A stretch of DNA of 64,000 bases from Spirochaetaceae bacterium (GTDB lineage Bacteria; Spirochaetota; Spirochaetia; DSM-2461): assembly GCA_051531975.1 (NCBI GenBank), contig JAOPTT010000009.1, forward strand, positions 352,001 through 416,000, read 5' to 3'. A model generated the notes under the pieces. That model saw only the letters and a program-made list of their open reading frames with translations. It was not told the origin of the DNA and did no database searches. Shown here in pieces: positions 1 through 64,000 of the stretch (within the stretch, counting starts at the first letter, position 1; the number at the start of each line of letters is the position of its first letter). The position numbers and the translations under genes are program-made.

Positions 1-1675
<1,675 letters not shown>

Positions 1676-1679
<4 letters not shown>

Positions 1680-2569
1680 GACTTCTCCTTTTTAAAAAAT
1701 CCCCAGAAAACAAGCTGAACTATGCTAATTATTAATATTATTAATAATAAAACAATACCAACTGCAGACCCCATTCCTAAATCACCAGATTGAAACCCTT
1801 TTCTATATACATAACCAACCATTGTTAAACCAATATTATTAGGAGAATTTCCTCCCCACAAGATGTAACTCTCTTCAAACATAGAAAATCCACCTAATAT
1901 ACTTATAGTAGTCACAAAAATAATAATTGGTTTTAATAGAGGGAGTGTTATTATACGAAATTTTTGAAAAATATTCGCTCCATCGATATCAGCGGCTTCA
2001 TATAACTCATGGGGTATTGCTTGTAGCCCTGACATAAAATAAACTATATTAATTCCTGTCCAACGCCATAAAGCTGTGATTACAAGTAAAAACATGGCAT
2101 GGTACCTACCAGCCATCAACCAAGACTGAGGTTCCAAATTAAACTTTAACAGTATAGAGTTTATAAATGCACTATCCGATGAGGCAAAAAGTAATCTAAT
2201 GACTGTTCCGGCAACAACAACTGATATTAATGAAGGGATAAAAAATATTGATCTAAATATCTTGCTACCTGCAAAATTATTACTATTTAATATAGTTGCA
2301 AATATGATTGGTATCGGGATTAAAACTGCAATTGTTAATACTGTGTATATAAATGAATTTTTTATAGCAATAAAAAAATGTTCATCATTTAATTGACTAT
2401 AATTTTCTAAACCTATAAACGTTACTTCTCCTGGTACTATATTTTGAAAGCTCATAATAATAGTAGAAAGTAATGGATATAGATAAAAAATAAAAAATGA
2501 AAAAATAAATGGTGCGACAAAAACATAGGGAACTATATCACGCTGCAATTTATTTGATCTTTTTATCAT
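1676..2569 (-). CDS. araP: Carbohydrate ABC transporter permease (AraP/MalF-like)
   Basis: ELYEAADIDGA loop, hydrophobic segments; ATG at 2569 preferred because GAGGTG lies just upstream; 4-nt overlap with next permease. Confidence 0.88.
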
Positions 2570-2587
2570 TGTTACCACCTCAAATTA

Positions 2588-2617
2588 GAAAAGTACCCCT
2601 TTTAATAAGGGATACCT
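2588..2617 (-). terminator. Intra-operon hairpin with U-tract after the binding-protein gene
   Basis: Minus strand gtatccctt-attaa-aaggggtac followed by ttttct. Confidence 0.6.
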
Positions 2618-2627
2618 TATATATATT

Positions 2628-3926
2628 TTAATTTCTTATTTTATCTGCAGCATCTTTTAATGCTTGTGCTGGGGTTTTAGATTGATCACCTAAAGCTTGG
2701 AACATAACATCGTGTTTTATTAAATCCGAAAGTTCTGGTAAGTCAGATGTAATTGTTACAGGATTTATTTCGTCTTTTACTTCTAAAAGAATGCTAAAAA
2801 TATCATCATTTTGAAAGTATTTAGTAAATTTATTTTCTGCTTTTAAAGCTTCATCATTCCATACGGACCATCTTGGAGGATCAAATCCAAGAACAGACCA
2901 AAGTTCAATATTACTTTCCTCTGTTAATTTAGCAAAAGCTAGGAAGTCTTTAGTAATTTGTACATCTTCTGCTTGTTTTGTAACAACTGTAGCTGTTCCA
3001 CCCATACCAGCAGATCGTTTTCCACCTTTCTCCCAACTTGGAAGAGGTTTAATAACAATTTTACCTTCTAGTTCTGGCATGTAATCTGTAAATCGACCCA
3101 TGTACCACATTGGCATAAGTATTGAAGCATAATCTCCAGCGTTCATAGCACCATAATATTCCTCTGAATGATGAAATCCACCAGGCGCTGCTTCAGCAAT
3201 TTTGTTTTTATATATCATATCGTGTAAAAACTCTAAAGTACTGATATTCACACTATTATCTAATGCAACACTTCCATCGGTGTTGAAAAAGTCGGAATTA
3301 CGCTGAGAAATCATTGGCCAGAAAGTCCATTGATCAGTTGTCTCTACAGTTGTCATTAGTTTGCCAGTTACTGACTTAACTTTTGCCCCTGCAACTACAT
3401 AATCATCCCATGTTTCTATATCATCTACATTAACGCCGGCAGCAGTTAACAATTCAACATTGTAATACATCACAGCTGCACCTACATGAAATGGAAGTCC
3501 ATAATAGTTATTATCTTTTGAGTAGATTTGATATCTAGATAGAACTAATTCATCTGCAACCGGATCAATATAGTCATTTAGTGCTTCTAACTGGACTTGC
3601 CCTTTTAAATAATTGGGGAATTTACTAATCTCTATATCTGCTAATGCAGGGGCACCTACACCTGATTGCAATGCAATCAATAGTTTATTATGCATATCAT
3701 CGTATGGAAATGTTTCTGCCATCAATTCTATTTGTCTATCAGGATTTTCAATGTTCCATCTTTCTGCAGCAGCTTCATAAAATTGCTGATGTAATTCATT
3801 AAAAGTCCAAAATGTTACCTCTTGTGCTCCAGTTGCACTAGTACTTTCTTTTTGACCATTACCAAACATAGTAGTTGATAAAAGTAATAATAAAAAAATT
3901 ATTACTAATTGTTTCAAGTTGTTCAT
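2628..3926 (-). CDS. araN: Arabino-oligosaccharide ABC substrate-binding protein (AraN-like)
   Basis: Signal peptide; FWTFNELH, KLLIALQSGVGAPALADIE, PMWYMGRF, SAGMGGT motifs resembling AraN; GGAG RBS. Confidence 0.85.
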   Translation of the reverse strand: MNNLKQLVIIFLLLLLSTTMFGNGQKESTSATGAQEVTFWTFNELHQQFYEAAAERWNIENPDRQIELMAETFPYDDMHNKLLIALQSGVGAPALADIEISKFPNYLKGQVQLEALNDYIDPVADELVLSRYQIYSKDNNYYGLPFHVGAAVMYYNVELLTAAGVNVDDIETWDDYVVAGAKVKSVTGKLMTTVETTDQWTFWPMISQRNSDFFNTDGSVALDNSVNISTLEFLHDMIYKNKIAEAAPGGFHHSEEYYGAMNAGDYASILMPMWYMGRFTDYMPELEGKIVIKPLPSWEKGGKRSAGMGGTATVVTKQAEDVQITKDFLAFAKLTEESNIELWSVLGFDPPRWSVWNDEALKAENKFTKYFQNDDIFSILLEVKDEINPVTITSDLPELSDLIKHDVMFQALGDQSKTPAQALKDAADKIRN

Positions 3927-3971
3927 AACTTCTCCTTAAAATTGGTATGCATATCACATATTCGGGTATGT

Positions 3972-4005
3972 ATCATATATTATGATCATAAAAAGAATGT
4001 GTCAA
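3972..4005 (-). promoter_or_regulatory. sigma70-type promoter of araN with overlapping ATCAT-N5-ATGAT operator
   Basis: Minus strand TTGACA (4005-4000), 17 nt, TAATAT (3982-3977); palindrome ATCATATATTATGAT at 3972-3986 covers the -10. Confidence 0.65.
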
Positions 4006-4074
4006 GCTAAATTAGTTGCAAGAAGGTGTTTTAAGATGTTTATGGTTGGAATTATGTATATTTAGGCTTTTTGT

Positions 4075-4093
4075 ATATCATGAAATATGATAT
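4075..4093. promoter_or_regulatory. Second ATCAT-N5-ATGAT palindromic operator upstream of the regulator
   Basis: ATATCATGAAATATGATAT, same core as 3972-3986. Confidence 0.6.
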
Positions 4094-4158
4094 GGTGTGG
4101 TTAGTTATAGTATGTTATCATAATAACTAATATGGTATACTTTTTAAGTGAGGGAATC

Positions 4159-5076
4159 ATGAAAGGTAAAATAATGCTTATCGATCCTATTAAGGATCTA
4201 AATATAATTAAAGGCTTAGGTTCTGAAATTAGAATAAAAATTCTTAATGAACTAAGACATGGAGAACAGAATATAAATGACCTAGCATCATTATTAGATC
4301 TACCACAATCAACAGTGGCAACCAATATTATCACTCTTGAAAAGGTCGGTCTTGTATCCTCTGAAATAAAAAAAGCAACAAAAGGAAATCAAAAAGTTTG
4401 TAAAAATAACTTTGATGAATATATTATCTCTTTTCAAGATGAAAAGAGTGTTGATAACGAGTCCATTGTTGTTGATATGCCAGTGGGTTTATTTATAGAA
4501 TATGATATATTAGCACCGTGTGGTATGTGTACATCACGAAAAATTGTAGGTTTTTTGGATACACCGGAATCATTTCTTGAACCAGAAAGAATTAGTGCTG
4601 GTCTTTTATGGTTTGAAAAAGGCTTTGTAAAATATCAATTCCCTAACAATTCAATAAATAAAAAAAAGAAAGTTAAAAAACTAGAAGTTATGGTAGAACT
4701 CTCATCAGAAATTCCTGGTACTAACGATAAATGGCTATCTGACATAACCCTTAATATAAATGAAAAAGAAGTAGGGACATGGACAAGTCCTGGAGATTTT
4801 GGAGACAAAAGAGGTAAATACACTCCAGAGTGGTGGAAACTAGAAGGATCACAATATGGCCTTTTAAAAACATGGACAATATCAGAAGAAGGCTCATTTG
4901 TTGATGGGAAGGCTATTTCAAACTTAACAATTGACGATTTAGAATTAGATCTGCATCACTCTATAAAAGTGAAATTCGAAGTAAAAGAAGATGCCGAGAA
5001 TGTTGGAGGTATTAATATCTTTGGAAAAGGTTTTGGTAATTATAACAATGATATTAAACTAATTTTATCATTTTAG
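4159..5076 (+). CDS. ArsR-family winged-HTH transcriptional regulator with C-terminal effector domain
   Basis: GLGSEIRIKILNEL...NINDLASLLDLPQSTVATNIITLEKVGLV HTH; C-terminal WTSPGDFGDKRG and WWKLEGSQYG; ATG 4159 follows GAGGGA. Confidence 0.85.
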   Translation: MKGKIMLIDPIKDLNIIKGLGSEIRIKILNELRHGEQNINDLASLLDLPQSTVATNIITLEKVGLVSSEIKKATKGNQKVCKNNFDEYIISFQDEKSVDNESIVVDMPVGLFIEYDILAPCGMCTSRKIVGFLDTPESFLEPERISAGLLWFEKGFVKYQFPNNSINKKKKVKKLEVMVELSSEIPGTNDKWLSDITLNINEKEVGTWTSPGDFGDKRGKYTPEWWKLEGSQYGLLKTWTISEEGSFVDGKAISNLTIDDLELDLHHSIKVKFEVKEDAENVGGINIFGKGFGNYNNDIKLILSF

Positions 5077-5085
5077 GAGACGGAT

Positions 5086-6420
5086 TTGAACTTAATACAC
5101 ATATATAAAGACTTTGCAGACTCTACTAAATATCTTTTTGTATGTAACAACTTATATGCAAATATGTTAACAAATTTTAAAGATTTTATTTCAGACAGAT
5201 CTATCTTCATAATTAATGATGAAAATACTAAGGTTGCTGCAGGTAATGAATTTATAGAGTTTTGTAAAAAAAACAGTATAAAAGTAAACTCAGAATATAC
5301 TTTCAAAAATATCCCTGAACTTGATGCTTCATATAAAAATGTCGAAATTTTAAAGGAATCCTTATCTAAAACAGATTCCATACCAATAGCAATTGGTAGT
5401 GGAACAATAAATGATTTAGTAAAACGTGCATCATTTGAATTGAATAGAAAATATGGAATTATAGCTACTGCGGCCTCAGTTGACGGGTATGCCTCAGATG
5501 GTGCAGCTATTTTATATAACGGTTTAAAGCAGACTATGCCATGTCCAGCTCCAGAATTTATAGCTGCAGATCCAAAAGTTTTAATAGATGCTCCTATAGA
5601 ATCTAGCTCTTCTGGTTATGCAGATCTTTTAGCTAAGAACCCTGCAGGAGCCGATTGGATTCTAGCAGATATAGTAGGTCTTGATAAAATAAATAGATCA
5701 GCATGGAATCTGATTCAGAAAGATCTGCTAAAGTGGACGACAAACCCAGAGAGGTTAGCTCAAAAAGATGAAGTCATTATTTCAGACCTTATGACAGGAT
5801 TAACCGTTTCTGGTTTTGCAATGCAATTAATGAAAAGATCTAGACCAGTCTCAGGAGCAGAGCATCTTATGTCCCATGTATGGGAGATGGAAAATTTAAT
5901 GTTTAATAACAAACATGTTTCCCACGGTTTTAAAGTTGCTATTGGCTCACTTTCGAGCGTTGCTTTAATGGAAACTATCTTAAATATAAATATATATGAT
6001 TTTGATATAGATAGTGTTATAAAAAACTGGCCTACTTGGGATGTTAGAAAACAAGAGATAATTGATGATTTTTCAGATTTAAATGATATTGAAAATCTAC
6101 TCACTATTAACAAAGAAAAGTATATAAAAAAGGACCAACTATATAAGAGACTTCTGGATATAGTAAATAACTGGGAACATATAAAGTTTGAAGTTAATAA
6201 ACATCTACTACCGTATAAAGAGTTAAAATATAGATTGTTTAAAGCTGGTTGCCCAACTTTACCACAAGATATTGGGTTAACAAAAAGTCACATATTAAGA
6301 ACTTATAAAAAAGCAGGTATGTTAAGAAATAGGTATACGATATTAGACTTTGTTTATGAAATGGGTTTAATGGATAACTGTTTAGAATCTATTTCAAAGT
6401 CAGATATCTATCTAAACTAA
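5086..6420 (+). CDS. egsA: sn-glycerol-1-phosphate dehydrogenase (EgsA/AraM family)
   Basis: AIGSGTINDLVK, TAASVDGYAS, SRPVSGAEHLMSHVWEM, HGFKVAIG motifs; TTG start after AGGAG. Confidence 0.85.
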   Translation: MNLIHIYKDFADSTKYLFVCNNLYANMLTNFKDFISDRSIFIINDENTKVAAGNEFIEFCKKNSIKVNSEYTFKNIPELDASYKNVEILKESLSKTDSIPIAIGSGTINDLVKRASFELNRKYGIIATAASVDGYASDGAAILYNGLKQTMPCPAPEFIAADPKVLIDAPIESSSSGYADLLAKNPAGADWILADIVGLDKINRSAWNLIQKDLLKWTTNPERLAQKDEVIISDLMTGLTVSGFAMQLMKRSRPVSGAEHLMSHVWEMENLMFNNKHVSHGFKVAIGSLSSVALMETILNINIYDFDIDSVIKNWPTWDVRKQEIIDDFSDLNDIENLLTINKEKYIKKDQLYKRLLDIVNNWEHIKFEVNKHLLPYKELKYRLFKAGCPTLPQDIGLTKSHILRTYKKAGMLRNRYTILDFVYEMGLMDNCLESISKSDIYLN

Positions 6421-8240
6421 TTAGTATTACAAGGTATTAGGATTTTAAAACGACAACCTCCCTCTGGCCTATTACTAGCATAAATTTCACCACTGTATTT
6501 TTTAATAATTCCATAAATTACAGATAGACCAAGTCCCATATTGTGTTCATTTTTTTTCTTTGTTGAGAAGAAAGGTAAAAATATATCCTTTGAATACTTT
6601 TCATCTATACCTGTTCCACTATCGTCTATAATTATACATGCATTATTATCCTCTATATCTGTGTGTATATTTATAGTTCCCCCATTTGGCATTGCTTCAA
6701 AACTATTTTTCATTAAATTAAGAAAGACCTGTTTCATCTCATTTCGGCTACTATGAATAAAAAGCTCATCTACAGCTTTATTAAATATTATTTTAATTTT
6801 TTTATGTTTTGCATTAAACCTAATTAAATTAATCAGACTCACAATAAGATCATTAAGATCATAATATTCTAGGGATGAATTGTTGTTATCTGAAAATGAG
6901 ATCAGATTACTCACAATAACTTTAATATCGTGTAATTCCTCTTCTATTTCAGAAATAATTTCCCGGTGTTCTTTGTTTTTTGTACCCATGTTCAGATAAT
7001 TCAGATGGTTATATATTATTTCTAGGGGGTTATTAATTTCATGAGCTACACCAGCTGCTAATAACCCAACAGAAGCTAATTTTTCAGATAAGTTAATCTG
7101 TTCTCTCAATTTTTCTTGTTCAGAAATATCTTCAAATATAATTATATTTCCAATTAAAAATGCACCATCGTATATAGGGAAGGTCTTAAAGTTTATTATC
7201 TTCATCTCTTCTAATAGAGTAAAAGGAATATTATAACCAGAGGACTCTTTTTTACCTATAAATGCATTGTGTAAATCATTTAAAAGGGTTGTGTTTTTTG
7301 AATCTAATAATACTTCTAAATTCTTCCCTCTTAAGTTTTGTCCGCTAATATTAAAAAACTTTTTTGCTGTTTGATTTATTAGTTTTATATTATTTGCATC
7401 ATCTGTAACTATTAGATTTGTTGGAAGTTGTTGTAATATAGCTTCATTATATTTTAGTAGTTGATAAAACTCTTTACTGGTATTTGTTAACTCTTCATCA
7501 CTATTTAACTGAGAATGGCATAATTTAATCAAATTTAATCGATCTATATTATTAACCGAGTCTGTAATAAAAATTTGACCACTTCTTAATATAGAAAAAG
7601 TATGGGCAAAGTTATAGATATCATCTATTTTATGGGATAGACAAAGTATAGACATGTTATCTTTGATTTCATTTTTTAAAAGAGAGGTGATTTTTTTTAA
7701 ATCTGTACCGGATAATTTCTCAAGAGACTCATCCAAAATTAGTAATTTTGGTCTCCTAATTAGTGCTCTAATAATATTTATCACTATTTTTTCTGATAAA
7801 TATAGGTCTTTATACAGTCTGGTTGGATCTAAATCTATCCCATACTCTAAAAGAATCTTTTTCGATTCACTTAACATCCCGCTTTTATTAAGTTTAATGT
7901 TGTTCATAAAATTACATGGAGTAAAAAGATTTTCTGCAATTGTAAAGTTATCTATTAAGAAAATGTCCTGATGAACAGTCTGAATACCTAAAGATTGAGC
8001 CTTGGAAATTGATAAAGCATTTAACTTATTCCCAAAAAATATCATTTCACCACTGTTTACAGGTGAATTCCCAGATAAAATCTCCCCTATATATGTTTTC
8101 CCTGAATCGTGGTCTCCAACTATTGCATGTATTTCTCTAGGATATAGGTCTAGGGATAGGTTTTTTATAACATTGTGACTATCCACTATAAGTTCTATAT
8201 TGTCCAACTGTATAATTGGCTTTAATTTATGATATTCCAT
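6417..8240 (-). CDS. Fusion protein: sugar-ABC ATPase-like domain + PAS-like domain + histidine kinase
   Basis: N-terminal GDHDSGKT (Walker A), TVHQD (Q-loop), LLILDES (Walker B), LSHK (H-loop); PAS-like AILQQLPTNLIVTD...LINQTAKKFF; H-box GVAHEINNPL, N-box LNLMKNSFEAM, DDSGTGI, FLPFFSTK, GLGLS. No transmembrane helix seen. Confidence 0.9.
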   Translation of the reverse strand: MEYHKLKPIIQLDNIELIVDSHNVIKNLSLDLYPREIHAIVGDHDSGKTYIGEILSGNSPVNSGEMIFFGNKLNALSISKAQSLGIQTVHQDIFLIDNFTIAENLFTPCNFMNNIKLNKSGMLSESKKILLEYGIDLDPTRLYKDLYLSEKIVINIIRALIRRPKLLILDESLEKLSGTDLKKITSLLKNEIKDNMSILCLSHKIDDIYNFAHTFSILRSGQIFITDSVNNIDRLNLIKLCHSQLNSDEELTNTSKEFYQLLKYNEAILQQLPTNLIVTDDANNIKLINQTAKKFFNISGQNLRGKNLEVLLDSKNTTLLNDLHNAFIGKKESSGYNIPFTLLEEMKIINFKTFPIYDGAFLIGNIIIFEDISEQEKLREQINLSEKLASVGLLAAGVAHEINNPLEIIYNHLNYLNMGTKNKEHREIISEIEEELHDIKVIVSNLISFSDNNNSSLEYYDLNDLIVSLINLIRFNAKHKKIKIIFNKAVDELFIHSSRNEMKQVFLNLMKNSFEAMPNGGTINIHTDIEDNNACIIIDDSGTGIDEKYSKDIFLPFFSTKKKNEHNMGLGLSVIYGIIKKYSGEIYASNRPEGGCRFKILIPCNTN

Positions 8241-9555
8241 ATTTTTCCAACTTATTATACAAGGTTTTTCTACTAATTTTTAATATTTCAGAAGTTCGTT
8301 TTTTATTATTACCAGTCTTTTGTAAAGTTTTAATTATCAGATTTTTTTCGTTATCTTTTATAATATCAAAGCTGTTTGTAAATTCTTTTTTTCCTAGAAA
8401 AGAGGGTGGTAGTTCATTTAGATCAATAATAGAGTTTGTGCAAATTGCGGCAGCATAGTTGACTATATTTTTTAGTTCCCTAATATTCCCTCTCCAATCA
8501 TTTTCCATCATTGATGATAAAAAGTCATATGTGTATTTTAGCTCTGTAGTACCATTATCTTTTTTAAATTGCTCTAGAAAATGATCTACTAATAGTGGAA
8601 TATCATCTTTTCTCTCCCTTAAGGGAGGTATATATAAAGTTGCAGTGGATAATCTATAATATAGATCTTCTCTAAACTGATTTTTCTTAATTAATTCTTT
8701 TAAGTCCTTATTTGTTGAGGCTATAAATCTAACGTCAATTATTGTCGTTGTTTCAGAACCGATTGGGCGTATTTCACTATTTTGAAGAGTTCTTAATATT
8801 TTAGCCTGGGTTTGTAGAGACATATCTCCTATTTCGTCTAATAACAGGGTTCCACCATTTGCTTTCTCAAAGACCCCTTTATATTTGTTATGAGCCCCAG
8901 TATAAGCACCTTTTTCATGACCAAAAAGTTCATTGTCTAATAAGTTTTCTGGGAACGCTGAACAATTTATTTTAATGATTTTTTGTCCACTTCGTAAGGA
9001 GTTATTATGAATGTATTCGGCTAACCCTTCCTTGCCTGTTCCACTTTCCCCTTGTATTAAAATTGGGAAATCCGTAGTAGATAACTTTTTTGCTTTTAAT
9101 AAAATATCTGTAATTAATTGATTTTCACTTATAATTTGAGGAGACAGGACTTTTACTTTCTGCTTAAGGTTACTATTCTCTATATTAAGTAACCTCATCT
9201 TAGAAGCATTTTCTACAATAATTAATAATTTATTAAACTCTAATGGCTTTTGGATAAAGTCAAATGCACCTAACTTAATAGCTTCCACTGCTATCTCTAT
9301 AGTTCCAAAACCGGTAATCATAATTACTGGAAGATGAAAATCATAATCTTTTATCTGTTTAAGAAGTTCAATACCATCTTCATCACCTAGTGCAACATCT
9401 AATAAAACAACATCGGGATGACTATTTTTTAATTCAATTAGACTTTCTTCACTATTTGTTTTATATGAAACACTGTACCCTATGTGTTCAAAATTTCTAC
9501 AAAGACTTTTACATAGTTTGATATTATCATCTATTATTAAAATTGACTTTTTCAA
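8227..9555 (-). CDS. NtrC-family sigma54-dependent response regulator
   Basis: Receiver (IIDD, VVLLD, FIQKP), AAA+ GESGTGKE, ELFGHEKGAYTGA, LLLDEIG, WRGNIRELKN, Fis-type HTH; likely TTG start at 9555 after AAGGT (ORF track extends to 9630). Confidence 0.93.
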   Translation of the reverse strand: MKKSILIIDDNIKLCKSLCRNFEHIGYSVSYKTNSEESLIELKNSHPDVVLLDVALGDEDGIELLKQIKDYDFHLPVIMITGFGTIEIAVEAIKLGAFDFIQKPLEFNKLLIIVENASKMRLLNIENSNLKQKVKVLSPQIISENQLITDILLKAKKLSTTDFPILIQGESGTGKEGLAEYIHNNSLRSGQKIIKINCSAFPENLLDNELFGHEKGAYTGAHNKYKGVFEKANGGTLLLDEIGDMSLQTQAKILRTLQNSEIRPIGSETTTIIDVRFIASTNKDLKELIKKNQFREDLYYRLSTATLYIPPLRERKDDIPLLVDHFLEQFKKDNGTTELKYTYDFLSSMMENDWRGNIRELKNIVNYAAAICTNSIIDLNELPPSFLGKKEFTNSFDIIKDNEKNLIIKTLQKTGNNKKRTSEILKISRKTLYNKLEKYGIS

Positions 9556-9558
9556 AGT

Positions 9559-9609
9559 TGTTACCTTTTTACACATAAGGACTGTGTACCTATGTGTAAA
9601 ATTTATACA
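9559..9609. promoter_or_regulatory. Two TGT-N9-ACA candidate upstream activating sequences
   Basis: TGTTACCTTTTTACA (9559-9573) and TGTAAAATTTATACA (9595-9609), about 95-145 bp upstream of the -24/-12 element. Confidence 0.5.
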
Positions 9610-9703
9610 CCCACCCAGAGTATCTGTCAAATAAAATATAGTAAAAACGTTAAAACCGGTATATATTGGTGTTTCAGGTATCTTTTAGTATTATTTACAA
9701 TTT

Positions 9704-9719
9704 TGGCACAGCAATTGCA
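9704..9719 (+). promoter_or_regulatory. sigma54 (-24/-12) promoter of the furanose ABC operon
   Basis: TGGCAC-AGCAA-TTGCA with GG-N10-GC spacing, 36 nt before the ATG, next to a bEBP gene. Confidence 0.88.
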
Positions 9720-9755
9720 TTTAGGTAGACAAACAATATTTCAAAGGGGAATAAA

Positions 9756-10721
9756 ATGAACAAAATGTTAAAAACATTAGCTACAGTGTTAATGGTGGTT
9801 ATGTGTCTACCAGGTCTTTTTGCTAGCAGTCAAAAAGAAGATGATGGGAAAATTGTAGTAGGTTTCTCACAAATTGGTTCCGAAAGTGCATGGAGAGTTG
9901 CAAATACTGAATCTATCACAAGTGAAGCGAAGAATAGACCAAACATTGATCTAAAGTTTTCTGATGCTCAACAGAAACAAGAAAATCAAATTAAAGCTTT
10001 ACGAACTTTTATTGCACAGGGTGTAGATGTAATAGCATTCTCTCCAGTTGTTGAGACAGGTTTTGAGTCTGTTTTAATAGAAGCAAAAGAAGCTGGGATT
10101 CCTGTAATTTTAACAGATAGAGCTGTTGATGTTAAAGATGATTCTCTGTGGGTTTCTTTTATGGGTTCTGACTTTGTTGAAGAAGGAAGAAAAGCTGCAA
10201 GATGGTTAATAGAAGAAGGTCATACAGATGTTAATATTGTTGAACTTCAAGGTACTGTTGGATCTGCTCCAGCAATAGACAGAAAAAACGGTTTTGAAGA
10301 AGTTATTAAAAGTGAACCTGGAATGAAGATTATTAAAACTCAAAGTGGTAGCTTTACAAGAACTGGTGGAAAAGAGGTTATGGAAGCTTTCTTAAAAGCT
10401 GAAGGTGATAATATCCAAGTTCTATATGCACACAATGACGATATGGCGATTGGTGCAATTCAAGCAATCGAAGAGTATGGTTTAATACCTGGCACTGACA
10501 TTATAATAATCTCTATTGATGCTGTAAGAGGCGCATTTGAAGCTATGGTTGATGGTAAATTAAACTGCACTGTAGAATGTAGTCCACTACTTGGACCTCA
10601 GTTATTTGATGCTGTTGAGGCGTTAATGAGAGGTGAAGAGATTCCTAAAAGAATTGTTACAGAGGAAAGTATTTATCCACAATCTGTTGCTGCAAGCACA
10701 ATTGATAGCAGACAGTACTAA
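9756..10721 (+). CDS. ytfQ: Monosaccharide (furanose) ABC substrate-binding protein, YtfQ-like
   Basis: VGFSQIGSESAWRVANTESI, FSDAQQKQENQIKA, AHNDDMAIGAIQAI motifs. Confidence 0.85.
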   Translation: MNKMLKTLATVLMVVMCLPGLFASSQKEDDGKIVVGFSQIGSESAWRVANTESITSEAKNRPNIDLKFSDAQQKQENQIKALRTFIAQGVDVIAFSPVVETGFESVLIEAKEAGIPVILTDRAVDVKDDSLWVSFMGSDFVEEGRKAARWLIEEGHTDVNIVELQGTVGSAPAIDRKNGFEEVIKSEPGMKIIKTQSGSFTRTGGKEVMEAFLKAEGDNIQVLYAHNDDMAIGAIQAIEEYGLIPGTDIIIISIDAVRGAFEAMVDGKLNCTVECSPLLGPQLFDAVEALMRGEEIPKRIVTEESIYPQSVAASTIDSRQY

Positions 10722-10735
10722 TAAAGGAGATATAA

Positions 10736-12268
10736 ATGCCTGATTCTAAAGCTGAACAACACCAGCTACTGGAAATCAGGGGTTTGAGTAAGAGCTTTCC
10801 AGGTGTGAAAGCTCTTCAATCTGTTGATTTCACCCTAAGGTCTGGAGAAATCCACGCCTTAATGGGTGAAAATGGAGCAGGTAAATCAACCCTGATAAAA
10901 GTACTGACTGGTTTACATAAAAGAGATAGTGGAACAATATTGATGAATGGACAACCATTTGAGTCTTCATCACCACTGGACGCATCACTAAAAGGAATAA
11001 GCACTGTATATCAGGAAGTCAACTTAGTACCAAACCTCTCTGTAGCAGAAAATATATATATTGGAAGACAGCCTACTAAAAGAGGTTTAGTTGATTGGAA
11101 AACAATGAATAACAAAGCCCAGGAAGCCTTAAAAAAACTGGATCTAGATATTGATGTTACAGAGCAGTTATCTTCCTACTCCATGGCAATTCAGCAGATG
11201 ATTGCGATTGCAAGATCTCTTGATATAGACGCTAAGATTTTAATACTGGATGAGCCAACATCAAGTCTAGATCAGGCTGAATGTAAGCAGTTATTCCTTA
11301 TTATGAATAAATTGAAAGTAAATGGCATGGGAATTATTTTCATAACTCATTTTCTTGATCAAGTTTATGAGAACTCAGACTATATTACAGTTTTAAAAAA
11401 TGGACAATTTGTAGGAGACTACCCTATAGAAGAATTACCTAAGATAAAACTTATTTCTAAAATGCTTGGTAAAGAAATTGAGGATATAGGTGATTTATCG
11501 ATCAAGCGTAAAACAACTTATAAAATCGATAGTAAAGAACTTATGAATCTAGAAAATATTGAGCGTAAAGGCGTTTTACATAAACTGAGTATGGATATTA
11601 AAGATGGAGAAATACTTGGACTTGCAGGACTATTAGGTTCTGGTCGAACTGAACTTGCAAAAATACTGTTTGGTATTGATAAACATACAAGTGGATATAT
11701 CAATATCAACGGAAACAAAGTACATCTAAACTCACCAAAAGCTGCAATATCAAACTCAATAGCTTTTTGTCCTGAAGATAGAAAAACAGAAGGGATAATA
11801 CCGGATCTGAGTGTTAGAGAAAATATTGTTCTCGCTCTCCAGGCAAGATATGGAGTTTTTAAAAGTTTATCAAAATATGATCAAGACGGAATTTGCAATA
11901 AATATGTTAAGCTTCTTAAAATTAAAGTATCTGGTTTAGAACAGAAAGCGGGGACTCTAAGCGGGGGGAATCAACAAAAATTAATTTTGGCCAGATGGTT
12001 AGCAATGGATCCAAAACTATTAATCCTGGATGAACCAACTAGGGGCATCGATGTAGGAGCAAAAGCTGAGATTGAAAAAATTATACATAAAATGAGTACT
12101 GAAAATAGATCTGTTCTGTTTATCTCTTCGGAACTAGAAGAGATTACAAGAATATGTTCAAGAGCAGTAATATTGAGAGATAGAAAAAAAATTGGAGAGT
12201 TATATGGTGATGATTTGTCAGCATCAAATATAATGAACCATATAGCTAAAGGAGTTCATCAGATATGA
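10736..12268 (+). CDS. ytfR: Sugar ABC ATPase with two NBDs (CUT2, YtfR-like)
   Basis: GENGAGKST, ILILDEPT, LSGGNQQK, DEPTRGIDVGAK. Confidence 0.88.
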   Translation: MPDSKAEQHQLLEIRGLSKSFPGVKALQSVDFTLRSGEIHALMGENGAGKSTLIKVLTGLHKRDSGTILMNGQPFESSSPLDASLKGISTVYQEVNLVPNLSVAENIYIGRQPTKRGLVDWKTMNNKAQEALKKLDLDIDVTEQLSSYSMAIQQMIAIARSLDIDAKILILDEPTSSLDQAECKQLFLIMNKLKVNGMGIIFITHFLDQVYENSDYITVLKNGQFVGDYPIEELPKIKLISKMLGKEIEDIGDLSIKRKTTYKIDSKELMNLENIERKGVLHKLSMDIKDGEILGLAGLLGSGRTELAKILFGIDKHTSGYININGNKVHLNSPKAAISNSIAFCPEDRKTEGIIPDLSVRENIVLALQARYGVFKSLSKYDQDGICNKYVKLLKIKVSGLEQKAGTLSGGNQQKLILARWLAMDPKLLILDEPTRGIDVGAKAEIEKIIHKMSTENRSVLFISSELEEITRICSRAVILRDRKKIGELYGDDLSASNIMNHIAKGVHQI

Positions 12269-13323
12269 AAAAAGGATTAAAAATTAAATTTTTAAAGAAC
12301 TTAAAGCCGGATTCCCGATTAGTATATCCACTCATGGCGCTTCTAGCTATCCTTCTATTTAATCTTATTTTTACAGAAGGTTTTTTTCATATAGAAATAA
12401 AAAATGGACACCTTTTTGGATCATTGATTGATATTTTGAATCGAGGGGCTCCAGTAATTTTATTAACTATTGGAATGACATTAGTTTATGCAACAGGAGG
12501 TGTAGATCTATCTGTAGGTGCCGTTATGGCAATCTCTGGGGCTCTTGCTGCTCAGTTGATCAGACCTGACTATGTTAAAGGAATACTTGAATACGGGAGT
12601 CAAACTTCAATAGTGATTGTATTATTAATTCCTATTTTATTATCCATATTATTAGGGTTATGGAATGGTTTCCTTGTAGCATATATAGGAGTACAACCAA
12701 TTATTGCAACCCTTATTTTAATGACAGCAGGCCGTGGAATTGCTCAGTTAATTACCCGTGGGCAAACTATAGTGTTTGAGCATGAACCATTTCAGTTTGT
12801 TGGTAGTGGATTTCTTTTTGGAGTTCCATTTCCAGTTATTATTGTAATAATAATTGCAGTCTTAACATGGTTAATAACTAGAAAAACTTCTTTAGGACTG
12901 TTTATAGAAGCAACTGGATCCAATTCACGTGCCAGTCACTATATGGGATTAAGCGTTAAACTAATAAAATCAATAACTTATGCCTTTTCAGGTTTATGTG
13001 CAGGACTAGCAGGAATAATTGTATGTTCTGATATTAGAGCTGCAGATGCAAATAATGCAGGACTCTTTTTAGAACTGGATGCAATAGCTTCAGTAATAAT
13101 TGGTGGAACTATAAATGGTGGAAGATTTTCAATATTAGGATCAATAATTGGAGCACTGATTATACAAGCTCTATCAACAACTATTATTACAAGAGGTATT
13201 CCTCCACAAGTTGTTCTGGTTTTCAAAGCTTTTATTATTATTATTGTAGCTTTGATACAATCTGAAAAATTACGAGAGAAGATTAAACAACATTTTCCTA
13301 AAGGAGAAAAAAATGAAGCTTAA
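12265..13323 (+). CDS. ytfT: Sugar ABC permease (YtfT-like)
   Basis: GGVDLSVGAVMAI, ADANNAGLFLELDAIA; hydrophobic. Confidence 0.85.
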   Translation: MKKGLKIKFLKNLKPDSRLVYPLMALLAILLFNLIFTEGFFHIEIKNGHLFGSLIDILNRGAPVILLTIGMTLVYATGGVDLSVGAVMAISGALAAQLIRPDYVKGILEYGSQTSIVIVLLIPILLSILLGLWNGFLVAYIGVQPIIATLILMTAGRGIAQLITRGQTIVFEHEPFQFVGSGFLFGVPFPVIIVIIIAVLTWLITRKTSLGLFIEATGSNSRASHYMGLSVKLIKSITYAFSGLCAGLAGIIVCSDIRAADANNAGLFLELDAIASVIIGGTINGGRFSILGSIIGALIIQALSTTIITRGIPPQVVLVFKAFIIIIVALIQSEKLREKIKQHFPKGEKNEA

Positions 13324-14293
13324 ACTCAACCAAAAGAACATACCTCTTTTTACAACTTTTCTAGTTTTTTTAATTATTTATGCTTCTGGATCAATATTAT
13401 ACAGTGGGTTCTTTTCATTAAGGGTTTTTATTAATTTATTTATAGACAACGCTTTTGTAGGTATAATTGCTGTGGGTATGACTTTTGTTATAATATCCGG
13501 TGGAATAGATCTCTCTGTAGGTTCCTTGGTTGCGTTAACAGGAGTATTAAGTGCAAATTTACTGGCCAATACATCATTAAGCCCTATTTTTGTTATATTA
13601 ATATGCCTCTCTTTTGGTGCTTTATTTGGCTTTACAATGGGATATTTAATACATTATTTAGAGCTACCACCATTTTTAGTAACTCTAGTTGGGATGTTTT
13701 TGGCTAGAGGGTTGTCCTTTGTTATCAGTCTGGACTCTGTTCCAATTCGTGATGAACTATTTCTTAAATTATCACGTATGGCAATCCCACTAGGGAAAGG
13801 TGTCAAAATTCCTTTTATTGCAATTGTCTTTATTTTTATAGTTATACTAGGGGTATATATACTGCATAACACCAAATTTGGACGGAACGTATATGCTATT
13901 GGTGGTAATGAAAAATCAGCTCTTTTAATGGGTTTGCCAATTGGTAAAACTAAAATAATGATTTATACCTTAAACAGTACATTTTGTGCATTAGGTGGAT
14001 TGGTATATTCTATATATACATTGGCTGGTTATCCATTAGCAGGAACAGGTCTTGAACTGGATGTTATTGCTGCAGTCGTTATAGGTGGAACATTATTAAC
14101 TGGTGGAATGGGATTTGTAGAAGGAACATTAATCGGTATTTTAATACTAGGACTTATACAGACAATTATTATTTTTCAGGGTAATTTAAGTTCTTGGTGG
14201 ACCAAAATATTTATAGGAGTTCTTATATCAATGTTTATTCTACTTCAAAGATATTTATCAACTAGAACAATAAAAAAAAAGTCAGATAATTAA
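13313..14293 (+). CDS. yjfF: Sugar ABC permease (YjfF-like)
   Basis: NLFIDNAF, GGIDLSVGS, LSSWWTKI motifs. Confidence 0.85.
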   Translation: MKLKLNQKNIPLFTTFLVFLIIYASGSILYSGFFSLRVFINLFIDNAFVGIIAVGMTFVIISGGIDLSVGSLVALTGVLSANLLANTSLSPIFVILICLSFGALFGFTMGYLIHYLELPPFLVTLVGMFLARGLSFVISLDSVPIRDELFLKLSRMAIPLGKGVKIPFIAIVFIFIVILGVYILHNTKFGRNVYAIGGNEKSALLMGLPIGKTKIMIYTLNSTFCALGGLVYSIYTLAGYPLAGTGLELDVIAAVVIGGTLLTGGMGFVEGTLIGILILGLIQTIIIFQGNLSSWWTKIFIGVLISMFILLQRYLSTRTIKKKSDN

Positions 14294-14325
14294 TCTATAA
14301 TATCAAAATACCATACTTATTAATT

Positions 14326-14365
14326 AAGAAAGCCACCCTGTTATATAGGTGGCTTCTCTTTTATT
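14326..14365. terminator. Bidirectional intrinsic terminator
   Basis: AAGCCACC...GGTGGCTT stem between convergent yjfF and proS, T-rich tail. Confidence 0.75.
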
Positions 14366-14379
14366 TATGTATGAAAATC

Positions 14380-16125
14380 TTAAAGTTTACCAGTAACCCC
14401 AAGTTTCTCTGATTCTATTAGATCTTTTGTATACTGTTGTAATGTCCCTATTAAACCTTCTAAAGGAAGATTTTTATTCTCTTTACCACATCGGGTTTTA
14501 AACTCAACCTCATTTGATTCTAAAGTTTTATCACCTACAATAACTCTTAAAGGAATACCAAAAAGATCGGCGTCTTTAAACTTAGCACCGGCTCTCTCTT
14601 TTTTTCTGTCATCAAATATAACTTCGATTCCAGCTGCTAACATATCTTTATATAACTCTTCAGCTTTAGGTGATGCTTTACTTAAGTTAATTAGATGCAC
14701 ATGGTATGGAGAAACTGACATAGGCCATATAATTCCATTATCGTCGTGGTGTTCCTCTACAATACTTGCTAAAAGTCTACCAATACCAATACCGTAAGAA
14801 CCCATAATTACTGGTTTCTCTTTACCGTCAACATCGTTAAAAACAGCCCCAATAGCCTCAGTATATTTTGTTCCAAGTTTAAAGATATTACCAACTTCTA
14901 CACCTCTAGAGAAGTTTAGTTCAGCTTTACATACAGAACACTTAGCTCCTTGTTCAGCATTTGCAATATCAGTTACAACATTTGCTTTAAAGTCTCTATT
15001 TATTCTAACTCCGGTTAAGTGATAATTTAATCTATTTGCCCCAGCAACGAAGTTTCTATTTTTCTGAATAGTTTCATCAGCAATAATTACGGCATTCTCA
15101 ATTCCTACAGCGGAACCAAATCCTGCAATACAACCATGTGCTTCAATTTCTTCTACTGTAGCGGCTCTTAATTCTTTTGCTTTAATCCCATTTTGAACTT
15201 TAGTTTCGTTTACCTGTAAGTCACCTCTAATCTGAGCAATTACAAATTTTTCAACTTCCTCATGTCCATCTTGGAATGTTCCCATATAAAATACAGCTTT
15301 AACAGTGTCTTTTGCTTCAACATTTAAGAAGTGTGAAACATCCTCAATAGTTTTTGTATCTGGAGTTAAAACTTCTTTTAACTTTTCCTCTTCCTGTTTA
15401 GGAAAAAACTCTTTAGTAAAAGTTGCTACTTCGCTATTTGCAGTATAACCACAATCACATGTAACAAGGCTGTCCTCTCCCATAGAAGTTAAGTACATAA
15501 ACTCATGGGCCATTTTACCACCCATAACACCCATGTCTGAATTAACAGTAATAACTGGAAGCCCACATCTATTAAACATATTAAAATATGCGTGAAAATG
15601 CTCTTCATACTGCTCATCTAATTGTTTCCAGTTTGCAGCAGCAGAATAACTGTCTTTCATTGTAAATTCTCTAACTCTAATTAGACCGGCTCTAGGTCTA
15701 GCATCATCTCTCCATTTTGTCTGAAGTTGATAGATTGTTTGTGGTAATTGTTTATATGATATTATTTCACTTTTCATTAACGTTGCTGCAACCTCTTCGT
15801 GGGTCATGGCTAATACCATATCCCGGCCCCAACGGTCATTAAACTTCGTTAACTCTTTGTCGATTTCGTAGTATCTGTTTGTCTCTTTCCATATATCAGC
15901 AGGATTTATTACAGGCATGGTTATCTCTTGTCCACCAATTTTGTTCATCTCTTCTCTGATAATGTTTTCTATTTTGTTTATTGTACGTTTCGCTATAGGT
16001 AAATAACTATAAATTCCTGCTGCAAGTTGTCTAATAAAACCTGCTCTAACTAAGTACTCAGCACTTGCTGCTTCATCTTTTCCTGTAGGTCGTAAAGTCC
16101 TAGAAAATAACTGACTTTGTCTCAT
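14380..16125 (-). CDS. proS: Proline--tRNA ligase (bacterial type with editing domain)
   Basis: MRQSQLF start (ATG 16125 after GAGGT), RAGFIRQLAAGIY, RPRAGLIRVREFTMKDSYS, EVGNIFKLG, MGSYGIGIGR. Confidence 0.96.
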   Translation of the reverse strand: MRQSQLFSRTLRPTGKDEAASAEYLVRAGFIRQLAAGIYSYLPIAKRTINKIENIIREEMNKIGGQEITMPVINPADIWKETNRYYEIDKELTKFNDRWGRDMVLAMTHEEVAATLMKSEIISYKQLPQTIYQLQTKWRDDARPRAGLIRVREFTMKDSYSAAANWKQLDEQYEEHFHAYFNMFNRCGLPVITVNSDMGVMGGKMAHEFMYLTSMGEDSLVTCDCGYTANSEVATFTKEFFPKQEEEKLKEVLTPDTKTIEDVSHFLNVEAKDTVKAVFYMGTFQDGHEEVEKFVIAQIRGDLQVNETKVQNGIKAKELRAATVEEIEAHGCIAGFGSAVGIENAVIIADETIQKNRNFVAGANRLNYHLTGVRINRDFKANVVTDIANAEQGAKCSVCKAELNFSRGVEVGNIFKLGTKYTEAIGAVFNDVDGKEKPVIMGSYGIGIGRLLASIVEEHHDDNGIIWPMSVSPYHVHLINLSKASPKAEELYKDMLAAGIEVIFDDRKKERAGAKFKDADLFGIPLRVIVGDKTLESNEVEFKTRCGKENKNLPLEGLIGTLQQYTKDLIESEKLGVTGKL

Positions 16126-16241
16126 AATAATTATTACCTCTCTTAATCTGTAGCTACACACTTCCATAAGTTTAAAGTAGCTATCATTTAGTCCTATTAA
16201 AATAGCACTATAGAGAGGTATCCGTCAAATTTAATCGGGTA

Positions 16242-17474
16242 TTATATATCCTTTTTTACAAAAATAAGAGATGAGATGCAGTTCTTTTCAACTTTCTCTA
16301 TTGACCACTGTCCTTCATCTGTCTCAATTGTTAAACCAGCAGTTGGAAAGTTACCTATTCGCTCAGTTAAATATCCATTAATTGTTTGTGTTCCCATGTC
16401 ATGGGGTATCTCTAAATCTATTATATCTTCTATGTCGTAGAATGATGAATCTCCGGCAACTTTCCAAGTTTTATTATTAAGTTTTATTATTGGAGCTTCT
16501 TCAAACGTTTCATTTTCATCGTACATTTCACCAAATATTTCTTCTAATATATCTTCTCTGGTTACAATACCATCTAGTCCACCATATTCATCTAATACAA
16601 TAGCTATATTTAACTTCTCAATCTTAAATTTTATAAATAGTTCATTAACCTTATTGCTTCCTGGAACAAAAATAGGTTTATGAGAAAAATCCTTAATAGG
16701 GCGTTTTTTATCCTCTTCGCTTAGCTGAACAATATCCTTAAAAAGTATGATCCCTATAATGTTTTCATCGCTATGTTCAAAGATTGGAACTCTAGATTTT
16801 CCTTCAATTAATAATTCCTGAAAAATATCGTTAACACTGAGACTACCATCCAATCGTATAACATCTGTTCTATGGGTCATTATGCCGTGTATAGGAGTAT
16901 CGTTTATTCTAAATACATCTTTAACCATCTGGGATTCATAATCTTCAACTACACCCATTTTTGTACCAGCTTCAACTAAATTAATTAAACTCTCTTCAGT
17001 TATCTGCTGTTTAGGTTTTTTTACAAAAATCTTAGTTAACTGTGTACTGATAGAGGATATAAAAAAGATAAGAGGTTTAAATAATACAGATAAAACCAAG
17101 ATAAAGTTTATGGTTCTATAACAGATAGATTCACTTTTATCTAAAGCGATCTGTTTTGGTGTAACTTCTCCAAATATCAGGATAAACAATATTAGAGCAC
17201 CTGAGCCAAAACCAATATATGCATTACCAAAAATTCTAATGGTAATCATTGTCGTTAAAGTTGTAGCTGCAATATTTACAATGTTATTACCAATTAATAT
17301 TGTAGTCAGAAGTACCTGAGGGTTATTAATTAGCTTTTCAATCTTTAAGCCACGTTTATGATTTCTTTTAATTAGATTTTGAATCGATGATATAGATAAG
17401 GATGTAAATGCTGTCTCTGTACCTGAAAAAAAACTGGAAAGGATAAGTAGTATACCAAGTGCTATTAGATCCAC
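16242..17474 (-). CDS. CNNM/CBS/CorC-domain 'hemolysin family' membrane protein
   Basis: SSFFSGTETAF, ILIGNNIVN, FGEVTPK, IMTHRTD, DEYGGLDGIVTREDILEEIFGE; GTG start. Confidence 0.9.
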   Translation of the reverse strand: MDLIALGILLILSSFFSGTETAFTSLSISSIQNLIKRNHKRGLKIEKLINNPQVLLTTILIGNNIVNIAATTLTTMITIRIFGNAYIGFGSGALILFILIFGEVTPKQIALDKSESICYRTINFILVLSVLFKPLIFFISSISTQLTKIFVKKPKQQITEESLINLVEAGTKMGVVEDYESQMVKDVFRINDTPIHGIMTHRTDVIRLDGSLSVNDIFQELLIEGKSRVPIFEHSDENIIGIILFKDIVQLSEEDKKRPIKDFSHKPIFVPGSNKVNELFIKFKIEKLNIAIVLDEYGGLDGIVTREDILEEIFGEMYDENETFEEAPIIKLNNKTWKVAGDSSFYDIEDIIDLEIPHDMGTQTINGYLTERIGNFPTAGLTIETDEGQWSIEKVEKNCISSLIFVKKDI

Positions 17475-17545
17475 GTGGCTCTCTCTTTAATTATTAATCC
17501 CATCGAAAGGGGGTCGGGGTCTTCTGTTGTCACTAATTCGTTCAT
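17465..17545 (-). CDS. Putative 26-aa leader ORF MNELVTTEDPDPLSMGLIIKERATWI
   Basis: Manual translation from ATG at 17545; the ORF overlaps the CNNM GTG start in another frame; locally GC-rich; no clear RBS. Confidence 0.35.
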   Translation of the reverse strand: MNELVTTEDPDPLSMGLIIKERATWI

Positions 17546-17645
17546 AAAAATTATTATAGTGTATCTTTTAGGTAGATTCAATATGTTATTTTAATGATAT
17601 CTTTTAGACAAAAATAGCATATCATATTACTTATAGGAGAAACTC

Positions 17646-19178
17646 TTGAAAAACCACAAATTTATAATACCTAAAGTCTCTAGTATGAAATTAAACAATT
17701 CGTTATTTGTATTACAAGAAACAAGTCAAATCTCTGTTTCATGTACACAACTAATTCCTAAAGCTGAGTTATTAGCACTGTATTTAAAGCCTAGTACAGG
17801 TTATAAATTACCTATTTCTGTTGGTAAAAAAGGTGACATTCAACTTATTTTAGAAGGTGATAATAATGAAAATTACATTTTAGAGGTAGGAGAGGGGTTA
17901 ATAGCAATAAAATCTGGATCTTTAAAAGGGATTATTAGAGGTATTATGACTCTAAGACAACTTTTACCAAAACAGATCTTTTCAGATAAAGTTGTAACGG
18001 GTATGACCTGGGAAATTACCGGTTGTCTTATAAAGGATGAACCTAAATTTAAGTGGCGAGGAATGCACTTAGATGTTGGTAGGCATTTTATGGACAAAGA
18101 GGATGTTTGTAAGTTTATTGATACAATTGCTCTATATAAGTTTAATCGATTTCATTTCCATTTAACTGAGGATCAGGGGTGGAGGATAGAGATAAAAAAA
18201 TATCCAAAACTAACAGAGATCGGTTCTACTAGATCATCATCATTAATTGGCTCATTGGAAGATAAACCAAAAAGATATGACGACACTCCACATTTTGGAT
18301 ATTATACCCACGAAGATATAAAAGAGATTGTTAGTTATGCACTATTAAGAGAGATAGAGATTGTCCCAGAAATTGATATGCCTGGACATATGCAGGCGGC
18401 AATAGCGGCTTACCCAGAGTTAGGGTGTACCGATATGACTTTAGAGCCTCTTTGCCATTGGGGAATCTCACAACATATATTAAATGTAGAAGAATCTACT
18501 ATTAACTTCATGAAAGATGTATTAGACGAAGTTATTGAGCTATTCCCTGGGGATTATATTCATATAGGTGGTGATGAAGCTCCAAAGTATGAATGGCAGG
18601 AACAGCGCCGGATTCAAGACCGAATGATAGAATTAGGTCTCAAAAGTGAAGATGAATTACAAAGCTGGTTTATATCCCAGGTTTCTAAGCATATTCAGAG
18701 TAGAGGAAAAAAAGTTATAGGTTGGGATGAGATTTTAGAAGGTGGTTTAGCTGAAGGTGTAGCAGTCATGAGTTGGAGAGGTGAAACTGGTGGAATTGAA
18801 GCTGCTAATTTAGGACATGAAGTAGTTATGACACCAGGGAGTCATGTCTATTTTGATCATTATCAGGATGACCCCAAAACAGAACCATTGGCAATGGGAG
18901 GCTTTACAGACTTAGAGAAAGTATATAATTATAACCCAATTCCAAAAGAACTTTCCAAAGATAAACATCACCTTGTTTTAGGTTCCCAGGGGCAGTTATG
19001 GACAGAGTATATGAAGGATTATAAACAGGTTGAATATATGGCATTCCCAAGAGCGTGTGTATTAGCTGAAGTTTTATGGTCCGATTCAAATAAAGATTAT
19101 TTAGCATTCAAAGAGGTATTAACTGCCCACCAAGATATTCTTAATAATTTAAATGTAGGATACTGCAAGCTTAAATAA
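17646..19178 (+). CDS. GH20 beta-N-acetylhexosaminidase
   Basis: WRGMHLDVGRHF, HFHLTEDQGWR, PEIDMPGH, catalytic HIGGDE, LWTEY; TTG after AGGAG; no signal peptide. Confidence 0.93.
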   Translation: MKNHKFIIPKVSSMKLNNSLFVLQETSQISVSCTQLIPKAELLALYLKPSTGYKLPISVGKKGDIQLILEGDNNENYILEVGEGLIAIKSGSLKGIIRGIMTLRQLLPKQIFSDKVVTGMTWEITGCLIKDEPKFKWRGMHLDVGRHFMDKEDVCKFIDTIALYKFNRFHFHLTEDQGWRIEIKKYPKLTEIGSTRSSSLIGSLEDKPKRYDDTPHFGYYTHEDIKEIVSYALLREIEIVPEIDMPGHMQAAIAAYPELGCTDMTLEPLCHWGISQHILNVEESTINFMKDVLDEVIELFPGDYIHIGGDEAPKYEWQEQRRIQDRMIELGLKSEDELQSWFISQVSKHIQSRGKKVIGWDEILEGGLAEGVAVMSWRGETGGIEAANLGHEVVMTPGSHVYFDHYQDDPKTEPLAMGGFTDLEKVYNYNPIPKELSKDKHHLVLGSQGQLWTEYMKDYKQVEYMAFPRACVLAEVLWSDSNKDYLAFKEVLTAHQDILNNLNVGYCKLK

Positions 19179-19183
19179 GAATA

Positions 19184-19215
19184 CCCCCTTAAAGTTATTT
19201 CCACTTTAAAGGGGG
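19184..19215. terminator. Hairpin between convergent genes
   Basis: CCCCCTTAAAG...CTTTAAAGGGGG imperfect inverted repeat. Confidence 0.65.
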
Positions 19216-19242
19216 CAGTTCATTTAATACAGCCTTCCTGTT

Positions 19243-20022
19243 TTACATACTTTTGTAATACTGATAAAAGTTCTCTTCAATATCTGCTAAAGATGGCATA
19301 GGAAAATATTTATGTTCATTTTCTGAAGTAAACATAAAGCCATGTCTAATTAATCTTGATGGGAACTCATGGAAAGATGAGTGTAATTTAATACCCTTTG
19401 ATATCTTGTCCGGTGTAGTCATAATTTCTTCTATAGAGTTATCTAAAATAGAAGGATGTACTCCTTGAATTGGAGAAGGCAATAGTGGATTCTCTTTAAA
19501 CTCTTTTTGGAATTCTACTGCGTCAAACTCTATCTGTGTATAGAAAAATTTAGGAGCACCCTTTCTGGTATCTGCCGTTAAGTCATTTCCATAATCTACA
19601 AAAGATTTAGTAGACATTGCTAATATTTTAAGAGGTGTAATCCCTGCAAAAATTTTGAATGCTGAAGGGTTTTTCCCACCTTTATACTCTTGGGATTTTA
19701 GCTCCATGACAGCCCCAGTTGAATTAGCAAGATATAAACTTTTAATTGCACTAAAATCTATATGCTCTAAAACTCTGTAAGAAGATATAAACTTTGTTGA
19801 TTTAGGTCTTCCATCAGCGTGTGGAACAGTTTTTTCTAAAGCCCAGTCAATATCAAAATAAGGGTGTCTAAAGTTTATATCAATCTCAGCAAATATAAGC
19901 TTCCCATTAAAATTCTGATTACTACCTGTTAAGTAGTGTTTTCCCAGTTGCTCAGGGGTTAACCCCGACGCAATCAATATGTTATTCGGATGCAGAACAA
20001 CATAGATATGTTTTTCACTCAT
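19243..20022 (-). CDS. Hypothetical cytoplasmic protein
   Basis: 259-aa ORF 3 nt downstream of hppA; no motif recognised. Confidence 0.75.
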   Translation of the reverse strand: MSEKHIYVVLHPNNILIASGLTPEQLGKHYLTGSNQNFNGKLIFAEIDINFRHPYFDIDWALEKTVPHADGRPKSTKFISSYRVLEHIDFSAIKSLYLANSTGAVMELKSQEYKGGKNPSAFKIFAGITPLKILAMSTKSFVDYGNDLTADTRKGAPKFFYTQIEFDAVEFQKEFKENPLLPSPIQGVHPSILDNSIEEIMTTPDKISKGIKLHSSFHEFPSRLIRHGFMFTSENEHKYFPMPSLADIEENFYQYYKSM

Positions 20023-20025
20023 GTT

Positions 20026-22086
20026 TTACCCCCAATAATTATTTAACATAGGTGCTATAACTAAAGATATAACAGCCATAAGTTTAATTAAAATGTTTAA
20101 TGATGGACCAGCAGTATCTTTAAATGGATCTCCAACTGTGTCCCCAACAACAGAAGCTTTATATACTTCTTCTGTTTTTTGTATCGTTTTATCAGCTTCA
20201 ATCATTTTTTTAGCATTATCCCAAGCTCCACCTGAGTTTGACATAAACGTTGCCATTAAAACACCAGAAGCTGTAACACCAACTAATAATCCAGCTAACA
20301 TTGCAGGACCACCTGTAAAACCTACAAGAATAGGTGTTACAATTGAAATAATCCCTGGTAACATCATCTTATTAAGTGCAGATTTAGTACTTATATCTAT
20401 ACACTTCATATAATCTGGTGTCTCTGTTCCAAGCATTATACCTTTATGCTCCTTAAACTGTCTTCTAACCTCTTCTATCATGTCAAATGCAGCTTTACCT
20501 ACAGCATCAATAGCCAATGCTGAGAATAGAAAAGGAACCATTGCTCCTATAAATACACCGGATAAAACCATAGTATCCATTAGATCTATAACACCAACAC
20601 CACTTAACTCTTTAAAGGATGCAAATAGGATTATAGATGTTAAAGCTGCAGAACCAATTGCAAAACCTTTACCAATAGCAGCTGTAGTATTTCCAACAGC
20701 ATCTAGTTCATCGGTTCTCTCTCTAACTACCTTAGGGAACTCCGCCATAACAGCAAGTCCTCCAGCATTGTCAGCTATAGGTCCATATGCATCTACTGCT
20801 AACTGAATACTTAAAGTTAATAACATACCTAAAGCACTAATACCAACTCCATAAAACCCTGCTAATTTATGCGAAATTAAAATTGCAGCTACTATTATCA
20901 TTATAGGTGCAACTGTGGACATCATTCCAACACCTAATCCACTAATTATATTTGTAGCAGAACCTGTTTTGCAAGCTGTTACAATTTTTTTTACTGGACC
21001 TGTACCGGTTCCTGTAAACATTTGAGTACTAATTCCGATTGCAACTCCAGCTGCAAGCCCTGTAATTGTAGCAATAAATATATCTAAAAAGTTCGCACCA
21101 TTATTAAATGTCTCACCTTTAAACATAAAATATGCGACAGGTAAAACAAGTAGTGTTGTTAAAATTGCTGCACCAAATGTTCCTGTGTTTAGAGCTGCTT
21201 GTGCTGATTTAGTATCTGTAATTTTTACAAAGAACATTCCTAAAATAGAACACAACGCACCAACACCAACAATTATTAATGGGAAGAATGCTAACTTTAT
21301 CTGCATCTCTCCTGTTGCAATTGCACTGATTCCTAAAATCATGGCACCAACTATTGATCCTACAAAGGATTCAAAAAGGTCAGCTCCCATTCCGGCAACA
21401 TCACCTACATTGTCTCCAACATTATCTGCAATTGTTGCAGGATTTCTTGGGTCGTCTTCTGGAATTCCAGCTTCTACTTTCCCAACTAAATCTGCACCAA
21501 CGTCGGCAGCTTTAGTAAATATACCACCACCAACTCTAGCAAATAGTGCAACTGATGAAGCACCTAATGAATAACCTGTTAAAATAGGGAAGATAGTATC
21601 TCTTAGAGTCGTTCCTTCCATTCCAAAAAACTTTGTTGTTACAAATAAAATAATAAAAAGTCCAAGAAGCGCTAAACCTGTAACAGTTAACCCCATTACT
21701 GAACCACCTCTAAATGCAACCTTTAAAGCGCTGTTTAATCCTTTCTCAGCAGCTGTTGTAGTTCTAGAGTTACTTGCAGTTGCTACCTTCATACCGATAT
21801 AACCTGCTAACCCTGAACAAAAAGCTCCTAAAATAAAACTAACAAACTGTAACTTAATGTAACCCTTATTTCCAATACCTAAAAATAGTGCAACTATAAT
21901 AATAAAGGGTAGTAGTGTTTGATACTCCCTTTTTAAAAATGCCATCGCTCCTTCTGATATGTATCCTGCAATCTCAACCAATTTACCTTCTTTAATAGGT
22001 TGCTTGTAGATCCACTTTGTTCTACTTAGTGCAAAGCCTAACGTGATAATTGCAGTACCAAGGGCGATATAAATAACCCAATCCAT
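20026..22086 (-). CDS. hppA: Membrane-bound ion-translocating pyrophosphatase, K+-dependent, probably Na+-pumping
   Basis: [65 protein letters not shown]. Confidence 0.95.
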
Positions 22087-22215
22087 TCCGATTTTCTCCT
22101 CTTCGTATAAGTAAAACTAATATTATGTATTAGTTTTGTAACTACTATAACTGATAAATTAGAACAATGCTATTAATTTTTTTAAAAGAATTATAATAAA
22201 ATGTGAATTTAAAAC

Positions 22216-22267
22216 TTCACAATATAGAAATGTCGTTGTATGATTCCTGATGAGCGAATGCTCGCTC
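22216..22267 (+). promoter_or_regulatory. sigma70-type promoter followed by a GAGCGA-N4-TCGCTC operator
   Basis: TTCACA (22216-22221), 17 nt, TATGAT (22239-22244); palindrome GAGCGAATGCTCGCTC at 22252-22267. Confidence 0.65.
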
Positions 22268-22286
22268 TATTGAATGGGAGGTTTTT

Positions 22287-23198
22287 ATGAAAAGAATTAT
22301 TACACTATTGGTTATTACTTTATTATCAATTAGCTCAATTATATCTATTGATCAGAAGCAGTTTGACAGGTTAGATGAACTTTTTAAACTAGATATGGAT
22401 AAAGATGGTTATGCTCTTGTTAAGCAGACTCTTCCAAAAGCTAAAACAGATTTAGAAAAAGCTGAAGTTTTATGGCGGTATTCTCAGTTTACCCACGAGA
22501 TGGCAACTATCATTAAAAAAGAAGGTGCAGATAAAAATATTGTTTTGGATAAATTCATGGAGGGGCATAAGCTTGCCACAGATTCTATAAAATTAAATCC
22601 AAAATCTCCTTGGGGATACTATTGGAGAGCTGCAAACATTGGTAGTTGGGGTAGTACTAAGGGAATAATAGATTCTGTTGGAAAAATAGGTGAAATGAAA
22701 GATGACTTAGCTATAGCCGTGGAAATTGATCCTAAACATGGAGATTCATGGTCAGTATTAGCTCTGTTATCCGCGGATGTTCCTGGAGTTCTTGGTGGAA
22801 GCATGGATAGAGCTGTAAGTTTAGATAGAAAAGCAGCCAGTGTTTGGAATGGGAAAGATGATCTTCCTATTGAGTGGTTTACAGAAATGGCTAACCACAT
22901 GTATAAACGTGATTGGAGTGTTAAAAAGAGAAACTCATCACTATCTAAGAAGTCAAAAAAGTTTAAAAAAGAGAAGTCTTTGGTTGATAAAAATGAATAT
23001 TATGAGGGCACGTTAGATTTCTCTAAAAAAGCACTTTATACGGATACCCCATTAAACAAGTTATCGGATAAAGAAGAGTCTAAACAGGTATATATATGGA
23101 TGGTGAAACAATTAGAAAAAATACCAAATAGATCTAAGTATCTAACTAAACGGCTAGAGGGTTTTAAAAACACCATAAAAGATAGGGATTGGACATAA
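22287..23198 (+). CDS. Exported TPR-like helical protein
   Basis: Signal peptide; AEVLWRYS, LNPKSPWGYYWRAANIG, AVEIDPKHGDSWSVLALL TPR-like helices; GGGAGG RBS. Confidence 0.7.
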   Translation: MKRIITLLVITLLSISSIISIDQKQFDRLDELFKLDMDKDGYALVKQTLPKAKTDLEKAEVLWRYSQFTHEMATIIKKEGADKNIVLDKFMEGHKLATDSIKLNPKSPWGYYWRAANIGSWGSTKGIIDSVGKIGEMKDDLAIAVEIDPKHGDSWSVLALLSADVPGVLGGSMDRAVSLDRKAASVWNGKDDLPIEWFTEMANHMYKRDWSVKKRNSSLSKKSKKFKKEKSLVDKNEYYEGTLDFSKKALYTDTPLNKLSDKEESKQVYIWMVKQLEKIPNRSKYLTKRLEGFKNTIKDRDWT

Positions 23199-23206
23199 CT
23201 ATTTCG

Positions 23207-23247
23207 ACTGCCCTTAAGGTTTTATAAAGAGCATCCTGTAGGGCAGT
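23207..23247. terminator. Hairpin between convergent genes
   Basis: ACTGCCCT...AGGGCAGT inverted repeat. Confidence 0.6.
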
Positions 23248-23250
23248 TTA

Positions 23251-23910
23251 TTATATTGTTAAAGAACGGCGAATGAATAACATTATTTCTTTAATTAGAT
23301 CATCCTTATCTGGGTTCTGATTATTTAGAAATATATTCATTCTTTTTTTATAATAATCCGAGGTAAATGAAAACTGACACATCACTATTAGATTATCAAT
23401 ACAAAATGCAGAAGTATTTATGTCTAAACTAGAGTCTAATTGTCCCCGTTCGACTGCTTTTCGCAAAATGGTATGGTAATTAAAGGAGGTCATATCCTCT
23501 AGTTGGTGGGATAATCGATCTGCTAGATGGCTCATGCCCTGTGTCGTTAAGTCCAGGTAAAGTTGGTTCATTTCTTGATGATTTTGAGCGTATTTTTTTG
23601 CAACATTCAAAATATCTTCGAAAATTTGAAATATATCGACTTGGTCTAAATCTACTTCTGCTAAAGCAGCCTGTAAAATTTCATGGCCGTAATTTATTAC
23701 AGTTAGGTATAGATCGTCCTTGGATTCAAAATACGAATACATGGAACCAATACTAATTCCAGCTTCTGTAGCTATATTATTAATGTTGGTATATCGAAAA
23801 CCATATTTAGCAAAATTTGAGATTGCAGCATCAAGAACTTTCTGTTTTCTATCTGGATTTATTTTTGAGAATGTTGGTTTATTAAACAAGTTTTCTGTTG
23901 ATTCGGGCAT
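23251..23910 (-). CDS. TetR/AcrR-family transcriptional regulator
   Basis: VLDAAISNFAKYGFRYTNINNIATEAGISIGSMYSYFESKDDLY HTH. Confidence 0.92.
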   Translation of the reverse strand: MPESTENLFNKPTFSKINPDRKQKVLDAAISNFAKYGFRYTNINNIATEAGISIGSMYSYFESKDDLYLTVINYGHEILQAALAEVDLDQVDIFQIFEDILNVAKKYAQNHQEMNQLYLDLTTQGMSHLADRLSHQLEDMTSFNYHTILRKAVERGQLDSSLDINTSAFCIDNLIVMCQFSFTSDYYKKRMNIFLNNQNPDKDDLIKEIMLFIRRSLTI

Positions 23911-24188
23911 AGGTTTATTTTAGCCTAACCAATAATAGTTTACAACAAAATTATACAATTAGAATCTTGTGACTTCATGTCCTAAGCTGTAATTGAAGTT
24001 AAATAAGTTGGTGAATAAGTATTTTAAAACTGAAGAATATTGGAGGAGAACTATAAAACTCATAATTAAATAGATTAATTATGCATTGTAGACCCATTAT
24101 CATATTGCGGTATATGGGTTATCGTATTACAATAACCCTAGTCGGATATAGAATGCATGTTCGTAAATACGATTAGGCAGGGAGAAAC

Positions 24189-24944
24189 ATGGCAGGGAAT
24201 AGGTCAGTTAAAAGAGGAATTCAAATACTAGATTTAGTCTCAAAAAGTAAACAAGGTATAAGTTTAAAAGAGATTGTCGCTAGATTTGAGATTCCAAAAA
24301 CTAGTGGGTTTGATATTGTTAAAGAGCTAGTGGACAGTGGTATGATTGTTGAAACTAGAGGTGAAATAAACACATATACTGTTGGATTAAAAGCGTTCCA
24401 GATTGGAAATGAATATTTAAGAGAGACTGATTTAATAACAACTGCAAAACCTTACGTTATATCAATGGCAGAAACAATAAATAAAACTGCATTTATTGCT
24501 GTAATGAGCGAGGGTTTTGTTACTTATTTATATAAATATGAACCACCAACATCGATTATTACAACTTCCAATATTGGAACAAAAAACTCTATTCATTGTA
24601 CATCTTTAGGTAAAGCTATGTTATCTGGAATGTCTGATGCAGAAGTTAAAAGTCACTTGAAATATATTACTTATACAAAGATGACAGATAAAACAATTAA
24701 GAATGAAAAAGAACTACTAGAGAGCCTTAAAGTCTCTAGGGAATTAGGTTATGCAGTTGATGATAGGGAGATTGAAGATCATACCCTATGTATCGGTTCT
24801 GCAATATATGACCATACAGGTAGTGTTGTTGCAGGACTATCCGTGTCTGGATTTTACAATAAAGATCGTGACGTAGCTTTCGAGGGAAATCAGATAAAAA
24901 ATGCAGCTTTAGAAATTAGTAAAAAATTAGGATATAAGGGGTAG
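24189..24944 (+). CDS. IclR-family transcriptional regulator
   Basis: N-terminal HTH (SVKRGIQILDLV...IPKTS), HCTSLGKAML, GYAVDDREIE. Confidence 0.92.
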   Translation: MAGNRSVKRGIQILDLVSKSKQGISLKEIVARFEIPKTSGFDIVKELVDSGMIVETRGEINTYTVGLKAFQIGNEYLRETDLITTAKPYVISMAETINKTAFIAVMSEGFVTYLYKYEPPTSIITTSNIGTKNSIHCTSLGKAMLSGMSDAEVKSHLKYITYTKMTDKTIKNEKELLESLKVSRELGYAVDDREIEDHTLCIGSAIYDHTGSVVAGLSVSGFYNKDRDVAFEGNQIKNAALEISKKLGYKG

Positions 24945-24947
24945 AGA

Positions 24948-26771
24948 ATGGATGAAGATATTCCAATGTCATTAAAAATGGGTGCTAAATCTTTTAAAGG
25001 TATAGAAGACTTAGCTAAAGGAAATAAGATAGACGAGAAACAGATACTAGATATTTGTGACTTTATAGATAACAGACTCGATTGTGCAGATTTTAGAGTA
25101 ATTTCAATTTTAAGAACACTATATTCTTATCAGGCTCTTCTTAGTAAAGAAACTATAACTAGAATGGAAACAACAATTTTAGGGTTTAAATATTGGATGG
25201 ATGAACCTGGGGATGATTCTATGTGTTACTGGTCAGAAAATCATCAGATTCTATTTTTTACCTGTGGTTATCTAGCTGGGCAGCTTTATAAAAAGTCAAA
25301 CTTTAAAAACTCTAACCGTAGTGGACTAGAGATGATGGAAATATTTAAACCAAGAATTATTGCTTGGCTAAAACAGAGGTTTGAACATGGTTTTGTGGAG
25401 TGGCATTCTAATACATATTATGAAGAAGATATTCCTCCTTTAACATTATTAATAGACTTTGCCGATGATAAAAATATACAAGTAAAGGCTACTATGATTT
25501 TAGACCTGTTTATTGCTGATATGGCGATGCATAACTTTAAAGGTCTATTTGCAGTAACCAGTGGTCGATGTTACGAAGAACAAAAAAGAGGTCCTTTGAC
25601 TCAAGATACTTTACAAATTGCAGAGTTTCTTTTTGGACAGAGATATTCCACTGACTTTGATTATTCTAGAATCTCAGCTAATTTAATACTTTGTAAAAAC
25701 TATAAACTTCCTAGTGTTATAAAGGATATAGCTTTAGATGAGCAAGAAACTGTAATAAAAACTAGTATGGGCCATGATTTAGCTGAACTTAAAGATATTA
25801 GAAAAGAGAAAGGGGTTGAGACTGGGAGTTACCTTCAGTGGGCTATGGAAAGTTTTACAAACCCTGAAATAATACAAAACACTCTAAAAATGTATAGAAA
25901 ATATAATATGAAGAGTAATATCTTTTTAAAAGATCTTGGGATGTTGGATATGAAGATATTAGGCCCTCTTTTACCTACAATATCTAGAGTTTTAAATCCG
26001 ATGTTAGACGGTGTTGCTATTCAGAAAGTAAACTCTTATACGTATAAAAACAGAGATTTTATACTTTCTACAGCACAAAACCACTATCCAGGAACTTTTG
26101 GTGACCAGCAACATATCTGGCAAGCTACTATAAATGAAAAAATTACAATTTTTACTACCCACCCTGGGATTGCTGCATTTGATGATAATGCAAGAAGTTT
26201 TTCTCCATCCTATTGGGTTGGAAACGCTAAAATGCCCCACAGTATTCAACATGAAAATATAAATATGTCTATCTATAAAGTTGATCAAAGAAAAGGGTTT
26301 ATGGAAAAAGAGAGACAACATTTTACCCATGCTCATTTCCCTACTGGGGAATTTGATAAGTTTGTAATAGAGGATAACTATATTTTTGGAACTGTTGACA
26401 ATGTTAAAGTTGCATTAATTGGTAAAGAAAAATTGTCAATAAACCCGGAAGATCCATCAGATATATTACAACACGGTAAAGTTACATACTGGATATGTGA
26501 GCTTTCAAATAGTGTTGAAACTTTTGAGGAGTTTATGTTAAGGATAAAATCCATTGATATTAAGTTTAATAATCTAAAGCTTAGTTATAAGGATTTAGAA
26601 TTAACATGGAAAGGGGACTTTAAGGTTAATAACAAAGTTATAGATACAAATTACAATCGTGTTGAGTCTATTTATGGAAATTCAAAACGGTGTGATCAAG
26701 ATATTGAAATTGCTTTTAATGGTAAAAAACTACTATTGAATTTTAATAAAAACAACCGGGTTGAACTATGA
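24948..26771 (+). CDS. Hypothetical cytoplasmic protein, possibly with a heparinase/lyase-like fold
   Basis: 607-aa ORF; YWSENHQIL, EWHSNTYY, SGRCYE, GDQQHIWQ, FTTHP; helical N-half and beta-rich C-half. Fold is inferred. Confidence 0.55.
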   Translation: MDEDIPMSLKMGAKSFKGIEDLAKGNKIDEKQILDICDFIDNRLDCADFRVISILRTLYSYQALLSKETITRMETTILGFKYWMDEPGDDSMCYWSENHQILFFTCGYLAGQLYKKSNFKNSNRSGLEMMEIFKPRIIAWLKQRFEHGFVEWHSNTYYEEDIPPLTLLIDFADDKNIQVKATMILDLFIADMAMHNFKGLFAVTSGRCYEEQKRGPLTQDTLQIAEFLFGQRYSTDFDYSRISANLILCKNYKLPSVIKDIALDEQETVIKTSMGHDLAELKDIRKEKGVETGSYLQWAMESFTNPEIIQNTLKMYRKYNMKSNIFLKDLGMLDMKILGPLLPTISRVLNPMLDGVAIQKVNSYTYKNRDFILSTAQNHYPGTFGDQQHIWQATINEKITIFTTHPGIAAFDDNARSFSPSYWVGNAKMPHSIQHENINMSIYKVDQRKGFMEKERQHFTHAHFPTGEFDKFVIEDNYIFGTVDNVKVALIGKEKLSINPEDPSDILQHGKVTYWICELSNSVETFEEFMLRIKSIDIKFNNLKLSYKDLELTWKGDFKVNNKVIDTNYNRVESIYGNSKRCDQDIEIAFNGKKLLLNFNKNNRVEL

Positions 26772-26788
26772 GCCCTATAGGAAATACT

Positions 26789-28459
26789 ATGAAAAAATTG
26801 AAGTTTAAAGAGATGGCAACATTTGCCTCAGGAGATCTTTTTGGTGGGGGAGCACAATTAATAATTGGTTTCTTCTATTTAAGGTTTTTAACAGATGTAG
26901 TAAGAATTAATCCAATTCTTGCAGGTACTGTTATTCTACTTTCTAAAGTTTGGGATGCAATAAGTGACCCACTGATGGGGAGTATTACTGATAATACAAG
27001 ATCAAAATATGGCCGTAGAAGACCATATCTATTAGCAGGTTTTTTCCTAATTGTTATAGCGTTTACCTTATTGTGGTACTCTCCAAACCTAGCGTCCCAG
27101 GGTTCGAAATTTGCATTTGTTGTTTTTAGTTATATGTTTTACTCCACCGTTTCTACGGTTGTAATGGTTCCATATACAGCAATGTCTTCAGAAATTAGTC
27201 AGGTAGTAAAAGAACGGGATATCGTTAATGGTGCTAGACTATTTTTCTCTCAGTTATCCTCACTTTTAGGTGCTGTACTTCCTATGTTAATAGTTGGAAT
27301 GTTCTCAGAAAAACTAGGGTATGTTGCCATGGGTCTTGTCTTTGGTCTATTTTATGCCGTTCCATTTTTGGGAATCTTCTTCTGGTGTAAAGAGAGAACT
27401 CCTATTCCTAAAGAGAGAACACATTTTAGTATTAAAAAAACTCTCTCTCCTTTTAAAATTAAAACCTACAGATCTCTAATTGGAATGTATTTATCAGCAT
27501 TTTTTGTAATGGATGTTGTTAGTGCAATATTTACATACTACATGACATATCTAATAGGCCGAGAAGACTTATTAGAATTAGTACTAGGTACAATGTTATT
27601 AACACAGATTGTGGCACTAGCCTTTGTAGTTGTGTTAGCTGAAAAAATTGGAAAACCTAAAACCTTTATATTAGGTTCTATTATATTTATTATAGGAGCA
27701 TTTGCCCTTGGTTTTTACAATGTTAATTGGCATATTGCAGCAATTTTTATTATATCTGGAGTTGTTGGTTTAGGTCTTATTGGGTGTATTGTTATTCCTT
27801 GGATTATGTTTCCAGACGTAACAGATATTTCTGAACTTGCATTTGGCGAGAGACGAAGTGGAGCATTTGCTGGATTTATGACATTTATGAGAAAGTTCTC
27901 TTCGGCTATAGGTATCTGGGTTGTTGGTTTTATGCTTCAGTTTTCTGGTTATATACTACCAGGAGATGTAATAATACCTGTTGATTCTAAAGTACAGATG
28001 AATGCTGAATCTAATATCGAAATAGATATGGGTAAAGATGGCTCCACTGATATTATAATAAATATGAACAACGAGGAAGTTACATTTGTAACAGACCAAG
28101 ATATGGAATATCAATTTTCTGAGGTTGTTCTAACAATGAAAAAGAGGGGAGAACAACAGCTTGCTATTGCAATTCAGAAAGACTTAAAAGTATCTAAAGC
28201 ATATGACTTTGGAGAAACTTCTACTATGAAGTCTATAAAATCATTTAATCAACCTGCTACTTTTATTATGGGTCTTAGAATTGTTGTATTTGTTCTACCT
28301 GGACTAATGCTATTGTTAGCAATTTTTATAGCTAAAAAATATCCACTAACAAAAGATGTACATAATCGTCTACTTCACTATTTCAAAATTAAAAATGGTG
28401 AGTCAGATGACACTATTACTGAAGAAGAGATTCAAGAATTAAAAGATATATTAATCTAA
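26789..28459 (+). CDS. MFS glycoside-pentoside-hexuronide (GPH) symporter with a large loop insertion
   Basis: KVWDAISDPLMGSITDNTRSKYGRRRPY, PDVTD, YPLTK; ATG 26789 after AGGA preferred (alternative start 26768). Confidence 0.88.
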   Translation: MKKLKFKEMATFASGDLFGGGAQLIIGFFYLRFLTDVVRINPILAGTVILLSKVWDAISDPLMGSITDNTRSKYGRRRPYLLAGFFLIVIAFTLLWYSPNLASQGSKFAFVVFSYMFYSTVSTVVMVPYTAMSSEISQVVKERDIVNGARLFFSQLSSLLGAVLPMLIVGMFSEKLGYVAMGLVFGLFYAVPFLGIFFWCKERTPIPKERTHFSIKKTLSPFKIKTYRSLIGMYLSAFFVMDVVSAIFTYYMTYLIGREDLLELVLGTMLLTQIVALAFVVVLAEKIGKPKTFILGSIIFIIGAFALGFYNVNWHIAAIFIISGVVGLGLIGCIVIPWIMFPDVTDISELAFGERRSGAFAGFMTFMRKFSSAIGIWVVGFMLQFSGYILPGDVIIPVDSKVQMNAESNIEIDMGKDGSTDIIINMNNEEVTFVTDQDMEYQFSEVVLTMKKRGEQQLAIAIQKDLKVSKAYDFGETSTMKSIKSFNQPATFIMGLRIVVFVLPGLMLLLAIFIAKKYPLTKDVHNRLLHYFKIKNGESDDTITEEEIQELKDILI

Positions 28460-28472
28460 GGAGATTTTAAAT

Positions 28473-29543
28473 ATGGAAAATAAGTTTGATAAAATAATTG
28501 AACTTGCAGATGCTACAACCAAGAGACTTAAATATAATAAGATTCCTTGGATGTGGGGAGAGGCTCTGTTAATGCACTCTATGGGTCTGTTAAACGAAAC
28601 TTTAGGTGAGGACAGATATACAGACTATATTCAAAACTACGCTGACTACCACATAAACAAAGGGTGCAGAATAGATCAGTCTGATACGTTAGCACCAACT
28701 CTGGCTACTTACTATTTACAAAAAAAGTACCCAGAAATGGATTATAAAAAGACTACAGATCGAGGTCTGGATTACATTAAAAACTCAGAGAAGATTATTC
28801 ATAATATGCCTAACCACCTAGGCCACTCTCTAGAGGGTAAATTATATCCTAAAAGTATCTGGGTTGACTCAATAATGATGTACGGAGTTTTTACAAGTCT
28901 GTATGCAAAAGAGCAAAATGACGAGTGGTTAATGGACTTTGCTAAAACTCAGCCAGCCTTTTTTAGAAAATACCTCCAGGACTCTGATGATAAACTATTT
29001 GTTCATTGTTATTGGACTAAAAGCGAAAAACAGTACCCAAATAAGCTTTATTGGGGCCGAGGTAACGGTTGGGTAATTGGTGCAATGCCAATGTTAATTG
29101 GTAATTTACCAGATGGACCGGAAAAAGAAGAGTGTAAAGAGATTGTAAGAGAAGTAAGTGAGGCTATTTTACAATATCAGAGACCCGATGGTTATTTTGA
29201 GTCTGTATTAAATAGGCCTGGAACTACCTTAAAAGAGAGTAGCGCAACTTCATTAATAGCTGCTGGATGGTTAAGAGCAGTTAGGGAAGGTTACTTAGAT
29301 AAAAAATTCCAAGAGCCAGCTTTAAAAGCATTTAATGCTGTAGTGGACGACTTAATAATTAAAGATGGAATGTTAAGTATGCAGCACATAAGTGCACCAA
29401 CAATTGCAATGCAATTAATCCCTGAGTTAGGGTATAAATTACAATATAAGATGCAAAAATCAGAGGACTGGTCCTACGGGTTAGCCGCACTATTTTTTGC
29501 AGGTATTGAGTATAAGAAGACAATAGAATTAAAGGAAGAGTAA
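28473..29543 (+). CDS. GH105 (GH88/105) unsaturated uronyl hydrolase
   Basis: IWVDSIMM, WGRGNGW, ESSATSL motifs; no signal peptide. Confidence 0.85.
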   Translation: MENKFDKIIELADATTKRLKYNKIPWMWGEALLMHSMGLLNETLGEDRYTDYIQNYADYHINKGCRIDQSDTLAPTLATYYLQKKYPEMDYKKTTDRGLDYIKNSEKIIHNMPNHLGHSLEGKLYPKSIWVDSIMMYGVFTSLYAKEQNDEWLMDFAKTQPAFFRKYLQDSDDKLFVHCYWTKSEKQYPNKLYWGRGNGWVIGAMPMLIGNLPDGPEKEECKEIVREVSEAILQYQRPDGYFESVLNRPGTTLKESSATSLIAAGWLRAVREGYLDKKFQEPALKAFNAVVDDLIIKDGMLSMQHISAPTIAMQLIPELGYKLQYKMQKSEDWSYGLAALFFAGIEYKKTIELKEE

Positions 29544-29547
29544 CATT

Positions 29548-30384
29548 ATGAAATTAGACACAAGGTATTCGAATCATCCAACTGATTCAAAACATTACAC
29601 AACTGACCAGTTAAGAGAGCACTACTTAATAGAGAGTGTATTTGCAAAAGATGAAGTACTTTTTACATACTCACATTACGATAGAATTATAGCTGGTGGT
29701 GTTATGCCAGTAGAAAAGACATTAGAGTTAGCAGCTTCAAGCGAGCTAGGTGTTGAATTCTTCTTAGAAAGAAGAGAAATGGGTGTTATTAATGTTGGTG
29801 GAGCTGGATCTTTAGAATTAGACGGAAAAGTTTATGATATTGCACCAAGAGATGGAATGTATGTTGGAATGGGTGTTAAAAGTGTAAAATTCACTTCTAA
29901 CGATCCTAAAAACCCAGCAAAATTCTACATTAACTCTTGCCCAGCCCACGAAAGTTTTCCAACAGTAGAAATAAAGTTTGAAAAAGCAAACCCTGTACAT
30001 TTAGGAGAGCAAGCAAACTTAAATAAAAGAACTATATATCAATATGTTCACCCTGCAGTATGTCAATCTTGTCAGTTAGTTATGGGAATGACTCTACTAG
30101 CAGAAAATAACGTTTGGAATACAATGCCTTGTCATACCCACGAAAGAAGAATGGAAGTTTATTACTACTTCGACATGAAGGAAGATACAAGAATATTCCA
30201 CATGATGGGTGAACCAACAGAGACAAGACACATTGTAATGAAAAACGACCAAGCAGTTATATCCCCAAGTTGGTCAATTCACTCAGGTGTTGGAACAAGT
30301 AACTACACATTTATTTGGGGAATGTGTGGAGAGAATAAAACATTTACAGACATGGACCACGTAGCCATGGAAACATTAAAATAA
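29548..30384 (+). CDS. kduI: 5-dehydro-4-deoxy-D-glucuronate isomerase
   Basis: YSHYDRII, FLERREMGVINVGG, WNTMPCHTHERRMEVY, SPSWSIHSG. Confidence 0.97.
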   Translation: MKLDTRYSNHPTDSKHYTTDQLREHYLIESVFAKDEVLFTYSHYDRIIAGGVMPVEKTLELAASSELGVEFFLERREMGVINVGGAGSLELDGKVYDIAPRDGMYVGMGVKSVKFTSNDPKNPAKFYINSCPAHESFPTVEIKFEKANPVHLGEQANLNKRTIYQYVHPAVCQSCQLVMGMTLLAENNVWNTMPCHTHERRMEVYYYFDMKEDTRIFHMMGEPTETRHIVMKNDQAVISPSWSIHSGVGTSNYTFIWGMCGENKTFTDMDHVAMETLK

Positions 30385-30443
30385 TAGGAGTTTGTTATGA
30401 TAAAAGATAATGACCTCCTTAATTTCATTATAGGAGAAACAAT

Positions 30444-31208
30444 ATGTTAGATAAATTTAGTTTAGAAGGTAAAGTTGCAGTTGTAACAGGAGCATCCCAG
30501 GGGTTAGGTCAGGGAATGGCATTAGGTTTAGCAAAATCTGGAGCAGATATTGTTGGTGTTGGAATTGGTATTATGGACGAAACTAAAGCTTTAATTGAAG
30601 CTGCAGGTAAAAAGTTCATTGGTGTTAAAGCTGACCTGATTAATTGTAGTGTAGAGAGTTTAACTGATGTAATACAGGAGGGTGTTAAAGCTTTTGGTAA
30701 GGTTGATATTTTAGTTAACAATGCTGGTATTATTAGAAGAGAAGACTCTATTAACTTTTCTGAGAAAGACTGGGATGATGTTATGAACATTAACGTTAAA
30801 AATGTATTTTTTATGGGTCAAGCTTTTGCAAGACAGGTAATAGCACAAAAAACTCCTGGTAAAATTATTAACATAGCTTCTATGTTAAGTTTCCAGGGTG
30901 GTATTAGAGTTCCATCTTACACAGCTTCAAAGTCTGGTATTAAAGGTATTACTATGACTATGGCTAACGAATGGGGTAAGTTTGGTATTAATGTAAATGC
31001 AATTGCACCTGGTTACATGGCTACTGCAAATACAAAAGACTTAAGAGCTGATCCTGTTAGAAGTAAAGAAATTTTAGACAGAATTCCAGCAGACAGATGG
31101 GGTACTCCAGAAGATGTAGCTGGTCCTTGTGTTTTCTTAGCAGGAAATAACTCAGACTATATTAACGGTTATACAATTGCTGTTGATGGTGGATGGTTAA
31201 GTAGATAA
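30444..31208 (+). CDS. kduD: 2-dehydro-3-deoxy-D-gluconate 5-dehydrogenase
   Basis: SDR TGASQGLG, IASMLSFQGGIRVPSYTASKS, VDGGWL; follows kduI. Confidence 0.95.
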   Translation: MLDKFSLEGKVAVVTGASQGLGQGMALGLAKSGADIVGVGIGIMDETKALIEAAGKKFIGVKADLINCSVESLTDVIQEGVKAFGKVDILVNNAGIIRREDSINFSEKDWDDVMNINVKNVFFMGQAFARQVIAQKTPGKIINIASMLSFQGGIRVPSYTASKSGIKGITMTMANEWGKFGINVNAIAPGYMATANTKDLRADPVRSKEILDRIPADRWGTPEDVAGPCVFLAGNNSDYINGYTIAVDGGWLSR

Positions 31209-31975
31209 TGAAAAATTTAGGTGTACAAACATTTACAATTAGAGAGCTAATTAAAACACCTGAAACATTAAGAAAAACTTTTACAGAGTTAGTTCAAATC
31301 GGATATAAACGGTTTGAGCTAGCCCGTATGAAATATGACCAAGCTGAACTAGATGTACTAAAGGATCTGCAAAAAGAGTTCGGCTTGGAATATGTAACAT
31401 GCCAGATAAAGTATAAGGTTATTCTTAAACGTTTTGACTGGCTTATGAAGTTTTCTAAAGAGCTTAACATTCCAACTTTAGAGGTTTCTGTAATTCCTAT
31501 GGATGCTTTCTTAAAAAAAGAGAAGGGTATGTTAGAACTTTCTAAAAAGCTAAATGATCTAGGGAAAAGAACCCAAGAGCATGGTGTAAATCTGCTATAT
31601 CATCATCATAACTTTGAACTTATCCCTATGGGGAGTAAAATAGGTTTTGACCATTTAGTAGACAATACAGATCCTAAATTAGTTAACTTTGTTATAGATA
31701 CATATTGGTTAGCTAGATCAGGTTTTGATCCTAACTGCTTTATAGACAGATATATTAGCAGGGTTACAGGTGTTCATTTACGTGATTGTGAATTTATTTC
31801 TAGTGGCTTTGGTTTTGGTTTTAAAGATCAAAAAATTGGTGCTGGTTCAATAAACTTTGAACCATTTAAAGAGGATAAATACAAAGACATAAACTTCTTT
31901 TCTGTGGAGCAAGCAACGTCTGATCCTATGGCTGACTTAAAGTTTAGCTATAATAACTTAATGAAAAATAGTTAA
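31208..31975 (+). CDS. Sugar phosphate isomerase/epimerase (xylose-isomerase-like TIM barrel)
   Basis: LGVQTFTIR, YHHHNFE, IDTYW, VHLRD, SVEQ. Confidence 0.8.
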   Translation: MKNLGVQTFTIRELIKTPETLRKTFTELVQIGYKRFELARMKYDQAELDVLKDLQKEFGLEYVTCQIKYKVILKRFDWLMKFSKELNIPTLEVSVIPMDAFLKKEKGMLELSKKLNDLGKRTQEHGVNLLYHHHNFELIPMGSKIGFDHLVDNTDPKLVNFVIDTYWLARSGFDPNCFIDRYISRVTGVHLRDCEFISSGFGFGFKDQKIGAGSINFEPFKEDKYKDINFFSVEQATSDPMADLKFSYNNLMKNS

Positions 31976-31978
31976 AAC

Positions 31979-32004
31979 ATAAGCCAGAATAGACGCTGGC
32001 TTAT
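31979..32004 (+). terminator. Hairpin after the uronate operon
   Basis: ATAAGCCAG...CTGGCTTAT inverted repeat. Confidence 0.6.
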
Positions 32005-32094
32005 ATCCAAATATAAACCAAAATAAAGAGTTCAAAAAAAGCATAAATAAAACTTCCATTATCTGGAAACTGTGTTAATATGACTTACTGACAT

Positions 32095-32145
32095 GAGCGA
32101 GCGCTCGTTCTGATATAGCAACTTTAATAGAGCGAGTGTTCATTC
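32095..32145. promoter_or_regulatory. Two GAGCGA-N4-TCRTTC operator copies
   Basis: GAGCGAGCGCTCGTTC (32095-32110) and GAGCGAGTGTTCATTC (32130-32145); same motif as 22252-22267. Confidence 0.7.
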
Positions 32146-32315
32146 TTGATTAGTATTTGTTTGATAGCGGATTAGTTTACACAGTAAAAGTTCCCTCTGT
32201 GTATCACTAAAAAAATACAAAGAAGGGAATTTAAACGTTAATAAAACTCGTTGAGTTTATTTATATTGAAGCTTCAATGTCAGCAAAGTGCATTGGTAGT
32301 AAGTGAGGAAAAACA

Positions 32316-33542
32316 ATGAAAAAAATATCAATTTTATTATTAGCTTTCACACTTTTATTTTTATCTTGTGATTTAAAATCACCAGATAGATCTGAAGTTA
32401 GTGAAATCCCTGAGGAGATGGAAGGGCAGTGGGTAGGTGTTATCTACAATGCTAAATCTAGTGGTTGGACTTTAGGTGCATTAGCTTCTGCAGGTGCTGG
32501 CTTTGATCTACAGGATTATTCTGGAGCTGCCGCATCTAAAACTTCTGTTGAAGATGGTATCTTAGGTGTTGAAATTACATCTGATTCAATTGAGTTTGTT
32601 GAACTTGTAAACGATATTGATGGTTATATAAAATCAGCAGACAGAGTTTTAGCTAACGGAATTAGAGCTGAGCTTCAATCTGATATGCCAGATGTTGGTT
32701 ACATGTTAACAGGAGATTTAGAATTAGAAAACTTTACTATGTATGACGATGGGGACATTGTTTCTGGTTATCCAGTAGATAGTGAAATTGTAAGTGGTAC
32801 AGTTCACTTTCCTAGTTACACAGATACTTCTTCTATTGAAAGTGCTTTAAGAGATCAGATTTATGACTTATTACAAGATGTTGCTAAAAGCCAAAGTGAT
32901 ATAACTGAGTTGATAAGTACTTATAAAGGTGTTGTTGCTGCTATGGCTTTAATTCCTGATGCTGTGGCTCTTGGTCTTCCTGGACTTGATGAGACTCTTG
33001 TAAATCAGATGCTTCTTTCTGCATTGATGGGTGATATGGCCACTGTTGGAGCCATTCAGGGTGGGTATGGTAATCCATCTCAGTTATCAGATATTACTAC
33101 TGCCTTAACAGATACTATCACTGAAGAAGTTACAAACCCTACAGTTTTTGCATTAGAAAATGACCTAAGAGATGAGCATAAATCTATTATTGATGACTAT
33201 ATAACAATCGAAGATCTATTTGGATACATTGATGGAAGTGATGAAGGTGGACTAGACGATACTGGAACAGAACAACTTCGATTAGTAAATTTAACTTGGG
33301 GTTATGACAGTGAAACTGGCGAAAACGAAGTTGATACTATTGAGATTTTATGTAATGTTGCAAATACTGACTGGTTACAAGAGAGTTACATAAAGTTAAA
33401 CTCTATTGGTATTGGACGTTATATCGCATATTTAATGGGTGGTGAAATGCCTGTTGATACTGCAGGTGATATGCTAACAGAAATTGTTGGTGGTGCATTT
33501 ATGGATCCAAGATGGACTGAAGTTCAAGATATTGACGAATAG
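32316..33542 (+). CDS. Acidic lipoprotein of unknown function
   Basis: MKK + hydrophobic core + FLSC lipobox; very Asp/Glu-rich mature part. Confidence 0.75.
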   Translation: MKKISILLLAFTLLFLSCDLKSPDRSEVSEIPEEMEGQWVGVIYNAKSSGWTLGALASAGAGFDLQDYSGAAASKTSVEDGILGVEITSDSIEFVELVNDIDGYIKSADRVLANGIRAELQSDMPDVGYMLTGDLELENFTMYDDGDIVSGYPVDSEIVSGTVHFPSYTDTSSIESALRDQIYDLLQDVAKSQSDITELISTYKGVVAAMALIPDAVALGLPGLDETLVNQMLLSALMGDMATVGAIQGGYGNPSQLSDITTALTDTITEEVTNPTVFALENDLRDEHKSIIDDYITIEDLFGYIDGSDEGGLDDTGTEQLRLVNLTWGYDSETGENEVDTIEILCNVANTDWLQESYIKLNSIGIGRYIAYLMGGEMPVDTAGDMLTEIVGGAFMDPRWTEVQDIDE

Positions 33543-33556
33543 GAGAAAATAGAATT

Positions 33557-35152
33557 ATGAAGAAAATTATACTTATATTAGTAACACTATGTATTACTTC
33601 TGGTTTATTTGCAGAAATAACTGTAGATACTGGATTAAGAACGTCAATGTACTGGGCGTTAGACGAAGATGCGGACTACTCTTACAAGTTCGACGACAAC
33701 GGATATTCAGGATTTAGTATTAATGGAGCAGTTGATGACCATACTACATTTCACATGAATATAATACCTGATGGATTTGATGCTGAAGGTGGAACAAGTA
33801 CTCTTTCAGTTGGTAATATCTCTTTTACTACAGAATTATGGAAGAATGTATTAGGAGTAGATAGTGCATTAAACGATAACTTATCTGTTAAATTATTAGG
33901 TGGGATTAGATCATTTAGTGCTCCAGGTAGTTATGGATTTGTTAAGTATATTAGTTACGGAAACTCTGGTGTAGATCAAGCTTCTGTTGGAACTGAAAGT
34001 GGTTTATCTTTAGGTACAGCTCTTAACTACAAAGTTGAAGACCTAGGTAGTTTTACAGGAACTTTTGGTATGTTATCTGATCTTGGTAAAGACGGATTTC
34101 AACAAGTAATGGGTGGAAGAGACGAAGACGAGAGTATTATTGGTAAACAAGCTCCACAAACATTTGCTTCTTTAGGCTTCGACTTATTAGGTAAAAGAGG
34201 TAGTTATGCTACTGACGAATTTCAATTCTTTACTGATATTTCATATGCAAGCGTTGGTGGAAGCAGTATTACTCCTTCAGACTTCTTAACAGACACAGGT
34301 TCTGGTTCAGTTAGAACTGGTGGTCATACTGTAGGTGGTGGTGCTAGAGTAAGTATTCCTATGCCAATAGTAGAAAACGATCCATATTCAAGATTAACTG
34401 TTGGTGGTTCATTCTCTTACTTTGCTGGTAGTACTTATGATGCAGAAGATCTTTTAATGACTGATTGGGATGATGAGACTCCATATGAAGCTGAGTTAAA
34501 CTTTGATTCGTATTATACATATGGTGCTGACTTAGGTTGGGGTATGCCATTTAGTGAAAACTTTGCAATGGACATCGGTTTTGGTATTAGAGGAAGAAGT
34601 GCACAAACTTACGACTTCGAAGATACAGATACCACTTTAGATAACGAAACATTATTACAGTTAGAAGAGAACATGGACATTGGTGGTAGCATCATTTTCC
34701 AATATGGTGGAATATTAGACGGTGTAGAGTTTGGTATTGTTGGAATGTTAGAGAACTTATACAACGGACAATCTCTTCCTAACCTAGAGGACGATAAAAT
34801 GAGAGGATCTCAAAACCTGGATCCTAACCTTATTGTTATGTTCGCAGGTGGAGTTCAGAACAAAATTGGTAAAGGTATGTTAACTACTCAATTACAAGCT
34901 GGTGTATTTAATGCATTAGAAAACGACCTATATGTATCAACTTCTGACGATTCAGATATGGATACTATGATGCCAATGGGTGCTGTAGGTGCTTCATACG
35001 CATTTGACGGTGTATTAATTGACTTAGGTTACGTTTATACTCCAATGGGTGGTATGGAAACTTCTTTACTAGATATTAAAACTGGTAGACCTGACTTACA
35101 AGCAGGAGCTAAAAGTGGTATTTACTTCACTGTTAGCTACAATTTCAAGTAA
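33557..35152 (+). CDS. Putative outer-membrane beta-barrel protein
   Basis: SPase I signal (GLFA-EI); Gly/aromatic amphipathic strands; C-terminal IYFTVSYNFK resembling a beta-signal. Confidence 0.7.
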   Translation: MKKIILILVTLCITSGLFAEITVDTGLRTSMYWALDEDADYSYKFDDNGYSGFSINGAVDDHTTFHMNIIPDGFDAEGGTSTLSVGNISFTTELWKNVLGVDSALNDNLSVKLLGGIRSFSAPGSYGFVKYISYGNSGVDQASVGTESGLSLGTALNYKVEDLGSFTGTFGMLSDLGKDGFQQVMGGRDEDESIIGKQAPQTFASLGFDLLGKRGSYATDEFQFFTDISYASVGGSSITPSDFLTDTGSGSVRTGGHTVGGGARVSIPMPIVENDPYSRLTVGGSFSYFAGSTYDAEDLLMTDWDDETPYEAELNFDSYYTYGADLGWGMPFSENFAMDIGFGIRGRSAQTYDFEDTDTTLDNETLLQLEENMDIGGSIIFQYGGILDGVEFGIVGMLENLYNGQSLPNLEDDKMRGSQNLDPNLIVMFAGGVQNKIGKGMLTTQLQAGVFNALENDLYVSTSDDSDMDTMMPMGAVGASYAFDGVLIDLGYVYTPMGGMETSLLDIKTGRPDLQAGAKSGIYFTVSYNFK

Positions 35153-35175
35153 CAATAATTAACTTTTAATAATAT

Positions 35176-35203
35176 CCGGAGTAACTTCTGTTACTTCGGT
35201 TTA
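35176..35203 (+). terminator. Intrinsic terminator
   Basis: CCGGAGTAAC-ttct-GTTACTTCGG followed by ttt. Confidence 0.7.
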
Positions 35204-35341
35204 CTTAAGAATCTAAACAATCCTGTATATCGCAACAATACATTCACTTAAAATTATTGACATATGTATAATAACTCATATAAATTCATAAAGAAGTTAT
35301 GCAGGAATGACCTGGGCTACGGGGTATAAAGGAAAAAATGT

Positions 35342-36232
35342 ATGAAATATTTTGATCTCTTTAAACGAAACCTAGGGGTTTTTAACAAAGATGAACAACA
35401 ATCACTTAGAACTAAAAGAGTCGTAATAATTGGAACCGGTGGTATTGGTGGCATAGCAGCAAATATTTTTGCCCGTTCAGGTGTAGAAAATTTCCTGTTA
35501 TCAGATTTTGATTTTTATGAAGTTTCTAATATAAATAGACAGATAAATGCAAATGTTAATACATTAAATGAAAATAAAGCAGAAAATACTGCTAAAGCCT
35601 TATTAGATATAAACCCTAATATAAAATGCAAAGTAATATCTAAAAAAATGAGTTTCTCTGAAATAAAGCAGGAATTAATTAAGTCAGATTTTATATTCCC
35701 TGCCGCCGATGATTTTGCGTTTAGTTTAACTCTATTCCGAATTGCTAAAGACCTTGGGAAACCTGGATTAGTAGTGGTCCCATCAGGACTTTGGGCAAGG
35801 ATTGCTGTCATTTCAGCAGAGTATTCAAGGGTTGAGAGTCTTTTTGGTTTGCCTTATATCAAAGCTGAAACTTACGACGAGTTATATCATAAATTAAAAG
35901 AAATAATGTCTGCTAAGTTATATAAATACGGTGCTAACTTTTATAAAACTATAGGTGGATGGCAAAAAGATTATTTTGAGATGTTTATTAAAGAAGAAGT
36001 CCCTCCTACGCAGATCTGTCCATTAGTATGGGCGGCATCATCAGTTGGGGTTTTAGAATCAATAAAATATCTAACAAATAGAAAATCTGCTCTGATTCTT
36101 CCAAAATTTATTGAGTTTAGTAGTTCAAAAATCAGACAGAGAAACCTCTACTTTCCATCTCTTACTACTCTAAGGATATTAAAGTCTAAGTTATTACTTT
36201 CTATGTATAGACTAAAAAGAGGTAACAATTGA
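35342..36232 (+). CDS. ThiF/MoeB/HesA-family adenylyltransferase
   Basis: VIIGTGGIG, DFDFYEVSNINRQ, NKAE; no CxxC zinc pairs. Confidence 0.85.
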   Translation: MKYFDLFKRNLGVFNKDEQQSLRTKRVVIIGTGGIGGIAANIFARSGVENFLLSDFDFYEVSNINRQINANVNTLNENKAENTAKALLDINPNIKCKVISKKMSFSEIKQELIKSDFIFPAADDFAFSLTLFRIAKDLGKPGLVVVPSGLWARIAVISAEYSRVESLFGLPYIKAETYDELYHKLKEIMSAKLYKYGANFYKTIGGWQKDYFEMFIKEEVPPTQICPLVWAASSVGVLESIKYLTNRKSALILPKFIEFSSSKIRQRNLYFPSLTTLRILKSKLLLSMYRLKRGNN

Positions 36233-36261
36233 CGATTGATAGATAAATTCACTGAATTTAT

Positions 36262-36297
36262 TTGCCTATTTCCAAAAAAATTAGTATCTTTTGGAAA
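36262..36297 (+). promoter_or_regulatory. Putative htpG promoter with overlapping inverted repeat
   Basis: TTGCCT, 17 nt, TATCTT; TTTCCAAAA-N11-TTTTGGAAA at 36269-36297. Confidence 0.5.
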
Positions 36298-36324
36298 AAT
36301 ACAAATAGAGAGGATTGCCCAGAT

Positions 36325-38187
36325 ATGTCACATCAGCAGTTTAAAACAGAAGTAAACGATTTATTACAACTTATTACTCATTCACTATATTCACATAGTG
36401 AAATCTTTTTACGAGAGTTAGTATCTAACTCATCGGATGCGTTGGATAAGTTAAAATACTTAACACTAACAGATGAGAAATTAAAAGATTTAGATTTTAC
36501 TCCACAAATTGATATTGAGTTAGATGAAGCGAACCATAAGATATTTACAGTTAAAGATAACGGTATTGGTATGGACAAAGAGGATTTAATAAGCTCTTTA
36601 GGTACTATTGCCCGATCTGGAACTAAAAACTTCTTAAAGACTTTATCAGAAGATGCTAAAAAAGATTCAAACTTAATTGGTCAATTTGGTGTTGGTTTCT
36701 ATTCAGTATTCATGATCGCAGATAAAGCTGAAGTTATTTCAAAAAAAGCTGGTGAAGATCAAGCTTGGAAATGGACTTCAGATGGTAAAACTGGTTTCGA
36801 CATTGTTGAAGCGGAAAGAGATACTCATGGTACTACAATTATTTTACATCTTAATGAAAATGGTAAAGAGTACGATAACAAATGGCAAGTTGAGCAGATT
36901 ACTAAAAAGTACTCAAATCACATTGCGTTCCCTATCTACCTTCACTATGAAAAAACTGAATATGGTAAAGAGGGTGAAGATCCTACAAAAACTCCAACAA
37001 CTGAGCAGATTAACTCTGCTTCAGCACTTTGGAGAAAATCTAAAAACGACTTAAAACCAGAGGATTATAACGAGTTTTACAAAACAATTTCTAACGATTT
37101 TCAAGATCCAATGTTTCATGTCCATACAAGAGCGGAAGGGCATTTAGAGTATAATACTCTTTTTTACTTCCCTGCTAAGGCTCCAACTGATATGTTCCAG
37201 GCGGACTACCAGCCAGGTGTAAAACTTTATGTTAAACGTGTATTTATTACAGATGACGATAAAGAGTTATTACCTACATACTTAAGATTTGTGAAGGGTA
37301 TTATCGATTCTGAAGATCTACCATTAAACGTAAGTAGAGAGTTATTACAGAAAAACAAAGTTCTACACAATATTAAAACAGCATCAACAAAGAAGATATT
37401 AAGTGAAATAAAAAAACTTCAGAACAATACAGAGAAGTTCACAGCTTTTATCGATGAGTATAATAGACCTTTAAAAGAGGGTTTATATTCTGACCACGAT
37501 AACAAAGAGAAGTTAATGGAGTTAGTTCGATTTAAATCTACAGCAGTAGAGGGTTGGACAAGCTTTAAAGAGTATAAAGAGAGAATGAAAGAGGACCAAA
37601 AGTCTATCTACTTTATTACTGGTGATAACGAAGGTTTCTTAAGAAACTCTCCACTTCTTGAAGTTTACAAAAGCAAAGATATCGAAGTTTTAATAATGGC
37701 AGATGAGATCGACGAAGTTGTAATTCCAATGTTAGGTAAATACGATGATATCGACTTAAAAGGTATAAACAAAGCCGGTTCTGCAGATGAGATTAAAACT
37801 GATGATGATAAAAAATCTGAAGATGAAATTAAGCCACTAATCGAAAAGATTAAGGAAGCTTTAGGTGACAAAGTTAAAGACGTTGTTGCATCTACTAGAT
37901 TAACTGATTCTCCTTCTTGTGTTGTTGCAGACGAAAATGACCCAACATCACAGATGGCTCAGATGATGAAAGCTATGGGACAACCTGTTCCAGATGTAGT
38001 TCCTGTACTTGAAATTAACCCAACACACGGTATTGTGTCTAAGTTAACAGTTGATACAGATAAAGATCTATTAGCTGATGTTAGTTTCTTATTATTAGAA
38101 CAAGCACTTCTTATTGAAGGTACTCCTTTAAAAGATCCTGCTGCATTTAGTAAAAGATTAAATAGAATTCTTAACTTAGCACTTTAA
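36325..38187 (+). CDS. htpG: Chaperone HtpG (Hsp90)
   Basis: FLRELVSNSSDA, DNGIGM, IGQFGVGFYS, DLPLNVSRE, LEINP; ATG 36325 after GAGAGG. Confidence 0.97.
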   Translation: MSHQQFKTEVNDLLQLITHSLYSHSEIFLRELVSNSSDALDKLKYLTLTDEKLKDLDFTPQIDIELDEANHKIFTVKDNGIGMDKEDLISSLGTIARSGTKNFLKTLSEDAKKDSNLIGQFGVGFYSVFMIADKAEVISKKAGEDQAWKWTSDGKTGFDIVEAERDTHGTTIILHLNENGKEYDNKWQVEQITKKYSNHIAFPIYLHYEKTEYGKEGEDPTKTPTTEQINSASALWRKSKNDLKPEDYNEFYKTISNDFQDPMFHVHTRAEGHLEYNTLFYFPAKAPTDMFQADYQPGVKLYVKRVFITDDDKELLPTYLRFVKGIIDSEDLPLNVSRELLQKNKVLHNIKTASTKKILSEIKKLQNNTEKFTAFIDEYNRPLKEGLYSDHDNKEKLMELVRFKSTAVEGWTSFKEYKERMKEDQKSIYFITGDNEGFLRNSPLLEVYKSKDIEVLIMADEIDEVVIPMLGKYDDIDLKGINKAGSADEIKTDDDKKSEDEIKPLIEKIKEALGDKVKDVVASTRLTDSPSCVVADENDPTSQMAQMMKAMGQPVPDVVPVLEINPTHGIVSKLTVDTDKDLLADVSFLLLEQALLIEGTPLKDPAAFSKRLNRILNLAL

Positions 38188-38208
38188 TCATTAAACATAA
38201 AATTTCAT

Positions 38209-38237
38209 AAAACCTCTGAGAAATCAGAGGTTTTTTT
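38209..38237 (+). terminator. Intrinsic terminator of htpG
   Basis: AAAACCTCTGA-gaaa-TCAGAGGTTTTTTT. Confidence 0.9.
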
Positions 38238-38333
38238 AGTTTAATAACATTTAACAGAATAATTGAAGTCAATTAGCTTCTTATTGGGAACTTTTGTACT
38301 GTTCAATTAAAAAATGTAGGATATACTACTGTT

Positions 38334-39188
38334 ATGACTAAACTACCCATACTTCTTATATTTATAATACTGACCTCCACAATTTTGTATTCACAAACTA
38401 CCTATACATATCGTTCCCCAGAAAGTAAAAATGACAGAAGATATGATTATGATAATGCCTTATTAAAATTAGCCCTCGACAAGACCTTAAAAACCGATGG
38501 TGATTATATTCTAAAACCTAGCCCACAGATGAATTTTAAAAGAATGTTTGAATATATCAAATCAGGGAAATTAATTAATCCAATATTTAAAAACTCAGCT
38601 AGTAATCAACTTTGTGAAGAATATGATTATATAAACTTTCCTGTAGATTTAGGGATTGTAGGGTATAGACTCTTTTTTGTATCACCAGATAAAAATATGC
38701 AGTTTGAATCAGTTAAAACCTTGGAGGATCTTAGGAACTTTAAAATGATTCAGGGAGCAGGTTGGAAAGATATTGAAATATTAAGAAATTCCGGATTTGA
38801 TGTTAAAGTTTCACCTAAATATGAGAATCTTTTTATTGAAGTAGTCAAAAATAAAGTAGATCTATTTCCCAGAGGCATGAACGAGATTTTAGATGAGATG
38901 TCTAACCACAAAAACCTTAAAGGTTTAAGTTTTAACAGCGATATTATTTTATATTATCCACTACCTAGATTTTTTTACACCTCAAAGGGAAACGAGGAAG
39001 CATTAGATAGAGTCAGCCGAGGAATATGGATAGCCTATGAAGATGGATCTCTTGTTAAATTATGGGAGAAATATTATGGCGAGAGTATTAAAAAAATTGG
39101 TACTAAAAATAAAACTATAATTACAATTACGAATCCTTTAGTGAGTGATGTAGATAAATCCTATGAGAAGTATCTATTTAAATTTTAA
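38334..39188 (+). CDS. Exported solute-binding-fold protein (PBP type 2-like)
   Basis: Signal peptide; [39 protein letters not shown]. Confidence 0.7.
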
Positions 39189-41023
39189 GATGTTTTAAAT
39201 TTATTTAATTCATTATCAAGTGTTTGGCTAACGTTACTCATTTCTATACCTAAATCAGATACACTTTTTACCTGGGTTTTAATCATATCCATATCTGTTT
39301 TTATGTTCTCATTACCGTCATGAACTTTATTAGTAATCTGCTTAAGTACATTTAGAGACTCATTTACACTTTTGGTAGAAAGAGTCATATTATCAGAGGT
39401 AAATTTTAGATCAGAAGTTAAGTTTTGTAGATTTACCATAGTGTTCTTTACTAAATCACCACTATTACCTAGTTCATTCATACTATTAAGCACACTAGAA
39501 TTATTGTTAGAAACATTCTCTATAAACTGTCTTATATCTTTAAACGATGTAGTTGTATCCTGGTTATATTTGTCTGCGTTCTCTATATGATCAATCACCT
39601 TTTTTATATTAACTGTGATAATTTTAGAGTTATTCGATGAAGCTTCAGCTAATTTTCTAATCTCATCAGCTACCACAGAAAATCCTTTTCCTGCTTCTCC
39701 TGCATGTGCCGCTTCAATTGCAGCATTCATAGACAGAAGATTTGTCTGAGATGATATATCCTCGATTAGATCTGACATACCTTTAATTTGCGAAATACTA
39801 TCTATAATATCTTTAATACTTGTACTTGTATTATTTAGGTTTTGTTCACCGATATTTGATAATGTAACTAATCTATCGGCTGTATTTTGGTTTTCGCTGA
39901 CAGTATCTGATATTGAATTAACAGTTGAAGTTATCTGATTAATTGCGACAGAAGATTCATCTACCATTGTTAACTCATCACTAATCATTATTTGAAGTTT
40001 ATCAATGAAGGATAGTATATCAGCAATAGATTCCTCAGAAGTTTTAACACTGTTATTTAAGTTTCCTGTATGCTGTGACATCTCTATAATATTAGAGTTA
40101 ATGTTTCCAATTGAGTCTAAGGACTTATCAAAAGAGTTCATCATATTATCTTTGATTTTTATATTATTGTCCGAAGTTGTTTGTATCTCTTTAATAGAAA
40201 AAGATAGGGATTTTAAAAAGGTATTTAGTGTATTTGCTAGTTTTCCTAACTCGTCATGTGAATTAATATTGTATCTGTTTGTTAGATCCATACTTTCTAA
40301 ATATTCTGTATTGATATCGATATTTTTTATATTATTTATAATTTTTTGTGTAACGATTACAGATAATATTATTCCAATAATTGTCATTATAAAGCCAAGG
40401 GTAATGGCCACCCTTTGACTACTTAACATAATTTTTTCAATCTCTTTATCAATTAATAAATATTGCTCATTTATGATATTTTTACTTGTTAATAGAGCAT
40501 TATACATCGATTTTATATTGTTTATTAGAGTATAGGAGTTTGTATTGAAAACACTGTTTTCTTGTTCATTTTTTGCGTAATTTTTATATATATTACTTAT
40601 AACCATAATGCTATTTGTTGTTGTTAAACCCTGACTATTATTTTGTACTATAGTTATAGATCTGTTAAGAGCTTCTCTTTTTATAATCATGAGATTCTGA
40701 ATATCTGATATAAGATTAATTGATTCTTTTATTGTTTCACTTTTAACGATTAGTACTTCTATTTCTGATAGAGATGCAAATCCAATACCAGTGTTTTTAG
40801 CTACAAGATTATAATCTTTAGCGATGGAATCAAATTTAACAAACATAAACTGTCCAAGAGATATTAGTTCATCGTTTAGGTTTCCCTGAAGACTTATTAA
40901 TATCTCTTTTTCAGATTTCATTTGGTTTATAGGTTTTGTCATAATTAAGAAAAGCAAAAAACTAATTGTTAAGAAAAACAGTATTATTGTTAATGATCCA
41001 TATAGTTTTCTATTTATTTTCAT
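39185..41023 (-). CDS. Methyl-accepting chemotaxis protein
   Basis: Two TM segments, HAMP (DELGKLA), [35 protein letters not shown]. Confidence 0.95.
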
Positions 41024-41085
41024 CTTTCACCCTCCTAGTTTGTGACAATAACAGGCACACAAAAGTTAGGTATACCTGTTTAATA

Positions 41086-42390
41086 TTATTTAACTCCCAT
41101 TATCAAATTAGGGATTGTGAGTGAAATTGCTGGAACAAATGTTATTAATAAAAGAACTACTATCATCATTGAATACAGTGGTAACATCGCTTTTGCAGCT
41201 TTCTCTATAGGTATTTTTCCAATAGCACAACCAACAAATAGAGCTGACCCTACAGGAGGAGTACAAAGACCAATACCTAGATTTAAAATTAACATAATTC
41301 CAAACTGAATAGGGCTCATTCCTAATGCTGTAACTACAACAGGATATAAGATTGGTGTTGTAATTAGTATTAGTGGTGCCATATCCATAATAGTTCCCAG
41401 AAGTAATAACATTACATTTATTAATAACAGAAGAATTATTTTATTCTCTGAAATAGTTAATAGTAAGTTTGTTGCAGCAGCAGGAACCTTTAAGAACGCT
41501 AATAACCAACCAAATGCACTAGCAGCAGCAATTAAACTCATAACCATAGCAAGAGTTTTTAATGTTGAATATAAAATGTCTTTAAACTTTTTAAGCTTGA
41601 TCTCTTTATATACAAAAAATGTAATAATAAATGCATAAACACAAGCTATTGCTGCAGATTCAGTTGCTGTAAAAACACCTGTTATAACTCCACCAATAAT
41701 AATTATAGCAGTAATTAGACCTAAAAATGCATCTTTACAAATAATTAAGCCCTCTTTTAGGCCATATTTTCTCTCTCTTGGGTAATTTCTTTTAACTGCA
41801 ATTATAAAACTTATTATCATTAAAGAGAGACCTAATAATACACCTGGGAGTAAACCACCTAAAAATAGTCTACCTACAGATACACCACCGGCAGCCATGG
41901 CATAAATTATCATATTGTGACTTGGTGGAATTATTACACCCTGACAGGCACTAGTAACTGTTATACCAACAGCGTAATCGTCATCGTAACCTTTCTCTTT
42001 CATCATTGGTATTATCATTGTACCAATAGAAGATACATCTGCTACTGCAGAACCAGAGATTCCTCCAAAAAACATACTAGAGAGTACGTTTACCTGAGCT
42101 AATCCACCGGGGATTCTACCAATTAATACGTTTGAAAACTGAATTAACCTTCTTGATATCCCACCTTGGCTCATTAGTTCTCCAGCCAAGATAAAAAATG
42201 GAATAGCTATAAGGGAATATGAATTTACTCCCTGAACCATTCTCTGAACAATTGCTAATAGAGGTATATTTAGATATATCGCAGTTAATATCGATGACAT
42301 AGCGAGACTAAATGTAATAGGTACTTTTAGAATTAACATAAGTACAAATCCACCAAGTAAAATCATTGTTGCAATATCAGTTGATTCCAT
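41086..42390 (-). CDS. dctM: TRAP transporter large permease
   Basis: AIPFFILAGELM, FFGGISGSAVAD, IIPPS, TATESAA, TPPVG. Confidence 0.93.
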   Translation of the reverse strand: MESTDIATMILLGGFVLMLILKVPITFSLAMSSILTAIYLNIPLLAIVQRMVQGVNSYSLIAIPFFILAGELMSQGGISRRLIQFSNVLIGRIPGGLAQVNVLSSMFFGGISGSAVADVSSIGTMIIPMMKEKGYDDDYAVGITVTSACQGVIIPPSHNMIIYAMAAGGVSVGRLFLGGLLPGVLLGLSLMIISFIIAVKRNYPRERKYGLKEGLIICKDAFLGLITAIIIIGGVITGVFTATESAAIACVYAFIITFFVYKEIKLKKFKDILYSTLKTLAMVMSLIAAASAFGWLLAFLKVPAAATNLLLTISENKIILLLLINVMLLLLGTIMDMAPLILITTPILYPVVVTALGMSPIQFGIMLILNLGIGLCTPPVGSALFVGCAIGKIPIEKAAKAMLPLYSMMIVVLLLITFVPAISLTIPNLIMGVK

Positions 42391-42422
42391 TTGAACCTCC
42401 TATAATGAAATTAAGGAGCACA

Positions 42423-42950
42423 TTATTTTTTATCATCAGGAACTCCTATAAATAAATTTTCAATTTCGACCGCAGAATCTTCTATGCCAAATAGGTCCAT
42501 AACCGATTCAAATATTATTAATACCCCAGATATTGGAAGTATCATGTATAAAACGGAACTAGGCCACTCGGTTGCAGGCATTATTGACCTTGAAGTAAAA
42601 CCAATTATTTTTGTCCCATAAACAATCATAATTACGGCAATAAAAATAGTAATTAGATCTTTTAATATTTTTAATATTTTAAAAACTACTGGTGGCATAT
42701 TTTTAGGAAGTATATGAAGGCTAATATGTAACCCTTGTTTCACCCCTATAGCCATCGCTATATATGTAAACCAGACAACTAAAATCTTTGTAACTTCTTC
42801 TGCCCAGAATAACCCTGAGCTTAATACAAACCGCATAAATATATTGGTTGATGTTATTAGTGTTATGCCAATAATTAATACCATTGCTAGATATACAAAC
42901 AGTGTGTGTATTGTATTTACTGACTTAATCAGCATTTGTTTAATATTCAT
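42423..42950 (-). CDS. dctQ: TRAP transporter small permease
   Basis: Four TM segments, WAEEV, HI motif. Confidence 0.9.
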   Translation of the reverse strand: MNIKQMLIKSVNTIHTLFVYLAMVLIIGITLITSTNIFMRFVLSSGLFWAEEVTKILVVWFTYIAMAIGVKQGLHISLHILPKNMPPVVFKILKILKDLITIFIAVIMIVYGTKIIGFTSRSIMPATEWPSSVLYMILPISGVLIIFESVMDLFGIEDSAVEIENLFIGVPDDKK

Positions 42951-42970
42951 AATTGACCCTTTAGATAGGT

Positions 42971-42994
42971 AGGAGCCGGATAAATCCAGCTCCC
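42971..42994 (-). other. Intra-operon hairpin after dctP
   Basis: GGAGCCGGAT-aa-ATCCAGCTCC inverted repeat between dctP and dctQ. Confidence 0.55.
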
Positions 42995-43015
42995 TTTAAT
43001 ATGATAAGAGTAGGA

Positions 43016-44038
43016 CTATTTTATAGCTCTAACTTGTTTAACTACTTCTTGTAGTTCAGGTGATAATGCATCGTATAATGGTTTCATAGCTGCTTGGAAA
43101 TCAGCGTTATTATCTAAGTAGAAAATCTCATTTCCGTTAGCTATAACTTTTGCAGCAGCTTCTTTTTCATAATCAGACCATGCTTTAATTTGGAAAGCCA
43201 TACTGTCTTTAGAAGCTTGCATAATTAATTTTTGGTCAGCAGCAGTTAATTTATCCATAGACATTTTACTTGCAATTGTAATTTCAGGTACTCTTAAATG
43301 CTCATCTAATGTGTAGTATTTTGCTACTTCATAGTGACTTGCAGAGTAATAACTTGGCCAGTTGTTTTCAGCACCATCGATAACACCAGTTTGGATAGCA
43401 CTATAAACTTCACCATAAGGCATTGGAGTTGCAACAGCACCTAAAGCTTCAACTAAAGCAATATTTAAAGCACTTTCCATAACTCTAAATTTTAATCCTT
43501 TTAAGTCAGCCATGCTTTTAATTGGTCGTACAGAGTTATAGAAACTTCTAGCTCCACCATCAAACCAACTTAAACCAACAAAACCTGAAGGTATTAAGCT
43601 TGCTAAGAAATCATCACCAACACTACTATTTAATACTTTCCACATATGCTCAGTATTTCTATATAAATATGGCATTTGTAAAGCATCAAAGTTTGGTGAG
43701 AATGCAGTTAAAGGTGCAATACTAACTCTAGTAAAATCGATTGCTCCAAATTGTACTTGCTCTATTACTGCTTTTTCTTCTCCTAACTGTGAACCAGGAT
43801 AAACTTCAATTTTAATTCTACCGTTTGATCTCTCTTCAACTAGTCTCGCAAATTCATAATCCCCTTGAGTTGTTGGGTAATCTGCTGCATGAGTTTCTGC
43901 TAATCTAAGTACTATAGTCTTAGGAGCCGCTGCTTTTTTCTCAACAGGTGCAGGTGCATCTGCTTCATTGTTTCCACTTGCAAATACGACTGTTATACTA
44001 CAAAGCATAACCATTAAAGTTAAAAGTTGTTTCTTCAT
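43016..44038 (-). CDS. dctP: TRAP transporter substrate-binding protein
   Basis: YPGSQLGEEK, DLKGLKFRVM, PMPYGEVYSAIQTGVIDGAENN. Confidence 0.93.
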   Translation of the reverse strand: MKKQLLTLMVMLCSITVVFASGNNEADAPAPVEKKAAAPKTIVLRLAETHAADYPTTQGDYEFARLVEERSNGRIKIEVYPGSQLGEEKAVIEQVQFGAIDFTRVSIAPLTAFSPNFDALQMPYLYRNTEHMWKVLNSSVGDDFLASLIPSGFVGLSWFDGGARSFYNSVRPIKSMADLKGLKFRVMESALNIALVEALGAVATPMPYGEVYSAIQTGVIDGAENNWPSYYSASHYEVAKYYTLDEHLRVPEITIASKMSMDKLTAADQKLIMQASKDSMAFQIKAWSDYEKEAAAKVIANGNEIFYLDNNADFQAAMKPLYDALSPELQEVVKQVRAIK

Positions 44039-44116
44039 TTAAATCCTCCAAGATTTTGTTATTAAGTAATGATAACCTTGGAATTTGAATTCCCGCTCTG
44101 TAGTAAAATATTATAT

Positions 44117-44202
44117 TCAGCACTTTATTGCTTTAAATGAATATTTTATTATCAATTAATACTTAATAATCTTCACTTTATTGTTTATTTAGCATTTTTT
44201 TG
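44117..44202 (-). promoter_or_regulatory. Four imperfect 14-bp direct repeats upstream of dctP
   Basis: Minus strand CAAAAAAATGCTAA, CAATAAAGTGAAGA, TAATAAAATATTCA, CAATAAAGTGCTGA. Confidence 0.45.
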
Positions 44203-45734
44203 TTTTTATAGTCACTAGGGGAGATGTTTTCCACCTTTTTAAATACCCTTGTAAAATAATTAGGATCATTATATCCAATAGATGCCGTTATCTCTTTCAT
44301 GGATAAATTTGTCTCCCGTAATAACTCTTTTGATTTTTTTATTCTAACTTCAGTTAGATAGTGAACGAAATTTTTTCCAGTTTCTACTTTGAATATTTTA
44401 CTAAAATAAAATGTTGAGAGATTACAATACATCGCAGTCTCTTCTAGGCTTATATCATTTTTAAAATTTGACTGTATAAATTCACAAGCACGTCTTATAG
44501 CTGGGCTATTCTCTATTTGGTACATTTCAGAAATCTTATCTAAAATCTCGTTTAAAAATATCTTAATAGAAGTTATTAATTCGTGCAATGTTACTGCATC
44601 GTTAATATCAACAGTATCAATATTACACTCACCATTTGGAAACTGTGTTGATGCTGCATGTCGTAAAATGATAACTAAACTTTTACAAGCGTGTCTCTTT
44701 GCATCAAAACTAATACCTGGTCTTTGTAACCACAATTCTAACTCTTCAAATAATTCTTCTGTTTTTGTTTTATTAATAGCTATAATAGATTGTTCTAAAT
44801 TTATCTCTAATTCAATAGGAAGATGTTCAGACTTAAGATCATTTTTTTTGTCTACAGTACATAAAATACTTTTAGCTTGTGTAAATGACCCAAGAGCCAT
44901 ATCTGAATTAAAGAATGTAGACCCATAACCAATTATAGACTCAATATTTATATCTACTTTAATTTTTTTTCTTATTATATCTGATATCTCTTCTAGGTTA
45001 ATTTCTAATTTATTGTTAGAACTAAAAATTAATATATATATATTGTTTAATTCCATATTAAATCTAAAACACAATTCATATTTAATTAAAACATTGTTTA
45101 TAATATGCAGACATCTTTTTTTTAGTATGTGTTTCTGATAGTCGGATTGAATGCTTATAGGATAACTTTCGTAGTCTAGTTTCAAAATGAACCCTCGACC
45201 CTGGGTAAAATCCATATCTAGAATAGTTGTATAATCTCTAAACTTATCCTTACTCATATTTCTTGTTGCAAGATTATATATAAACTCAGAGCTTAAATAG
45301 TCAGTTGCTTTATTTAGCTTTATCTCTATATTTTCCTTATGTCTATTTTCTATGTTCCTTTTTAATAACTTTTTAGTAACCTTATTCATTACTTCAATTA
45401 TTCTACTCTCCGATGAAGGTTTAATAATATAATCCTCGACATTAATTTTTATAGCTTCGTGGGCATAGTCAAACTGGTGGAAAGCTGTTAAAAAAATTAT
45501 TGCAATATTTTCATTTTTCTCTCTTATTTTCCACCCAGCTTCAATCCCATTTATACCGGGCATATTAATATCTAGAATTACTATATCGGGTTTACATGCT
45601 TGTGCTTTACTAATAGCTTCTCTACCGTTGGTAGCTTCATCTATGTCTATAATATTATCTATACTCTTTGATATTATATACTTTAGGGCATCTCGCTCTA
45701 ACTGTTCATCATCTGCTATTAGTAGTTTAAACAA
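44178..45734 (-). CDS. YesN-type response regulator (receiver + AraC HTH)
   Basis: LLIADDE, ILDINMPG, YIIKP; C-terminal ISLEETA...YFSKIFK...GYNDPNYFTRVFKK; TTG 45734 after GGAGGAG. Confidence 0.92.
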   Translation of the reverse strand: MFKLLIADDEQLERDALKYIISKSIDNIIDIDEATNGREAISKAQACKPDIVILDINMPGINGIEAGWKIREKNENIAIIFLTAFHQFDYAHEAIKINVEDYIIKPSSESRIIEVMNKVTKKLLKRNIENRHKENIEIKLNKATDYLSSEFIYNLATRNMSKDKFRDYTTILDMDFTQGRGFILKLDYESYPISIQSDYQKHILKKRCLHIINNVLIKYELCFRFNMELNNIYILIFSSNNKLEINLEEISDIIRKKIKVDINIESIIGYGSTFFNSDMALGSFTQAKSILCTVDKKNDLKSEHLPIELEINLEQSIIAINKTKTEELFEELELWLQRPGISFDAKRHACKSLVIILRHAASTQFPNGECNIDTVDINDAVTLHELITSIKIFLNEILDKISEMYQIENSPAIRRACEFIQSNFKNDISLEETAMYCNLSTFYFSKIFKVETGKNFVHYLTEVRIKKSKELLRETNLSMKEITASIGYNDPNYFTRVFKKVENISPSDYKNKKMLNKQ

Positions 45735-47187
45735 AGTTCTCCTCCGGAATGATAAATGTAATTGATGTTCCATCATTTATATTGCTTACTATTTTAAAAT
45801 CCTCTTTACCACTGAATTTAAGAGATAATCTTTTTCTTACATTTGTTAAACCAATACTTGTGGATTCCTTAGAGCTTTCTATAGGCTTTGTTGTATCAAA
45901 TCCAATCCCAGTATCTTTTACTTCAATAGTTATATTTTGACCAATTGGTGTTATATTTATAATAATGTCCCCACCTTCTTCCTTTGGTTCTATTCCGTGT
46001 TTAACAGCATTTTCAACTAAAGGCTGTAGTGTAAATATTGGAACATAGAGTCTTTTAGTATCTACTTCGTTGTTATTAATACTAAAATTTATTCTATCCC
46101 CATACCTTGTTTTTTGGATGAACATATACTCTTCTAATATATTAAGCTCTTCTTTTAGAGTTACTACCTTATCTTGATAATTTAAGTTATATCTAAAAAT
46201 ATTAGAGAGGCACTCTATTAGTCTTACAGTTTTAGGTGCTTGTTCAAACATAGACGTTCTAGAAATCGTATTTAATGTATTAAATAGAAAATGTGGATTG
46301 ATTTGGGATTGCAGACTTAAAAATTGCGCCTCTTTTAACGATTTACCCATATCAATTAGTTTAACTTCATCTTCTAGGTGTTGTTTCTCAATATTAGCTT
46401 TATCTTTAAGACTATCAACCATAATATTTATATTAGTACTCATATCGTTAAAACTTTCTGTTAATATACCAATTTCATCGTTTGAGGTTGATTTTATTGT
46501 TTCTACATTTAAGTTCCCATTAGCCATTAGTTTAGAGTTTTTTGCTAGGTCAATAATTGGTTTTGTAAGGTTTCTTGAAAAAAAGTTACTAAACAATAGT
46601 GATACGATGCCAATAACTGCAATTGATATAAAGCTTATCTCTCGTATTTTTGATAGAACCTCTTTTTGCTTGTTTTGTAGCTTAGAACTTTCATTTAATC
46701 TAATCTTAATTAATGTATCTAAATACGTCATTATATAGTCTTTTACTCTTCTGGCCCGAAGTGATTCAGTTACAAAAGTTTCTTGATCCTTATTGATACT
46801 ATCCATAGCTTTTCTAGTACTTTCACCGTATGCGATCATACCATATCTTATAGCTTCGATCTGAAAAAATGTATCCTGGGTTGAATTTGCTCTGTTTTTT
46901 ACATCAGACCAAGAACTCCATACAGGGTTAATTGATTCTTCGAACAGTTTGATGTTTTCAGGTGTATGAGCTTTTATTGCCTGTTCAAATCTTAAACTAT
47001 TATTTTTTATATTACTTGAAAGAATTTGAATTGAAGCTGTTTTTACTAAATCCTCCTCGTATATTTTTAGGTAACCAAAGGCGTTACTTAAAATATATAA
47101 AAAGAGAGAGATTACTGAAAAAATTAATATTGAAAAAAAGAAGACTAGTTTTCTTCTTATAGAGGTTCCACGCATAATGCTAATCAT
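45727..47187 (-). CDS. YesM/LytS-type sensor histidine kinase
   Basis: Two TM segments, HAMP, LQSQINPHFLFNTLN, LQPLVENAVKHG, DTGIG, IGLTNV. Confidence 0.93.
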   Translation of the reverse strand: MISIMRGTSIRRKLVFFFSILIFSVISLFLYILSNAFGYLKIYEEDLVKTASIQILSSNIKNNSLRFEQAIKAHTPENIKLFEESINPVWSSWSDVKNRANSTQDTFFQIEAIRYGMIAYGESTRKAMDSINKDQETFVTESLRARRVKDYIMTYLDTLIKIRLNESSKLQNKQKEVLSKIREISFISIAVIGIVSLLFSNFFSRNLTKPIIDLAKNSKLMANGNLNVETIKSTSNDEIGILTESFNDMSTNINIMVDSLKDKANIEKQHLEDEVKLIDMGKSLKEAQFLSLQSQINPHFLFNTLNTISRTSMFEQAPKTVRLIECLSNIFRYNLNYQDKVVTLKEELNILEEYMFIQKTRYGDRINFSINNNEVDTKRLYVPIFTLQPLVENAVKHGIEPKEEGGDIIINITPIGQNITIEVKDTGIGFDTTKPIESSKESTSIGLTNVRKRLSLKFSGKEDFKIVSNINDGTSITFIIPEENFV

Positions 47188-47256
47188 TATACTATGATTT
47201 TAGTTTATTAGTAGTAAAACATTACTTATTAACTATCTTTTGAAGATCAGGATAAG

Positions 47257-47676
47257 TTATTTATCCTGATTAATTAGTTTTCCACTTTTAAAATCTAGTG
47301 ATCTATAATAACAATTCCTTGCCTGTTTTTGTTCATTTTTAGTATGGCAGATATTTTCAGACTGGGGTTTAACTTTAAATACCAAAGAGTTCTGTTCACA
47401 ATTTACTAAAACTTCTAGTAGATCAAAAGTAGCACCGGATGTAGCACCTTTTACCCATAACTCATTTCTAGACGTACTCCAAAATGTTGCTATTTTAGTT
47501 TTAACTGAAGTATCTAGTGCTAGTTTATTAACATAAGCGATTAAAATGACCTCTTTTGTATCGATATTTTGAACAGCTACTGGTATAACCTTTTGTTCTT
47601 TCTTACCTATAAAGTCTATCTTATTAAAGTCTAGTGTTAATTCTACACCCTCTTCTAATATATAATGATCGCCCAT
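47257..47676 (-). CDS. hisI: Phosphoribosyl-AMP cyclohydrolase
   Basis: IPVAVQ, FWSTSRNELWVKGATSG, NCEQNSL, CHT...CYYR. Confidence 0.85.
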   Translation of the reverse strand: MGDHYILEEGVELTLDFNKIDFIGKKEQKVIPVAVQNIDTKEVILIAYVNKLALDTSVKTKIATFWSTSRNELWVKGATSGATFDLLEVLVNCEQNSLVFKVKPQSENICHTKNEQKQARNCYYRSLDFKSGKLINQDK

Positions 47677-47852
47677 AATTCACTCCAATATTATGTGAAT
47701 AATAGGTAAAGTTTAATTCTGAGTCAAGTGGCATTGCTTCTTAATATATACTGTTAAAAGGTTTATTTAATTTATACTAAAAAAATAAATTTAAATCTTT
47801 TGTAATAAAAATGAATTAGACCAAAATCTATATAATATGGTATTATCGGAAC

Positions 47853-50800
47853 ATGATAAAAAAACTATTTATAATCTTATTTATTTTGTTCCCAGTATGT
47901 CTTTTTTCTTCAACAAATAAAGAGATCAAAGAGAGTATAGCTCCAATGGGTCTTGGTGATGGTTTCTTATGGAACACAGATAACCCTACCAGTTTAGATT
48001 CTAGTGACAAAGTCAGAGGATCTAATAGTTTAGAAGAAGAAATCCTCTATTTTAAAAAGACACTGTCAGGGGATAAAATAACCCATAAAGAGACTTTTAA
48101 TATTCCAGTTGCTAGACGTGTAGTTATTACATCTGCTAGCCAAAAAGGGTCTAGAATAACGTTGATTGATAGAATGTCCGGTGTATTAAAATCTGGATCT
48201 AATAGGATTGAAATTGATTTAGATGCTGGAGAGTATCAACTACAAATAGAAAACCAAAAAACTGATAGCCCAACTGTTACTGTTTATGGATATCATGAAG
48301 TTAATAATATAAAAGAGCAGGATTTTTTCTTAAATTCAAAACCGGGTGAATATTTAGATCTAAGTTTAACTGGTAATCAACAGCGTAGCTTCTGGGTGAA
48401 AGCAGAAAAAGACGAACCAGTTATATTTGAAGCCTTAGGTAGAAATATAAATCATATTTCCATTTGGAAAGACGGACTTTGGAAGGTGAAAACTGACTTT
48501 AGAGTTGTTAAGAAAGAGATAATTAAGGGGCAACCACTAAATTTTATAGAGTTTAATAATAGTTTGACAGAAGGTACTTACCTTATTAAGGTTTCTGGAA
48601 CATTAGATAACAGGTGGTCAGTAGAGAAAAGTAAAAATAAAAATCCACTCTATGTTAGAACCACGCCAATAACTATAAAGCAAGGGCAGGCTACAAGTGT
48701 TTTAATATCACCTTTTGGTTTTGATTCTTATATGTATCAGAGAGCCAATTATTTTGTTGCAGCTCCAAAAACAAAAAGCACTATCTATTTAAAAACTTCA
48801 GATTATAGTATTGGATATTCCAGATATAGGGATAACCGTATTGCCAAATTAGATGCAGAAGATTATGAAAGACAGTGTATATTAGAAGGTAGGTATAGCT
48901 CTAATTTAAGTAACTTAATATTAGAAGGAACTCCTGGCACAGTTGTTAAATTAGGTGTCTTTAATGTTACATCAGACGATTCTTTAGACTTAAATGGTAA
49001 AGATGGTAGAAGACGTTATTTTATTAATGCATTTATTCCTGTAGCCGGAGAAAACAGCATAGATATTACTCCTTTATTAAATAACAACGAAAAAGAGGTA
49101 ATAAAATCTGGATTTTTACCATTAGGTCCTGGTGAACCAATAGTTCGATTATATAACCTAAAAAATGGTGCTCCATATTTTATTCATGTAAAAAAATCCG
49201 GGACTTATGCTATACAAGAACTTGGGGATGAAACAAATGCAAATGCAATTTTTAATATAAAAAATCTAAGGAATTTATATGATTATCAGGATCTAGAAAA
49301 TTATGTATCAGGTGATTCTATTAAATTAAAAGAGGGCTTTTATCTACTAAATATAAACCCCCAAAAATACGGGATACATAACTTTGTTTTTTTTAGTAAA
49401 CCATTTACAGCACTCTCTACTGGTGCGCTACTTAAATCTGCCCAAAGGCACAATAAGTCAAACAAAGCAGAAAAACTCTCCAGCTTTAATTGGTCTGAAG
49501 TAATATTAAATAATAATAGAACTAGTGATTTTCAACTCTTTTTTAATACACGGGATAAAAAGGTCGTAAATTTTATTGAACTTCCAATAGATGTTAGTAA
49601 TAACCATCTTCCCCTAGTATTAATGCCAAATGAGAGTGTTTCATTACCAATGGAAACTGTTAAAGACTCTAAGTTCATTATCAGTGGAAAAAACTATAAA
49701 TTAACAGATTCTAATGGTCGTTCTATCTCAACAATATCTAGTGGTGGTATATTTGATGTTATATTAACAAATATTGGAACTAGCCGAGAGTTATATACTA
49801 TAGGTACAGAGCCAATAACATCAAAAGTTATCAATAAAAAACCTACTAAAAAAATAATGGATTCCTTACCTAAGTTAGTTAATGGTTCTACCACATATGT
49901 TGATTTTGATAGAGGACAAACACTGACCTATCTATTAACAGTTGATAAGTCTGGTTTATATAGAGTTGAAACTACAGGTCGACTACGTACAAGTGTATCT
50001 ATTAGAACTGCAAATATTACAAGTTTATACTCTGGAACTGAAAATGGTATTGGACGTAACGGTTTAATAAATACATTTTTAAAACCTGGACAGTATTTAA
50101 TTGAAATTAAAACTAAAGGCAATAGTAAAGGTCGAGCGGGTATATCAATTCATGAAAATGAACTAGTTAATGCAAATCAACTTGGAGTTGGTGATACCCA
50201 TAGAATTGAAGTTGCTAAAAATAGCGCACTAAAATTTCCTATAAGTATAAAAGAGTTAGGAGAGTATCAGTTTTCAACTCTACTACTAAATTCTAACTCA
50301 AAATTAAGATTAGAAGATAAAGATGGTTGGCCTATCTATATTAATAATTCTGGTACATCTAGTTTCTGGGCAAAATTAGAACCAGATGATTATACATACT
50401 ATTCACTTCCTAAAAATAGAAGTGCCAGAAGAGTTACAACTATTAATAAAAAAACTGAAACAGAAAAAGGTGTAATTCCTCTAAATAGTTCTGTTAGTGA
50501 TCTTTGGTTAGAGAGTGAAACAAGGGTCCCAAATAGTTTCAACTTCAGTTTTAAAGCTTTTCATAAAGGATATATTAATTTTTCTGAGGGTTTTGAAGCT
50601 TGGGTAGAAAATATTGCTGGTGAGAAACTTTTTCATTCGGATAATAAACGAATTAAGTATGAGTTAGAACCAGGAGATTATTCATTAAAGATCAGAACTA
50701 TAGAGGTTGATAATAAAAGAAGGTATAACCTTGAAATTTATACACCAGAATTGGCCGTCGATAATATTCGTAAAGTCCAGGTTCCAGGTGAATATGAGGT

Positions 50801-52934
50801 AAGTATTGGATCTAATTCTGTTGTTGATATTTGGAGTTTTGGTGATACTGATTTAGAAGCATATCTGTACTCTGATGATAAACTTTTAGAGTATAACAAC
50901 GATAGCCCAGGGGACTGGAACTTTTTTATGTCAAAGAAGTTAAATAAAGGTATGTATAAACTTATATTAAAAGGCAATAAAAGAGGATCAAGTTCCATAT
51001 TTGTAAAAGAGAGAATTAGCGGTGCTGGTAAAAATATACAACTCCCATATAAAAATGAAATAGATATATCCGATGATGTAGTTGTATATAATATACCTGT
51101 TACAACTGGAATTAAACCTATCAATATAATTGCAGAAAGTAGTAAAGATATATTTATATACTTATATAAAGGTACAGAAAAGATAGCCCAGAGCGTTAAC
51201 CAACTAGCAATACCAATTGGTGGGGATAGTTATTCTGTACAGTTTGTTCAAAGAAGTAATTCAGGAACTAAAGTTAATATCTCTATAGAGTACCCAGAGT
51301 TAAGTTTATTAGATTTTAATTCATCAAGAACTGTAGTTAATAGTAAGGCTGCCAGATTAGAAAATAAAAATGGATTAAATTATTATTTAAATGCAGAGGA
51401 CGTACTATATTCCTCTGGAGTTGATAGAATAATGTCGACATTAACAGCACTTAGTGTTAATACAAAGGATAATTTTGGTTATCTACTTTCAACGACTTCT
51501 GTAATCGGTAATTTAGAATCTAGACCAGTAGAGCTAGAGTCAGGAAAAGGACAAACTGTAGATGTCTTTACTGATTCAGTTGGTTTTAAACTTACAAATC
51601 CTACAAATAACTTAACACTAGTCAAAGCTGTTAGCCCAGGATCAATGTTAGGATTAGAAATTGATAATAAAGGTATAAATTGGGAGCAGTCCTGGACTTC
51701 TGATGCTAAATCTTTAGTGGTCATCAATCCTAATAAAAAAATAATTGGGACTATGTGGAATGGTAATCAAACTAAAACTAAAGCAAGTTTAATTAGTAAA
51801 AACTACTCTGTGACAAAAATACAAAGTATTACTGAAGGTGGAACTTACCAAATAGAGAAATCTGAAGCTAAAGTATTTGATTTAGATTCAAAAGGGTACT
51901 CAGTTGTTCTTAGTAAAGGGTGTGTTGCATCTATTTGGCAAAAAGATAAGCTAATCAAAACATATTATGCAAATACCGATGACTCAAGCTTTTCCTTGGC
52001 TGAAGGTTTGTACTCAATAGGCGTTATTAATTTAACAAATCAAAAAGGTCTGATAAATTTTCAGGTTGGAGACAGTGGATCATTTACAACCGTTGTTGGA
52101 TTAGACCACGACTTTGAAAGTTATTTTACAGAAGCTGGTACCAAGATCTTTAACATAGCAGAGACAACTGGTAATAATCTGCTTCATCTATATGGAGATA
52201 TAAATAGTATAAAAATATTTGATAGTCGTGGTACGTATAAAGAGATATTACAACCAGATAGGTTAATTTCTTTAGATATTAAAGGTGGCAGAATAGAAGT
52301 ATCCTATAATCCTGGATTATTAAGAGTATGGGAAGGTCTAGAAAAAGATCGAGATACCACGTTTGCTACTGCAGGAAGATCAAAATCCAGCCAAAACTTA
52401 AACATTAAAGAACCAGTTTTTATTACGTTTAAAACTACTAATAGTGGTGTCTCTTCTATATTAAAAGATGGAGTCTTAGTAGGTTCCACACAAGGGTTAT
52501 ATCCACAGGGTCGAGTTTTAAACTACTATTTTAATAAAGGTAATTACCAGATTGTTTCTAGATCTATAGGTGGTGGATTACAATCTGGGGAGTTAATACA
52601 AAATAGACAAAAACCTATAGAACTTACAGGGGACTATGGTGATTCTGAACTATTTTTAAGTAGTGGTGAGAGTCACATATATAGTTTTAATGTTGTAACT
52701 GATAGTAAAATTGGTATAGGTGTTAAAACAAACAAAGATTATATAACAACAAAAATATACGATTCAGATTTTAACTTTCTAGATTCTGGAGCTCTTAATT
52801 TTATAGACTTAAAACAGGGGAAATATTTCATGATTGTAGAATCAGAAGATACAGTTAGATATACACCTGTTGTATATGGTTTAAATGGTTCAGTTCAAGC
52901 AGTTCCAGAAGATGTAATAAAAGGTTATAGGTAG
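47853..52934 (+). CDS. Large secreted multidomain beta-sandwich protein
   Basis: 1693 aa, signal peptide, recurring L-x-x-G-x-Y strands (LDAGEY, LTEGTY, LKEGFY, LKPGQY, LEPGDY, LNKGMY, LKQGKY). Confidence 0.75.
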   Translation: MIKKLFIILFILFPVCLFSSTNKEIKESIAPMGLGDGFLWNTDNPTSLDSSDKVRGSNSLEEEILYFKKTLSGDKITHKETFNIPVARRVVITSASQKGSRITLIDRMSGVLKSGSNRIEIDLDAGEYQLQIENQKTDSPTVTVYGYHEVNNIKEQDFFLNSKPGEYLDLSLTGNQQRSFWVKAEKDEPVIFEALGRNINHISIWKDGLWKVKTDFRVVKKEIIKGQPLNFIEFNNSLTEGTYLIKVSGTLDNRWSVEKSKNKNPLYVRTTPITIKQGQATSVLISPFGFDSYMYQRANYFVAAPKTKSTIYLKTSDYSIGYSRYRDNRIAKLDAEDYERQCILEGRYSSNLSNLILEGTPGTVVKLGVFNVTSDDSLDLNGKDGRRRYFINAFIPVAGENSIDITPLLNNNEKEVIKSGFLPLGPGEPIVRLYNLKNGAPYFIHVKKSGTYAIQELGDETNANAIFNIKNLRNLYDYQDLENYVSGDSIKLKEGFYLLNINPQKYGIHNFVFFSKPFTALSTGALLKSAQRHNKSNKAEKLSSFNWSEVILNNNRTSDFQLFFNTRDKKVVNFIELPIDVSNNHLPLVLMPNESVSLPMETVKDSKFIISGKNYKLTDSNGRSISTISSGGIFDVILTNIGTSRELYTIGTEPITSKVINKKPTKKIMDSLPKLVNGSTTYVDFDRGQTLTYLLTVDKSGLYRVETTGRLRTSVSIRTANITSLYSGTENGIGRNGLINTFLKPGQYLIEIKTKGNSKGRAGISIHENELVNANQLGVGDTHRIEVAKNSALKFPISIKELGEYQFSTLLLNSNSKLRLEDKDGWPIYINNSGTSSFWAKLEPDDYTYYSLPKNRSARRVTTINKKTETEKGVIPLNSSVSDLWLESETRVPNSFNFSFKAFHKGYINFSEGFEAWVENIAGEKLFHSDNKRIKYELEPGDYSLKIRTIEVDNKRRYNLEIYTPELAVDNIRKVQVPGEYEVSIGSNSVVDIWSFGDTDLEAYLYSDDKLLEYNNDSPGDWNFFMSKKLNKGMYKLILKGNKRGSSSIFVKERISGAGKNIQLPYKNEIDISDDVVVYNIPVTTGIKPINIIAESSKDIFIYLYKGTEKIAQSVNQLAIPIGGDSYSVQFVQRSNSGTKVNISIEYPELSLLDFNSSRTVVNSKAARLENKNGLNYYLNAEDVLYSSGVDRIMSTLTALSVNTKDNFGYLLSTTSVIGNLESRPVELESGKGQTVDVFTDSVGFKLTNPTNNLTLVKAVSPGSMLGLEIDNKGINWEQSWTSDAKSLVVINPNKKIIGTMWNGNQTKTKASLISKNYSVTKIQSITEGGTYQIEKSEAKVFDLDSKGYSVVLSKGCVASIWQKDKLIKTYYANTDDSSFSLAEGLYSIGVINLTNQKGLINFQVGDSGSFTTVVGLDHDFESYFTEAGTKIFNIAETTGNNLLHLYGDINSIKIFDSRGTYKEILQPDRLISLDIKGGRIEVSYNPGLLRVWEGLEKDRDTTFATAGRSKSSQNLNIKEPVFITFKTTNSGVSSILKDGVLVGSTQGLYPQGRVLNYYFNKGNYQIVSRSIGGGLQSGELIQNRQKPIELTGDYGDSELFLSSGESHIYSFNVVTDSKIGIGVKTNKDYITTKIYDSDFNFLDSGALNFIDLKQGKYFMIVESEDTVRYTPVVYGLNGSVQAVPEDVIKGYR

Positions 52935-52936
52935 AG

Positions 52937-55900
52937 ATGATAATGAGAATTAAAGCGATAATTTTAGGAATATTTTTAACAGTTATAGGTAATTTATATG
53001 CAGCCGAAGTCAGTATTGTTCCATCTAGTTTTCTACGAAACTGGGACCCTATAACAGTCTTTTATAGTTCAGATATAGGCCCAGATTTAGGAGGTCCACT
53101 AGATGATCCAACTGAGTTTATAAAGATAGAACCTAAACACCCTGGGGAATATAGATGGATAGATTCTAGAACTTTACAATTTAATCCAACAATTCCATGG
53201 CCACCACTATCAAATTATAAGATAACGTCTAATAAAACTACTCAGTTTTTATCAACACTAATGGTTCGGCCAAGTAGGGTTAACCCAAGTAACGGTTCTA
53301 AAAATCTTAAACCTGTAGACAGTATAACTTTAACTTTTAGTTCAGAAATTAAAATTGAACAACTAAGACAAATTACAACATTAGAAGTTAGGCCTTTACC
53401 AGGAGTTGGGGATGATAAAATATATACTATTAGTTCAAAAGATTTTGTAATTACTAGGGAAGAAGGTAACTCTAATAGCTTTGTATTTAGATTAAAACTA
53501 AATAAACCAATACCATACGGAAAAAGTATTAGTTTAAAACTTGCACTGTCCACCGATAGTTCAATAGAGGGTGGAGCCGCAATATATAAATTTTCTACAA
53601 AAGATGATTTTAGAATAGTTTCAATGGGTTCAGGGTATAACTCATATCCTATTTCAAGTAGTGGAAGTGTCTATAACCAGTCCCAGAGTATCAATTGTGG
53701 AACAGGGAATTCTCCACTGTTTATTGAATTTTCAGAAAGACCTGGAAAATTAAATATAGACGATGTTAAAAAACTAGTAAGTTTTGAACCATCTGTTTCT
53801 AAGTTCTCATTTTCTCAAGCAGGGAATAGAATCTATCTTAATTTTAATGTTGATAAAGAGACACCATATAAATTTACTATAAACGACTATAAAATCAAAA
53901 GTAGTTCAGGGCGGAATCTTGCAAAATTAGGAAAGACATCTCTCTATTTTTATTATCAAAATTTATCCCCATATATAAAGTGGAAAAAAGGTCAGGTTAT
54001 AACTGAGAAATATGGACCAAAATTCTTTCCTATGGAGGGAAGAGCAACAGACACTGTTGACCTTCGGATATATAAAATTGATTCTGGAGACAGAAGATTT
54101 TGGCCATTTCCAAGTAGACCGGTAGTTATTAATGAGGATAAATCCCCATTAATGCCTGGGGAAGATGAATATGCAAGATCCATTGAGGATCATATCAAGC
54201 TATTAAAAGCTCCTCCTGTATCCTTAGTAGTTCCACTACCAATAAGTAAAAACTCTGGTAAGACAGCATTTGGACTAGACTTAGAGGAGTATTTTACCTC
54301 AATATCAGGAAAAAATGCCCCAGGTACATATTTAGTTGGTTATAGAACTCTAGGTAGTAGTAGAGAGAGAAATTATGTAAAAGTTGTTGTGACAGATTTA
54401 AGCTTTACCACAATAGAAGAGGAGGGGGGAGCAAATCTAATAGTTACCTCCCTTGATAGTGGACTGCCTGTAGACGGTGCAACTATAACACTTGAAAGCT
54501 ACATCTATAATAAAGACACTGATGAAAGTACATGGGAATCTCAGTTAAGAGGAAAAACAGATTCAGATGGGCAGTTTTATCTAAACCATACGAAGAAGTT
54601 TAAAAACAGTATAGGACGAATAAAAATAACTAAAGATGATGACATTCTTATATTAGATACAAAGACTCCTCCTCCATCCTTTAGTGGAAACCACTGGTAC
54701 AGTAGAAGTGGGAAATGGCTTGGTTGGTTAACAAATAGTCCAAGGGATAATAAATCGGAGGGTAGAGTAAAGGGTTACATTTTTACAGAGAGACCAGTTT
54801 ATAAACCAAACGAAGAAGTTCATATATTAGGGTATGTAAGGTATCGAGAAAAGGGATTAATTAAAAAAGACACAAGTAAAGATTCAGAAAAGATTCTTTC
54901 TATATATGGTCCTGGAAATAAAACATGGGACTACCCTATTGTAATGGAAGGCAATGATCAGTTTTACCACCTTTTTAACGAAAAAGATCTGCCAACAGGG
55001 CACTACAGTGCTTCAATTAAAAATAAAAAGAGTGGATCAGTTTTAGCCTCAGTTCATTTTAAAAAAGAGGCTTATAGAGTTCCTAAATTTGAGATCAATT
55101 TAACTGGTCCAGATAAAGTACCTGCAGATAAACCATTCCAGGTGGAACTTATTGCTGACTATTATGCTGGTGGCCGGGTCGTTGCACAAAGTGTTAGTTG
55201 GAATGTTACCAAGTACCCATATTTTGCTACTAGTAAAAATTATCCAGGCTTTGAATTTGCAACAGATGAAAGATTCTCTGGTTACTCTAGATACTCATCT
55301 ATTGGTAGTAACTACCATAGAAATAAAACCGATGCCAATGGTTCTGCAAAGTTAAAGTTGAATCCACAAGCTGAGAATGGAATATCCGCACTAAGATATT
55401 TAATAGAAGCTACTGTTAGAGGTGCAGATTCCCAGACTGTAACAGATAGTAAAGAGGTCGTTGCACTTCCTCCATTTTCATTAGGTTTAAAAGTAGATAA
55501 GTTTATAAAAGACAAAAACGAGATTGCTGCCGAGGTTATACTTCTAGATTTTAACGATAAGCCATTAGAGGGTAGAGAATTTACCCTTAGATTATATAAA
55601 AGAGAGTGGCACTCATATCTATCAGAAACGGACTTTACTACAGGTGAAGCAAAATATATAAGCGATGTTGTAGATGATAAAATATTAGAAAAAGTCTATA
55701 AATCTACCGGGGATGAAGCTACAAAGATTTTATTAGAAACAGAAGAATCAGGTGTTTATCTACTGGAGATTTTAGCCACAGACGATTTAGGCCGGCTACA
55801 AAAAATTAAGTCAGACTTCTATGTAACTGGAGATACTCCAACAAGCTGGGAGAAAACTAAATCTAATGTATTTGATACTATTTTAGATAAAAAGAATTAC

Positions 55901-58639
55901 AACCCAGGGGACGAGGTAACAATGTTACTTAAAAGTCCATTCCAAAGTGCAAATGCTTTAGTTATTGTGGAAACTCCAACTGAGAATTTATACCACTGGG
56001 TTCCTATAGAAAATGGACAGGGAATATTCAAATTAAAAATTAAAAAAGATATGGTTCCAGGAGTTCCTGTTTATACACTGTTAATGAGAGGACGAATCCA
56101 AGGTTCTGGTATTAAAAACTTTATAGATAGAGGTAAACCAATATCTATGGGAAATACCACCTGGATAGATGTAAACCCAGAATCTAACCAGTTAAAAGTT
56201 AATGTGAGCCATCCTAAAGTAGTCCTTCCAGGCTCGACTATAAAAATGGATATAACCCTAGAGGATTCTTATGGGAATCTAAAAAATGGGGATGTTGCAC
56301 TATGGCTTGTAGATAGAGCTGTCTTAGCTCTTGGTGATGAACAAAGACTCGCACCATTAGATGCTTTTATAGATCCTGTTTATAGTTTTTTATCAATTAG
56401 AGATATTAGAAACAGTGTCGTTGGAAATCTAACTGTAGAAGAATTATCAGGTGGTGGTGGTTCTGAGAGCATGGCAAAAATGGCAGAGATGGCATTGGCT
56501 AAAAAAAGTCTATTAGATAATAAAACAGTTAGAAAAAACTTTAAAACTGTGGCTTATTATAATAAAAGAATACAGGTTAGAAATGGTAAAGCTACAATAA
56601 CTATAAATCTACCAGATAACTTAACAGATTTTGCAATTAGAGCAGTAGCAGTTTCTGGATATGACAAATTTGGTACTACAAAATCCGTACTCTCTGTAAG
56701 ACTCCCTGTAATTATACAGAGTGCTATACCTAGATTTGTAAGACCTGGTGACTCTATGGTTGCAGGTGGAATTGGCCGGATAGTTGAAGGGCCTAATGGT
56801 GACGGAATAGTTCAGATTCAATCAGATGATCTATTGTTAAATGGAAATAAACACTCTATTACAGAGGCTGTTGAACTAAGTAGAGTTCCTAATAAACTCT
56901 TTTATCAGATAGATGTTCCTAAAACCCTAACAGATAAAGCAACTATTGAATTTAAAATGGCAATAGAGCGAACTTCAGATGCAGCTGGTGATGCTTTCTT
57001 GGCTGAACTTCCAGTAAGTTATCTTAATATGAAAGCTTCCAAAGATGGATTCTATGATCTAGAACAAGGTGATACTATAAAATTCCCATACCCTAATACG
57101 TCTGTAAAAAAAAGCTCTGTTTCCCAAATAGCATTTGTCTCAGATAACCAATCAATAATAACTATGTTTCAAGGTTTACAGCTATTAGAAGAGTATCCCC
57201 ATGGTTGTTTAGAGCAGCGTATTAGTAAACTATATCCACTATTAGCAATGGAGAATATACTATCAGATTTTGATCTACCAGATAGTTATAAAGTAGATAA
57301 CAACAGTATTAACTCATTTTTAATATACCTGGCTTCTGTACAATCTAAAAATGGTCTATATAGCTTCTGGCCAGGTTCAACTACCTATGTTGGTCTAACA
57401 GCTTATACCATGGAATTTCTTACTTTATTAAAAGAAAATGGTTATTCAGTTCCTGAAAATATACTAAAAAGTACAGCAGATTCTTTAAAGAGTTCTTTAA
57501 GATCTGATTCAAGATATCTAATTTCAGAATACTCCCTTAGAGAGAGAATAGATGCTTTTAGTGCCCTGTCTAATTATGGATATTTTGATAAGAATTATGC
57601 CTCGGATCTATTAAATAGTGCTAAACAATCAGACCTATATAACAAAGCTAAAATGGTTATAGCCTATTATCAAAATGGTAGAGGTTCCGATAAAAAAGTT
57701 AAAGAATTGGTTTCCCAGCTATGGACAGCAACAACTTTTAAAAGAATTGGGAAAAAAGAGGTCTTTGACGGTCTTCAGTATAAAAACCGAATCTGGGGTG
57801 GAATTATAATCAGTAGTGAGATAGATACTCTCTCTAAAGTGATAAAAGCCTTAAATTTAGCAGATCCTAAAAATGATAAGCTAGAATTAATGGTAGATTA
57901 TCTAGTTAAAGAAGGTGGTGGTAACGGCTGGGGTAGTACTAAAGCTACAAGTTCAGCACTTCTGACATTAAAAGATAGTATAACTACAGAATATAAAAAA
58001 TCTAGATCTAGCTTCTCTGTAAATAGTGATAAGACTGATATTAAATCATCCTTAAATGTTGTAACCCTAAAAGAAGATGATAGAGGAACATTTACATATA
58101 ATAAGGGTAAAGATCCTCTCTATGTATGGTTACAAACTAGGTATCACATAGCTGAGAATGTGAGAAATCTAAAACAAGAGAGTACTGGGTTTTTAGTATC
58201 ATCGGAACTTATGCCAATAATTAATGTTACTGAGTACGATAAACGAATTAAAGTAGATGCTGGTAAAACTATAACTCTAAATAGGGATGATGTTGTAGAG
58301 CAGCATGTTACTGTAATTAACTCGGAAACTAGTAACTATGTAGCAATTACAATTCCACTAGCAGCTGGTTTTGATCCACTAAATCCAGAATTATTAACAT
58401 CTCCACCAGAAGCAAAACCAACAGGTAAGATAACTAGAAAACCTAGTTATGCAATGTATTTAGACGATAAAGTTATCTACTACTACGATAATTTACCAAA
58501 AGGTACATATAATTTTTACTTTAGACTTAGAGCTACAACCCAGGGGGAGTTTTTCCTACCTCCATCTTATGCAGAGAAAATGTATCAGATGTCATATCGA
58601 GGAATGTCTAATGCTGGAGTTATAAATATTGAGCAATAA
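52937..58639 (+). CDS. Bacterial alpha-2-macroglobulin
   Basis: FTERPVYKPNE, YRVPKFE, LPDNLTDF, PRFVRPGD, thioester motif YPHGCLEQ, GWGSTK; followed by pbpC. Confidence 0.92.
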   Translation: MIMRIKAIILGIFLTVIGNLYAAEVSIVPSSFLRNWDPITVFYSSDIGPDLGGPLDDPTEFIKIEPKHPGEYRWIDSRTLQFNPTIPWPPLSNYKITSNKTTQFLSTLMVRPSRVNPSNGSKNLKPVDSITLTFSSEIKIEQLRQITTLEVRPLPGVGDDKIYTISSKDFVITREEGNSNSFVFRLKLNKPIPYGKSISLKLALSTDSSIEGGAAIYKFSTKDDFRIVSMGSGYNSYPISSSGSVYNQSQSINCGTGNSPLFIEFSERPGKLNIDDVKKLVSFEPSVSKFSFSQAGNRIYLNFNVDKETPYKFTINDYKIKSSSGRNLAKLGKTSLYFYYQNLSPYIKWKKGQVITEKYGPKFFPMEGRATDTVDLRIYKIDSGDRRFWPFPSRPVVINEDKSPLMPGEDEYARSIEDHIKLLKAPPVSLVVPLPISKNSGKTAFGLDLEEYFTSISGKNAPGTYLVGYRTLGSSRERNYVKVVVTDLSFTTIEEEGGANLIVTSLDSGLPVDGATITLESYIYNKDTDESTWESQLRGKTDSDGQFYLNHTKKFKNSIGRIKITKDDDILILDTKTPPPSFSGNHWYSRSGKWLGWLTNSPRDNKSEGRVKGYIFTERPVYKPNEEVHILGYVRYREKGLIKKDTSKDSEKILSIYGPGNKTWDYPIVMEGNDQFYHLFNEKDLPTGHYSASIKNKKSGSVLASVHFKKEAYRVPKFEINLTGPDKVPADKPFQVELIADYYAGGRVVAQSVSWNVTKYPYFATSKNYPGFEFATDERFSGYSRYSSIGSNYHRNKTDANGSAKLKLNPQAENGISALRYLIEATVRGADSQTVTDSKEVVALPPFSLGLKVDKFIKDKNEIAAEVILLDFNDKPLEGREFTLRLYKREWHSYLSETDFTTGEAKYISDVVDDKILEKVYKSTGDEATKILLETEESGVYLLEILATDDLGRLQKIKSDFYVTGDTPTSWEKTKSNVFDTILDKKNYNPGDEVTMLLKSPFQSANALVIVETPTENLYHWVPIENGQGIFKLKIKKDMVPGVPVYTLLMRGRIQGSGIKNFIDRGKPISMGNTTWIDVNPESNQLKVNVSHPKVVLPGSTIKMDITLEDSYGNLKNGDVALWLVDRAVLALGDEQRLAPLDAFIDPVYSFLSIRDIRNSVVGNLTVEELSGGGGSESMAKMAEMALAKKSLLDNKTVRKNFKTVAYYNKRIQVRNGKATITINLPDNLTDFAIRAVAVSGYDKFGTTKSVLSVRLPVIIQSAIPRFVRPGDSMVAGGIGRIVEGPNGDGIVQIQSDDLLLNGNKHSITEAVELSRVPNKLFYQIDVPKTLTDKATIEFKMAIERTSDAAGDAFLAELPVSYLNMKASKDGFYDLEQGDTIKFPYPNTSVKKSSVSQIAFVSDNQSIITMFQGLQLLEEYPHGCLEQRISKLYPLLAMENILSDFDLPDSYKVDNNSINSFLIYLASVQSKNGLYSFWPGSTTYVGLTAYTMEFLTLLKENGYSVPENILKSTADSLKSSLRSDSRYLISEYSLRERIDAFSALSNYGYFDKNYASDLLNSAKQSDLYNKAKMVIAYYQNGRGSDKKVKELVSQLWTATTFKRIGKKEVFDGLQYKNRIWGGIIISSEIDTLSKVIKALNLADPKNDKLELMVDYLVKEGGGNGWGSTKATSSALLTLKDSITTEYKKSRSSFSVNSDKTDIKSSLNVVTLKEDDRGTFTYNKGKDPLYVWLQTRYHIAENVRNLKQESTGFLVSSELMPIINVTEYDKRIKVDAGKTITLNRDDVVEQHVTVINSETSNYVAITIPLAAGFDPLNPELLTSPPEAKPTGKITRKPSYAMYLDDKVIYYYDNLPKGTYNFYFRLRATTQGEFFLPPSYAEKMYQMSYRGMSNAGVINIEQ

Positions 58640-60965
58640 AAGGGTTCTCTTATTACCCTTTTTTATAGCATTAATAATTATACTGGTTCAGTTTATATAC
58701 ATAACCAGTATATCTACAATTAAAGATTATATATCAACTCCAATAATAGAGGACGATAGAGGGGCATATTTAACTGAAGGTGATGGTTCATTAAGGGATT
58801 ATGGATATTGGATCCTAGAAGATACTAAAAACTTGAGAGTTAAAGACTCAATTATAGCTATTGAAGATAAAAGGTTTTTTAATCATTTTGGTCTAGACTT
58901 TAGAGCTATATTTAGAGCTATAAAAGAGAATGTTGTAAATAAAAATCCCCAGGGTGCATCTACCTTAGCTATGCAAGTAGTGCGAATTCAGGAACAAAAT
59001 TCTAGAACCTTAATAACCAAGATATACGAAACATCAGCGGCATTTTTTATGACTATTAGATATGGCCGGGAAGCTGTATTAAAACAGTATATGACTATAG
59101 TTCCTTTAGGAAAAAGAATTCATGGTTTTTCTTATGGTGCTAGACGTTATTTCCAGAAACCAATAGAGGATTTAAGTTGGGCCGAATCCGCAATTTTAGC
59201 ATCCCTACCTAAAGCTCCAAGTAGAATGAACTTAACTACATATAGAGGTATGGCTCTAGCAAAAGATCGAGGTGAAATTGTTTTAAAAAGACTCTTTGAT
59301 CAAGGCTTTTTAGATGAGGATGTATATACTAGGGAACTTGAAAATCTTAAAGATTATAGAGCTCTAGGTTTAGAAAAAAGACCAACAAACTCCTACCATT
59401 ATCTAATTAGACTTAGTCAAGAACTTAAAAATAGAGAACTGCAAGCTTACACTGGGACTATAAAAACCCATTTTAATACAAAATTGCAACAATACTTAAG
59501 GGATCATGTTTCAACTATCTACGAAGATTTATTAAACAGGGATGCAAATAATGTTGCTATTATTGTTACAAGCAGTAAAGGAGAGGTCCTAGGTTACATC
59601 GGTTCAGAAAATTATTATAATGAAAATGCTGATGGATCGATAAATTATGCTAATAGACGTCGATCTTCAGGGAGTACATTAAAACCTTTTTTATACCTAA
59701 AGGGGTTAGATGATAAAAAGTTTTTTCCAAGTTCAATAGTCGACGATCTACCAATACATATTGTGGATAAAGAGGGTAGTTATATTGCTGCCAATTACGA
59801 CGAGGACTTTTTAGGCCCTATGTTATACCGTAATACTTTAGCAAATAGTAGAAATATCCCATCAGTTAGAATCCTTGAGCAGATAGGACTATCTACAACT
59901 TATAACTATTTTAATAACCTAAACTTTGTGCATAGGGAACGATCTCCTATTTATTATGGTTATGGAATTATTTTAGGGGGTTTATATGTTACTTTAGAGG
60001 ATTTAGTGACAGGTTATGGGTCTATATTAAACGATGGTAAAAAGTTCAATTTAAAATGGTTTAATAACGACGATGATTCAAATGGAGTATCTGTTGGTAG
60101 TGAGTATAATTCAAGATTAATAACTAACTTTTTATCAGATCCAATAGCAAGATTACCATCATTTAAACGACTTGGCTCATTGGAGTATAACTACCCAGTT
60201 GCAATAAAAACTGGGACTAGTCAGGGTTATAGAGATGCCTGGACTATAGCATATTCCAAAGACTATATTACAGCTATTTGGATTGGGCGTAACGATAACG
60301 GTAAAATGAACCACCTCTCTGGTAGTATCGCAGCTAAGTATCTGAAACCAGTAATGAACTATCTACATCCAGACCAGGTTCAAGGGTATAATCAGAAACC
60401 ATTTTTGAAACCTGAATATAGTATCCAGGTCGATATATGTCCATTAAGTGGTCAGATAAAAGGTCCAAACTGTCCCAATAGTACAACAGAACTTTTTAGA
60501 GAGTCGGAAGCCCCAATAGATATATGTCCTGTTCATATTTCCCTAGCTATAGATATTAGAACTGGAACTTTAGCAAATCACAGAACACCAATAGATAAAA
60601 TTCAGAGTAGACCATTTACAAAACTACCTTCAAGGTATGCTGTTTGGAGCTCAAAAAACAATTTAAAACTACCTGTAATAGAGTCTTCAGAGATATTTTC
60701 AGAGTCTACTATTAAAATTACGGAACCAAAAAATGGAGCAAGGTACATTTTTGACTATGAAACCCCAGCTAGGTTTCAAACTATTCCAATAGTTGCAGAT
60801 GTTAAACCTAATGTCCCAGAGATAGAGTGGTATATCAACGATAAGTTATATAAAAGTGAAACATATCCCTATAAAATACGATTCCCACTAAGCCCTGGTG
60901 AATACAAAATTGAGGCTGTAGCAGATACAGTTAAAAGTAATATTGTAACTATTTATGTAGAATAG
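58629..60965 (+). CDS. pbpC: Penicillin-binding protein 1C
   Basis: Transglycosylase EDKRFFNHFG, GASTLAMQ; transpeptidase SGSTLKP, SRN, KTGTS; C-terminal Ig-like domain; TTG start overlapping the a2M end. Confidence 0.9.
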   Translation: MSNKRVLLLPFFIALIIILVQFIYITSISTIKDYISTPIIEDDRGAYLTEGDGSLRDYGYWILEDTKNLRVKDSIIAIEDKRFFNHFGLDFRAIFRAIKENVVNKNPQGASTLAMQVVRIQEQNSRTLITKIYETSAAFFMTIRYGREAVLKQYMTIVPLGKRIHGFSYGARRYFQKPIEDLSWAESAILASLPKAPSRMNLTTYRGMALAKDRGEIVLKRLFDQGFLDEDVYTRELENLKDYRALGLEKRPTNSYHYLIRLSQELKNRELQAYTGTIKTHFNTKLQQYLRDHVSTIYEDLLNRDANNVAIIVTSSKGEVLGYIGSENYYNENADGSINYANRRRSSGSTLKPFLYLKGLDDKKFFPSSIVDDLPIHIVDKEGSYIAANYDEDFLGPMLYRNTLANSRNIPSVRILEQIGLSTTYNYFNNLNFVHRERSPIYYGYGIILGGLYVTLEDLVTGYGSILNDGKKFNLKWFNNDDDSNGVSVGSEYNSRLITNFLSDPIARLPSFKRLGSLEYNYPVAIKTGTSQGYRDAWTIAYSKDYITAIWIGRNDNGKMNHLSGSIAAKYLKPVMNYLHPDQVQGYNQKPFLKPEYSIQVDICPLSGQIKGPNCPNSTTELFRESEAPIDICPVHISLAIDIRTGTLANHRTPIDKIQSRPFTKLPSRYAVWSSKNNLKLPVIESSEIFSESTIKITEPKNGARYIFDYETPARFQTIPIVADVKPNVPEIEWYINDKLYKSETYPYKIRFPLSPGEYKIEAVADTVKSNIVTIYVE

Positions 60966-61063
60966 ATAAAAACTAAAGAATATATCCGTTGGCTAAATTC
61001 ATTACTAATTTTATAAGCTTCAGGTGTCATTCCACTAAATTCATATGCACCTACTATAAAAAA
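60953..61063 (-). pseudogene. Fragment similar to the middle of the 61237-61638 protein
   Basis: Translates FFIVGAYEFSGMTPEAYKISNEFSQR..., aligning with LINLLKFEGATHEAYVIANNFNKR; no upstream start of its own. Confidence 0.45.
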
Positions 61064-61237
61064 TTAATCTTGTGGAATAAAGATTGCCATTAAAATATAA
61101 GGTATTATTCCAATACCAGAAACTATAAATAGTATTCTAATAATTAGTGGATCTATATTAAAATATTCAGCTAAACCACCACAAACTCCTGCAAATACAC
61201 AACTTCTAGATGATCTAGTTAATTTTTTTGTACTCAT
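61064..61237 (-). CDS. pspC: PspC-domain membrane protein (57 aa)
   Basis: Below ORF-track cutoff; MSTKKLTRSSRSCVFAGVCGGLAEYFNIDPLIIRILF...PYILMAIFIPQD; GAGGAG RBS, start overlaps upstream stop. Confidence 0.9.
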   Translation of the reverse strand: MSTKKLTRSSRSCVFAGVCGGLAEYFNIDPLIIRILFIVSGIGIIPYILMAIFIPQD

Positions 61238-61638
61238 TATATAATCTCCTCTTTCTTAAACCAATTTAAAGCACCTTCCATAGTATTAAAAACTAATGTG
61301 CTCTCCATAAATGCAAGATGAACTTCTGATTTAGTAATGATCTCTAAAAAATCATTATTTATAACTATTATCCTTTTAATTGCTGGTTTCTCTATGTTAA
61401 ACCTTTTATTAAAATTATTAGCAATAACGTAGGCTTCGTGGGTAGCACCCTCAAATTTCAACAGGTTTATTAAAGTATAATAATCAGTTTTTATATCTAA
61501 AATAGCTTTTTCTAACTCTTTATAATATGCTTTACTACCTTCAACGTTAAAGGAACCAATTAGTATGGAGTTTATTATATTATTTTTAGTTTCAACTTTA
61601 AATTCACCATGTATGTTCATAATTATATGATCCAACAT
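61237..61638 (-). CDS. Hypothetical protein, possibly STAS/SpoIIAA-like fold
   Basis: 133 aa, GAGG RBS; C-terminal FNTMEGALNWF resembles SpoIIAA-like termini. Confidence 0.6.
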   Translation of the reverse strand: MLDHIIMNIHGEFKVETKNNIINSILIGSFNVEGSKAYYKELEKAILDIKTDYYTLINLLKFEGATHEAYVIANNFNKRFNIEKPAIKRIIVINNDFLEIITKSEVHLAFMESTLVFNTMEGALNWFKKEEII

Positions 61639-61661
61639 CTAACCTCTCTTTTCAAGTAAAA

Positions 61662-62519
61662 TTACCTAAAAAGTGAAGTCATCCCTTTCGATTCTGCTAG
61701 TTTAGCCATTTCTAATGTATAGTTTCTAGTAGGATCGAAATTCTCAGCTGCTTGTATGATTTTAGGGAATATTTTTACCTCTGCAGCTGAATTTATAAAA
61801 CTTCTTTCTAGTTTTAAAACATAACCAATCAAAATATCAATATCATCCTGTTCATCAAATGGCTGGTACCATGTTGAGTAGTTTTGTTTTTTATCCCCCC
61901 ATGGTCCTCGGCATATAGTTTTAATGCACTGAAATGCAAGTTTCTTTTTTAATGCTAAAGCATGTAGTTTATTAAAATCATGTTTATACCCAGGGATCTG
62001 CATTAAAGAGTAGTTATAAGGTAATAAAACAGAGTCAAAATCAAACTCTTTAAGGCTTCTTAGATGCATAGATGGTACAATTAGTTCATGCCCTGTAATA
62101 CCTAAGTTTTTTACAAGGCCCTTCTCTTTTGCTTCAATAAATGCTTCAAGTGCTCCACTTTCGCCATATGTTTGTTGCCAATGTTCTTCATCTATTAACA
62201 AGTGCATCTGCCATAGATCGATATGGTCAGTTTTTAACAGATCTAATGACCTATAAAGTTCTTCTAAAGCTGCTTTTTTACTTCGTTGTTCTGTCTTTGT
62301 AGCTAAGAAAAACTTATCCCTGTGGTGTTTTATCCACGGACCTAATCTAAGTTCAGATTTTCCATAACTTGCAGCTGTATCGATATGGTTAATTCCTTTT
62401 TCAATAACTAACTCCATAGTTTTATCAGCTGTCTTTTGATCTTCATCATAAAATGCCGCAGCACCAAATAGTATTCTAGTTGATAAGTGGTTAGTTTTTC
62501 CGAACTCTAATTTTTCCAT
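61662..62519 (-). CDS. Aldo/keto reductase
   Basis: GINHIDTAASYG, FFLATK, SLDLLKTDHIDLWQMH, LGITGH. Confidence 0.92.
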   Translation of the reverse strand: MEKLEFGKTNHLSTRILFGAAAFYDEDQKTADKTMELVIEKGINHIDTAASYGKSELRLGPWIKHHRDKFFLATKTEQRSKKAALEELYRSLDLLKTDHIDLWQMHLLIDEEHWQQTYGESGALEAFIEAKEKGLVKNLGITGHELIVPSMHLRSLKEFDFDSVLLPYNYSLMQIPGYKHDFNKLHALALKKKLAFQCIKTICRGPWGDKKQNYSTWYQPFDEQDDIDILIGYVLKLERSFINSAAEVKIFPKIIQAAENFDPTRNYTLEMAKLAESKGMTSLFR

Positions 62520-62605
62520 GGATAACTCCTAATATATATAATTTATAGTATATCATATACTTATACCTATTCCCTGACAAAAATTAGCTACTAAATGAGC
62601 ACATC

Positions 62606-62631
62606 ACCAATGATTACCAATGATTACCAAT
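62606..62631 (+). repeat. 10-bp tandem repeat (2.6 copies)
   Basis: ACCAATGATT ACCAATGATT ACCAAT in intergenic DNA. Confidence 0.7.
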
Positions 62632-62658
62632 AAATTAGTCATACTTAATACATTTTAT

Positions 62659-63999
62659 TCAGCAAACCTCAACTCTATTTCTACCATTTTTTTTAGCTTT
62701 ATATAGAGCTTTATCAGCCCTTGAAATAATATCTAAATGATTGTCACCATCTTTATAAGTCGTAATACCAATACTAGCCGTAATTTTTCGAACATCTGTA
62801 ATAAATGTTGATTCTATCTTTGTACGAAGGTTTTCTGAAAGAGTTAAAAGTCCTGCCTCAGTAATTGATGAGCAAATAATTAAGAACTCTTCACCACCCC
62901 ATCTTCCTAATATATCAATCTCTCTGATTCTATTCTTTAGAATTCCAGCAAACTCCTTAAGTGTTGTATCTCCAATATTATGCCCATAAGTATCATTAAC
63001 TCTTTTGAACAGATCTATATCGATTAAGATAATACCCATAGTATGATTATGCCGTTTAGCTTTTAGCAGCTCTACTTCTAATACTTTATTAAGCTTGTTT
63101 CTATTATAAATAAGAGTTAGAGGGTCTATTAATGCCATCCTTTTTAATTCTATTTGTAATAAACTTAAACTTTCCATAGCTTTGTGTGTTTTATGTTCTG
63201 AAATTGAAAGTTTACGATTCCAAAATAGCGTAATAAATAATAAAAAGATTAAACTTAGCCCCACCTTTGTAATAGTGCTATAATCTACTCTTTCTGATAA
63301 AACTATTGCGATCCACCTATTTACTATTTGATTTTTCTCTTCTTCGGTTATACTTCTTAACGCTTTTTGAATTATTGAGTAGAGAATTTTATTATTTTTT
63401 GCAGTTGCAATTTTTAGTTCCATCTGTTCATTTTTAATAAGTGCTGAAATTTTTATATCTAATTTATATTCATCTTGTAAATGGTAAGATACAACTGCAG
63501 ATGAGTCGATATATCCATAAGCAATACCATCTCTTAGAGCTTTGAAACCATCCTCTATATTATCCACTTCTGAAATATTAAAATTTCTGTTTATTAAGGT
63601 TTGGCCAATAGAGCTGTCTTTTATAACCAAAAAAGTTTCGTCTATTAAAGTATTAATATCATTGATAAAAAGTTTTTCATTGGTTGTCACTACCACATAT
63701 GGAAAAGATAGATATGGTTCTGTATAGTTAAACCCTTCAATTACATCCGATGGATTTTCGGTTATTGTTATTAAATCAGCATCACCATTTTGAACTGCAC
63801 TTAACTCTTCTGACAGTGAGTTCGTTGGATAAAGTTCAAATACAATACCGATTTTATCAGAAAGTAACTTCATATAATCGTATACGATACCTTTAGGTTC
63901 TTGGTCAGTAATAATTAACTCAAATGGTGGAGCATTACTTTCCATACCCATACGTATCACACTCTTTTGGCTAAGATAGCTTAACTCTTCTCCTGTGAA
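62659..63999 (-). CDS. Diguanylate cyclase with periplasmic SBP-3 sensor domain (5' end beyond window)
   Basis: Frame open past 63960 to the window edge (FTGEELSYLSQKSVIRMG); PPF motif, TM helix, DPLTLIYNR, DIDLFKRVNDTYGH, I-site REID, GGEEF. Confidence 0.92.
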   Translation of the reverse strand, partial: FTGEELSYLSQKSVIRMGMESNAPPFELIITDQEPKGIVYDYMKLLSDKIGIVFELYPTNSLSEELSAVQNGDADLITITENPSDVIEGFNYTEPYLSFPYVVVTTNEKLFINDINTLIDETFLVIKDSSIGQTLINRNFNISEVDNIEDGFKALRDGIAYGYIDSSAVVSYHLQDEYKLDIKISALIKNEQMELKIATAKNNKILYSIIQKALRSITEEEKNQIVNRWIAIVLSERVDYSTITKVGLSLIFLLFITLFWNRKLSISEHKTHKAMESLSLLQIELKRMALIDPLTLIYNRNKLNKVLEVELLKAKRHNHTMGIILIDIDLFKRVNDTYGHNIGDTTLKEFAGILKNRIREIDILGRWGGEEFLIICSSITEAGLLTLSENLRTKIESTFITDVRKITASIGITTYKDGDNHLDIISRADKALYKAKKNGRNRVEVC

Positions 64000-64000
64000 T

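Follow-up and report, generated by a model that had tools for sequence, protein, structure and literature searches.

A soluble histidine kinase with an ABC ATPase-type input domain, conserved beside sigma-54 activators and ABC importers

The window, i.e. the whole stretch of 64,000 nucleotides analysed here, encodes a sensor histidine kinase whose input appears to be a single ATP-binding domain similar to the N-terminal halves of ATPases from sugar importers, without a membrane or periplasmic sensor. The kinase belongs to a family that is a real, conserved and new variant of transporter-linked two-component signalling. A regulatory wiring in which the kinase would act on an activator, and the activator on a transporter operon, is well supported by the conserved anatomy of these modules, and docking of the kinase nucleotide-binding domain (NBD) on the permeases is plausible. 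The best explanation, which has about an even chance of being correct, is a dedicated two-component system whose NBDs sit on the importer's permeases and read transporter occupancy for the importer's own induction. The features concerned are:

6417..8240, minus strand: soluble sensor histidine kinase, 607 aa
7542-8240, minus strand: kinase NBD, residues 1-233
Residues 234-264 of the kinase: linker, low-confidence in the AlphaFold model
7125-7448, minus strand: kinase PAS block, residues 265-372
6420-7124, minus strand: kinase DHp and catalytic domain (DHp/CA), residues 373-607
8227..9576, minus strand: NtrC/AtoC-type activator with receiver, AAA+ sigma-54 interaction domain and Fis-type HTH
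9567..9609, no strand assigned: putative binding sites of the activator (UAS), comprising a 35-bp palindrome and an overlapping dyad
9704-9719, plus strand: predicted sigma-54 (-24/-12) promoter, 37 nt before the ytfQ-like start codon
9756..10721, plus strand: YtfQ-like periplasmic sugar-binding protein
10736..12268, plus strand: YtfR-like tandem-NBD CUT2 ATPase
12265..13323, plus strand: YtfT-like permease (BPD_transp_2)
13313..14293, plus strand: YjfF permease (BPD_transp_2)

The first-pass annotation had described a kinase whose only inputs are a sugar-ABC-type NBD and a PAS domain, with no membrane segment, and Pfam and hydropathy analyses bear this out. Four domains score above the Pfam cut-offs: ABC_tran (residues 26-172), PAS (266-342), HisKA (392-452; 36.9 bits) and HATPase_c (500-604; 67.2 bits). 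The protein combines an H-box histidine with a GHKL ATPase, as is typical of HisKA-type kinases, and the phospho-acceptor H400 is invariant in the 92 kinase representatives used for all motif counts. The AlphaFold model has a mean pLDDT of 76, with values of approx. 80-90 in the NBD and PAS blocks. The Kyte-Doolittle maximum over 19 residues is only 1.26, and the kinase is therefore read as soluble; the YtfT-like and YjfF permeases reach 2.8 and 3.1, respectively.

There is a negligible probability that an assembly join or gene decay accounts for the fusion. Decay is seen in some relatives, where a frameshift splits the gene at locus L014 and a TGA codon lies inside the copy at G281:C3, but nothing in the window favours either reading. 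The kinase frame is open, its motifs are kept, and a single contig of run X1 spans 6702-8683 with zero differences, thus bridging the NBD/PAS junction as well as, near its right-hand end, the stretch shared by the kinase and activator genes. X1 is probably the source sample, and the contig is for this reason not independent support. The identical architecture, with the same Pfam set, is present in all of the at least 120 matches listed, each covering at least 95% of the query; together with the contig, this conserved architecture identifies the fusion as real.

The search for proteins with the ABC_tran, PAS, HisKA and HATPase architecture, proposed in the first-pass annotation, uncovered a conserved family linked to activators and ABC importers. 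The architecture is full-length in at least 91 of the best 150 representatives at 50% identity, and the family occurs in several phyla, with up to three copies per genome. The genome from which the window derives contains three paralogous modules, each adjoining its own transporter. Among 29 modules examined, the activator could be assessed in 27 and the importer in 28. The activator gene lies directly upstream of the kinase gene in all 27, and a binding-protein-dependent ABC importer with a PF02653 permease is found within 10 kb in 27 of the 28. A sigma-54 motif (GG-N10-GC, at most one mismatch) lies just upstream of the first transporter gene, pointing inward, in 20 of 28 modules, and L001, L081, L111, L113, L114 and L118, which lack such a motif, have a two-mismatch candidate with the right gap and orientation. 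The expected linkage to CUT2 operons was borne out in part: the importers are of the PF02653 type, but the L122 module faces a LivKHMGF-type transporter, and no transporter was found within 9 kb of the L112 module, whose neighbours are araB, araD, araA and a LacI-type gene. The partner transporter need not be a CUT2 sugar system. A literature search retrieved no description of an ABC NBD fused to a histidine kinase, in line with the initial failure to recall a characterised example, and this conserved wiring is apparently unstudied.

The activator gene overlaps the start of the kinase gene by 14 nt, and its assignment as an NtrC-type regulator, made in the first-pass annotation, is sustained by its domains and loop motif. 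The longest open reading frame, 8227-9630(-), matches Response_reg, Sigma54_activat (215 bits), AAA_lid_14 and HTH_8 in Pfam. Bacterial enhancer-binding proteins (bEBPs) carry a loop with the consensus GAFTGA, and the translation of this frame contains GAYTGA at residue 251, as expected of an NtrC-type bEBP. The frame opens at TTG 9630, but relatives align only from approx. residue 22-29, so that ATG 9576 is the likely start. The best NCBIfam match is AtoC (396 bits, cut-off 714).

The divergent genes had been annotated as a complete ytfQRT-yjfF operon. All four genes are present and match these families best in NCBIfam, but only YjfF exceeds the curated equivalog cut-off (431 bits, cut-off 363), which leaves YtfQ (383 bits, cut-off 510), YtfR (680 bits, cut-off 850) and YtfT (373 bits, cut-off 535) as the nearest families. 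The binding protein matches Peripla_BP_4 and has an N-terminal hydrophobic segment consistent with a signal peptide; an L-arabinofuranose system is reported among YtfQ relatives (PMC10191376). The ATPase contains two ABC_tran stretches, and Pfam assigns both permeases to BPD_transp_2.

Sigma-54 promoters follow the consensus TGGCAC-N5-TTGCW, with GG and GC elements 10 nt apart. The motif TGGCAC-N5-TTGCA at 9704-9719 is the sole zero-mismatch match in 64 kb, where approx. 0.93 matches with at most one mismatch are expected by chance, and the genome contains rpoN (Sigma54_DBD at G000:C13, 174 bits). With this exact motif and an rpoN gene, the site is predicted to be a sigma-54 promoter, upholding the earlier description as near-consensus. 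UAS-like palindromes were likewise recovered upstream. An inverted-repeat search identified 16-nt arms at 9567-9582 and 9586-9601 that are 88% complementary, and a dyad, TGTRYA-N5-8-TRYACA, at 9593-9609 stops 95 bp short of the -24 element, on its upstream side, and is the sole match in 64 kb. This dyad recurs in 5 of 21 related promoters, at a distance of 95-121 bp upstream, giving a density of 5 in 3.8 kb versus 5 in 333 kb of background for a pattern that was chosen after viewing the data.

The kinase NBD has an intact Walker A motif (GxxxxGK[ST]), in which G42, G47, K48 and T49 are kept in 91, 90, 89 and 91 of the 92 representatives, respectively. The Q-loop residue Q91 is conserved in 77, the Walker B residue D170 in 90 and the catalytic glutamate E171 in 85 of them, the latter being missing in the close relatives L106, L111 and L112; the H-loop histidine (H203) is kept in 70. 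The ABC signature has the consensus LSGGQ and the D-loop the consensus SALD. The signature position (residues 148-151) reads L-S-E-K instead, and the Gly-Gly pair is present in none of the 92 representatives. The D-loop position reads L-E-K-L-S, its residues are not conserved, and the Pro-Thr that follows Walker B is absent. The kinase NBD is best described as a domain that retains the ATP-binding residues without the signature motif and D-loop of a normal hydrolysing NBD pair.

The top profile matches of this NBD are the N-terminal halves of YtfR, XylG, LsrA, GguA, AraG and RbsA (NCBIfam), and it aligns to the N-terminal half of CUT2 ATPases such as RbsA, AraG, XylG, MglA and YtfR. Normal Walker motifs and a degenerate signature are features that it has in common with the first of the two NBDs in the adjacent YtfR-like ATPases. 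CUT2 ATPases have two NBDs, however, whereas the kinase has one, which lacks the post-Walker B Pro-Thr and the D-loop. All 25 kinase NBDs in the tree fall into one clade (SH-aLRT 98), separate from both halves of the adjacent ATPases, and the NBD probably represents a constrained input domain of single origin. Classification of the kinase as a CUT2 ATPase of the YtfR/RbsA type (two NBDs, approx. 500 aa) was rejected because of its single NBD, its separate clade and its score of 116 bits against the YtfR profile (cut-off 850), of which positions 7-245 of 492 are aligned.

Pairwise identities were correlated for 11 modules, i.e. 55 pairs of sequences that are not independent. NBD identity correlates with that of the activator (Spearman 0.80) and much less with that of the ATPase (0.27), permease (0.24) or binding protein (0.14). 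These modules thus give no sign of the co-variation that would mark a specific interface between NBD and transporter, since NBD similarity follows the activator rather than the transporter parts. Neither NBD nor PAS similarity tracks the transporter type. Within the window subclade, kinases with unrelated binding proteins (17-28% identity) share 27-54% of their PAS and 29-46% of their NBD residues, and the window and L111 kinases, whose binding proteins are 69% identical and whose transporters are of the same type, share 30% in each domain. This suggests that one signal is probably common to different transporters. The transporters of L081 and L001 are sisters in the tree and their kinases belong to different subclades, which shows that transporters and kinase pairs have been re-assorted. 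Among solved structures, no match was found for the YjfF-like permease at E values up to 0.001, nor for the YtfR-like ATPase at E values up to 1e-40, so that the interface could not be mapped by homology.

In the preferred explanation, the kinase would phosphorylate the activator encoded by the overlapping gene, which would bind the dyads approx. 100 bp upstream and open the sigma-54 promoter in front of the ytfQRT-yjfF-like genes. On the cytoplasmic side, the kinase dimer would place its two NBDs against the cognate pair of permeases, in the position of the true ATPase or in alternation with it. When the sugar-loaded binding protein docks on the outside, NBD closure on the inside would change, and this change would pass via PAS to the kinase core; the cell would then read the occupancy of its transporter and not the sugar itself. 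For transport itself the kinase NBD is dispensable, given that each adjacent transporter comes with an ATPase of its own. A more specific version, advanced tentatively and somewhat unlikely, is that the kinase dimer displaces the ATPase on some permease complexes, converting these to receptors that do not transport, in which the loaded binding protein closes the degenerate, ATP-holding NBDs and thereby activates the kinase. If so, ABC permeases would be general transmembrane receptors for cytoplasmic kinases, and the module could be transferred between CUT2 and Liv-type importers. With approx. 20 CUT2 ATPases in the genome, docking would need a specificity determinant, and none is apparent. 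The weak NBD-transporter correlations, the re-assortment of transporters and kinase pairs, the variable PAS domain and the L112 module likewise speak against docking.

A rather unlikely alternative is that the PAS domain senses the imported sugar or its first metabolite, the NBD serving as an ATP-dependent dimerisation module, energy-state module or tether and not as a transporter reader. It would account for the lack of NBD-transporter co-variation and for the L112 module, which lies beside arabinose genes and no transporter. PAS is also the least conserved kinase domain, as expected of a ligand-binding domain, with a median pairwise identity across both subclades of 22% (NBD 31%, DHp/CA 36%), and the PAS-DHp-CA portion is similar to PAS-linked kinases such as 4gcz, in which PAS binds a cofactor or ligand. 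Within the window subclade, however, PAS domains are 50-54% identical where binding proteins share 19%, and only 30-33% identical where binding proteins share 55-69%. PAS sensing also leaves unexplained why all members carry a transporter-derived NBD with conserved ATP-binding residues and why a PF02653-type importer lies beside nearly every module.

Two further alternatives assign the NBD a different partner or direction. Pairing with the transporter's ATPase instead of its permeases, e.g. with the second NBD of free YtfR, by which the kinase would sense how much of the ATPase is engaged, is improbable. It would fit an NBD that keeps Walker A and B, the catalytic glutamate and the H-loop histidine and lacks a functional signature, because a partner-supplied signature motif would complete its active site. 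In the adjacent ATPases, the C-terminal NBDs form a clade of their own and presumably carry the canonical motif. But the two NBDs of these ATPases are on one polypeptide and pair together, the kinase does not conserve the D-loop residues found where NBDs meet, the identity correlation with the ATPase is weak, and the ATPase in L114 and two L121 operons has a single NBD. Even less probable is that the NBD is an output, the kinase being controlled otherwise and competing with the ATPase for the permeases to throttle transport. This would produce the same anatomy as the preferred explanation, and the degenerate signature suggests that the domain hydrolyses ATP poorly and could obstruct transport instead of powering it. 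Yet PAS is the sole other input domain seen by Pfam, and the conserved sigma-54 promoter before the transporter argues for transcription as the main output.

The combination of a PAS kinase with a sigma-54 activator is shared with AtoS-AtoC, NtrB-NtrC and ZraS-ZraR, and structure comparison matches the kinase core to ZraS and PAS-linked kinases. The best NCBIfam match of PAS-DHp-CA is AtoS (NF008468), but assignment as AtoS was rejected, because the kinase scores 237 bits (cut-off 646) and aligns over residues 257-606 only. AtoS, NtrB and ZraS have membrane or other inputs, and none is known to carry an NBD.

Transporter-coupled sensing is known from a few systems, such as Bce, Pho and DctA-DcuS, in which the transporter-to-kinase signal is hard to study because the contact joins separate membrane proteins. 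As an intramembrane-sensing kinase, BceS has two membrane helices, and it is not known to carry an NBD; it works with an OmpR-type regulator that is not sigma-54 dependent, and the BceB permease has a large extracellular domain. The BceRS-BceAB module of Firmicutes is described as a membrane-protein complex for antimicrobial-peptide resistance, in which the kinase interacts with the ABC transporter, senses through it and induces it, termed 'flux sensing' (PMC4513084, PMC10314905). In contrast, the soluble kinase described here has an NBD fused to it, and its neighbouring transporter is an importer that depends on a binding protein; a Bce-type module was rejected, as the kinase has no hydrophobic segment and the permeases are PF02653 importer subunits. 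In PstSCAB-PhoU-PhoR, PhoU bridges the transporter and the PAS domain of PhoR (PMC13577022, PMC9239213). There, an ABC importer reports to a kinase from the cytoplasmic side with PAS as the receiver, as would be the case here, but PstB, PhoU and the membrane-bound PhoR are three separate proteins, whereas here the NBD is fused to PAS and kinase. If the NBD docks, the fused kinase would be a hard-wired version of the PstB-PhoU-PhoR relay. In CbrA/CrbS (PMC7096432, PMC5715377), an SLC5 transporter domain is joined to a kinase whose partner is a transcriptional activator; the fused part there is the membrane permease from a secondary transporter, unlike the soluble ABC ATPase domain found here. 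Since the presumed reading head of the present family is soluble and fused, with a conserved ATP site and altered hydrolysis motifs, the question of transporter sensing becomes directly testable. If the kinase does read its transporter, the family would represent a general means of matching importer synthesis to substrate supply in bacteria without a sugar phosphotransferase-type sensor, and the fusion would offer a portable part for ABC-importer-based sensors.

The genes for the kinase, its activator and the adjoining importer lie in DNA of about 30% G+C, in which the following features were located:

6417-8240, (-) strand: kinase ORF, 607 residues
8227-9630, (-) strand: activator gene; the domains of its product are a receiver, an AAA+ sigma-54 interaction domain (containing a GAYTGA loop) and a Fis-type HTH
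9567-9601: palindrome of 35 bp
9593-9609: dyad overlapping the palindrome
9704-9719, (+) strand: sigma-54 promoter motif TGGCAC-N5-TTGCA, 37 nt before the ytfQ-like gene
9756-14293, (+) strand: importer operon, divergent from the activator gene

The kinase contains four Pfam domains, all over cut-off: ABC_tran (26-172), PAS (266-342), HisKA (392-452) and HATPase_c (500-604). Its hydrophobicity reaches a maximum of 1.26 in 19-residue windows, compared with 2.8 and 3.1 in the two permeases, and no membrane helix is predicted because no such window is hydrophobic enough. The AlphaFold model (mean pLDDT 76, from an alignment of 27 sequences) shows a confident NBD (1-233), a low-confidence linker (234-264) and a PAS fold (265-372), followed by a long DHp helix pair and the catalytic domain. 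In Foldseek, the N-terminal third matches the ABC NBDs LptB and Thermotoga maritima ABC ATPase (1ji0) with TM-scores of 0.84-0.88 on the target, and the C-terminal two thirds match the PAS-linked kinases 4gcz, ThkA and ZraS; among the matches listed, no chain is annotated with both an NBD part and a kinase part.

The activator gene and the kinase start overlap by 14 nt. Alignments with relatives of the activator begin only at about residue 22-29 of the longest ORF, and the ATG at 9576 is therefore its likely start. TGGCAC-N5-TTGCA at 9704-9719 is the sole exact consensus match within the 64 kb, and sigma-54 is encoded in the same genome. Measured from the -24 element, the palindrome and the dyad (9567-9609) are 95-137 bp upstream. 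Of 21 promoters, 5 have a TGTRYA-N5-8-TRYACA dyad at a distance of 95-121 bp upstream of this element, and its density (5 matches in 3.8 kb of promoter DNA versus 5 in 333 kb elsewhere) corresponds to an approximately 88-fold enrichment, which is partly circular since the pattern was defined after the sequences had been inspected. Scans for sigma-70 promoters and terminators yielded nothing over shuffled background. No RNA dataset was listed among the sequencing runs containing the stretch, and the sample's one RNA run matched nothing on it. The four genes on the opposite strand have YtfQ, YtfR, YtfT and YjfF as their best NCBIfam matches, with YjfF alone passing the cut-off. A PDB sequence search gave no match for the YjfF-like permease (E up to 0.001) or for the YtfR-like ATPase (E up to 1e-40). 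The first-pass annotation had described a soluble kinase with an NBD and a PAS domain as input regions, overlapping an NtrC-type regulator gene and divergent from a complete ytfQRT-yjfF operon with a near-consensus sigma-54 promoter and paired UAS-like palindromes. This anatomy is confirmed, and the promoter is an exact match.

Several other loci in the window were recorded. On the far side of the kinase, a 444-aa Fe-ADH_2 protein is encoded at 5086-6420, with a stop that overlaps the kinase stop; its best NCBIfam match is glycerol-1-phosphate dehydrogenase, scoring 129 bits (cut-off 413), and it is preceded by the gene for a 314-aa ArsR-type HTH protein (4132-5076). An IclR-regulated cluster at 24189-31975, containing an MFS_2 transporter, GH88, KduI, a short-chain dehydrogenase and a 607-aa ORF without Pfam match (24948-26771), suggests unsaturated uronate use. 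A second transporter-linked two-component system (41086-47187) lies beside the TRAP transporter genes for DctP and DctM; its kinase has His_kinase and HAMP domains, its regulator joins a receiver to an AraC domain, and the pair is YesM/YesN-like by domain content. The region 47853-60965 holds a 1693-aa ORF with no Pfam match at 1e-8, directly upstream of the gene for a 1900-aa alpha-2-macroglobulin of bacterial type, and a PBP1C-like transglycosylase/transpeptidase gene.

The NBD-PAS-kinase fusion is real and not an artefact. All 120 matches listed in a first protein search (query included) align over 95% or more of the query length and contain PF00005, PF00512 and PF02518; the sources named among them are Spirochaetales, Treponema, KSB3 (Moduliflexus, Vecturithrix), Desulfomarina and a Spartobacteria MAG. 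The fusion, for which the first-pass annotation had proposed a search of other genomes, is thus present well beyond the window. In addition, a single contig of sequencing run X1 spans 6702-8683 with zero differences, a support that is not independent because X1 is probably the source sample. The shared domain set of the listed matches and this contig rule out an assembly join. A family-specific profile comprising kinase residues 195-385, from the H-loop to the end of the PAS domain, was matched at E<=1e-30 by 215 of 1.84 billion representatives clustered at 50% identity. Among the best 150 of these 215, 84 of the 143 new ones have 570-660 aa and the 7 already identified have 611-642 aa, giving 91 full-length representatives; in those full-length representatives inspected, the profile stretch sits near residues 190-390. 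The remainder of the best 150 are multi-PAS proteins matching the PAS part only and shorter proteins.

NCBI and JGI records name members of the family only 'ATP-binding cassette domain-containing protein' or 'histidine kinase'. The first-pass annotation knew of no characterised example, and none emerged: full-text searches of the literature outside subscription journals found no description of an NBD-kinase fusion, and term look-ups in 10.64898/2026.02.27.708494 and PMC6978683 were likewise negative. The kinase is split by a frameshift at the related locus L014 (2646-4453), and at L113 (9050-10498 and 12319-13735) it is shortened by an in-frame TGA and the adjoining ATPase is in two pieces; these broken genes could reflect decay or assembly errors. 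In the ESM Atlas, clusters of proteins of about 826-852 aa, commonest in Actinomycetota, combine ABC_tran and HisKA, with GAF_2 in one cluster (score 0.83, a lead only); they may represent another NBD-kinase family, in which GAF takes the place of PAS.

The best curated-family matches of the kinase NBD are the N-terminal halves of YtfR, XylG, LsrA, GguA, AraG, RbsA, AlsA and MglA, with all scores far under the cut-offs. A quick, unrooted IQ-TREE search with 67 NBDs (25 from kinases, 21 first and 18 second halves of adjoining ATPases, and 3 single ATPases) placed the kinase NBDs in one group with a support of 98. The group divides into two subclades, one of 15 with the window kinase and one of 10 with L081 and L082, the paralogous modules of the same genome. 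This grouping fits a single ancient fusion followed by duplication, rather than repeated capture. The NBD motifs are unevenly preserved:

Conservation of NBD motifs among 92 kinase representatives
Walker A G42, G47 and K48: kept in 91, 90 and 89
Q-loop Gln: kept in 77
Walker B Asp: kept in 90
Catalytic Glu: kept in 85
H-loop His: kept in 70
Signature motif Gly-Gly: kept in 0

The signature position reads L-S-[D/E]-[R/K] in kinase NBDs. Likewise lost are the Pro-Thr that follows Walker B and the Asp of the D-loop, whereas nearly all first halves of adjoining ATPases (86-100%) keep them. The catalytic Glu is missing in three loci that group with the window kinase in the tree (L106, L111 and L112). 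Judged from these motifs, the NBD probably still binds ATP, and composite NBD-NBD sites would be non-canonical.

Gene order was compared across 29 modules: the window, L081 and L082, seven from a species-genome scan (from six full-length loci) and 19 loci in 13 further genomes belonging to this phylum. The species-genome contig search used a generic kinase motif and contained the full-length fusion in 6 of 80 kept loci; in the other 74, the match begins only at residue 248 or later. In the phylum sample, a match was present in at least 14 of 401 genomes (this one included), a lower bound because only the top three candidates per genome were scored. In all 27 assessable modules the activator gene immediately precedes that of the kinase, in the same orientation; L116 and L121 are left out as cut by contig ends. 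An importer with PF02653 permeases lies inside the flanks examined in 27 of 28 assessable modules (L116 set aside), and 26 of these 27 importers look CUT2-type, with three operons (L114, two in L121) encoding a single-NBD ATPase. The one other importer, at L122:853-5845 (G113:C136), is of the LivKHMGF type. Its operon faces the kinase-activator pair, is preceded by a sigma-54 motif that matches exactly, and encodes a Peripla_BP_6 binding protein, a pair of PF02653 permeases and two ATPases with a single NBD each, of which one carries the branched-chain C-terminal motif. The NBD-kinase family is therefore not confined to CUT2 sugar systems. L112:4804-16130 (G143:C31) is the sole module without a nearby importer: its pair is followed by a LacI-type gene, araB, araD and araA, and its divergent sigma-54 motif points at the gene for a Big_5/ice-binding-like protein. 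The same genome encodes a 70%-identical ytfQ orthologue at L124, which starts 210 nt from the contig end behind a repeat; this repeat (L124:1-110, at the start of G143:C13) consists of about 2.5 direct copies of 43 nt. The proposed association of the kinase with its own sugar importer thus stands for the 26 of 28 modules that look CUT2-type, but not for L122 and L112.

In 20 of 28 modules the importer operon is preceded, immediately ahead of its first gene, by an inward-pointing GG-N10-GC motif that departs from the consensus at one position at most. The motif of L106 is 940 nt away and doubtful. Six modules without such a motif each have a two-mismatch candidate in the right gap and orientation; one of the six is the paralogue L081, whose candidate lies 50 nt before the binding-protein gene. 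On the strength of this conserved anatomy, signalling very probably runs from the kinase through the sigma-54 activator to the adjoining importer operon.

Individual modules carry additional genes. The sigma-54 promoter of L109 is followed first by a shikimate/quinate-dehydrogenase-like gene (12385-13338; matching gap in L108, about 6512-7552), so the substrate of that module may be cyclitol or quinate-like rather than a sugar. L081:15530-18700 (G000:C9) holds a methyl-accepting chemotaxis protein gene directly after the module and an enolase-superfamily (MR_MLE) gene. In L082, a 407-aa ORF (8449-9672, G000:C3) with no Pfam match at E up to 1e-5 separates the binding-protein and ATPase genes.

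What the kinase senses can be approached through pairwise identities in 11 complete modules. The identities of each of the three kinase parts track those of the activator (Spearman 0.73-0.80), while the coefficients of the NBD with importer parts are low (permease, 0.24; ATPase, 0.27; binding protein, 0.14); a co-variation test gave no signal tying the NBD or PAS to importer type. The importers of L081 and L001 are sisters, and their kinases belong to different subclades. As the kinase follows the activator and hardly the importer, the kinase-activator pair is the evolutionary unit and has been re-attached to different importers. A uniformly conserved PAS is ruled out, since this domain is the most variable kinase part family-wide (median identity 22%). 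Within the window's subclade it does not track importer type either: the window and L105 are 50% identical in PAS and 19% in their binding proteins, and the window and L111 are 30% and 69% identical, respectively. A sensor transferred between chemically different importers, the Liv-type included, most simply reads a feature that they share, and what is common to these importers is the PF02653 permease scaffold with its ATP cycle, not the substrate. Reading of the importer by the NBD is the best available explanation, with about an even chance of being correct. Docking on the permeases, suggested indirectly by their common scaffold and ATP cycle, is the most likely form of such reading and is proposed tentatively. 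The cell contains about 20 CUT2 systems, among which three kinases would each have to find their own importer.

To our knowledge, no ABC NBD occurs inside the kinase of Bce-type, PstSCAB-PhoU-PhoR or CbrA/CrbS systems. The logic of the NBD-kinase module nevertheless resembles all three. Bce-type modules sense flux through an ABC transporter (PMC4513084, PMC10314905). In the PstSCAB-PhoU-PhoR relay, the cytoplasmic side of the transporter talks to the PAS domain of the kinase (PMC13577022, PMC9239213), and in CbrA and CrbS the kinase is fused to a secondary-transporter domain (PMC7096432, PMC5715377). Beside these systems, the NBD-kinase module is a new form of transporter-linked two-component signalling that deserves experimental work.

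Follow-up and report, generated by a model that had tools for sequence, protein, structure and literature searches.

Background

Histidine kinases that take their cue from a transporter have been described in several forms. In the cited portions of two papers, BceS, a membrane protein that contacts BceB via transmembrane helices, senses through the ABC transporter BceAB and controls that transporter's genes (PMC4513084, PMC10314905). In PstSCAB-PhoU-PhoR, a kinase that has no periplasmic sensor reads the conformations of an importer (PMC5775613). This system needs an adaptor, PhoU, which the kinase described below is proposed to do without. PhoR itself has a PAS domain, is not known to carry a nucleotide-binding domain (NBD) and is membrane-anchored. 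In the MalK-MalT system the importer NBD is the regulatory interface for its own regulon; there a working motor binds a separate activator, whereas the kinase studied here has a second NBD, not a motor, as part of its own chain. CUT2-type sugar-binding proteins control the kinases of XylFII-LytS and ChvE-VirA, with LytS controlling xylFGH (PMC8050422). In that account the binding protein is sensed via an extracellular domain, and the kinase studied here has none, although the LytS system parallels it in output. The transporter-kinase pairs listed in the portion used of a further source include DctA-DcuS and BceAB-S, with no NBD-input kinase among them (PMC11109136).

The second point of reference is the motor of the CUT2 sugar importers, a tandem ATPase (YtfR, RbsA, AraG, XylG, MglA). 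Its N-half, like the NBD of our kinase, has an intact Walker A, Q-loop, Walker B and H-switch together with a degenerate signature, a degenerate D-loop and a C-terminal helix. The asymmetry of the two halves has been described for RbsA and NupO, where, in the excerpt cited, the degenerate signature accompanies a second Walker A that lacks its Lys (PMC11466899). Unlike these ATPases, the fusion has no second NBD but a PAS domain and a kinase instead, and forms its own clade; unlike the N-halves, its NBD has His for Asn in Walker A and a new, conserved D-loop. The combination is carried in databases only under automatic names, and searches of a mostly open-access literature listed no paper on an NBD-PAS-kinase fusion. 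Here we present evidence that the fusion family is real, conserved and apparently undescribed.

Results

The kinase and its domains

The window, a stretch of 64,000 nucleotides from a Spirochaetaceae genome, carries on its minus strand a kinase gene with the following layout.

6417..8240, minus strand: NBD-PAS-HisKA-HATPase_c histidine kinase, 607 aa (translation, Pfam)
7506..8240, minus strand: CUT2 N-half-like ABC NBD, aa 1-245, predicted input domain (Pfam, NCBIfam, BLASTP, tree)
7509..7565, minus strand: NBD C-terminal strand and helix, aa 226-244 (conservation, spacing)
7125..7472, minus strand: PAS domain, aa 257-372, including its conserved N-cap helix (Pfam, conservation)
6429..7100, minus strand: AtoS/NtrB-like kinase core (Pfam, NCBIfam, invariant residues)
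7041-7043, minus strand: phospho-acceptor H400 (Pfam, alignment)

The gene is one uninterrupted reading frame, and at least 106 relatives among the best 120 matches have the same N-terminus, a few of them as contig-edge fragments, so the kinase is neither a chance product nor an assembly chimera. Pfam places ABC_tran at residues 26-172, PAS at 266-342, HisKA at 392-452 and HATPase_c at 500-604, the ABC_tran match (PF00005) reaching an E-value of 1e-15 and 58.9 bits against a cut-off of 25. Among NCBIfam models, the N-terminal part best matches the first halves of those for YtfR, XylG, LsrA, GguA, AraG, RbsA, AlsA and MglA, with the YtfR model on top (E 1.3e-33). By BLASTP, the similarity to the neighbouring YtfR is 28% identity over 228 aa for the N-half (E 5e-21) and 26% for the C-half (E 6e-6), and a sequence search matched the NBD to solved NBD structures with E about 1e-13. 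The agreement of Pfam, NCBIfam and BLASTP bears out an earlier note, made from the sequence alone, which had read the input as a single CUT2 N-half-like NBD; all the motifs that it quoted are present in the translation and in register with YtfR. The protein is not itself a tandem CUT2 ATPase: its single NBD is followed by PAS and kinase domains rather than by a C-half with an intact signature, and the YtfR model scores 116 bits against a cut-off of 850.

A hydropathy scan revealed no transmembrane segment (top 19-residue value 1.26) and no membrane or extracellular sensor; a value of 1.9 is reached by one of 107 relatives. The catalytic part is conventional, with H400, N508, N512, D540 and G542, in HisKA and the N and G boxes of HATPase_c, invariant in 97 of 97 kinases, which assigns the protein by its sequence to the class I (HisKA) NtrB/AtoS-like histidine kinases.

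The kinase gene overlaps that of a response regulator, and both diverge from a ytfQ-R-T-yjfF operon (9756-14293).

8227..9630, minus strand: NtrC-type sigma-54 response regulator (REC-AAA-HTH8), cognate, overlapping the kinase start (Pfam, NCBIfam)
9559..9575, plus strand: first candidate enhancer box, TGT-N11-ACA, 145 bp before the -24 element (motif)
9593..9609, plus strand: second candidate enhancer box, TGT-N11-ACA, 111 bp before the -24 element (motif)
9704..9719, plus strand: sigma-54 promoter of the -24/-12 type; no other site in the window matches the consensus exactly (motif)
9756..10721, plus strand: YtfQ-like sugar-binding protein, under the NCBIfam equivalog cut-off (NCBIfam)
10736..12268, plus strand: YtfR-like tandem CUT2 ATPase (NCBIfam)
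12265..13323, plus strand: YtfT-like permease (NCBIfam)
13313..14293, plus strand: YjfF permease, above the NCBIfam cut-off (NCBIfam)

The adjacent REC-AAA-HTH activator, the -24/-12 promoter, the upstream boxes and an rpoN gene in the genome mark the pair as a sigma-54 two-component system; the acceptor Asp of the regulator is present in 69 of 69 relatives. The true start of the regulator probably lies lower than 9630. The system differs from a Bce-type module in that its kinase lacks a transmembrane segment and its permeases are of the BPD_transp_2 family (Pfam). On the other side, the region abutting the kinase 3' end (825-6420) holds a CUT1 sugar importer (825-3926, minus strand), a gene resembling that of glycerol-1-phosphate dehydrogenase (5086-6420) and, between them, an ArsR-HTH protein whose C-terminal part is long (4132-5076).

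Distribution and origin of the fusion

Most of the best 150 matches among 50%-identity representatives were full-length, and a Pfam check of ten representatives found ABC_tran together with a kinase domain in eight, the other two being fragments. Named sources are mainly spirochaetes, plus KSB3 and a few others. Altogether, 135 fusions from genomes and metagenomes were collected, which make up 125 clusters at 90%. In a scan of a genome collection, full-length alignment mostly picked up ordinary kinases (full-length matches at 5 of 80 loci), and both a junction query and an N-terminal alignment outperformed it. The junction query placed fusions in at least 17 of 38 order genomes and at least 14 of 401 phylum genomes, tallies that are lower bounds since it missed both subfamily-2 paralogues of the window's genome; up to 10 candidates were scored per genome. 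There are three fusions in this genome and up to four in those of relatives. The two subfamily-2 paralogues (L264, G000:C9:282436-284280; L265, G000:C3:76788-78584) both lack the H-switch His; one adjoins an AraFGH-like importer and the other a different CUT2 importer. Two irregular entries were also seen: a fusion split into 498-aa and 120-aa frames by a frameshift or assembly error (L134:3038-4845, the same as L013), and an 851-aa entry, probably an assembly artefact, in which the PAS-HisKA stretch is duplicated (P0213).

The fusion NBDs divide into two subfamilies of 82 and 31 sequences. In an IQ-TREE quick search on 65 rows, all of them form one clade (SH-aLRT 99), nested among the monosaccharide N-halves and apart from YtfR, the C-halves and single-domain ATPases. 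The idea that the domain is a recent copy of the neighbouring YtfR was rejected, as the fusions form a single clade away from it. The earlier note had proposed that a PAS-kinase replaced the second NBD of a tandem ATPase, to be judged by phylogeny against the N-halves of YtfR, RbsA and MglA. The grouping with N-halves is upheld and the replacement is plausible, but a constrained tree with the N-halves as one clade was not rejected (p-AU 0.55), so that a sister placement fits as well as nesting. Descent from an N-half is favoured because the broken signature is shared, a degeneracy that in RbsA and NupO accompanies the Lys-less second Walker A (PMC11466899).

Nucleotide-site motifs

The NBD motifs of the window kinase are located as follows.

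8094..8117, minus strand: Walker A, aa 42-49, with K48 and T49 kept and G45 changed to Asp (alignment)
7968..7970, minus strand: Q-loop Q91 (alignment)
7788..7805, minus strand: signature position, aa 146-151, degenerate and without LSGGQ, a trait shared with CUT2 N-halves (BLASTP, alignment)
7710..7748, minus strand: Walker B (D170, E171) with a D-loop particular to the family, aa 165-177 (alignment)
7632..7634, minus strand: H-switch H203 (alignment)

In the BLASTP register the signature position spans residues 145-151, and the trailing helix lies at 232-240. The Lys, Asp-Glu and His that the earlier note reported as kept are indeed there (K48, D170/E171, H203), as are T49 and Q91. Two deviations had escaped it: V19, which leaves the A-loop without its aromatic residue, and G45D.

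Across the family, all 113 fusion NBDs have K48, S/T49 and D170, Q91 is found in 112, E171 in 104 and H203 in 98, and LSGGQ occurs in none of the 113. The Walker residues are thus conserved among homologous fusions, a point on which the earlier note had staked its reading. Most of the family, to judge from these residues, retains the full nucleotide site of an N-half. At Walker A position 44, His is present in 107 of 113 fusions and Asn in 94 of 94 N-halves, an Asn that we take, from ABC structures, to face the partner D-loop. The fusion D-loop was said to have drifted, a description that does not hold, since its replacement is conserved (L in 98, E in 86, K in 90 and L in 100 of 107 fusion rows, comprising the window protein and the 106 relatives) and Asp was already rare in the N-halves (at most 9 of 94; T 31, S 23, G 10). 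Similarly, the view of the domain as a partly degenerate half was right as to the degeneracy, but the broken signature and the loss of the D-loop Asp were inherited from N-halves rather than newly acquired.

The clade of the window protein (n=15), mostly linked to YtfQ-type importers, stands apart. There the A-loop aromatic is present in 0 of 15, E171 in 6 and H203 in 11, against 67/67, 67/67 and 65/67 in the rest of subfamily 1 and 94/94 for each in the N-halves. By this pattern the phosphate and Mg contacts are universal, and adenine stacking and catalysis appear dispensable in the window's clade. The idea that orphan kinases lose catalytic residues was discarded: the loss of E171 spans the whole YtfQ-linked clade, linked members included, and one apparent orphan has an operon elsewhere in its genome (L172, below).

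The spacing from H203 to L237 is identical in 69 of 69 sequences, that from L237 to N265 is 28-30 aa in 67 of 69, and that from D371 to H400 is again identical in all 69. The C-terminal strand and helix are the best-conserved part of the NBD, and the PAS N-cap is also highly conserved; their near-fixed spacing would fit mechanical coupling between the two.

Linkage to CUT2 importers and promoters

Linkage was scored in the 61 clusters whose flanks extend for 5 kb or more in either direction, with a neighbour limit of 7 kb. A CUT2 ATPase and permease lay within this distance in 58 of 61, and a sigma-54 activator adjoined the kinase in 60 of 61. In the window's own genome, CUT2 ATPase and permease genes accompany 3 of 3 fusions as compared to 4 of 101 other kinase-like ORFs. 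The partner importers are of many CUT2 types, so that what they have in common is the transporter class.

Three clusters, L115, L168 and L172, depart from this pattern. In L115 a binding protein and permease are present and the ATPase is absent between regulator and permease; it is the only locus found with binding protein, permease and kinase in the absence of the ATPase. Its regulator is cut to 219 aa (L115:10685-11366), and the locus seems to have undergone a deletion. Around L168 and L172, the 7 kb on either side contain no CUT2 genes, but another contig of the L172 genome carries a ytfQRT-yjfF-like operon; in the G408 genome (90% complete), no YtfT-like operon was seen in the three regions examined.

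Other arrangements were noted in passing. A lone CUT2 permease gene, without adjacent binding protein or ATPase, converges on the kinase 3' end in four loci (L205:10323-11363, L228:2046-3008, L231:10373-11335, L226:11800-12753) and is possibly a second or dedicated sensor subunit. The L205 copy is 75% identical to the operon permease and the L228 and L231 copies are 80% identical; these three paralogues may be dedicated sensor subunits. Two complete regulator-kinase pairs lie near each other, with CUT2 importers adjoining, in L014:4947-11797, where they are back to back, and in L193:1-11815. A gap of ~1.2-1.5 kb between binding protein and ATPase in L137-L139, L194, L208, L211, L216, L242, L244, L245 and L252 may hold a conserved extra gene.

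At the window locus the -24/-12 promoter and the two candidate enhancer boxes precede ytfQ, and rpoN is present in the genome. A sigma-54 site was found upstream of 47 of 69 transporter operons on the sense strand and upstream of none of the 69 on the antisense strand. Of 41 subfamily-1 promoters, 31 carry the enhancer box (shuffle mean 2.5, maximum 8), compared with only 1 of 15 in subfamily 2. These data strongly indicate that the predicted output of the system is the transporter operon. As the boxes fall where the divergent regulator gene probably begins (9553-9609), the regulator may also repress itself.

Co-divergence with permease and ATPase

Co-divergence was assessed in the 69 of 125 clusters with complete kinase, regulator, ATPase, permease and binding protein, leaving aside L003, L014 and L193 as ambiguous; the correlations given are for the 49 complete subfamily-1 systems. 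The presumed permease-facing groove was set beforehand as the Q-loop and signature-helix segment (aa 84-112 and 136-163). Its divergence follows that of the neighbouring permease with r 0.50, compared to 0.10 for the PAS domain and 0.20 for the kinase core; the core follows the regulator with r 0.73. The groove signal persists with one system per cluster (r 0.46), without the YtfQ clade (partial r 0.32) and when a second odd clade is left out as well (0.25). For the whole NBD, leaving out the YtfQ clade abolishes the permease signal (partial r 0.04, p 0.32), and Mantel p-values such as this ignore kinship, although kin are not independent. Along the permease, the windows in best agreement with the groove fall in the EAA loop, aa 200-239 (0.29, 0.26), but the PAS-kinase control has its maximum in the same region, at aa 215-239 (0.28).

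At the residue level, kinase Arg is present in 14 of 14 members of the two clades whose permease lacks the basic EAA residue and whose N-half has Arg at 158; it also occurs in 9 of 35 others, and the independent pairs number just one to three. Six tests of convergence on the groove of the cognate ATPase, with a column set that we took from MalK/BtuD on the assumption that it applies here, were not significant (p 0.09-0.91), and there were too few independent pairs. Taken together, co-divergence of the predicted permease-binding face with the neighbouring permease is no more than suggestive.

Discussion

The fusions are nearly always found beside a CUT2 importer and an activator, and the kinase therefore probably plugs into the importer, switching uptake genes on. 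We put the probability that its NBD docks on its own transporter at about 0.65. More specifically, and at somewhat less than even odds, the NBD would dock as a decoy ATPase on the permease coupling helices, reading the importer from its cytoplasmic side. The kinase dimer, whose geometry is assumed, would present two N-half-like NBDs to its cognate permease (YtfT/YjfF), binding at the coupling helices, the usual site of YtfR. Sugar-loaded binding protein would shift the permease conformation, the NBD pair would open or close in response, and the C-terminal NBD helix of near-fixed length would relay the change to the PAS dimer and the kinase. The kinase would then phosphorylate the adjacent activator, which would bind the two TGT-N11-ACA boxes and turn on the sigma-54 promoter of ytfQ-R-T-yjfF. 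Nucleotide would serve as a structural ligand, its turnover dispensable at least in the window's clade. In keeping with this model, LSGGQ is absent from every fusion, so that two copies of the kinase cannot pair into a canonical hydrolytic site, given the asymmetry described for CUT2 ATPases (PMC11466899). Control could be sugar-activated or released from an idle transporter, and the sugar would be of the furanose type, from the likeness to YtfQ. A more speculative extension is that the importer becomes a receptor by motor swap, the binding protein and permease dimer accepting either the tandem ATPase, for transport, or the kinase dimer, for signalling.

Such a system would work like BceAB-BceS or PstSCAB-PhoU-PhoR, but it belongs to neither of these, nor to the XylFII-LytS type. 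With BceS it would share the principle of a transporter-read kinase, here proposed from sequence; unlike BceS, it is predicted to be soluble, carries an NBD and serves a sugar importer and a sigma-54 activator. Several points weigh against docking. The architecture, motif conservation, linkage, promoter and boxes can be read directly from the DNA, but regulators generally sit beside their target operon, so linkage, promoter and co-divergence need no contact. Moreover, the retention of E171 and H203 outside the window's clade appears to exceed the needs of a pure dock, and kinase and YtfR would be rivals for the same permease.

A rather unlikely alternative is that the kinase is a free cytoplasmic sensor with no transporter contact, its NBD binding ATP/ADP, or its NBD or PAS binding an intracellular sugar or metabolite. 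The invariance of K48, S/T49 and D170, the PAS domain itself and the isolated L168 and L172 kinases would all suit it, the last weakened by the operon elsewhere in the L172 genome. However, an energy gauge needs neither duplication per transporter nor a tie to one transporter class, and PAS divergence does not follow that of binding protein or permease (r about 0.1). Furthermore, clade-wide loss of the adenine-stacking A-loop, along with frequent loss of the catalytic Glu and, in the window protein, G45D, weakens an ATP/ADP meter for the window's clade. The earlier note had offered nucleotide sensing or docking for a domain that does not power transport, with ATP/ADP sensing as an alternative. 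A non-motor nucleotide-binding domain stands, given residues under selection; context and the A-loop loss favour docking over ATP/ADP sensing, and argue against the latter in the window's clade.

We also consider it unlikely that the kinase is a flux sensor whose NBD contacts YtfR in the working transporter and follows its ATP cycle, for example by pairing with the C-half. The C-half could supply the intact LSGG signature absent from the fusion (LSGGN in 81 of 81 C-halves). Outside the YtfQ clade, subfamily 1 has the full N-half catalytic set, so a catalytic partner remains conceivable there, and the raw NBD correlation is higher with C-halves (0.45) than with N-halves (0.21). Once the YtfQ clade is left out, nothing remains of this excess (partial r 0.14, then 0.07), and we dropped C-half pairing as a reading of the distance correlations, the signal depending on one clade. 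In addition, a covalently tethered N-half would presumably need displacing, the Walker A Asn has become His in nearly all fusions, and the catalytic Glu is absent in 9 of 15 members of the window's clade. That the NBD is a structural relic or simple membrane or dimer anchor with no signalling role, as the erosion of nucleotide residues in the window's clade might hint, is highly improbable given its invariant Walker residues, near-fixed linker spacing and conservation about like that of the kinase core (median pairwise identity 0.43 vs 0.47 across the family).

Known transporter-coupled kinases use membrane contacts or adaptors. If docking on the importer holds, a captured copy of the motor's docking domain would serve instead, a direct way to read ABC-importer conformation; with motor swap, two signature-less NBDs on coupling helices would give transmembrane sugar sensing without a dedicated membrane receptor. 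The family is large, with up to four members per genome, each with a different sugar importer, and may be a main monosaccharide-sensing route in free-living spirochaetes. Its natural variants separate nucleotide binding from hydrolysis. A sequence search of the PDB found no solved CUT2 permease structure, so a kinase-permease complex would be informative in its own right. Finally, Atlas clusters from Actinomycetota contain proteins of 826-852 aa with an ABC_tran, GAF and HisKA architecture, which suggests that an NBD has been recruited as the input of a kinase a second time.
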